Positions 1 to 24,000 of a stretch of 24,000 nucleotides of DNA are shown here, piece by piece. A program made the translations under genes and the position numbers. The notes under the pieces were generated by a model. The model saw only the letters and a list, made by a program, of their open reading frames with translations. It did not search any database and had not been told where the DNA came from. This DNA comes from Pyrinomonadaceae bacterium. Its GTDB lineage: Bacteria; Acidobacteriota; Blastocatellia; Pyrinomonadales; Pyrinomonadaceae. Positions within the stretch are counted from its first letter, which is position 1. Each line of letters begins with the position of its first letter. Location: NCBI GenBank assembly GCA_036389315.1, contig DASVQF010000014.1, forward strand, positions 61,812 through 85,811, read 5' to 3'.

Positions 1-1028
1 AGAAGAAGCCGGGCGAACTGGCTGTAGAGTTCCGCGACAGCGCGGAGGCACAGCCCGCCGCTCGTCTTGACGAGATGGAGCACGACAGGGAGGCTGCGGC
101 GGCCAGAACCGCTTCGCTCGCAGGAAAGGTGTCGGCGAGCTTCCGGGCACAGTCAGTGAATGATGAAAGTGATGCTGGCGGGAGACTCGGCGGCGCATGG
201 GCCCAAGCTTCGCCGGAGAGCGCGCCGGAGCCCGCTTCGACTACGCAGGGCGCTGAAGTCTCAGTGTATGAGACGGAGCTGGGCGGCCTCTTCTATCTCG
301 TCAACCTCGGCATCTTTCTCGGCCTGTACGGCGATTTCACGCGCCCGGCCGAACTCGCGCCGCCGCTTTCGATCTGGGATTTTGTAGCCCTCGTCGGCAG
401 AGAGCTGCTCGGAGAGAAGATTGAAGATGATCCGGTGTGGCCGCTGCTCGCATCGCTCGCCTGTCGCGCGGAAGGAGAGCCGCCGGGCCATGATTTCCGA
501 GCGCCCGACAGTTGGCGCATCCCGACAGACTGGCTCCTGCCTTTCGCGCAAAAATCTCTCTGGCGGTGGGAGGCCCGGCGCGAGCGTCTGCGTGTCGCCC
601 ACGCCGAAGGGTTCACCGTGATCGACGTTCCGCTCGGGAGGGATACGGCGGCGGCGCAACTGCTGCGCGAGCTGGAAGATTACAGGGGGGCGGCGGAGTT
701 TGAGCTGCGAGCCGCAGAGCTTTCCGCAGAGAGCGGGGCGCGGGCTGAGCTTGAGGCTGAAGGTGGGCCCACTCGGCTCGCGCGCTGGCTCGGCTGGCTC
801 ATGCCTTATGTGCGCGCGAGGCTCGCGCGGGCGCTCGCCCTTGAGAAGACGGAAGAGTTGGCCCACGTACTGTGCGAGCATAAGGCCCGCGTCGTCTGCA
901 CGGCGACTCACCTGGACGTTTATTTGAGCCTGGCCCAACTGCCCATCGGCGTCCGCTTGTCGGGCCTCGACCGAGACCCCGGCTGGGTTCCGGCCGCCGG
1001 AAGGTTCATCGCCTTCCATTTCGCCTGA
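1..1028 (+). CDS. Hypothetical protein, 5'-truncated at window edge (only a positional guess: eCIS structural / tape-measure-position protein)
   Basis: The frame is open from nt 3 with no in-frame stop before the first in-window ATG (75), so the gene probably starts upstream of the window. Stop is TGA 1026-1028. GGAGGAGGAG (1033-1042) and the ATG at 1052 of the next gene follow immediately (operon/coupling). The N part is Ala/acidic low-complexity, followed by a hydrophobic GGLFYLVNLGIFLGLYGDF segment and the C-terminus DPGWVPAAGRFIAFHF. No family recognised by eye. Confidence 0.6.
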   Translation, partial: KKPGELAVEFRDSAEAQPAARLDEMEHDREAAAARTASLAGKVSASFRAQSVNDESDAGGRLGGAWAQASPESAPEPASTTQGAEVSVYETELGGLFYLVNLGIFLGLYGDFTRPAELAPPLSIWDFVALVGRELLGEKIEDDPVWPLLASLACRAEGEPPGHDFRAPDSWRIPTDWLLPFAQKSLWRWEARRERLRVAHAEGFTVIDVPLGRDTAAAQLLRELEDYRGAAEFELRAAELSAESGARAELEAEGGPTRLARWLGWLMPYVRARLARALALEKTEELAHVLCEHKARVVCTATHLDVYLSLAQLPIGVRLSGLDRDPGWVPAAGRFIAFHFA

Positions 1029-1051
1029 GCCGGAGGAGGAGTACGCCCGCG

Positions 1052-3094
1052 ATGCGGAAAGACCCATTCGAGAATCTGCCGCCGAGCGCCGCAACACACT
1101 TTCAACTCTACTTCTATGCGACGATTCATCGCCTGATAGAGCAGTGCGTGCTGCAATTCGGGTCTCGTGAAGCCCTCTTTGAGCAGTTCCCTTTCCTCGC
1201 CGGTTATTACGGCGAGCTGGCGGCCAAGGGGCTGAACCGTCTGGCTTCGTCAGAGGCGACGAAGTGGTGGGCCAACGCTTTGCGGCAGTGGGAAGAGGGC
1301 GTCGCCGAGCACCTGCCTCTGAGGGCCTTGCGGACTGCCTGCGAGCTTGACCGCCAGACCTTGATGCTGCTCGTCCTCCTGGGGCTGATCGAAGAGGACG
1401 CGCGCCTGGGGTTGCTGTTTGAGACCTTGCAGGGCATAGCAGGCCAGCAGCGCCCGACGGCCGGGCTGCTGGGCGGCTGGTGGGCCAACCCTGACGACAT
1501 GACCAGCGTCCGCACGGGTATCCGGCGATTGCAGGAGTTTGGGCTCGTACAGGTCGTAAACCCGGAAGCGCCGCGCGTCCAGTGGGCCTATCAGGTTCCT
1601 TCGCCCCTGTGGGACGCTTTGCGAGGCGAAGCGCATAAAACGCTCACTCCATGGGCCACCTATCAAGCGCCCGAGACTCTGCTGAGCATGGACGAGCTGA
1701 TCGTCCCTGAGCCTTTGCGGCGGACGCTCTCGTTAATTCCGCAACTGCTCCTGAGCGGCGAGGCCGAAGCGATCATCGTTCGTGGGCCCAGCCGTAACGG
1801 CAGGCGCACGCTGCTGGGCGCGCTGGCGCGCTCGACGGGACGCGGCGCGCTCTTGATAGAGGGCCTCGGCAAGGTTGCGGACGAGCGCCTCTCGCTGGTG
1901 GGCCCACTCTCGACCACGCTCAACGCGCTGCCCCTTCTGGCGCTCGATCTTGAGCCAGGCGCTACGGCCGAGCTTCCGCGTCTGCGCGGCTATGAAGGGC
2001 CCGTCGGGGTCGTCATGGGCAGGCAGGGCGGAGTCTGTGGGCCCAACGTGGAGCGCGCCGTCACGCTCAGGCTCGACATCCCTGACGTGGAAGCGAGACG
2101 CCTCCACTGGCAATCCTGCTTCGCGGGCGTAGAGGTCGCGGAGCCGGACAGGATTTGCGAGCGGTTTCGGATGACGGGCGGCAATATTCGGCGGGCCGCG
2201 CGGTTGGCCCAGTCCTACGCCGCGCTCGACGCCCGCACGCGCGTCCTGCCGGAAGACGTGCAGCAGGCCAGCCGCGCGCTCAATCGCCAGGCGCTCGACA
2301 CGCTGGCCGCTCATCTGGAAACCTCCGGCGATTGGTCTGAGCTGGCCGTGAGCGCAGAGACCCTCACGGAGCTGCGCCATCTGGAAAGTCGTTGCTGCTA
2401 TCGCGAGCGGTTGCAGCGGGCGGTCGGCCCCGTGCTCGGCAGGCAATTGAACGCAGGCGTGCGGGCGCTCTTCAGTGGGCCGAGCGGCACGGGCAAGACC
2501 CTGGCGGCCAAGCTGCTGGCGAGCCAGCTTCAGATGGACATTTACCGCCTTGATCTTTCGACCGTCGTCAACAAGTACATCGGCGAGACGGAAAAGAGCT
2601 TGAGCCAAATCTTCTCGCGCGCCGAAGAGCTGGACGTGATCCTGCTCCTGGACGAAGGGGATGCATTGCTGACTCAGCGGACGAACGTGCAGAGCTCTAA
2701 CGACCGTTACGCCAACCTGGAGACGAACTACCTGCTGCAACGTCTCGAATCGTTCGAGGGCATTATGATCGTCACGACCAACGCGGGCGACCGCATCGAC
2801 ACGGCCTTTCAGCGGCGCATGGACGTGGTGGTCAATTTCCGCGCGCCCGAAGCGGCCGAGCGTTGGGCCATCTGGCAACTGCACCTGGCCGAGACGAGCG
2901 TCGTGGACGCGTCTCGCCTGCGCGAGATGGCCGTGCGCTGCGCGCTCACGGGCGGACAGATTCGCAATGCAGTGCTGTACGCCTCTGTCCTCGCGCTCGG
3001 CAACGGCGGCGTTGTCGAGAATAAACATTTGGAAGCAGCCATCAGACGCGAATATCGCAAGATGGGCGCAGTCTGTCCTTTGCGCTCGTCCTAG
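1052..3094 (+). CDS. AAA+ ATPase with a degenerate first and a canonical second AAA module (Afp15/Pvc15/Cis15-like eCIS ATPase candidate)
   Basis: 680 aa. Strong RBS GGAGGAGGAG lies 9 nt upstream of the ATG. The C-terminal module has Walker A GPSGTGKT (nt 2477-2500), Walker B ILLLDE (2639-2656), sensor-1 VTTN and an Arg finger in FQRRMD. The middle module has a degenerate P-loop GPSRNGRRT with no Lys-Thr/Ser. An N-terminal region of about 230 aa is non-ATPase. The AAA+ call is secure; the eCIS subtype call rests on architecture and neighbours. Confidence 0.88.
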   Translation: MRKDPFENLPPSAATHFQLYFYATIHRLIEQCVLQFGSREALFEQFPFLAGYYGELAAKGLNRLASSEATKWWANALRQWEEGVAEHLPLRALRTACELDRQTLMLLVLLGLIEEDARLGLLFETLQGIAGQQRPTAGLLGGWWANPDDMTSVRTGIRRLQEFGLVQVVNPEAPRVQWAYQVPSPLWDALRGEAHKTLTPWATYQAPETLLSMDELIVPEPLRRTLSLIPQLLLSGEAEAIIVRGPSRNGRRTLLGALARSTGRGALLIEGLGKVADERLSLVGPLSTTLNALPLLALDLEPGATAELPRLRGYEGPVGVVMGRQGGVCGPNVERAVTLRLDIPDVEARRLHWQSCFAGVEVAEPDRICERFRMTGGNIRRAARLAQSYAALDARTRVLPEDVQQASRALNRQALDTLAAHLETSGDWSELAVSAETLTELRHLESRCCYRERLQRAVGPVLGRQLNAGVRALFSGPSGTGKTLAAKLLASQLQMDIYRLDLSTVVNKYIGETEKSLSQIFSRAEELDVILLLDEGDALLTQRTNVQSSNDRYANLETNYLLQRLESFEGIMIVTTNAGDRIDTAFQRRMDVVVNFRAPEAAERWAIWQLHLAETSVVDASRLREMAVRCALTGGQIRNAVLYASVLALGNGGVVENKHLEAAIRREYRKMGAVCPLRSS

Positions 3095-3109
3095 CCGCCA
3101 GGACTTGAG

Positions 3110-6100
3110 ATGGAAACAGCACGCGTTCCAGCCAAGCAGTCCGCCAGTCCGCCCGCCGCCGCCGCCGCAACGACACGGCGCACGAGCGTCGAGCCTACGG
3201 TCGTGCCCGGCGCGCAGGCAGCCATGCGACAGGTCAGCGGCCCTTCGGTGCGGCTCGGGACGGAGACGACGCCCCCGGCTCCCGCCCTGCCGGAAGAGAC
3301 TGCCAAGACCGTCTCGGGGACGGGCCTGGGCCAGCCGCTCCCGCAAGACATCAGGCAGACGCTTGAGAAGAATTTCGGCGCTTCCTTAGAGAAGGTGCGC
3401 GTCCACACGGACACCGCCGCCACGCGCGCGGCGCAGAGCCTCTCGGCCCGCGCCTTCACCTACGGCAATCACATCTTCCTCGGCCCCGGCGAAAAGCCCA
3501 CAGACCTCGCATTGATAGCGCACGAGGCCGCTCACATTGTCCAGCAACGCGGCGCTCCGGTGGTGCAACGCTTCATGACCGATCAGAGCGATGCTTACGA
3601 GGCTGAAGCGCAGAGGGCCTCTGCGGCCGCGCTCCGTCAAGAGCCGTTCCGGGTGCGCGAGCGAACCAGCGGCTTCCGTGTGCAGAGACTCGGCAAAAGC
3701 GATGCGCTCAACTTCTTTGCCGGCGCGGCGAACGCCATTCCGGGCTTCAGGATGTTCACCATCATCATCGGCGTCAACCCGATCAACATGGCCCACGTCG
3801 AGGCCAGCCCGGGCAACATCCTGCGCGCGATCATCGAGTTCGTCCCCGGCGGGGCCCTGATTACAGAGGCGCTCGATAAGTACGGCATCTTCGATAAGGT
3901 CGGAAACTTCGTGGCCGAGCAGATTCACTCGCTCGGCGTGACGGGCGGCGTCATCCGTCAGGCGATCATGGAGTTCCTGGACGGGCTGAAGTGGTCGGAC
4001 ATCTTCGATCTGGAAGGTGTCTGGGAGCGCGCCAAGCGTATCTTCACCGAACCCATTGAGCGCATCAAGAGCTTCGTCAAGGGGCTCGCCTCCGGCATCA
4101 TCAAGTTAATCAAGGACGCTGTCCTGATGCCGCTCGCCGCGCTGGCAGCGGAGACGCGCGGCTGGGACTTGCTGACCGCCATATTGGGTAAGAACCCGAT
4201 CACGGACGAAGATGTCCCGCAAGACGCCGAAGCCTTGATCGGCGGGTTCCTGAAGCTGATCCAGCAGGACGAGATCTTTCAAAATATGAAGAAGGCGCGG
4301 GCGCTGCCGCGCGCAGTAGCCTGGTTCCAGAGCAACATGGGGACGCTGCTGGGCTTCGTGCAACAGATCCCGTCGCTCGCCATCAACGCCTTCAATGCGC
4401 TGGAACTGGAAGACCTCGTGCTGCTGCCCCGTGCCTTCAAAAAAGTGGCCGCAGTCTTTGGCAACTTCATCGGCGACTTCATCAATTGGGCCGGCAAGGC
4501 GATGTGGGACTTGCTGGAACTCATCTTCGATGTGGTCAGCCCCGGCGCGCTCAGCTACATCAAGAAGACGGGCGCGGCCCTCAAGAGCATCCTCAAGAAC
4601 CCGCTGCCCTTCGTCGGCAACCTGGTGCAGGCCGCCAAGCTCGGCTTCCAGAATTTCGCCGCAAACATCGGCCAGCATTTCAAGGCCGGGCTCCTGGACT
4701 GGCTCGTCGGCGCGTTGCCCGGTGTCTACATCCCGAAAGCAATCACGCTCCCCGAGATCGTCAAGCTGGTCTTCTCCGTGCTCGGGCTCTCTTGGGCCAA
4801 CATTCGGGCCAAGCTCGTCAAAGTGATCGGCGAGCCTGCCATGAAAGTCCTTGAGACAACCTTCGACATCGTCGTCACGCTGGTCACGCAAGGCCCTGCG
4901 GCGGCCTGGGAAAAGATCAAGGATCAACTCGCCTCGCTCAAGGATCAGATCATCGGCGGCATCACCGATCTGGTGATCGACGCTGTGAAGAAGAAGGCCG
5001 TGCCCAAGATCGTCGCCATGTTCATCCCCGGCGCTGGCTTCATCTCGGCGATACTCTCGATCTACGACACGGTCATGGTCTTCGTCCAAAAGCTGTCGAA
5101 GATCGCGCAGGTCGTCTCGGCCTTCGTCAACTCCATCGTCGCCATCGCTGGCGGCAACATCGCCGGAGCCGCCAAACGCGTGGAAAGCGTGCTCGCCGGG
5201 CTGCTCTCTCTGGCCATCAACTTCCTCGCAGGCTTCGCCGGGCTGGGCAAGATCGCCGACAAGGTGATGGGCATCATTCAGAAGGTTCGCGCCACGGTTG
5301 ACAAGGCTATAGACTGGCTCATCAACTGGATCGTGACGATGGCGAAGAAGCTCTTCGCCAAGCTTTTCGGGAGGGATAAGCCTCTCGACCCGGCAGAAGC
5401 GCAAAATTTACTGGATAAGGGAATGCTTGCCGCGCAGTCGGCTGTGAGCCGGTTTAAAGGGAAGGCTGTCGGCGAAGCTGTCTTGCGTCCCTTGCTTGCC
5501 GTCATCAAATTCCGCTACAAGTTGACAGAGCTGAATCTGGTAGTCGAAGGTAAAGAATATAGTATTGAGGCAGCCATCAATCCGAAGAAGAAGGAGAGAG
5601 TGGTCGGCGTCAAAGTCTCCGATGGCAAGTTTGAAGCAACGATTGATTTCGCCGCCAAACCGGACTTGGATCAGAAAGAGTTCAGGTATCAGATTCGCAT
5701 GGCCCAGAGCGAGATGAAGGGGATGACCTGTGAAGAGTGGCTGAAGAGACGTGAGCAGTTCTTCAAATTGAAGAAAGAGAGGGCCGAGCGCGGCTTCGCC
5801 AACCCCGAAGGCAGAGACCCGGCGGCGGCACAGCGCGCAGAGTACTTCAAGGATCGCCTCCTCAGTTTTCTGGTCATGCAAGAGAAGAAGAAAGCTCCGG
5901 ACATTCCCGACGATAAGGCCAAGGCTCAAGCACAGGCTCGTTATGATGACCTGACAAAGGGCAAGTTCCTGACGCACTATTTAGACCAGGTTGCGGGCGG
6001 CGATCCGACACGCATCAGGGGCTGGCGCGACGAGCGTGTAGACGCTTCTATCGGCGCAGCCTGGCCGTCGCGGGCCAAAGAACTGGAAGCCAAGATCAAG

Positions 6101-6175
6101 GATAAAGTGGCCCCGGAGGAACTGAAGAACACCCAGTTGATGCTTACCCTGACGGTAAATGGCTCACCCGTGTAG
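3110..6175 (+). CDS. DUF4157 (HExxH zincin-like) domain polymorphic toxin; C-terminal Ntox15/Tde-like HxxD nuclease domain candidate
   Basis: 1021 aa. AGGA lies 6 nt upstream of the ATG, which is 15 nt after the ATPase stop. The DUF4157 signature GQPLPQDIRQTLEKNFGASLEKVRVHTDTAATRAAQSLSARAFTYGNHIFLGPGEKPTDLALIAHEAAHIVQQ spans nt 3326-3547, with HEAAH at 3521-3535. A long helical/hydrophobic middle covers roughly aa 190-760. The Lys/Glu-rich helical C-terminal domain carries THYLDQVAGGD (H956, D959; nt 5975-5986). Confidence 0.85.
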   Translation: METARVPAKQSASPPAAAAATTRRTSVEPTVVPGAQAAMRQVSGPSVRLGTETTPPAPALPEETAKTVSGTGLGQPLPQDIRQTLEKNFGASLEKVRVHTDTAATRAAQSLSARAFTYGNHIFLGPGEKPTDLALIAHEAAHIVQQRGAPVVQRFMTDQSDAYEAEAQRASAAALRQEPFRVRERTSGFRVQRLGKSDALNFFAGAANAIPGFRMFTIIIGVNPINMAHVEASPGNILRAIIEFVPGGALITEALDKYGIFDKVGNFVAEQIHSLGVTGGVIRQAIMEFLDGLKWSDIFDLEGVWERAKRIFTEPIERIKSFVKGLASGIIKLIKDAVLMPLAALAAETRGWDLLTAILGKNPITDEDVPQDAEALIGGFLKLIQQDEIFQNMKKARALPRAVAWFQSNMGTLLGFVQQIPSLAINAFNALELEDLVLLPRAFKKVAAVFGNFIGDFINWAGKAMWDLLELIFDVVSPGALSYIKKTGAALKSILKNPLPFVGNLVQAAKLGFQNFAANIGQHFKAGLLDWLVGALPGVYIPKAITLPEIVKLVFSVLGLSWANIRAKLVKVIGEPAMKVLETTFDIVVTLVTQGPAAAWEKIKDQLASLKDQIIGGITDLVIDAVKKKAVPKIVAMFIPGAGFISAILSIYDTVMVFVQKLSKIAQVVSAFVNSIVAIAGGNIAGAAKRVESVLAGLLSLAINFLAGFAGLGKIADKVMGIIQKVRATVDKAIDWLINWIVTMAKKLFAKLFGRDKPLDPAEAQNLLDKGMLAAQSAVSRFKGKAVGEAVLRPLLAVIKFRYKLTELNLVVEGKEYSIEAAINPKKKERVVGVKVSDGKFEATIDFAAKPDLDQKEFRYQIRMAQSEMKGMTCEEWLKRREQFFKLKKERAERGFANPEGRDPAAAQRAEYFKDRLLSFLVMQEKKKAPDIPDDKAKAQAQARYDDLTKGKFLTHYLDQVAGGDPTRIRGWRDERVDASIGAAWPSRAKELEAKIKDKVAPEELKNTQLMLTLTVNGSPV

Positions 6176-6234
6176 GCCGTCCGCCCGACTGCAACCGGGT
6201 CATGATGAATTTGAGGAAAAGAGGTTGAGAGAGT

Positions 6235-6786
6235 ATGGCAGCATTTGAATCATTTAAGAAGAGGTACGGAGAGCCTCAAGCGTGCGTCCCTGCGCCTGCC
6301 GCCAGTATCGAGCAGTACGGCGGAAAGTTACCCGAGGCATTGCTTCAAGAGTGGCAGGCGTCGGGCTGGTGTCGCTACGGAGACGGACTCTTCTGGATCG
6401 TCAACCCGTCGGAATATGTAGAGATTCTATCAGACTGGACGGCCGACCCTGAGGAAACTTACGTGATCTCGCGCACCGCCTTTGGCGGCCTGATCGTTTG
6501 GGACGATAATCAAGCATATTTTATCGACGTAGTGACCGGCGACACCCTGCCCATGCTTGACTCTGTTGAAGAGTTGTTCGACGACATGCTGACTGACGAC
6601 TCGTTTGCCCTCAACGAATTTCGACTGAAGGACTTTGAGGCGGCGGTCGCGCGCCTGGGAATTCTGGAGCAGGATGAGTGCTACGGCTACTTTCCCCCGT
6701 TAGCCCTCGGTGGGCCGGGGACAGTCGAGACTATCCGAAAGATTAAGTTGCGCGAGCATCTGCACTTCCTATCCCAGTTGACTTGA
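6235..6786 (+). CDS. GAD-like + DUF1851 immunity protein (Tdi1-like, cognate immunity to Ntox15/Tde DNases)
   Basis: 183 aa, the typical length for this two-domain family. Hallmark stretches are YGGKLPEALLQEWQASGWCRYGDGLFWIVNPSEY, SRTAFGGLIVWD, and the C-terminal CYGYFPPLALGGPGTVETIRKIKLREHLHFLSQL. The gene starts 59 nt after the toxin stop, on the same strand, with a purine-rich RBS (gaggaaaagagg). Confidence 0.8.
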   Translation: MAAFESFKKRYGEPQACVPAPAASIEQYGGKLPEALLQEWQASGWCRYGDGLFWIVNPSEYVEILSDWTADPEETYVISRTAFGGLIVWDDNQAYFIDVVTGDTLPMLDSVEELFDDMLTDDSFALNEFRLKDFEAAVARLGILEQDECYGYFPPLALGGPGTVETIRKIKLREHLHFLSQLT

Positions 6787-6814
6787 GCCGTGCCCATGAT
6801 GTCGAGGAGAAACT

Positions 6815-9715
6815 GTGAGCACAGAGCCTCTCATTTCCTGCATCATGCCGACAGCCAACCGGCGGCAGTACGTGCCGCAGGCGATCAGCTATTTTCTGCG
6901 GCAGGATTATCCGAACAAAGAGCTGGTGATCGTGGACGACGGGCTTGAGAGCGCCGCAGACCTTGTGCCGGACGACGCGCAGGTGCGTTATGTTCGTCTC
7001 AAGGGCAAGCGCACGCTCGGGGCCAAGCGCAACGAGTGCGTCAAGCTCTGCCGGGGCAACCTCATCATGCACTGGGATGATGACGACTGGATGGCCCCGC
7101 ATCGCATCAGCTACCAGGCGGAAGCGATGCTGCGTGAAAGGGCCGAGGTGTGCGGCCTGCGGAGGATGTTGTTCTACGAGATGGGGACGGGCAAGGTCTG
7201 GCTCTACGAATATCCGGCGCACCAGAGGGCCTGGCTGGCGGGCGGCTCGCTGCTCTACACGAAAGATTTCTGGCGGCGCGCGCCCTTCCCCAACATCCAG
7301 GTCGCTTCCGACACTCGCTTCGTCTGGAACCAGCGGCTTGATCGCGCCACTGTGCTTCCCGACCACAATTTCTATGTCGCGATGATTCATCCGGGCAACA
7401 CCAGCCGGAAATCTTGCAGGGGCTCTTACTGGAAACCGTGGAAGGGTGATATAGAGAGCCTGATGGGCCCGGACATGAGCTTCTACCGCTCGCTGTCGAA
7501 GCCGAGCGCACGTAGGAGCAGCGAGCCTGTCGAATTGAAGACGAGCGACAAGGCTTTATCCGTAGAGGGAACGGGAATGTTTGAAAGAGAGATCAGCTAC
7601 AAGACGGAGCCGGGGAAAAGGCACAGTTGCCGAGTCCTTATCAAGAACCCCGTAGAGAGAATCCAGGCCAAATGGAACTCGGGTATCTTTTACGAGACGC
7701 AGCGCCACGGCATGCTGAATGTCGTCTACAGCAAATTCCAGGGAGGCGCCTTTATAGACATCGGCGCGTGCATCGGGAATCACAGCCTCTTCTTCGCTCT
7801 CTGCTGCAATGCCCGAGAGGTGCTGGCCTTCGAGCCCGTGAAAGAGATTTTCGATCACCTGGAAGAGAACCTCAGACTCAACGGCATCCTAAACGTGCGG
7901 GCCAGGAACGTTGCCCTCAGCGATAAGACGGGCGATGCCGGTATGATCTTTTCCACCATCCCTCCCGAGCGCGGCGGGATGATGATTAACAAGGTGAATG
8001 AAGTGGGCACAGGGATCAGGCTCGACACTCTGGATCGCGTGCTGGCAGAGGAGAAGGTCGAGAGCGTGACGTGCATCAAGATAGATGTCGAAGGCTATAA
8101 CCTGCCAGTCCTGCGCGGCGCGCGCCAGACCATAGAGACGCACCACCCGGCCATCTTCTGCGAGTGCGAGACCGAAGAGGCTTTTAAGGAGGTGGACGCC
8201 TTCCTCTCCGAGTTCGGTTACAGGGTATGGGCCGTCGAAGGCAAGCCGTTTGTGATGAACCACACGCCGACCTACCTCTGGGAGCACGTTGAAGAGACGG
8301 ATGTGACGGTGGTGATTACGACCTACAACAGGCCGCAATACCTCGCGCGCCTGCTGCGCAGCCTGATGGCCGATGCCGAAGGCTACACGGTCAACTGCCT
8401 CGTCTACAATGACCGCTCCGAGCTGAGCTACGACGAAATCCCCGAAGGTAACGAGCGGTTCCGTGTCAAGCTCATCAACCTCGCGGAGCATCATGGAAAG
8501 CACGGCTACTGGCGGCTCGTCAACAAAATCTTCCGCGACCTTGAGCAAGTAAAGTCGCGCTACTTCATTCAGCTTCCCGACGACGTGGAGGCCCGGCCAG
8601 GCTTTTTCTCAGAGACCATAGCGACCTATGAAGCGATCAAGAATCCGGACAAGATATGCATGAACCTCTATCTGGATGCGAGCCGCATCGGGAAGAGCAA
8701 CTGGACACGCACCTTGCCGACCATCGAGCGGCACGCCGATAAGCGTGTCTTCAGGACGGGCTGGGTGGACATGTGCTACATCGCCGAGAGACGTTTTTTC
8801 GAGGCGCTACGTTTTACGATAGATCAGGTGCCGTCAAATCGCTGGCAGGGAAATCCCAGGCTCAGCTCCGGCGTCGGGCAACAGATCACACAGCGGCTCG
8901 GCAGATACGGCATGTACCAGGTCAGGGATTGTGCGCTCGCGTCGGCCGGCGTCCCCAGCCTCATGAACCCTGACCGGCCGAAATCGGAAGACCTCTCCAT
9001 CTGCCAGCTCGACCCCCTCATCTGCGGCGTAGCCTCCATCCCCGCGCGCGCGGAAAACTTGCGCCTCGCGGTCAACTCCGTTCTTCCCGGCGTGGACGAG
9101 CTGCACGTTTATCTTAACGGCTACGCCGAGACGCCCGCCTTCCTCGATCACCCCAAAGTGCAGGTCTACAGAAGCCAGGACTTCGGAGACCTGGGCGACG
9201 CCGGAAAGTTCTTCAAGGCCGGAGAGAAGAGAGCTTTTTTCATCACCATAGACGACGACATCATCTACCCTGCGGATTTCGTCTGGAAGCTGGTCAACGA
9301 GCTTCGACAGCACCGCCAGCGAGGCTTGCGCGTGGCCGTCGGCCTGCACGGCAAGATCATGGCCCGCAAGGTCTCTCGCTTCTACAGAGATCACCTAGAG
9401 CACATTCACAGTGCTTTACCCTTGAAGCATTCGCGCGGTGTCCACGTCCTCGGCACGGGCACGGCCGCCTTTCACACAGACGACCTGAAGATCACGATTG
9501 CAGACTTCAACGGTCACGCCAACATGGCCGACATCTATTTCAGCATCGCCTGCCAGAAGCAGAACGTCGGCTGCCTGGTGCTGCCGCACCCGGCCAACTA
9601 CCTGACCATCCAGCGCATACCAGTCCACCAAACCATCTGGGGCAAGTCCCGCGCAGACGATCAACTACAGACGGACGTTTACAATGGGTGGACGGATTGG
9701 AAGATCAGAATATAA
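6815..9715 (+). CDS. Four-domain glycan-assembly fusion: GT2 - FkbM-family methyltransferase - GT2 - GT-A-like glycosyltransferase
   Basis: 966 aa. GTG start at 6815 with GAGGAGA at 6804-6810. Domain 1 (about 6830-7400): ISCIMPTANRRQYVPQAISYFLRQDYPNKELVIVDDG and WDDDDW. Domain 2 (about 7710-8225): FIDIGACIGNHSLFFA ... ALSDKTGDAGM ... KIDVEGYNLPVLRGA. Domain 3 (from about 8327): VTVVITTYNRPQYLARLLRSL ... QLPDDVE. Domain 4 (about 9020-9712): SIPARAENLRLAVNSVLPGVDELHVYLNGY ... GDAGKFF ... ITIDDDIIYPADF. Confidence 0.85.
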   Translation: MSTEPLISCIMPTANRRQYVPQAISYFLRQDYPNKELVIVDDGLESAADLVPDDAQVRYVRLKGKRTLGAKRNECVKLCRGNLIMHWDDDDWMAPHRISYQAEAMLRERAEVCGLRRMLFYEMGTGKVWLYEYPAHQRAWLAGGSLLYTKDFWRRAPFPNIQVASDTRFVWNQRLDRATVLPDHNFYVAMIHPGNTSRKSCRGSYWKPWKGDIESLMGPDMSFYRSLSKPSARRSSEPVELKTSDKALSVEGTGMFEREISYKTEPGKRHSCRVLIKNPVERIQAKWNSGIFYETQRHGMLNVVYSKFQGGAFIDIGACIGNHSLFFALCCNAREVLAFEPVKEIFDHLEENLRLNGILNVRARNVALSDKTGDAGMIFSTIPPERGGMMINKVNEVGTGIRLDTLDRVLAEEKVESVTCIKIDVEGYNLPVLRGARQTIETHHPAIFCECETEEAFKEVDAFLSEFGYRVWAVEGKPFVMNHTPTYLWEHVEETDVTVVITTYNRPQYLARLLRSLMADAEGYTVNCLVYNDRSELSYDEIPEGNERFRVKLINLAEHHGKHGYWRLVNKIFRDLEQVKSRYFIQLPDDVEARPGFFSETIATYEAIKNPDKICMNLYLDASRIGKSNWTRTLPTIERHADKRVFRTGWVDMCYIAERRFFEALRFTIDQVPSNRWQGNPRLSSGVGQQITQRLGRYGMYQVRDCALASAGVPSLMNPDRPKSEDLSICQLDPLICGVASIPARAENLRLAVNSVLPGVDELHVYLNGYAETPAFLDHPKVQVYRSQDFGDLGDAGKFFKAGEKRAFFITIDDDIIYPADFVWKLVNELRQHRQRGLRVAVGLHGKIMARKVSRFYRDHLEHIHSALPLKHSRGVHVLGTGTAAFHTDDLKITIADFNGHANMADIYFSIACQKQNVGCLVLPHPANYLTIQRIPVHQTIWGKSRADDQLQTDVYNGWTDWKIRI

Positions 9716-9742
9716 GGCGGAGGACTGAAGCTTGATAGTAAG

Positions 9743-9777
9743 ATAGCCGGGAGAGGCTTATTGCCACTTCCGGCTAT
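9743..9777. terminator. Imperfect GC hairpin between the convergent glycosyltransferase gene and tRNA-Gln (possible bidirectional terminator)
   Basis: ATAGCCGG (9743-9750) pairs with CCGGCTAT (9770-9777). The stem extends inward with two mismatches around a TTATT loop. There is no clear U-tract on either strand, so the call is weak. Confidence 0.3.
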
Positions 9778-9785
9778 TGAGAAGG

Positions 9786-9856
9786 CTCGGGGACAGGGAT
9801 TCGAACCCCAATTCTCTGATCCAGAGTCAGATGTCCTACCATTAGACGATCCCCGA
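9786..9856 (-). tRNA. tRNA-Gln (anticodon CUG)
   Basis: The minus-strand read folds as a cloverleaf: TCGGGGA TC GTCT AATGGTA GGAC A TCTGA CTCTGGA TCAGA GAAT TGGGG TTCGAAT CCCTG TCCCCGA G. The acceptor stem is 7 bp. U33 is present and the anticodon CTG is the complement of nt 9822-9824. The T-loop is TTCGAAT. U1-A72 and discriminator G fit Gln identity. CCA is not encoded. Confidence 0.9.
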
Positions 9857-9870
9857 ACGTGTATGGAAAG

Positions 9871-9900
9871 AAATTACCGTGCGGGCTGAGCGGTTGTCAA
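9871..9900 (-). promoter_or_regulatory. Sigma70-like promoter for tRNA-Gln
   Basis: On the minus strand, TTGACA (complement of 9895-9900) is followed by an 18-nt spacer and TAATTT (complement of 9871-9876). The -10 element ends 14 nt before the mature tRNA 5' end. Confidence 0.5.
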
Positions 9901-10112
9901 CCGGCTCGGCGCAGTGAAACTCCTTGCTCTCTTCCGAGAAATTACAGGCCGACGGGTCGGCGTAATTTTAGGCTTGCTCATCCGGCGCATTCGACGCACA
10001 ATGTCGGGCAAGGGTCGTCACGCGCAAGTGGCCGGGAGCGGTCTCGCCACCTCACCGGCACGCTCTTCAAAAGCCAGTCGCGCTTACTTTCGATAAAAAG
10101 GATTGTGAGTAG

Positions 10113-10454
10113 ATGGGTATGGACAAAGTGCGCGCAGAGAGCAGTGACCCGGCGCAAGGGTTGCGCGCTCTCGTCAGAGAGCTGGAATCCAAGCTGAGCG
10201 AAACGGCCGACCTGGTCGCGCACGTGCGACACGAGATCAATAATCCCCTGACAGGCGTCATCGGCCAGGCGCAGTTGCTCTTGCGCGAGGAGTTGAGTCC
10301 GGCCGCCCGCCGTAGAGTCGAGACCATCGAACAACTGGCCGGACGCATTCGCGACACCGTGGCCCAACTGCGCGACGTGCAGCGCCCGCAAGCCAAAGAG
10401 CTACCCGTTCAGACGAGCGAGGAAAAAGAGACAGACTCTCCGCCGCGCCACTAA
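10113..10454 (+). CDS. Stand-alone histidine-kinase DHp (HisKA) domain protein with no catalytic ATP-binding domain
   Basis: 113 aa. AAGGA lies 10 nt upstream of the ATG. A coiled-coil lead-in is followed by the H-box AHVRHEINNPLTGVIGQAQLLL and a second DHp helix, SPAARRRVETIEQLAGRIRDTVAQLRDV. The protein ends in a low-complexity tail. The next gene is convergent, so no HATPase_c domain can follow. Confidence 0.7.
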   Translation: MGMDKVRAESSDPAQGLRALVRELESKLSETADLVAHVRHEINNPLTGVIGQAQLLLREELSPAARRRVETIEQLAGRIRDTVAQLRDVQRPQAKELPVQTSEEKETDSPPRH

Positions 10455-10490
10455 AGCGGGCGAGGGCCGCCGCGCGTGGGCCGAAAGCCT

Positions 10491-11489
10491 TCAGAAGGCA
10501 TCTTCGGGCTTTGCGCTGCTCGAAGCGGAGCGCGCAGTGATCTGCACGGGGCGCGTGGGCGCGGGCGCTTCCCTTCTGGCGGGAGCAAACCGCGCCTTCA
10601 GTATCTCTTTCAGCATCAGCCGCCGGTTACTCAAAGTGGCCATGTGAAATGGAACGACGCAGCCGCAACGGTCGCAGTCGGCGTTGTCGCCCATCATGCA
10701 CTTGCCCTTATGCTCGCCCGTGGGCCCAAGCGTGAAGGCTTTCAAGCGAAACTCGCAATTGTCCGTCACGCGCCGCGCATTCGTTGACCTCATCAGCTCA
10801 AGCGTCGAGTCCATCATGTTGATCGTGCCCGGGTATTTTCGCTTGAGCGCGAGAATCTGATCTATCAGCGCATCGCGCGTGGGCCAGTCGAGCCAGAGCG
10901 CCTCGTCCAGGTTCGTGACAGGCGTGAAGAAGTCGAAGATGATGCCGCCGCGCGCAATCGGGCCCCACTCCTCGACCAGCTCTTCGATGCAATCCTTGGT
11001 GATCGTCGTCAGCACGCAGGAGATTTGTATCTTCAGCTCCGGGTGCCTCATCACGTTCTCCTTGATCTTCTGGTAGATGCCCGGCGCGCGCATCCGTGCG
11101 AAAGCCTCTTCCGTGCCGTCTATCGAGATGACGTAGTTGCAATCCGTCCAGGGGGGCAGCTCCATCGTGCCGTTGGTGACGATGGTGTTATGCCGGAAAT
11201 ATTTGCGGCCGACTTCGATCAGGTTGCGGCGCACAAGGGGCTCGCCTCCGACCCAGGTGCAAAGCAGCATGGGGTGGCCTGCGGCCTTCATCTCTTCGAG
11301 CTTCGCGACCCACCCTTCGACGGACAGCTCCTTCTCGCCCTTGTGGTCTTCGGCGAAGAAATAGCAGTGCTCGCAGCGCAGGTTGCAGCGGTTCGTGACA
11401 TCAATCGAGCCGACGGCGTACTTTGGCAAGCCCGTCAGAAAGAGGCGCGCGTTCTGCGCTAAGCGGCTAATTCTCCCGGAGAGATTCAT
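10491..11489 (-). CDS. Radical SAM protein (small, with C-terminal extra Cys cluster, SPASM/twitch-like)
   Basis: 332 aa. The ATG is preceded by AAGGA. The CxxxCxxC motif is in VTNRCNLRCEHCYF (C35/C39/C42; nt 11364-11387). GGEP and TNG core motifs are present. C-terminal cysteines occur in KCMMGDNADCDRCGCVVPFH. Confidence 0.85.
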   Translation of the reverse strand: MNLSGRISRLAQNARLFLTGLPKYAVGSIDVTNRCNLRCEHCYFFAEDHKGEKELSVEGWVAKLEEMKAAGHPMLLCTWVGGEPLVRRNLIEVGRKYFRHNTIVTNGTMELPPWTDCNYVISIDGTEEAFARMRAPGIYQKIKENVMRHPELKIQISCVLTTITKDCIEELVEEWGPIARGGIIFDFFTPVTNLDEALWLDWPTRDALIDQILALKRKYPGTINMMDSTLELMRSTNARRVTDNCEFRLKAFTLGPTGEHKGKCMMGDNADCDRCGCVVPFHMATLSNRRLMLKEILKARFAPARREAPAPTRPVQITARSASSSAKPEDAF

Positions 11490-11496
11490 CTCTTAT

Positions 11497-11523
11497 CCTT
11501 AAATCCCTTAAATCCCTTAAATC
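11497..11523. repeat. Three perfect tandem copies of a 9-bp unit (CCTTAAATC on +; GATTTAAGG on -) directly upstream of the 332-aa radical SAM gene
   Basis: Read directly: CCTTAAATC at 11497-11505, 11506-11514 and 11515-11523. On the minus strand the last copy supplies the AAGGA Shine-Dalgarno sequence 8 nt before the ATG at 11489. Confidence 0.9.
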
Positions 11524-11656
11524 AAAGCGACGAGCGCGGCAAGGCAGCAAGGTCAGTACAGCATAAATTAAGAGCGCCAGTCCTGAGCTACAAGTGGGCC
11601 GACGCTCTTCAACCGTTCTTCGGACTCGAATCGGACTGACACGCGGAAGAGCGGCT

Positions 11657-13627
11657 TCACACGGTCGCTTCCTCTTCTTCCGCGATCAGGTAAGGCGTCA
11701 CGGATTCGGGCCTCTCCCGGTCTTCGGCCAGAATCGCGTTGACGACAGGCAGGCTCAAGCTATGCTTTGTCGTCTTCAAGGGCACGTTCTTGCCCCTGGC
11801 GTAGACCGGATGACGACCATGCTCTTCATACCATTGGGCCAATCCGGCGGTCTTGTGCATGTTCTCGATGATCTGCCGCCAGCCCACGCCCGTGTTGTAA
11901 GCGCAGAAGGAGATTTCTCCCTCCTGCGTGCCGTACGGGATGACGCACATCTCCGTGCGGCGAAAATCGTAGTTGAAGAGGTCTTGGAACCACATGCCCT
12001 CGACACAGAGCACGCGCCAGATGTCTGCGGGGTCATCCGATGCCCCTTGTGTCTTCATCCGGTCGTTGCGGTCGGAATTAGAGTTGGTCGAAGAGGGCTT
12101 GAAGAGGTTGATGATCTGCGAGATGGGAAAGCCTTCGGGCGCTCGCTCGGCGTCGAAGTTTCGCATGATCGCCATCGCCAATTGCGCGTAAGAGAGCTTA
12201 CGACCGCGCGCCGTGTCTGTTATCACGGCCACGTCCCGCATGAACTGCTCGTAGTTGAAGAACTCGAAGAGCGAGTTGAACTCGCCCGTGCGCCGGTTGA
12301 CGACCAGCAGCGTGAAGATGCCGCAGTTCGGATGACAGTTACAGGACGACCACCCCCACGGCGCGTCCGCTCCCTGTAGCATGTCCATCACGGAAGTAAA
12401 GGCCGAGTAGGAGGAGAGCGGGAACCAATCGCGCAAAGCCTGCATGCGCCCCGAGAGTTGATCTTCGAGGTCATGGGCCATCCCGGCGAGCGTATAGCGC
12501 TGCTTGACGCGCACAGAGTCGGGCACGTCCTCGTCGCGGCCCGTGAAGGAGACGGGCTGGAAGGCTATGGTCTGAATCTTGTCAATGTTTTTGGCGGCGA
12601 ACTCGACGATCTGGCCGATGGCGTCGTTATTGATCGTGTTGACGATGGTGGTGACGAGCGTGACCTTGATGCCGACCGAGGCCAGGTTCTCAATCGCTCG
12701 CAGCTTAACGTCGAACAGGTTGCCGACGCCACGGTGCTTGTTCTTCTCTTCCGACACGCCGTCGAATTGCAGGTAGACGCCGTGCTGCCCGGCCTCCTTG
12801 GCGGCCTTGCAGAACTCTATGTCCTCGGCGAAGCGTATGCCGTTGGTGGCCGCAAGGATGCGGTAGAAGCCGATCTTCTTGGCGTAGGCGACCGCTTCCA
12901 GATAGTAGGGCGAAAGCGTTGGCTCGCCGCCTGAGAAGAGGATGATGATCTGGCGGCGCGGCTTGAACGAGACGGCGCGATCAAGAATAGCCTTCGTGTC
13001 CTCAAACGTGGGCTCGTGCACGTAGCCGACCTGGTTGGCGTCCATGAAGCACGGATTGCACATCATGTTGCAGCGATTGGTCAGGTCAACCGTCAGCACT
13101 GCGCCGCGTCCGAACTGTATATTGCTCGTCCCGTGCCGGTGCACCGCCGAGTCTTCGGCCGTGCGAAAGTCGCGTCCGAAGAAGAGCGACTCGATGCGTT
13201 CAAGAAAGCGTGGGTCGGTGGCCATCACGTCCGTGAACTCGCCGTGCTTGGGACAGGTCTTGCGCATGATGACGCGGCCGTCTTCTTCGAGAATCTGCGC
13301 CTTGATCTCGCCCGGATGCTGGTGCATCAGGGTCTCAAGCGGGGTCTGCCCCGTTATCACCGCGTCGCGCACCTCTTTGACGCAGCGCGGGCACAAAGAG
13401 TCCGTCTCGCGCGGGAAGCCCAGGGGCGGAGCCGTGCGCTCGTAGGATTTCAGGAGCGGGCCCGGAGCCCACTGCGGCCGTATGGCCTCGCCTTCCGGCA
13501 GACGCTTGTTGACGGACTGAAAAGCCTTCCACGCCACGTCCGACAGGTTCGAGAGCAGTTTGGAGCTTTTCACCCCACTGAACTTACCCTTTTCAGATTC
13601 GCCTCTGCGGAATTGGTCGCTAAACAA
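11657..13627 (-). CDS. Large radical SAM protein, COG1964 / tetraether-lipid-synthase (Tes, GDGT-MAS)-like candidate
   Basis: 656 aa. TTG start at 13627 with AAGGAG 9 nt upstream. An N-terminal metal knuckle is formed by CPRC (C79/C82) and CPKH (C125/H128). The radical SAM motif is in TNRCNMMCNPCF (C186/C190/C193; nt 13049-13072). SGGEPT and TNG motifs are present. Further Cys clusters are CNCHPNC and MCVIPYGTQEGEISFCAYNTG. Radical SAM is secure; the Tes-like subfamily is recognition by eye only. Confidence 0.85.
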   Translation of the reverse strand: MFSDQFRRGESEKGKFSGVKSSKLLSNLSDVAWKAFQSVNKRLPEGEAIRPQWAPGPLLKSYERTAPPLGFPRETDSLCPRCVKEVRDAVITGQTPLETLMHQHPGEIKAQILEEDGRVIMRKTCPKHGEFTDVMATDPRFLERIESLFFGRDFRTAEDSAVHRHGTSNIQFGRGAVLTVDLTNRCNMMCNPCFMDANQVGYVHEPTFEDTKAILDRAVSFKPRRQIIILFSGGEPTLSPYYLEAVAYAKKIGFYRILAATNGIRFAEDIEFCKAAKEAGQHGVYLQFDGVSEEKNKHRGVGNLFDVKLRAIENLASVGIKVTLVTTIVNTINNDAIGQIVEFAAKNIDKIQTIAFQPVSFTGRDEDVPDSVRVKQRYTLAGMAHDLEDQLSGRMQALRDWFPLSSYSAFTSVMDMLQGADAPWGWSSCNCHPNCGIFTLLVVNRRTGEFNSLFEFFNYEQFMRDVAVITDTARGRKLSYAQLAMAIMRNFDAERAPEGFPISQIINLFKPSSTNSNSDRNDRMKTQGASDDPADIWRVLCVEGMWFQDLFNYDFRRTEMCVIPYGTQEGEISFCAYNTGVGWRQIIENMHKTAGLAQWYEEHGRHPVYARGKNVPLKTTKHSLSLPVVNAILAEDRERPESVTPYLIAEEEEATV

Positions 13628-13969
13628 ATTTTGGTTCTCCTTGGTGGGCCCACTCGCCTTCGCGGCCAGGCGGCCCCGGTCTCCAACAACGAAGGATAGC
13701 TATAATTACTGTATTAACCGCACGCTCGCCTCGCGCGCACACTACTACGCGTAAAGCTTTGCAGCGTGACATGATAGTGTCGTTCAGGGGTAAAGGCAAG
13801 CGGACAATTGCAGAAAAATCGCGGGCCTTGGGCCACATCGTTGAGCCCCGGTCACTTAGGCTGCTTGCGCCGGGCCCCTGACGGCGCTCGGGAGGCTGTT
13901 TCCCGGCCATATTCTCCGGATATGACGGCCCGAGGCCGCTGGCCGAAAGCCGCAGCAGGGCGCGTCCGG

Positions 13970-13999
13970 TTGCGGCGCGCTCCGCGAAGCATGTACTAT
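13970..13999 (+). promoter_or_regulatory. Weak candidate sigma70-like promoter for lpxA-lpxD
   Basis: TTGCGG (13970-13975), an 18-nt spacer, then TACTAT (13994-13999), 31 nt before the lpxA ATG. Only a partial consensus match. Confidence 0.2.
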
Positions 14000-14030
14000 C
14001 CGAGCCGCGTTTTGCCGTCGGTTCCGTCTT

Positions 14031-14858
14031 ATGGATATTCACCCAACAGCCATTATCAGTCCGCGCGCCGCTATCGCAAGACACGTCCGTATCAGCCCTT
14101 ATGCAGTGATCGAAGATGAAGTGATTATCGGGGCTGGTTGCGAGATCGGCGCGCACGCCGTCATCAAACGCTTTACGAGCCTGGGCCAGCGCAACCGTAT
14201 TTACGAGCACACGACATTGGGCGGCGAGCCGCAGGACGTTAAATTCAAGGGCGAGAGAAGCTGCCTTTCCATCGGCGACGACAATCTGATACGAGAGGGC
14301 GTGACCATACATCGCGCGAGCGGCGAGGGAGAAGTGACGCAGGTAGGCTCGCGCAACTTCCTGATGATCGGCACACACATAGCGCATAATTGCGTGATCG
14401 GCGACGACAATATCTTTGCCAACGAAGTGGCCCTGGCCGGGCACATCCGGGTTGAAGATCACGTCTTTCTCTCGAACAACGTCGGCGCGCACCAGTTCGT
14501 GCGCTTCGGACGCTATGCGATGGTCGGCGGCAAGTCCAAGATCGTGCAGGACGTGCTGCCCTTCTTCACGACCGACGGGAATCCGCCGCGCGTGCGCGGC
14601 CTTAACCTGATCGGCCTGCGTCGCGGCGGCTTCGACGCACGGGCGCGCCAGCTCTTAAAGGAAGCGTACCGGATTCTATTTCGCCGTGGGCTCGGTTTGG
14701 GAGAGGCGCTCGCCGAGATGGCTTTGCTCAAGGACGAGAACGTCAATCACCTGATCGGCTTTATTCGCGAGTCGCGGCGCGGCTTTACGCGCGAGCGCAG
14801 GAAAGCTGGAGGAGCCGGGGAAGAAGAGGCGCTCGCCGCTTTGAAGGCGGACGTTTAA
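14031..14858 (+). CDS. lpxA: Acyl-ACP--UDP-N-acetylglucosamine O-acyltransferase
   Basis: 275 aa. Left-handed beta-helix hexapeptide repeats are collinear with E. coli LpxA: IHPTAII, IGAGCEIGAHAVI, IYEHTTLGGEPQDVKFKGE, IGDDNLIREGVTIHRA, VGSRNFLMIGTHIAHNCVIGD, LAGH, VHQFVRFGRYAMVGG, QDVLPF, and GLNLIGLRRGGF in the C-terminal helical domain. Confidence 0.93.
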   Translation: MDIHPTAIISPRAAIARHVRISPYAVIEDEVIIGAGCEIGAHAVIKRFTSLGQRNRIYEHTTLGGEPQDVKFKGERSCLSIGDDNLIREGVTIHRASGEGEVTQVGSRNFLMIGTHIAHNCVIGDDNIFANEVALAGHIRVEDHVFLSNNVGAHQFVRFGRYAMVGGKSKIVQDVLPFFTTDGNPPRVRGLNLIGLRRGGFDARARQLLKEAYRILFRRGLGLGEALAEMALLKDENVNHLIGFIRESRRGFTRERRKAGGAGEEEALAALKADV

Positions 14859-14870
14859 GAGGTTCGAGTT

Positions 14871-15932
14871 ATGAGCCAGGAGATGAAAGAGAAGACGGTC
14901 GCGGAGCTTGCGGCTCACGTCGGCGGGCGCGCGGTGGGCGACGCTAGTGTCTTGATTAGAAGAGTGGCGAGCCTTGAGACGGCCCAGGCGGGCGAGATAG
15001 CTTTCGTCGAAGAGAAGAAGCTGCTGGAAGGCGCGCGGAGCAGCAGGGCTTCGTGCCTTATCGTGCCCGAGGGCGCAACGCTCGACGGAAGATGCCTGAT
15101 CGAAGTGGCGCGTCCCAAGCTGGCCTTTGCCTTGATCGCAGAGCTGCTGCACCCGCGCAAGCAGTACGAGCCGGGCGTACACGAGACGGCCGTTATCGCG
15201 GCGAGCGCACGCCTGGATAGTAGCGCCTACGTTGGCCCATACGTGCGCGTCGGCGAACGCACGAGCATTGGCCCAGGCACACAGATTCACGCGGGCGTGT
15301 CAATCGGAGACGATGTTTTCATAGGGCGTGACTGTGTGATTCATCCGAACGTGGTGATCTACGACAATGTCCGTCTGGGCGACCGCGTGCATCTACACGG
15401 CGGCGTGTGTGTGGGGGCGGACGGGTTTGGCTATGTGCCCGACGCGGAGAACGTGCGCCATAAATTCCCGCAGATCGGCAGCGTCCTTATCGAAGACGAC
15501 GTGGAGATCGGCGCGCACACCTGCGTTGACAGGGGCGCGCTCGGGCGGACTCGGATCGGGCGCGCGACCAAGATAGACAACCTCGTTCAGATCGGACACA
15601 ACGTTGACATAGGCGAGCGCGTCGTCATCGCCGCGCAGACAGGCATCTCGGGCAGCACGGTCATCGAAGACGACGCCGTCATCGGCGGGCAGGTCGGCTT
15701 TGGCGATCACGCGCGCGTGCAGAGCGGGGCCATCATAGGCTCTAAGGCGGGTGTCCTTCCCGGCAAGATCGTTAGGCCCGGCGTCTGGTGGGGCATCCCC
15801 GTGCAGCCCTTGGAAGATTACAAACGCCTCAACGCCCACATCAATCGCCTCCCGCAGCTACGCGAAGAGGTGAAGCGCCTGCGCGCAGAGATGGAAGAAC
15901 TGAAGAAAGGGATGAGGGATGAAATGGGTTGA
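14871..15932 (+). CDS. lpxD: UDP-3-O-(3-hydroxyacyl)glucosamine N-acyltransferase
   Basis: 353 aa. AAGAGG RBS; the start is 12 nt after the lpxA stop. The N-terminal uridine-binding domain has SLETAQAGEIAFVEEKK. Hexapeptide repeats carry GADGFGY, FPQIGSVLIEDDVEIGAHTCVDRGALGRTRIG, KIDNLVQIGHNV and WWGIPVQP, followed by a C-terminal coiled coil. Confidence 0.93.
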   Translation: MSQEMKEKTVAELAAHVGGRAVGDASVLIRRVASLETAQAGEIAFVEEKKLLEGARSSRASCLIVPEGATLDGRCLIEVARPKLAFALIAELLHPRKQYEPGVHETAVIAASARLDSSAYVGPYVRVGERTSIGPGTQIHAGVSIGDDVFIGRDCVIHPNVVIYDNVRLGDRVHLHGGVCVGADGFGYVPDAENVRHKFPQIGSVLIEDDVEIGAHTCVDRGALGRTRIGRATKIDNLVQIGHNVDIGERVVIAAQTGISGSTVIEDDAVIGGQVGFGDHARVQSGAIIGSKAGVLPGKIVRPGVWWGIPVQPLEDYKRLNAHINRLPQLREEVKRLRAEMEELKKGMRDEMG

Positions 15933-15973
15933 CTGAATCGCTCATTGAATCATAATCTTCAATAGCTCTTCCT

Positions 15974-17218
15974 TCATCCCTCTTCCCGTCGATGCTCCCA
16001 CTCTCTGACGGCGCGCAGGACTGCGGCTGCGGCGCGGCGCGAGGCCCGTCCTGCTCCGAGCAGGGCCGTCACACGCGCGAGTTCGGCGCGCGCCTTCCGG
16101 TTACGTCCTTCGTCCAGGAGGGCCAGCAGTTCCGCAGCCAGCTTCTCTCCGTTCAACTCCTGCTGCATCAGCTCCGTCACAACCCTTTCGCCCGCGATCA
16201 GGTTGACGAGGCCGAAGTGCTCTGCGTGTATCAGGCGGCCCAGCGTGTGCCAGTTCAAGGCAGATTCCTTGTAGACGATGACGAGCGGCGTGCCGACGAG
16301 CGCGGCTTCCAGCGTCGCCGTGCCGCTCGCCACAGCCGCCGCGTCCGAGGCCGCCAGAGCTTCGCGCGTCTCGTGCTCAGAGATGCGCAAGGTCTCGGGC
16401 AGGCGCGTGCCGCGTCGCTTCGCTTCATCAATCAAGGCCGTGACTTCCGCTGCCGTTCTGCTCGGAGCGATGACGAGGACGAACTGCACGTCGGGGCGTG
16501 TGAGCGAGATGCGCCAGGCGGCTTCGAGCATCGGCGGAAGAATGCGTTCCAGCTCTTTGCGGCGACTGCCCGGCAGGAGCGCGATCAGTGGGCGCGATTC
16601 GTCCAGACGGTTGCGGCGGCAAACTTCGGCGCGCCCGTAGCGCGGGTGGACTTCGCCCGTCAGAGGATGGCCGACGAACTCTACGTGCGTGACGCCGCGC
16701 CGCTGATACCAGCTCGGCTCGAAAGGGAGAATGCCGAGCAGGAGGTCTACGTCGCGGCGTATGTTGCGCACGCGATAGGAGCGCCAGGCCCAGAGCTGCG
16801 GGCTGATGTAATAGATCACGCGCAAGCCCCGCCTGTGCAGCGAGCGCGCCAGCCGCAGGTTGAACTCGGGCCAGTCCACCAGGATTACAGCTTCGGGCCG
16901 CCGCTCTGTGGCGACGCGCTTCAGCGTCTTGAAGGCGCGCCAGAATTTCCGAAACGCGCCAGCCACTTCGACTATCCCCATGATGGCCAGCTCGTCCGCC
17001 TGCACGACGGATTCCACTCCCGCCGCGCGCATCATTGGGCCCGTCGAGCCGTAAAGCTCCAGGTGTGCGTGCGGCGCAAGCTCCCTGAGCGCGCGCACCA
17101 GCGCGGCGGCGTGCGTGTCGCCCGACGGCTCACCGGCCACGATCATCAAACGAAAGCTCTCGGCGGACTTCGCGCTCATGCCGGGAGACAATAGCACGAG
17201 CGCAAGCAGGCAACACAC
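15974..17218 (-). CDS. lpxB: Lipid-A-disaccharide synthase
   Basis: Carries the GT19 hallmark MIVAGEPSGDTHAAALVRAL, then YYISPQLWAWR, and LLPGSRRKELERILP. The longest ORF (GTG at 17218) adds a hydrophobic 13-aa extension. The ATG at 17179 (MSAKSAESFRLMIVAGEPSGD) is an equally plausible start. Confidence 0.9.
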   Translation of the reverse strand: MCCLLALVLLSPGMSAKSAESFRLMIVAGEPSGDTHAAALVRALRELAPHAHLELYGSTGPMMRAAGVESVVQADELAIMGIVEVAGAFRKFWRAFKTLKRVATERRPEAVILVDWPEFNLRLARSLHRRGLRVIYYISPQLWAWRSYRVRNIRRDVDLLLGILPFEPSWYQRRGVTHVEFVGHPLTGEVHPRYGRAEVCRRNRLDESRPLIALLPGSRRKELERILPPMLEAAWRISLTRPDVQFVLVIAPSRTAAEVTALIDEAKRRGTRLPETLRISEHETREALAASDAAAVASGTATLEAALVGTPLVIVYKESALNWHTLGRLIHAEHFGLVNLIAGERVVTELMQQELNGEKLAAELLALLDEGRNRKARAELARVTALLGAGRASRRAAAAVLRAVREWEHRREEG

Positions 17219-17320
17219 GTTCGCGGAGTGTCGCTCTAGCTCTTCTACCTTCCCGCTTCTGCTTTAAGCCTCTTCCGTGTTAGCATCGGCTCGCCTTTGA
17301 CGACAACAGGGCGCATTCCA

Positions 17321-17383
17321 CTCGGCTCCGCTCGCGGCGCGAGCCGAGTTCAGAAGAAGCGCCCGCATCTTCTGAACTCGGCC
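17321..17383. promoter_or_regulatory. Two mutually exclusive GC-rich hairpins in the lpxB-lptD divergent intergenic region
   Basis: Hairpin A: CTCGGCTC (17321-17328) pairs with GAGCCGAG (17341-17348). Hairpin B: a perfect 15-bp stem, GCCGAGTTCAGAAGA (17343-17357) pairing with TCTTCTGAACTCGGC (17368-17382), with a 10-nt loop. The right arm of A is part of the left arm of B. GGAGG (17387-17391) and the lptD TTG (17406) follow. Confidence 0.6.
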
Positions 17384-17405
17384 TCTGGAGGTCTTCGTCT
17401 AATCT

Positions 17406-19946
17406 TTGCGCAATCCTGTTTTCGCAATCCATTTGCGCTGTTTGTCGGTCTTCGCCTGCTTCCTGTTGATCTGCCTGGTGCTCTGTGTCTGCCCGCGCGC
17501 CCGTGCGCAGCAGCAGACCAATCCAGTCGAGCGCGAGGTCATCAATCCGTTGACCGACACGCCGGACGTGAACCCGCTCAGGCAGGAGCAGCCCGTGCGT
17601 GCGCGCCTGCCCGTCAGGACGGGAGACGGGCGCGCGACCGCAGCGACGGACGAGTTGGACGTGCGCGCAGACAAGCTGACGGCGAGTGGGCCCAAGGAGG
17701 CGCGCATAGTCGTCTACGAAGGCAATGTTGACGTACGCATCGGCGTCTATCGCTTGCAGGCCGACAAGGTCACCGTCTACGAAGCGAACAACAGGGTCGT
17801 GGCCGAAGGCAACGTCGTGTTTGACCAGGAGCCTGGACAACGCATCACGGGCTCTCGCGCCGAGTGGAATTACTCGACCAAGCTCGGATTTTTCGTCAAC
17901 TCGACGGGTTTTACCAACCAGACGCAGGACGGCACAGTCCTCTACTTCACGGCCGACAGCGTCGAGAAGGTCGCGCCCGACAAGATCGTCGCCGTCAACG
18001 CCGAAGTCACAGCCTGCGAAGAGAACGTGCCGAAGTGGAGCTTCAAGTCCACGCGCGTCAGTATCACCCTCAACGACCGCGTGAGGGTCAGGACGCCGAG
18101 CTTTCGCATCCGTGGCGTGCCCGTCCTCGTGATGCCTTACGCTTCCGTTTCGATCAAGCGGCGAGACCGCGCCTCAGGCTTTCTGACTCCGACCTTCAGC
18201 GGCTCCGGCAACAAAGGCTTTCGCATCTCGAACGCCTACTACCAGACTTTGGGTCGCTCGGCCGACATCACTTTCCGCAACGACATCTACACTGAGCGCG
18301 GACTGGGTTTCGGATTCGACCTCCGCACGCGGGCCAACTCGCGCTCTTCCCTAGACCTAGGACTCTACGCCGTCAAAGACCGCATCTTTGGGCCCGAGGA
18401 GAGCCCCGAGAATCCAGACCAGGGCGGCTCGATGTTTTACGTCAAGGGAGTCCATTACTTTCCGAACGGGTTCGTCGCCGCCGCAGACGTGAACATCACT
18501 TCAAACCTGGCCTTTCGGCAGGTCTTCTCCGATTCGATCCAGCAGGCCATCTCGCCCGAGGAGCGCTCGCAGCTCTTCATCAACAAGAACGCGGGCGACT
18601 ACAGCTTCAACTTCCTGGCCCGCACGCAGGTCACTTCTCTGCCCAACGTGCGGGTGCGCACGCGCCAGCTTCCGAGCATCACGCTCGACAAGCGCCCTTC
18701 CGCTCTCAGGTACTTCGAGCGCCTGCCCGTCTACTTCTCTTTCGAGGGCGGCCTCGAAGGCGTGAGCCGCAAAGAGACGGTCGAAGACCCCGCGGCATTT
18801 CTGGCCCAGGTGGCGGGCGAAGCCATCAACACGCCATCCATCGTGCAACGCCTGGACGTGCACCCGCGCTTCGCCGTCCCCTTTCATTTCGGCGGCTGGT
18901 CTGTGACGGCCACGGCCGGCCTGCGCGGGACTTACTATTCCAATTCGATTGACCCGACGACCCGCCTGGTCTTGAGCCGAGATGTCGTGCGCGGCTACGG
19001 AGAGTTCGAGGTGGACGTGCGACCGCCCGCTCTGGCGCGCAACTTCCGGCACGGCGACGGCTCCTTCTTCTTCCGCCACGTCATAGAGCCCTACATGATC
19101 TATCGCAAGATCGAGGGCATCACCAATTTCGAGCGCATCATCCGCACCGATTACACCGACGCCATAGCCGACACCAACGAGATTGAGTTCGGCATACACA
19201 ATCGCTTCTTCACGCGACGCTCGACTGAAAACGTGAGCGGCGTGACCACCCCGGCCAGCAACCGCCCGCACGTTCCCCTGGCGAGCCAGCCTTACGAGGC
19301 GCTGACCATCACCGTGCGCGGGAAATATTTCTTCGACCCATATTTCGGAGGCGCGCTCGTTCCCGGTCGCCGCAACCAGTTCTATCCGATCAATACCTTT
19401 TCGGCCTTCTCTTACGGCGGCGTGCCCCGCCGCTTTTCGCCCGTCAACATAGAGGCGCGCTACCGCCCGCAGCACAACCTGTTCGCGGACGTACGCACGG
19501 ACATAGACGTGCAGAAGTTCGGAGTGCGAAACTTTTCGCTGACCTTCGGCTTGAACCTGCGCCTGATACGGGCCTATCAAAGCTTCTACTTCACGCGGGC
19601 CATCAGCCTGGTTCCGAGCCTCCGCCAGTTCGGCGACCCGTTCGGCCATGAAGTGGGCACACAGCGCGGCTCGCAGTGGAGCCCTTCTGTTTTCCTGGGC
19701 AAGCCTGATCGCGGCCTCTACGGCGGCGCTTCCTTCTTCTTCGATTTCCAGAACCGCCCGCGCGAGGGGAACACGTCCCTGGTGAGCGCCGTGCTCACGC
19801 TCGGCTACACTTGGGACTGCTGCGCCGTGACCGTGCAGAACTACCACTTCAACGTCGGCCTGCGCAACGAGAACCGGACGGTCTTCAGCTTCCGCCTCAA
19901 CGGCATAGGCACTTTCGGCACGGAACAGATCGGCCAGCGATTCTGA
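17406..19946 (+). CDS. lptD: LPS-assembly outer-membrane protein LptD (OstA family)
   Basis: 846 aa. The TTG start comes directly after an in-frame TAA; an alternative TTG is at 17433. The signal peptide is LSVFACFLLICLVLCVCPRARA/QQQ. The OstA-type N-terminal domain has IVVYEGNVDVRIGVYRLQADKVTVYEANNRVVAEGNVVF. A long beta-barrel region follows, with a C-terminal aromatic beta-signal (...EQIGQRF). Confidence 0.88.
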   Translation: MRNPVFAIHLRCLSVFACFLLICLVLCVCPRARAQQQTNPVEREVINPLTDTPDVNPLRQEQPVRARLPVRTGDGRATAATDELDVRADKLTASGPKEARIVVYEGNVDVRIGVYRLQADKVTVYEANNRVVAEGNVVFDQEPGQRITGSRAEWNYSTKLGFFVNSTGFTNQTQDGTVLYFTADSVEKVAPDKIVAVNAEVTACEENVPKWSFKSTRVSITLNDRVRVRTPSFRIRGVPVLVMPYASVSIKRRDRASGFLTPTFSGSGNKGFRISNAYYQTLGRSADITFRNDIYTERGLGFGFDLRTRANSRSSLDLGLYAVKDRIFGPEESPENPDQGGSMFYVKGVHYFPNGFVAAADVNITSNLAFRQVFSDSIQQAISPEERSQLFINKNAGDYSFNFLARTQVTSLPNVRVRTRQLPSITLDKRPSALRYFERLPVYFSFEGGLEGVSRKETVEDPAAFLAQVAGEAINTPSIVQRLDVHPRFAVPFHFGGWSVTATAGLRGTYYSNSIDPTTRLVLSRDVVRGYGEFEVDVRPPALARNFRHGDGSFFFRHVIEPYMIYRKIEGITNFERIIRTDYTDAIADTNEIEFGIHNRFFTRRSTENVSGVTTPASNRPHVPLASQPYEALTITVRGKYFFDPYFGGALVPGRRNQFYPINTFSAFSYGGVPRRFSPVNIEARYRPQHNLFADVRTDIDVQKFGVRNFSLTFGLNLRLIRAYQSFYFTRAISLVPSLRQFGDPFGHEVGTQRGSQWSPSVFLGKPDRGLYGGASFFFDFQNRPREGNTSLVSAVLTLGYTWDCCAVTVQNYHFNVGLRNENRTVFSFRLNGIGTFGTEQIGQRF

Positions 19947-20237
19947 GAGCGTTTGGCCGCCGCGCTCGATGGGGAATATAATCCGCCGGGCGTGTCCGGT
20001 TTCCCGCCTCAAAAGGGGCTGAAGAGCGGGTTCCGGATGCATCCTTCGGTGCGGTATGTGGCATCAAAAGCAACGTTTCCGAACTGTTTGCCACGGAAGA
20101 CTTTTCCCGACTGCGCCCCCAACTCCGATAGTCTTAAGTAGAATTTGATAATTGCGGTGCTCGTCTTTTAACCTTTCCCCCTCTCTCGGGTCTGGATTTG
20201 AGGCCGCCCGCCATCGTCCGTTTTCAGGAGAGCACAG

Positions 20238-23200
20238 ATGTTGCGCGTTCCCCACAATCGTAGAGCCCCCGCGTCCAGTCAAACGAAGTCTCGGAGAAGC
20301 CGCTTTCGCCTGAGCTTGACGGTCGCGCTCTGCCTCTTAGCCCTCGCCAGCCTGGCGGCCTTCGGCGTCTCGGCGCAACTCACGGACGGCCCTCCTGCGA
20401 ACGAGGCTCCCAATCAGGCGGCCCTTCAATCCTCCACCGCGAAGGGGTCGCACGGGGCGGAGTTTGTTCCGGGCGACATACTGGTTCGCTATCGCAACAA
20501 TCTGGCAGCCAGTCGTGCTGAGACGGCAGACCTCCCGCTGCTCAAGCACGGGCGCGCGATGAAGGTCAACGTCGAGCGCTTCGACGGCTCTCGCCTTGTG
20601 CCGGGCTTGCGCATTGCGCGCGTCCGGGCCGAAGAGACGCTCGATGCGATTGCGGCCCTCAAGGAAGACCCCAATGTGCTCTACGCCGAGCCGAACTACA
20701 TCATGCACGCGGAACTGCTGCCTAATGACGCGCGCTTCGGCGAGATGTGGGCCCTTAAAAACACAGGTCAGTCGGGCAACGTGGGCCCTCCCGAAGATAC
20801 CCGCCTTGTCAGCGGCACGCCGGGCGTAGATATTGACGCCGAGCTGGCCTGGACAAATTTCAATACCGGCAGCAGCAGCGTCGTCGTCGGCATCATCGAT
20901 TCGGGCATAGACATTAACCACCCTGACCTGCAAGCCAACATCTGGACTAATCCGGGCGAATCGGGCGGCGGCAAAGAGAGTAACGGAATTGACGACGACG
21001 GGAACGGTCGCATTGACGATGTACACGGCTGGGACTTCTTTTCAAACAACAACTCCGTCTACGATGATCCGGCCGTAGACTTTCACGGCACGCACGTCGC
21101 CGGAACCATCGGCGCTGTCGGCAACAACGGCATAGGCGTCACCGGCATCAACTGGCAGATAAAGATGATGCCGCTCAAGTTTATCGGCCCAACCGACGGG
21201 GGGGACACGGGGGGTTCGACCACAGGGGCAATCGCGGCGATAACATACGCCGTGGATATGCGTAATCGCGGCGTGAATATCCGCGTCCTGAACAACAGTT
21301 GGGGCAGTAGCGGCCCCCCCGGGCAGTCCCTCACCAATGCCGTCAACGCTGCCAATAACGCTGGCATCCTTTTCGTGGCGGCGGCTGGCAATGAGAGTAC
21401 AGATAGCGATGATTCGCCGGGAACGCCCGGAGGTGTTGACGCCCCGAACGTGATTCGCGCGATGGCGACCGACCGCATTGACGACCTGGCCTATTTCTCT
21501 AACATCGGAACGCGACTGCCCGGCATAGGCGCGCCCGGCCGGGGCATCCTGAGCACAACCCCGCGCAACTACACGGGCGCGACATATACGGAGGCGGACG
21601 GCTCGACCTACAGCTTCTTTGCCGGGACTTCGATGGCGACGCCGCATGTGACGGGCGTCGCGGCTCTCATCCTGGCGCAGTATCCGGGCATCTCCGTGCA
21701 GCGTTTGCGCGCCGCGCTCCTCTTCAGCGGCGAAGCCACTGCGGCGCTCGCAGGCAAGACCTCAGGCGGGCGCAGGTTGAATGCCTACCAGGCTCTACTT
21801 AACGCCGGTACGACAGATTCCGTCGCGCCCACCGTCAGCGGGCTCGCCGTCGCGTCCCAGAACGGTCGCAACGTCACCTTGCAGTTCAGCGCAGGCGATG
21901 ACGGCGCTTCCGGTCTCGCCGCTCTCTACGACATTATCTTTACGTCGAGCGCGGGCGGGCAGTATCACATCGGCGCTTTCGCCCCGAGCCTGTTGAGCAA
22001 TTCGCAGAGCGTGACGGTGACTATTCCTTACAGGCAAACTGCCGGAACCATCACCTTGAACGCGCTTGACGAGGTTGGCAACAGTGGCTTGGCAAGCGTC
22101 GGCGTCACAGTAGGCGACACGGTCACGCAACCCTATACCGTCGCCCTGAGCGCAGCCGCCCCGCTTTCGACCGGCGGCACGGGGCTTGGGGTTATCGGCG
22201 ACGACAAGTACAGGTTCAACTACCAGCTCCCCTTCCCCTTCCCCTTCTTCGGGCAGCCCGTGAGCAGAGTTTCCGTTTCAACGAACGGCGCGCTCTACTT
22301 CGCGCCGCCGCCGCAAAGAACCAACGGCGATGCTGACGATGCCGGAAGCTCCGTGCTCGGACTCAATTCTCAGGCGATGATCGCCGGTATGTGGGACGAC
22401 CTGCGCACAGACCGCTTCAGCGGTGACGTGTTCGTCGTCACCCCCGAAGCCGGTCGCATCATCTTTCGCTGGCAGGGCTCGACCTTCGCCAGTGACACAC
22501 AGCCCGTCAATTTCGAGATAGAGCTGCGCAGCGATGGAGTAATCCAAACGCGATACGGCAGCGGCAACGGCGGCCTGAGACCCGTAGTCGGTATCTCAAG
22601 CGGTGACGCCGATGCTTATTCCGCAAACGCTACGAACGCCTACGTGGTCGGCTCGCACACTTCGACTTCTTCCCTGATAGACTTGGCGAACGCGCAGACA
22701 GTGACATTTGCGCCGCAGGCTACGGCTCCGGCCTGCACATACGCTCTGAGCCAGACGGCGCAGAGCTTTTCATCCGGGGCCGCTTCGGGCACTGTCAACG
22801 TGACTGCGGGCGCGGGTTGCACTTGGACTGCCGCGAGCAACGATCCGTCATTCATCACTATCACGTCGGGCACGGGCGGCACTGGAAACGGCACGCTCAG
22901 CTTCTCGGTCGCAGCCAACGCGGGGGCCGCGCGCACGGGCACGCTGACCATCGCAGGCCAAACCTTCACGGTCACGCAGGCCGCCGCTCCTGCGAGCGTA
23001 CAATTGGGCCAGGCGAGCTACTCTGTGAGCGAAGGGCAGGCGTTTCTCAACGTCGTCGTCACGCGCACGGGCGACACGTCCAGCGCCATGACGATCAGGT
23101 ACGCGACCAGCGACACGACGGACGCCAACTTCCGCTGTGACCCGAGCACCGTGGGCCAAGTCACGGGCGTCGCTTCCAGAAAGTGCGATTACCACATAGC

Positions 23201-24000
23201 TGCGGGCAAGCTGCGCTTTGCTGCGGGCGAGAGCACAAAGCAGTTGACCCTGAGCATCGTAGACGATGTCTTTGTCGAGCCCCCGGAGACTTTCACTCTG
23301 ACCCTGAGCGACCTGACCATCACCATCGCAGGCATCAACGTCAGCGTCCCTCTCAACCTGAGCGTTCCCGTCACGATCACGGACAACGACGTGGCCGGGA
23401 CGCCGAACCCGATAGACCAGACAGCCTTCTACGTCCGCCAGCTCTACGTTGATCTCCTGAGCCGCGAGCCCGATGCAGCGGGCCTGAGCGGCTGGACAAA
23501 TCGCATCAACCTCTGCGGGCAGCAGGGACAGCCTCCGCCTCCCTGTGATCGTGTGACGGTCGGAGGCGACGGCTTCCTGCGCTCGGGAGAGTTCTTCGAC
23601 CGACAGTTCTTCGTGCTTCGTCTCTATCGCACGGGCCTGGGAAGAATACTTCGTTATGACGAGATAAGCGATCTGGCCTATGTCAGCGGCTTTTTGACCA
23701 GCACGGATTTGGAATTGAACAAGCAGGACTTGGTGGCGGACATAATGGCCAGGGCTGAGTTCGCCAGTCAGTACAATGGCCTGCCGAACGATCAGTTTGT
23801 GGACAGGCTGTTGCAGACGGCCGTCGTCAGCGTGCCGCAGTCAGTACGAGACGCCTGGGTCTCGGCTCTCAACGCTGGCAGCAAGACGAGAGCAGTGGTC
23901 TTCAGAGAGATTTCTGAGCGCGAGGAGGTAAGCGCCAAGTACTTGCACGAAGCGCAGGTCGTGTCGGCTTACTACGGATTCTTCACCAGGAATCCGGACG
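20238..24000 (+). CDS. Secreted subtilisin-like serine protease (S8) with I9 propeptide and NIDO-like, BACON-like, Calx-beta and DUF4214 C-terminal domains; 3'-truncated by window edge
   Basis: Not in the ORF track because it has no stop. I translated frame 0 by hand from the ATG at 20238 (AGGAG 7 nt upstream) to nt 24000 and met no stop. The signal peptide ends ...LAAFGVSA/Q. The I9-like propeptide includes [11 protein letters not shown] ... LYAEPNY. The catalytic triad is D221 in VGIIDSGID (20898-20900), H283 in HGTHVAGT (21084-21086) and S465 in GTSMATPHV (21630-21632). Downstream domains are listed in the findings. Confidence 0.9.

Follow-up and report, generated by a model that had tools for sequence, protein, structure and literature searches.

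A probable contractile injection system operon of Pyrinomonadaceae with a Cis15-type ATPase and a predicted DNase cargo at its distal end

The stretch of Pyrinomonadaceae (Acidobacteriota) DNA analyzed here (24,000 nt, hereafter the window) opens inside a reading frame that is followed by genes for an AAA+ ATPase and a DUF4157 protein, which raises the question of what kind of operon ends there. The earlier note had placed this opening inside an eCIS-type (Afp/PVC-like) operon, with sheath, tube and baseplate genes just upstream and nt 1-6786 as its cargo end. We located the window on contig Ga0334932_000031 (JGI, Pyrinomonadaceae MAG) from position 61,622, with 0 mismatches over 13,094 nt, and a full contractile gene set upstream on the contig bore out this placement: the sheath, tube and baseplate genes share one strand and lie in the ~27 kb before the window, and nt 3110-6786 carry the genes for a DUF4157-Ntox15 toxin and for a Tdi1-like immunity protein, in keeping with a cargo end. 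The best explanation, to which we assign a probability of about 0.88, is that an Afp/PVC-like contractile injection system operon of ~34 kb ends here, with nt 1-6786 as its distal part, where cargo is handled. What the sequences show is the content and order of the genes, their homology, their motifs and how these are conserved. The same gene order recurs in a relative of 77% identity and in 10 long relatives from metagenomes. Because the ORFs have many homologs and received the same calls on two independent assemblies, they are real genes and not chance ORFs in high-GC DNA.

The operon is headed by a gene for a Pvc16_N/DUF4255 cap, or tail terminator (202 aa; L117:5834-6442), recognized by its Pvc16_N match. 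The other structural genes upstream of the window, all on the same strand, encode two sheath proteins, the first of 662 aa (Phage_sheath_1 and 1C) and the second of 1090 aa (PHROG tail sheath, 4.5e-29), two gp19 tube proteins of 150 aa (gp19 match) and 175 aa (gp19, 3.4e-32), a LysM-tube protein assigned as Cis7, the tube initiator (CIS_tube, 8.4e-25, plus LysM), a gpD protein (Phage_GPD, 6.7e-8), a spike protein (base_V, 7.8e-27), a gp25 protein (GPW_gp25 on the called gene) and baseplate J, or Cis11 (Baseplate_J, 3.9e-10; TIGR02243, 9e-70). A Cis12-like protein was recognized by a weak precomputed match to Tail_P2_I together with a partial CIS12_fam match, and two putative CIS13-like fibres by the N-terminal part of CIS13_fam, at 8.9e-11 for the 708-aa protein, which carries collagen repeats, and 5.1e-8 for the 422-aa protein, both well below the curated cutoff. 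No protein of the locus matched the PAAR or DUF5908 (Afp6) families, and none matched the CIS_TMP tape measure (PF19268), even at E<=10, in a search whose control, Afp14, matched at 1.9e-49. The candidates for a tape measure in the locus are conserved proteins of 661, 688 and 305 aa.

Several of these proteins are labelled just "phage tail protein" by NCBI and JGI, and such labels would also suit a prophage tail module or an R-type tailocin adjoined by a housekeeping AAA+ protein of the CDC48/FtsH-like kind with no relation to it. The evidence already contradicts this reading, which we consider very improbable. Among the genes called at contig positions 30,001-74,715, there were none for phage capsid, portal or terminase, nor any for the T6SS membrane complex, and the operon is flanked by cellular genes: upstream of it are those for a PfkB kinase, a methyltransferase and a MacB/FtsX transporter, and downstream come those for glycosyltransferase and radical SAM proteins, followed further on, within the window, by Lpx genes. 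Moreover, Pvc16_N/DUF4255, DUF4157 and the AAA+ ATPase mark eCISs and are absent from phage tails and tailocins (PMC8213781, PMC12210884). The locus is what is expected for an eCIS: soil bacteria commonly carry them, and earlier descriptions exist of the ATPase, of DUF4157 cargo and of toxin-immunity pairs.

The gene at 1052-3094 (+ strand) encodes a Cis15/Afp15/Pvc15-type AAA+ ATPase of 680 aa (Pfam AAA at aa 473-597, E 1.4e-25). Its predicted layout comprises an N domain (aa 1 to ~225), a non-catalytic D1 (aa ~226-400) and a canonical D2 (aa ~401-680), collinear with Afp15 and in line with what has been published on Pvc15 (PMC11495950), and this agrees with the earlier description of an N-terminal non-ATPase region followed by two AAA modules; the single-sequence structure model of the protein reached a pLDDT of 37, and the domain architecture was therefore taken from sequence evidence only. 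The D2 catalytic core (nt 2477-2821, + strand) keeps its motifs across the family: Walker A GPSGTGKT (aa 476-483, nt 2477-2500), the pore loop NKYIGETE (aa 507-514), which is identical in 76 of 76 sequences including Afp15, Walker B ILLLDEGD (aa 530-537, with ILLLDE at 530-535), sensor-1 VTTN (aa 574-577, with TTN at 575-577) and the Arg fingers FQRR (aa 586-589). The four D2 motifs named before, GPSGTGKT, ILLLDE, TTN and FQRR, are thus all in place. In D1, the variant Walker A GPSRNGRRT, with Lys replaced by Arg (aa 245-253; nt 1784-1810, + strand), is present as had been noted, while the term "degenerate" did not hold, since the motif is a family-conserved variant (G-x3-N-G-R-R-[TS] across 75 family members) and not random decay; the same replacement has been reported for Pvc15 D1 (PMC11495950). 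The proposed coupling of the first frame to the ATPase gene stood in part: a 23-nt gap separates the two and holds a strong Shine-Dalgarno-like sequence, GGAGGAGGAG (1031-1040, + strand; read from the sequence), 11 nt before the ATG at 1052, and there are no overlapping codons.

Next to generic AAA+ proteins, which are its best PDB and NCBIfam matches and would also fit a housekeeping enzyme beside a phage tail, the ATPase appears closer to the eCIS ATPases by score comparison. It scored 189 bits against Afp15 of Serratia (40% identity over aa 402-672), 197-215 bits against a Streptomyces ATPase encoded next to DUF4255, and 218 bits against a Deinococcus eCIS ATPase encoded next to VgrG (over aa 236-672, spanning D1 and D2), compared with 63 bits against FtsH, a threefold difference, and ~50 bits per domain against VCP/CDC48. 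The Afp15/Pvc15-like affinity first proposed is consistent with these values. The family profile aligned with Afp15 collinearly over the full length (N-D1-D2, E 1.3e-55), and the N and D1 half alone remained in register (E 2e-5, score 45; shuffled controls <=20.6).

The surroundings of the family point the same way as its scores: in 74 of 76 cases the ATPase lies inside an eCIS locus, which speaks against the prophage or tailocin reading. Among 80 genome loci with an ATPase homolog, a homolog of the 661-aa protein (u661) is encoded upstream in 74 and a DUF4157 protein downstream in 50, and Cis12 or fibre genes lie <=10 kb away in ~50. Two loci have the ATPase gene apart from the structural genes, and DUF4157 toxins are still next downstream in both, a linkage that fits ATPase and cargo as one loading module. 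In PVC, payload loading requires the D2 ATPase activity of Pvc15 (PMC11495950), and Alg15 is needed for cargo loading in AlgoCIS (preprint 10.64898/2026.05.27.728243).

What, then, is the protein encoded before the ATPase? The first reading frame does run off the 5′ edge, as the earlier note had it: nt 1-1028 (+ strand, frame 3, TGA at 1026-1028) encode the 3′ part of u661, residues 321-661 plus stop, and the full gene lies on the contig at L116:19273-21258. No match to u661 was obtained in Pfam, NCBIfam, PHROGs or PDB sequences. Its unannotated family amounts to 4,868 representative clusters at E<=1e-3, and in 74 of 76 informative loci the gene immediately before that of the ATPase codes for a member. 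An AF2 model (pLDDT 80.7, pTM 0.81) predicts two domains, at residues 7-310 and 404-661, joined by a disordered stretch (312-403), such that the window holds most of the linker and the entire C-terminal domain; the model had no structural match among PDB and BFVD folds. From its sequence, u661 is taken to belong to a lineage-specific, unannotated family with no recognizable likeness to the Afp14 tape measure.

Nevertheless, the gene occupies the afp14/pvc14 slot, directly upstream of the ATPase gene, and could encode the tape measure (Cis14) of this lineage, either diverged beyond recognition or non-homologous, with its disordered centre in the lumen setting tail length. This is possible, if on the unlikely side. 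It would account for a locus in which no other protein matches CIS_TMP, and for the shape of the family, whose central segment varies from 48 to 157 residues and is 11% conserved between conserved ends; the missing fold match is compatible with such a role as well, for Afp14 has no PDB entry. Against it, PF19268 was found in 0 of 50 u661 members, whereas Afp14 itself matched at 1.9e-49, and profile comparison by hhalign gave a probability of 0.2-0.7% for homology to Afp14, with BLASTP empty. The model also shows two well-packed globular domains and a linker of only ~90 residues instead of a long helical ruler, while AlgoCIS Alg14 is described with a central alpha-helical region. Our best guess is that u661 acts together with the ATPase, as a factor in assembly or loading. 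More broadly and tentatively, at somewhat under even odds, the u661 family may be an undescribed core part of an eCIS lineage that is large and lives mostly in soil (Acidobacteriota, Chloroflexota, Myxococcota and others). Working with the ATPase, it would then either serve as an adaptor through which cargo or the ATPase docks on the particle as it grows, or stand in for the tape measure without being homologous to it, and the polymorphic DUF4157 toxins and immunity genes of the lineage would serve inter-bacterial warfare.

The cargo gene (3110-6175, + strand; 1021 aa) starts 15 nt past the ATPase stop, just where a DUF4157 protein had been announced, and its product matches Pfam eCIS_core (PF13699, that is DUF4157, now named "eCIS core domain") at E 1.7e-24 and Ntox15 at 2.9e-13. 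It is, as judged from its sequence, a polymorphic toxin with four parts: an Ala/Thr/Pro-rich N-terminus (aa 1-75), which by composition (13% order-promoting residues) is probably disordered; the DUF4157 domain (aa 76-149), with HEAAH at 138; a middle region of ~700 aa (aa ~150-850), with hydrophobic segments at 631-652 and 694-712, that is conserved across ~34 related loci; and a predicted Ntox15 DNase tip (aa 854-1014), with HYLD at 956. The likeness to cargo proteins of relatives covers aa ~60-830 and stops beyond, and the tips in the sampled relatives are Ntox4, an APOBEC-like deaminase or nothing recognizable. This architecture recalls the eCIS toxins, in which DUF4157 is N-terminal and linkers are long (PMC8213781), and in AlgoCIS the signal for loading is provided by the disordered N-terminus, DUF4157 not being required (preprint 10.64898/2026.05.27.728243). 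Downstream lies a gene for a Tdi1-type immunity protein of 183 aa (6235-6786, + strand; GAD-like, 2.7e-24; T6SS_Tdi1_C, 4.6e-20). Tde/Tdi pairs have been demonstrated experimentally in T6SS (PMC4096383, PMC10470768), and toxin-immunity pairs occur next to eCIS loci (PMC8213781). The immunity gene makes another bacterium the probable target; it is no proof of one, since one Ntox15 effector is known to kill fungi (PMC9973263).

Whether the particle leaves the producer is a separate question. Between the spike and gp25 genes, a conserved 688-aa protein is encoded whose C-terminal 46 residues are strongly hydrophobic, which could mean a membrane-attached and not a free particle. Together with the lack of any lysis cassette seen beside the locus and the occurrence of related ATPases in Streptomyces loci, this feature would suit an unreleased system, cell-bound or cytoplasmic, like the contractile injection systems of Streptomyces or the thylakoid-anchored one of Anabaena. 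We regard such a system as improbable, given that the two putative fibres, CIS13-like at their N-termini and including a collagen-like shaft, fit external target recognition and that a DNase encoded along with its own immunity protein is what one would expect of delivery into other cells.

Under the reading of nt 1-6786 as the cargo-handling end of an eCIS operon, the upstream genes would build a particle of sheath, tube, baseplate and spike with collagen-like fibres. The Cis15 ATPase would form a hexamer in which the D2 ring hydrolyses ATP and the KYIG pore loop grips the cargo, with D1 as a non-catalytic scaffold ring. It would recognize the Ala/Thr/Pro-rich N-terminus of the DUF4157-Ntox15 protein, unfold the cargo and, as the particle assembles in the cytoplasm, thread it into the lumen of the tube, while the Tdi1-like protein neutralizes the DNase inside the producer cell; fibre binding and sheath contraction would then bring the DNase into the target cell. 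The 661-aa protein would be a lineage-specific partner, acting with the ATPase in assembly or loading, with a non-canonical tape measure as the main alternative. The roles of the ATPase in loading and of the N-terminus as signal are carried over from the PVC and AlgoCIS studies; what kind of cell is targeted and what the 661-aa protein does, we purely infer.

The locus offers a clean, complete eCIS example from Acidobacteriota, and a T6SS-type DNase/immunity pair as its apparent cargo strengthens the case for bacteria as targets of some eCISs. The near-obligate upstream partner of the ATPase has thousands of family members, no annotation and a confident fold that lacks a structural match. For those who engineer these particles as delivery tools, cargo loading and the control of tail length in systems other than the Afp/PVC lineage are questions of interest, and the 661-aa protein is a concrete candidate for either function.

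Compared with Afp15 (Serratia entomophila pADAP), Pvc15 (Photorhabdus) and Alg15 (Algoriphagus), which have 696-698 aa, the 680-aa ATPase has the same N-D1-D2 layout, the Lys-to-Arg change in D1 Walker A, and in D2 the GTGK, the DE of Walker B, the sensor-1 Asn, two Arg fingers and an identical NKYIGETE pore loop; its gene likewise sits at the distal operon end beside the cargo. It differs in Walker B, which reads DEGD here and DEAD in those three, and its N domain and D1 are weakly similar to those of Afp15 (E 2e-5), whereas D2 is 40% identical. The DUF4255 cap gene stands at the operon start, in contrast to its place after the ATPase in those systems, and the upstream neighbour of the ATPase is the 661-aa family instead of the CIS_TMP tape measure. 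Like Afp14, Pvc14 and Alg14 (PF19268), the 661-aa protein has conserved ends and a variable middle and its gene adjoins the ATPase gene upstream; unlike them, it has no sequence or profile similarity to that family, and its predicted fold is globular and two-domained and not an extended helical ruler.

The cargo shares with AlgoCIS Cgo1 and Cgo2 and with the DUF4157 toxins of Geller et al. (2021) a probably disordered N-terminus, a DUF4157 HExxH, a long spacer and a variable effector, as well as a gene placed right after the structural operon. It differs from these in its tip, a predicted Ntox15/Tde-type DNase with an adjacent Tdi1-type immunity gene, a pair best known from T6SS, and in its ~700-aa middle region, which is conserved in its own right among the ~34 related loci. 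As in Tde1-Tdi1 of Agrobacterium tumefaciens and Bacteroidales, the Ntox15 domain contains HxxD, and the immunity gene, with GAD-like and Tdi1_C (DUF1851) domains, lies immediately downstream; in contrast to that pair, the toxin here is not a T6SS spike-associated effector but the C-terminal tip of a 1021-aa DUF4157 protein that an eCIS-type machine would deliver.

The genes and motifs that the earlier note had described were all found where it had placed them. The 5'-edge ORF, in frame 3, is open at the window start and stops at 1026-1028, and GGAGGAGGAG lies at 1031-1040, ahead of an ATG at 1052 from which a 680-codon ORF, encoding the AAA+ ATPase, runs to 3094. The DUF4157 protein claimed to begin 15 nt past the ATPase stop was also borne out (ORF 3110-6175), with a match to PF13699 (E = 1.7e-24), formerly DUF4157, an entry now named 'eCIS core domain' in Pfam (eCIS, Afp/PVC-like contractile injection system). 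The immunity gene after it (6235-6786, plus strand) encodes a protein with Pfam GAD-like and T6SS_Tdi1_C domains, as Tdi1 immunity proteins have. The ATPase protein is present on two public assemblies: from position 61,622 on, the JGI contig Ga0334932_000031 (139,879 bp) is the window, with 0 mismatches over 13,094 nt, and the NCBI twin assembly is labelled Pyrinomonadaceae bacterium (Acidobacteriota, class Blastocatellia). The sequence upstream was reached in two steps, each leading from the furthest upstream protein, located in the protein database, to its contig, and this walk directly confirmed the sheath, tube and baseplate genes predicted to precede the window closely.

All listed operon genes lie on one strand and are given here in contig order. 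The operon starts with a BTAD regulator gene at contig 34,382-35,332 (L117:4382-5332; L117 and L116 are stretches of the contig), some 0.5 kb before the cap gene; BTAD is a known eCIS 'shell' domain, and this BTAD/SARP-like gene is likely the operon regulator. It is followed by a 97-aa ORF, a Pvc16_N/DUF4255 cap, a 305-aa protein without family assignment, a 662-aa sheath (Phage_sheath_1 + 1C), a 150-aa gp19 tube, a 1090-aa second sheath (L117:10001-13273; PHROG tail sheath, 4.5e-29), a 175-aa gp19 tube, a CIS_tube + LysM protein, a 61-aa ORF, gpD and a base_V spike. The second sheath is a paralogue far longer than the 662-aa one and carries two alike internal segments of ~110 aa before the conserved sheath C-terminal domain. 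The spike and gp25 genes are separated by that of a 688-aa protein without a family match (L117:16580-18646), and after gp25 come baseplate J/TIGR02243, a 1002-aa Tail_P2_I/CIS12-like protein and two fibres with CIS13-like N-termini: one of 708 aa, which has collagen repeats and is followed by a 663-aa GT4 + TPR protein, and one of 422 aa, followed by a 250-aa ORF. Next are the 661-aa protein and then the ATPase. The 663-aa GT4 glycosyltransferase + TPR gene and the 250-aa ORF (within L116:15208-19235, contig 56,599-60,626) occur only on this contig and on its 77% relative, and the collagen Gly-X-Y repeats of the preceding 708-aa fibre suggest that the fibre may be glycosylated. The operon order is repeated in the 77%-identical relative and in ten long metagenome relatives; relatives from the metagenome scan were at ~56% identity or less. 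The genes called at contig 30,001-74,715 include no head, portal or terminase genes, and the flanks of the operon are cellular.

By its gene content, the locus qualifies as, and would work like, an Afp/PVC-type contractile injection system, and the interpretation in the earlier note, which took the window to open at the cargo end of such an operon, was supported in full. The eCIS markers sheath, tube, baseplate, spike, LysM-tube, cap, ATPase and DUF4157 are all present, phage-head and T6SS membrane genes are absent from the locus, and no recognisable member of the CIS_TMP, PAAR or Afp6 families was found in it. The 688-aa protein, kept in nine of the ten long relatives, ends in an extremely hydrophobic stretch of 46 residues (aa 634-679, mean Kyte-Doolittle 3.19) and might serve as a membrane anchor or as a part of the tip that inserts into membranes. 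With so hydrophobic a C-terminus, this conserved protein would allow a cell-bound mode of the system, which we regard as quite improbable. As an Afp/PVC-type system, the locus is of modest interest, which comes mainly from the unannotated ATPase partner, the 661-aa protein.

The ATPase carries the motifs GPSRNGRRT (aa 245-253), GPSGTGKT (476-483), ILLLDE (530-535), TTN (575-577) and FQRR (586-589), with a canonical AAA domain at aa 473-597 (Pfam, E = 1.4e-25). Its clade affinity was judged from bit scores with one outgroup, a comparison standing in for a phylogeny: BLASTP gave the D2 half 40% identity (189 bits) with Afp15 of Serratia entomophila pADAP, the DUF4255-adjacent ATPase of a Streptomyces clavuligerus megaplasmid scored 197-215 bits, and the VgrG-adjacent ATPase of a Deinococcus plasmid scored 218 bits to aa 236-672 (D1 + D2), against 63 bits for Escherichia coli FtsH; VCP-like ATPases, the best solved structures, reached ~50 bits per domain. 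A 75-member family profile aligned end to end with Afp15 (639 columns, E = 1.3e-55), and N+D1 alone aligned in register (112-273 versus 113-277) with a score of 45 (E = 2e-5), compared with at most 20.6 for 20 shuffled sequences; a PDB search with the N+D1 half gave no match. Across the family, D2 keeps Walker A, Walker B (h-h-h-h-DEGD), two Arg fingers and the sensor-1 Asn; its pore loop, NKYIGETE, does not vary and is identical in Afp15; and the variant P-loop of D1, G-x3-N-G-R-R-T, is conserved. This architecture is read from the sequence, since the single-sequence AlphaFold model was unusable (pLDDT 37), and it matches the published description of Pvc15, in which an N domain precedes a D1 domain that lacks catalytic residues and has Arg in place of the Walker A Lys, and D2, the only active ATPase, is necessary for loading the payload (PMC11495950). 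In AlgoCIS, loading of cargo into the tube lumen requires the homolog, Alg15 (2026 preprint 10.64898/2026.05.27.728243).

The genomic company of the ATPase was examined at 80 genome loci with a 40-63% identical ATPase, which span Acidobacteriota, Chloroflexota, Myxococcota, Gemmatimonadota, Proteobacteria and further groups. In 74 of the 80, the gene directly upstream encodes a homolog of the 661-aa protein (median offset -1.9 kb), a DUF4157 domain is encoded downstream in 50, and Cis12 or fibre genes fall inside the fetched 10 kb at about 50. Four of the six loci without the 661-aa homolog merely had no upstream DNA, and the true exceptions are two Terriglobia MAG loci, L041 and L042, where the ATPase stands apart from structural genes. 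Their ATPase is 59% identical and is preceded by genes for an ABC transporter and a sigma-54 activator. In L041 (9926-20532), where the downstream DNA sufficed to check for cargo, the ATPase is directly followed by a DUF4157-APOBEC-like deaminase toxin (966 aa) and then by a 1622-aa DUF4157 protein. The arrangement looks like an 'orphan' loader-plus-cargo module, and the ATPase is thus linked more widely to DUF4157 cargo than to structural genes.

The gene of the 661-aa protein (its 3' part at 1..1028, plus strand) is the only non-routine part of the eCIS end of the window. It occupies the afp14/pvc14 (tape measure) position, which would suit a non-canonical tape measure. Afp14 matches Pfam CIS_TMP at 1.9e-49; neither the 661-aa protein nor 50 of its homologs matched CIS_TMP, profile comparison (hhalign) of the family with Afp14 and every other Afp protein (18 in all) stayed at noise level, and plasmid tblastn and BLASTP against Afp14 found nothing. 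Several solved eCIS particles are in the PDB. Foldseek of the 661-aa model gave no match in PDB or BFVD (best E above 1), a result that leaves the tape-measure reading standing because Afp14 itself has no PDB entry; we consider that reading doubtful. Searches of Pfam, NCBIfam, PHROGs and, by single sequence and by profile, PDB sequences returned nothing, all 120 relatives listed are 'hypothetical protein' with no Pfam domain, a literature search found no description of the family, and it was not found in the Serratia, Streptomyces and Deinococcus eCIS loci. Its representative clusters number 4,868 at E ≤ 1e-3 and 2,094 at E ≤ 1e-30, and nearly all are full-length proteins of 600-750 aa. In a confident AlphaFold model from 62 homologs (pLDDT 80.7, pTM 0.81), a mostly helical domain (7-310) is joined through a disordered linker (312-403) to an alpha/beta domain (404-661); in the family the linker is 48 to 157 residues long with 11% conservation, versus 41% and 52% for the two domains. 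We read the protein as a lineage-specific partner of the ATPase, possibly an assembly or loading factor (probability roughly 0.4).

In the remainder of the window are ordinary diderm chromosome genes, namely glycosyltransferase, radical-SAM and LpxA/D/B/LptD genes. A 966-aa protein (GT2 + FkbM methyltransferase + GT2; 6815-9715) is encoded on the same strand 28 nt past the immunity gene, and no terminator-like site was seen between the two. Promoter and terminator scans over 1-10,500 gave sites no commoner than in shuffled sequence and so marked no end to the operon. A pair of radical-SAM genes, of which one has an HMPTM-type zinc ribbon, lies at 10491-13627 (minus strand) and an LpxA-LpxD/LpxB/LptD lipid-A and LPS-transport cluster at 14031-19946, a content that fits a diderm Acidobacteriota chromosome.

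In the cargo, an N-terminus of ~75 residues rich in Ala, Thr and Pro (order-promoting residues 13% versus 35% in the whole protein) is followed by DUF4157, whose HEAAH is at residue 138, by a long middle region that is hydrophobic at 631-652 and at 694-712, and by Ntox15 at aa 854-1014 (Pfam, E = 2.9e-13) with HYLD (HxxD) at residue 956. Similarity to the downstream genes of relatives covers DUF4157 in ~46 loci and residues ~450-750 in ~34 loci and collapses past residue ~830-850, the Ntox15 tip recurring in one to three loci. Among nine sampled relatives, eCIS_core comes first in all nine, and the tip is Ntox4 in one and without a Pfam match in eight. This amounts to a polymorphic-toxin design, in which the tip is exchangeable and the immunity gene matches it. 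The 'linker' from DUF4157 to the tip (window 3560-5659, residues ~150-850) is itself conserved and has no Pfam domain, its residues ~450-750 being shared among the ~34 loci at ~40% identity; this middle region may be a translocation or packing module and not a passive spacer. GC content, considered as a sign of cassette exchange, is 0.568 in the toxin tip, 0.554 in the immunity gene and 0.647 in the ATPase, a weak signal with the rest of the window at 0.59-0.62, and was not relied on. Ntox15/Tde DNases with GAD-like/DUF1851 Tdi immunity proteins are experimentally established antibacterial T6SS effector pairs (PMC4096383, PMC10470768), and one Ntox15 effector also kills fungi (PMC9973263). Toxin-immunity pairs are reported beside eCIS loci, where they were taken to indicate antibacterial use (PMC8213781), and the 1021-aa cargo has the published eCIS cargo architecture, in which a disordered N-terminus acts as the loading signal, DUF4157 is optional and the effector varies (PMC8213781; preprint 10.64898/2026.05.27.728243).

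What the first reader, a model, noticed from the sequence alone, without database searches (positions are those of the whole stretch)
5387..6786. T6SS-type Tde/Tdi-like DNase-immunity cassette grafted onto the DUF4157 carrier, with a local GC drop: an antibacterial payload on an eCIS-type locus?
Seen in the sequence: the toxin C-terminus contains THYLDQVAGGD (HxxD followed by GG; nt 5975-5986) in an all-helical context. The next gene encodes a 183-aa protein with the GAD-like/DUF1851 hallmarks (GWCRYGDGLFWIVNPSEY; YGYFPPLALGG...EHLHFLSQL). Composition changes at about nt 5400. By hand count, nt 5521-5580 has 25/60 G+C against 35/60 for nt 4501-4560 in the same gene. Established knowledge: Agrobacterium T6SS effectors Tde1/Tde2 carry the Ntox15 (toxin_43) DNase domain with a catalytic HxxD, and they are neutralised by Tdi1, a GAD-like + DUF1851 protein. 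Inference: a toxin/immunity module known from T6SS and polymorphic toxins has been recombined onto an eCIS-style carrier. An immunity gene implies self or kin protection, meaning a bacterial target, whereas characterised eCIS mostly target eukaryotic cells. I do not know of this combination having been characterised experimentally.
Basis: partly seen in the sequence, partly recalled or inferred. Interest (0 to 1): 0.75.

Follow-up and report, generated by a model that had tools for sequence, protein, structure and literature searches.

The report
DNase toxin–immunity cassette on injection-system effector
A soil acidobacterium's phage-tail-like injection system carries, as its last effector gene, a swappable DNA-degrading toxin tip with its own antidote gene; the finding is real and neatly delimited, but this type of effector has already been catalogued.

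Summary
ORF 3110-6175 (1021 aa) has an eCIS_core/DUF4157 domain (aa 76-149) and an Ntox15 DNase domain (aa 854-1014, H956xxD959). ORF 6235-6786 is a GAD-like + Tdi1_C immunity protein. The modelled C-terminus matches the solved Tde1 structure 8FZY.

GC3 falls from 0.84 to 0.66 at codon 751-761. DNA homology to two syntenic relatives (88%) stops at nt 5372-5382 and resumes at 6815-6825. So nt 5383-6814 is a replaced toxin+immunity cassette.

The gene closes a genuine contractile-injection cluster from a Pyrinomonadaceae MAG, with sheath, tube, spike, baseplate, collagen-like fibre and AAA+ ATPase.

The novelty claim does not hold:
- Zhang 2012 lists Ntox15 with the PVC-metallopeptidase.
- Geller 2021 tabulates Ntox15, DUF1851 and GAD-like as enriched in eCIS operons.
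- DUF4157 toxin/immunity pairs were shown to act in antagonism by a haloarchaeal CIS in 2024.

Ntox15 is the commonest annotated tip of this carrier family. Tdi follows it in 7 of 10 loci and in 0 of 68 loci with other tips.

The cassette includes a carrier-specific pre-toxin module, so the donor was probably another CIS effector, not a T6SS gene. An immunity gene does not prove a bacterial target. Verdict: new member of a known kind.

The parts
1..1028 (+). 3' part of a 661-aa CIS-cluster gene of unknown role, cut by the window start
   Evidence: In L001 the gene is 7992-9977, directly upstream of the AAA+ ATPase. It has no Pfam, PHROG or NCBIfam family.
1052..3094 (+). AAA+ ATPase of the CIS cluster (Afp15/Pvc15/Alg15 position), 680 aa
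   Evidence: Pfam AAA at aa 473-597, E 1.4e-25. NCBIfam gives CDC48- and PAN-like hits, not ClpV. Its stop is 15 nt before the effector start. The gene is syntenic in L003-L007.
3110..6175 (+). CIS effector gene, 1021 aa: disordered N-terminus + DUF4157 + helical carrier + pre-toxin module + Ntox15
   Evidence: It is identical to an NCBI protein named 'DUF4157 domain-containing protein [Pyrinomonadaceae bacterium]'.
3110..3334 (+). Predicted disordered N-terminal region (aa 1-75), the likely loading sequence
   Evidence: pLDDT is 27-35 for aa 1-60 with no secondary structure. The region is rich in A, T and P. By analogy, the disordered N-terminal domains of AlgoCIS Cgo1/Cgo2 are required for loading.
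3335..3556 (+). eCIS_core / DUF4157 (PVC-metallopeptidase) domain with H138-E139-x-x-H142-x-x-Q145
   Evidence: Pfam E 1.7e-24. pLDDT 85-95. H138, E139, Q145 and Q146 are invariant and H142 nearly invariant in 60 homologs.
3677..5380 (+). Conserved all-helical carrier region (aa 190-757), weakly tape-measure-like; ends in ...AKKLFAKLFG(R/K)DK
   Evidence: It is 60-87% identical across homologs from many phyla. PHROG tape-measure families hit at E 8.2e-6 and 3.7e-5. The model is all-helical with pLDDT about 60-80.
4997..5257 (+). Three conserved hydrophobic, glycine-rich helices (aa 630-716), candidate membrane-inserting segments
   Evidence: Kyte-Doolittle 19-residue means reach 1.6-2.0. The columns are invariant or nearly invariant in A3. 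The two peptide patterns used to find 181 relatives come from here: FIPGAGFI and LAI[SN]F[LV]AGF.
5383..6814 (+). Replaced cassette: pre-toxin module + Ntox15 + intergenic region + immunity gene
   Evidence: Homology of 88% to L003 stops at 5382 and resumes at 6815. Homology to L004 stops at 5372 and resumes at 6825. The GC3 change point is at codon 751-761. The protein alignment diverges after aa 757-760.
5390..5653 (+). Pre-toxin alpha/beta module (aa 761-848), no Pfam family
   Evidence: pLDDT 86-91, two helices plus four strands. It is found in 67 of 150 representative hits, and 56 of those have it directly after the carrier tail. GC3 is 0.578.
5669..6151 (+). Ntox15 (Tde-type) DNase domain, aa 854-1014
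   Evidence: Pfam E 2.9e-13 (1.4e-14 on the C-terminal part alone). PDB sequence hits: 8fzz_A 4.3e-6, 8g0k_A, 8fzy_A. Foldseek against 8fzy: probability 1.00, TM-score on the target 0.67-0.69. pLDDT 92-97.
5975..5986 (+). Catalytic H956-Y-L-D959 motif
   Evidence: Sequence CACTATTTAGAC. H and D are invariant in 87 Ntox15 representatives. The motif aligns to the HNPD motif of 8fzz_A.
6235..6786 (+). Tdi-type immunity gene, 183 aa (GAD-like aa 3-97 + T6SS_Tdi1_C/DUF1851 aa 111-183)
   Evidence: Pfam. PDB hits: 8fzz_B 8.2e-16, 8g0k_B 4.4e-12, 6itw_A (Atu4351) 8e-6. NCBIfam immunity_TaeI 1.3e-33. A purine-rich GAGGAAAAGAGG lies upstream of the ATG.
6815..9715 (+). GT2 - FkbM methyltransferase - GT2 gene, the conserved 3' flank of the cassette
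   Evidence: Pfam. It is 84-88% identical at DNA level in L003 and L004. It is syntenic after the effector in L003-L007 and in many genome loci.

Best explanation
Window 3110-6786 encodes the terminal effector-immunity pair of a contractile injection system (CIS) in a Pyrinomonadaceae (Acidobacteriota) genome. The effector is a polymorphic toxin.

**Constant part (aa 1-757).**
- a disordered loading sequence;
- a DUF4157/PVC-metallopeptidase domain;
- a long helical region that is weakly tape-measure-like and has three hydrophobic helices.

**Exchangeable tip (aa 761-1021).** A small pre-toxin module followed by an Ntox15 Mg-dependent DNase with the catalytic H956xxD959.

**Proposed mechanism.**
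1. The adjacent AAA+ ATPase loads the effector into the particle.
2. Sheath contraction expels it into a target cell. The hydrophobic helices may help it cross a membrane.
3. The DNase degrades the target's DNA.
4. The 183-aa Tdi protein binds the DNase in the producer, and in kin cells that are hit. By analogy with Bacteroidales Tde1/Tdi1 it inserts into the toxin core and disrupts the active site.

**Origin.** The tip and immunity gene (nt 5383-6814) were acquired together by homologous recombination. The flanks were the conserved carrier end and the conserved downstream glycosyltransferase gene. The donor was probably another effector gene of the same CIS family in a genome with lower GC3.

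**Shown here:** the domains, motif, predicted fold, cassette boundaries, CIS context, and co-occurrence of Ntox15 with Tdi.
**Inferred:** loading, ejection, DNase activity, neutralisation, and the kind of target. A bacterial target is most likely but unproven.
For: - **Domains and motif:**
- **Fold:** AlphaFold model with pLDDT 92-97 over the Ntox15 part. Foldseek top four PDB hits are all Tde1 chains of 8fzy (probability 1.00, TM-score on the target 0.67-0.69).
- **Cassette boundaries from three independent lines:** protein alignment, DNA homology breaks at 5372/5382 and 6815/6825, and the GC3 change point at codon 751-761 with 0 of 300 permutations.
- **Polymorphism.** The closest carriers are 86-87% identical. 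One has a deaminase-like tip with no immunity ORF; the other has an unannotated tip followed by a WD40 gene. Among 81 tips: Ntox15 11, Endonuclea_NS_2 10, AID/APOBEC-like 2, GmrSD_C 2, and Ntox4, AHH and HNH_4 one each. The rest are unannotated.
- **Toxin-immunity linkage:** Tdi follows 7 of 10 Ntox15 tips and 0 of 68 other tips, Fisher p = 4.5e-8. The locus with the most similar tip (L005, 36%) also has the most similar Tdi (44.5%).
- **CIS context.** On the same contig: sheath, gp19 tube, CIS_tube/LysM, GPD and base_V spike, gp25, Baseplate_J, Tail_P2_I, collagen-like tail fibre, AAA+ ATPase. All are on one strand with short gaps.
- **Mechanistic precedents.** Loading needs the disordered N-terminal domain and is attributed to the AAA+ protein Alg15. 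Tde1/Tdi1 biochemistry and structures. DUF4157 toxin/immunity pairs are associated with an antagonistic haloarchaeal CIS.
Against: - No activity, loading or target data exist for this protein or for any Ntox15-bearing CIS effector.
- Three of 10 Ntox15 carriers lack a Tdi gene. Immunity is therefore not obligatory, or is encoded elsewhere in those genomes.
- The similarity to tape-measure proteins is weak: PHROG E about 1e-5, and no significant BFVD fold match.
- The hydrophobic stretch is modelled with low confidence (pLDDT 32-44).
- Nothing here shows whether the particle is released (eCIS) or stays anchored or cytoplasmic.
- The tail fibre has no phage relative that would hint at a bacterial receptor.
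Confidence: 0.8

Rival explanations
1. Same toxin and immunity, but the natural target is a eukaryote (fungus, amoeba or other protist). Tdi would serve only to protect the producer's own DNA while the DNase is made and loaded.
For: - TafE is an Ntox15 DNase with the Tdi-type immunity protein TaeI. [quoted passage not shown]
- The window's immunity protein matches the TaeI model at E 1.3e-33.
- Characterised eCIS mostly act on eukaryotes.
- The tail fibre has no match in 50,697 phage records.
- Three of 10 Ntox15 carriers lack Tdi. That is hard to reconcile with routine fire between kin cells.
Against: - Across this carrier family the tips are nucleases and deaminases typical of interbacterial polymorphic toxins.
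- The toxin and immunity genes diversify together. This is the signature of kin discrimination between bacteria.
- The hosts are free-living soil bacteria from more than 10 phyla.
- No nuclear-localisation analysis was done.
Confidence: 0.2
2. The system acts on the producer's own population rather than on competitors, as described for Streptomyces CIS. The DUF4157, tape-measure-like nuclease effector would cause regulated cell death or release of extracellular DNA, and Tdi would set the timing.
For: - Tme of S. davawensis has the same layout: N-terminal DUF4157, a tape-measure-like region with predicted transmembrane helices, and a C-terminal endonuclease. It drives extracellular DNA release and sporulation.
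- Ten of 81 tips in this family are Endonuclea_NS_2, a DNA/RNA non-specific endonuclease family. Whether that is the family of Tme's EndA-like domain was not tested.
- The carrier gives weak tape-measure hits and has hydrophobic helices.
Against: - The gene position differs. Tme lies upstream of the baseplate genes and is the largest ORF of its cluster. This gene follows the AAA+ ATPase at the 3' end.
- This cluster has a collagen-like tail fibre. A fibre suggests binding to an external target, but no comparison with the Streptomyces clusters was made.
- Hypervariable tips with cognate immunity fit antagonism better than a developmental role.
Confidence: 0.1
3. The machine is not a released eCIS. 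It is a membrane-anchored, contact-dependent CIS that functions like a T6SS, as in Halogeometricum, with the effector on the spike rather than in the tube lumen.
For: - A haloarchaeal CIS of the same broad lineage is bound to the cytoplasmic membrane and has DUF4157 toxin/immunity pairs. Its effectors were proposed to sit on the spike.
- A DUF4157 effector co-purifies with spike and tube-initiator proteins in Streptomyces.
Against: - A tail-fibre gene and an Afp15-type AAA+ ATPase are present. In AlgoCIS that ATPase is linked to loading the tube lumen.
- No membrane-anchor gene was recognised in the 33 kb examined, but several genes there have no annotation.
Confidence: 0.15

Closest known systems
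PVC/eCIS polymorphic toxins with an N-terminal PVC-metallopeptidase (DUF4157, eCIS_core); eCIS-associated toxins (Zhang 2012; Geller 2021; Danov 2024)
   Same: - N-terminal HExxHxxQ domain, a long linker and a variable C-terminal toxin.
- Position at the 3' end of the CIS operon next to the AAA+ ATPase.
- Ntox15 is explicitly listed with PVC and the PVC-metallopeptidase.
- Ntox15, DUF1851 and GAD-like are tabulated as enriched in eCIS operons.
   Different: - No Ntox15/Tdi pair from a CIS appears among the eCIS-associated toxins tested in Geller 2021 or Danov 2024, or in any other paper read here.
- This subfamily has a highly conserved 570-aa helical carrier and an extra pre-toxin module. Neither matches a Pfam family.
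T6SS Tde/Tdi pairs: Agrobacterium Tde1/Tdi1 (Atu4350/Atu4351), Bacteroidales Tde1/Tdi1 (PDB 8FZY, 8FZZ, 8G0K), Acinetobacter TafE/TaeI
   Same: - Ntox15 fold and HxxD motif.
- A GAD-like + DUF1851 immunity gene immediately downstream.
- Sequence hits to the solved chains, and a fold match to free Tde1.
   Different: - Only about 21-24% identity to Tde1.
- No Hcp, VgrG, PAAR or other T6SS trafficking domain, and no T6SS genes nearby. Delivery is by an Afp/PVC-type cluster.
Tme, the tape-measure-related endonuclease effector of the Streptomyces davawensis CIS (Nagakubo 2024)
   Same: DUF4157 at the N-terminus, a helical and hydrophobic tape-measure-like middle region, and a C-terminal nuclease. 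The family is spread across phyla with exchangeable C-termini.
   Different: - Tme is 2247 aa, about 70% disordered, and encoded upstream of the baseplate genes. No immunity gene is mentioned in the passages read.
- Here the protein is 1021 aa, follows the ATPase, has a different nuclease family, and has a cognate immunity gene.
Haloarchaeal CIS (archaeal T6SS) with DUF4157 toxins and downstream immunity genes (Sci Adv 2024)
   Same: DUF4157-bearing toxins neutralised by the product of the next gene, encoded in or secreted by a CIS that antagonises other prokaryotes.
   Different: - That system is archaeal and membrane-anchored, and the toxin domains are unannotated.
- Here the host is bacterial, a tail fibre is present, and the toxin and immunity families are defined.

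Membership tests
Ntox15 / Tde nuclease domain (PF15604) | Match to the family profile above the curated threshold | tested here: met
   50.6 bits on the whole protein and 54.8 bits on the C-terminal part, against a cut-off of 22.5. An HMM built from 87 representatives gives E 1.1e-43.
Ntox15 / Tde nuclease domain (PF15604) | Catalytic HxxD motif followed by the conserved AGG and SIGxxW | tested here: met
   The motifs are H956-Y-L-D959-Q-V-A-G-G and S-I-G-A-A-W. H, D, G, G and W are invariant in 87 representatives. The HxxD aligns to HNPD of 8fzz_A.
Ntox15 / Tde nuclease domain (PF15604) | Mainly helical Tde1 fold | tested here: met
   The model has pLDDT 92-97 over this domain. Foldseek PDB ranks 1-4 are all 8fzy (Tde1), probability 1.00, TM-score on the target 0.67-0.69, rmsd 3.5-4.3 A.
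Ntox15 / Tde nuclease domain (PF15604) | Mg-dependent DNase activity abolished by HxxD mutation | not testable with these tools
   Needs expression and an in-vitro nuclease assay.
Tdi1-type immunity (GAD-like PF08887 + T6SS_Tdi1_C/DUF1851 PF08906) | Both domains present above threshold, in order | tested here: met
   85.6 bits (cut-off 25) and 71.7 bits (cut-off 27.4). PDB hits: 8fzz_B 8.2e-16, 8g0k_B 4.4e-12, 6itw_A 8e-6.
Tdi1-type immunity (GAD-like PF08887 + T6SS_Tdi1_C/DUF1851 PF08906) | Encoded immediately downstream of its Ntox15 toxin and co-inherited with it | tested here: met
   The gap is 59 nt on the same strand. Tdi follows 7 of 10 Ntox15 tips and 0 of 68 other tips, p = 4.5e-8.
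Tdi1-type immunity (GAD-like PF08887 + T6SS_Tdi1_C/DUF1851 PF08906) | Binds and neutralises the cognate toxin | not testable with these tools
   Needs a co-expression rescue and a pull-down.
eCIS/PVC-type effector (eCIS-associated toxin with DUF4157) | N-terminal DUF4157/PVC-metallopeptidase with the HExxHxxQ signature | tested here: met
   Pfam E 1.7e-24. H138, E139, H142 and Q145 are conserved.
eCIS/PVC-type effector (eCIS-associated toxin with DUF4157) | Encoded at the 3' end of a CIS cluster with sheath, tube, spike, baseplate and AAA+ ATPase | tested here: met
   Same contig, same strand: sheath, gp19, CIS_tube/LysM, GPD, base_V, gp25, Baseplate_J, Tail_P2_I, fibre, AAA.
eCIS/PVC-type effector (eCIS-associated toxin with DUF4157) | Disordered N-terminal loading sequence | tested here: inconclusive
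   Prediction only: pLDDT 27-35 and no secondary structure for aa 1-60, with A/T/P-rich composition. This matches the Cgo1/Cgo2 pattern.
eCIS/PVC-type effector (eCIS-associated toxin with DUF4157) | Physically loaded into and ejected from the particle | not testable with these tools
   Needs particle purification and mass spectrometry.
Extracellular CIS (released particle) as opposed to anchored or cytoplasmic CIS | Tail fibre for binding a target | tested here: inconclusive
   The 708-aa gene after Tail_P2_I hits phage tail-fibre PHROGs (1.6e-31) only through its collagen repeats. It has no phage tblastn match.
Extracellular CIS (released particle) as opposed to anchored or cytoplasmic CIS | Release of particles into the medium | not testable with these tools
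   Needs microscopy or fractionation.
T6SS effector | T6SS trafficking domain (PAAR, VgrG, Hcp, MIX/FIX, Rhs) or neighbouring T6SS core genes | tested here: not met
   No such domain is present in the protein. The neighbouring genes are Afp/PVC-type, and the ATPase is CDC48/PAN-like rather than ClpV. Relatives of the toxin domain do occur on VgrG, Hcp, PAAR-like and LXG carriers.
Tme-like tape-measure-related CIS effectors | Homology to phage tape-measure proteins plus predicted transmembrane helices | tested here: inconclusive
   PHROG tape-measure families hit at E 8.2e-6 and 3.7e-5 over aa 294-748. There are three hydrophobic segments. No significant BFVD fold match was found.
Tme-like tape-measure-related CIS effectors | Largest ORF of the cluster, located just upstream of the baseplate genes | tested here: not met
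   The gene follows the AAA+ ATPase at the 3' end, and the sheath gene is larger at 1090 aa.

The most novel reading that the evidence does not exclude
This widespread soil-bacterial CIS lineage may be a dedicated interbacterial weapon. Relatives were found in genomes assigned to Acidobacteriota, Gemmatimonadota, Verrucomicrobiota, Eremiobacterota, Cyanobacteria, Actinomycetota, Pseudomonadota and others.

- Its tape-measure-derived carrier would insert its three conserved Gly-rich hydrophobic helices into the prey inner membrane. It would thereby translocate exchangeable nuclease tips into the cytoplasm.
- The unannotated 88-aa pre-toxin module would mark the release or recombination point.
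- Tdi would provide kin immunity.

That would be the first released eCIS shown to deliver a T6SS-class DNase with cognate immunity into bacteria, using a self-translocating carrier.
Probability: 0.3. Interest if true: 0.5.

Novelty: new member of a known kind. Interest (0 to 1): 0.25.

Why it matters
- **A clean example of cassette swapping.** Three independent lines place the junctions to within about 10 nt: protein alignment, DNA synteny and GC3. This is textbook toxin/immunity exchange in a CIS effector.
- **A constant-versus-variable map.** The carrier is constant over aa 1-757 and variable after that. Such a map could guide engineering of programmable injection systems.
- **A candidate antibacterial CIS family.** The effector family is abundant in uncultured soil bacteria, and its tips are mostly nucleases. 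This supports the existing view that many eCIS-type machines act between microbes. Cultivable hosts for testing include Nostoc foliaceum FACHB-393, Variovorax sp. KK3, Solimonas soli DSM 21787, Zoogloea sp. LCSB751 and Dyella sp. 2RAB6.
- **No new kind of system.** The finding does not reveal anything outside known categories.

Tried and rejected
- **Word-index homolog search with the tip alone** returned nothing. The exhaustive representative search replaced it. The tip has no relative above about 45% identity, so no donor can be named.
- **Extending the contig by exact-pattern scans** of metagenome and genome collections found nothing. A look-up of the NCBI copy of the baseplate protein also failed. 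The JGI cluster member worked.
- **Direct or inverted repeats at the cassette borders** as a recombination signature: only short, chance-level matches.
- **Promoter and terminator scan** of 2900-10200: counts were at shuffle expectation, so there is no evidence for a separate cassette promoter.
- **Tail fibre against 50,697 phage records**: no match, so no hint about the target.
- **BFVD fold search for the carrier**: no significant hit. Tape-measure proteins appear only among the weak matches.
- **First Ntox15 HMM**, built from full-length sequences, also captured carrier columns and hit every locus. It was discarded and rebuilt on the domain only.
- **Rejected readings.**
  - *A T6SS effector:* there is no trafficking domain and no T6SS genes.
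  - *A toxin-antitoxin addiction module:* the toxin is the C-terminus of a 1021-aa secreted-type effector inside a CIS operon.
  - *Orphan toxin or immunity cassettes elsewhere in the window:* none were found.

Full report
**1. What is in the sequence**

ORF 3110-6175 (+) encodes 1021 aa, and ORF 6235-6786 (+) encodes 183 aa. H956-Y-L-D959 is encoded by nt 5975-5986 (CACTATTTAGAC).

Pfam places these domains:
- eCIS_core/DUF4157 at aa 76-149 (E 1.7e-24).
- Ntox15 at aa 854-1014 (E 2.9e-13; 50.6 bits against a curated cut-off of 22.5).
- In the small protein, GAD-like at aa 3-97 (E 2.7e-24) and T6SS_Tdi1_C at aa 111-183 (E 4.6e-20).

The upstream gene, 1052-3094, is an AAA+ ATPase. The downstream gene, 6815-9715, is a GT2-FkbM-GT2 fusion.

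Against solved structures:
- The C-terminal domain hits the three deposited Ntox15 chains: 8fzz_A at 4.3e-6, plus 8g0k_A and 8fzy_A. Its HYLD aligns to their HNPD.
- The small protein hits their partner immunity chains, 8fzz_B at 8.2e-16 and 8g0k_B at 4.4e-12. It also hits Agrobacterium Atu4351 (6itw_A) at 8e-6.
- NCBIfam adds immunity_TaeI at 1.3e-33.

In 87 representative Ntox15 domains the H and D of HxxD, a G of AGG, and the G and W of SIGxxW are invariant. The window protein keeps all of them.

An AlphaFold2 model built on 60 homologs gives pLDDT 92-97 for aa 850-1021. Its only significant PDB fold matches are four chains of free Tde1 (8fzy), with probability 1.00 and TM-score on the target of 0.67-0.69.

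**2. The compositional break and the cassette boundaries**

Third-position GC is 0.839 for codons 1-760, 0.664 for codons 761-1021 and 0.663 for the immunity gene. The flanking genes are at 0.78-0.79. The background of 132 windows of 180 codons is 0.807 +/- 0.035, minimum 0.706.

A two-segment likelihood scan puts the change at codon 751-761 (nt 5363-5393). None of 300 permutations reaches that likelihood ratio.

Independent evidence comes from the two closest homologs, which are 86-87% identical over only the first 74-77% of the protein.
- Their alignment with the query is near-perfect up to ...AKKLFAKLFG(R/K)DK (aa 745-760), then unalignable.
- Their contigs are syntenic with the window. DNA identity to L003 is 88% over window 1091-5382 and again over 6815-9709. 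Identity to L004 is 87.6% over 1721-5372 and resumes at 6825.

So nt 5383-6814 is a replaced segment, bounded by the conserved carrier end and the conserved glycosyltransferase gene.

In L003 the equivalent segment encodes a tip with sub-threshold AID/APOBEC-like deaminase hits and no immunity ORF. In L004 it encodes an unannotated tip followed by a 317-aa WD40 protein. No repeats mark the borders.

**3. Genomic context**

The window is part of a 139.9-kb metagenomic contig (JGI 3300034174). NCBI holds the same protein as 'DUF4157 domain-containing protein [Pyrinomonadaceae bacterium]'.

The genes upstream on the same strand are:
- a tail sheath of 1090 aa;
- a Phage_T4_gp19 tube protein;
- a CIS_tube/LysM protein;
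- a Phage_GPD spike and a Phage_base_V protein;
- GPW_gp25;
- Baseplate_J (779 aa);
- Tail_P2_I (1002 aa);
- a 708-aa collagen-repeat tail-fibre-like protein;
- a GT4+TPR protein;
- a weak CIS13-like protein and two unknowns;
- then the AAA+ ATPase, whose stop is 15 nt before the effector start.

This is a genuine Afp/PVC-type contractile injection cluster, not a T6SS. The effector has no PAAR, VgrG or Hcp domain. The ATPase resembles CDC48/PAN rather than ClpV.

**4. Architecture of the effector**

- *aa 1-60* are predicted disordered (pLDDT about 30, rich in A, T and P).
- *aa 76-149* are the DUF4157 domain with H138-E-x-x-H142-x-x-Q145 conserved.
- *aa 190-757* are all-helical and very conserved: 60-87% identity in relatives from many phyla. 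This region includes three glycine-rich hydrophobic helices at aa 630-716. It gives weak hits to phage tape-measure families (E 8.2e-6 and 3.7e-5), but a viral fold search found nothing significant.
- *aa 761-848* form a confidently modelled two-helix, four-strand module with no Pfam family. It occurs in 67 of 150 representative hits. In 56 of those it sits directly behind the carrier tail. The other 11 are short proteins with the module at their N-terminal end.

This module lies inside the low-GC3 replaced segment (GC3 0.578). The donor of the cassette was therefore most probably another effector gene of the same family, not a T6SS locus.

**5. How general is it?**

At least 2,266 proteins share the carrier. 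Of the 120 best, 32 carry Ntox15. Others carry Ntox4, WHH + colicin-DNase, AHH, Endonuclea_NS_2 or RNase A-like tips.

A scan of species-representative genomes found 181 relatives. The organism labels are those in the record titles. They include:
- Acidobacteriota, Gemmatimonadota, Verrucomicrobiota and Eremiobacterota;
- Nitrospirota, Planctomycetota, Chloroflexota and Fibrobacterota;
- Bacteroidota, Cyanobacteria, Actinomycetota and Pseudomonadota.

Isolates among them include Nostoc foliaceum FACHB-393, Variovorax sp. KK3, Solimonas soli DSM 21787, Zoogloea sp. LCSB751 and Dyella sp. 2RAB6.

Among 81 tips the annotated ones are Ntox15 (11), Endonuclea_NS_2 (10), AID/APOBEC-like (2), GmrSD_C (2), and Ntox4, AHH and HNH_4 (one each). 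The rest are unannotated.

A Tdi gene follows 7 of 10 other Ntox15-bearing carriers and none of 68 carriers with other tips (Fisher p = 4.5e-8). Tip and Tdi both diverge fast, at 22-36% and 29-45% identity, while the carrier stays near 60%. The locus with the most similar tip also has the most similar Tdi. Three Ntox15 carriers (L006, L007, L014) have no Tdi downstream.

The toxin domain itself is shared among delivery systems. Of its 87 nearest representatives:
- 10 carry eCIS_core;
- 2 carry DUF4280;
- VgrG, Hcp, Tox-PAAR-like, LXG and WXG100 carry one each.

**6. Most likely mechanism**

By analogy with AlgoCIS cargo, the disordered N-terminus is the loading signal. The adjacent AAA+ ATPase feeds the protein into the tube. 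DUF4157 is dispensable for loading and its role is open.

After contraction the effector is expelled. The conserved hydrophobic helices are candidates for membrane insertion, as proposed for tape-measure-related effectors.

The Ntox15 tip would then act as a Mg-dependent, sequence-independent DNase through its HxxD motif. Tdi would neutralise it by inserting into the toxin core, as seen for Bacteroidales Tde1/Tdi1.

Shown here: the domains, motif, predicted fold, context, cassette boundaries and toxin-immunity linkage. Inferred: loading, ejection, activity, neutralisation and target.

**7. Target**

This is plausible. The tips are those of interbacterial polymorphic toxins, and toxin and immunity diversify together.

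It is not compelling, for two reasons. A cytoplasmically made DNase needs an antidote whatever the target is. And TafE/TaeI is an Ntox15/Tdi-type pair in which deleting the toxin gene affected only antifungal killing.

The tail fibre gave no hint. A role within the producer's own population, as for Streptomyces Tme, or a membrane-anchored mode, as in haloarchaea, cannot be excluded.

**8. Novelty**

- Zhang et al. 2012 defined the PVC-metallopeptidase as the constant N-terminus of PVC-delivered polymorphic toxins. They listed Ntox15 among its partners, and they noted that many PVC toxins lack adjacent immunity genes.
- Geller et al. 2021 named DUF4157 an eCIS core domain and described the architecture of N-terminal DUF4157, long linker and C-terminal toxin. 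They showed toxin-immunity pairs next to eCIS. Their supplementary tables score Ntox15 (odds ratio 100, 11 genes), DUF1851 (21.6) and GAD-like (11.4) as enriched in eCIS operons.
- Danov et al. 2024 used DUF4157 as a predictor of eCIS toxins.
- DUF4157 toxins with downstream immunity genes are encoded in, or secreted by, a haloarchaeal CIS that mediates contact-dependent antagonism.

In the papers read here I found no Ntox15/Tdi pair from a CIS tested experimentally. I also found no description of this carrier's 570-aa helical region or of the pre-toxin module.

The locus is therefore a well-delimited new member of a known kind.

**9. Verdict**

Interest is 0.25.

Noticed in passing
window 6815-9715; L008 15208-17199; L003-L007: A GT2-FkbM methyltransferase-GT2 gene directly follows the effector (or its immunity gene) in related CIS loci from several phyla. 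A GT4+TPR gene sits inside the cluster between the fibre and the CIS13-like gene. Glycosylation seems tied to this CIS lineage, but its substrate is unknown.
   Followed up: partly
window 5390-5653 (aa 761-848 of the effector): An 88-aa alpha/beta pre-toxin module with pLDDT 86-91 and no Pfam family. It occurs in 67 of 150 representative hits, and 56 of those have it directly behind the carrier tail. The two closest relatives lack it. Its role is unknown; it might mark a release or recombination site.
   Followed up: partly
window 3677-5380, especially 4997-5257: The carrier region is 60-87% identical across at least 10 phyla and gives weak tape-measure PHROG hits. It has three invariant Gly-rich hydrophobic helices: IVAMFIPGAGFISAILSIY, VVSAFVNSIVAIA and LLSLAINFLAGFAGLG. 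This conservation suggests recent horizontal spread of the whole CIS.
   Followed up: partly
L003 8219-13450, against window 9709-9774: The closest syntenic relative has a 5.4-kb insertion between the glycosyltransferase gene and the HisKA fragment, where the window has only 65 bp. It encodes an FGE-sulfatase-domain protein (914 aa), an AAA ATPase (324 aa) and a TIR+iSTAND protein (496 aa). It looks like a defence island.
   Followed up: no
L006 (Gaiellaceae MAG), L007, L014 (Terracidiphilus MAG): These Ntox15-bearing carriers have no Tdi gene downstream. In L006 and L007 the glycosyltransferase/methyltransferase gene follows directly. How those producers avoid self-intoxication is unexplained.
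   Followed up: partly
L011 6644-13837 (Geobacter MAG); L055 6674-13888 (Chthoniobacterales MAG): Each locus has one continuous ORF of about 2400 aa holding two complete carrier units in tandem. A second DUF4157 domain and a second hydrophobic carrier tail follow the first.
   Followed up: partly
L015 (5.1-kb contig of a Nitrososphaera MAG): A carrier homolog 56% identical to the query sits in a genome bin assigned to an archaeon. The short contig makes a binning error as likely as a real archaeal copy.
   Followed up: no
window 10113-10454: A 113-aa ORF with only a HisKA phospho-acceptor domain, and no sensor or ATPase domain. It is conserved in L001-L003, so it may be a remnant or a stand-alone fragment of a histidine kinase.
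   Followed up: no
window 10491-13627 (- strand) and 14031-19946: There are two radical SAM genes, one of them with an HMPTM-type zinc ribbon. They are followed by a lipid A/LPS block with lpxA-like, lpxD, lpxB (- strand) and lptD. This is ordinary chromosomal context showing that the host is a diderm.
   Followed up: no
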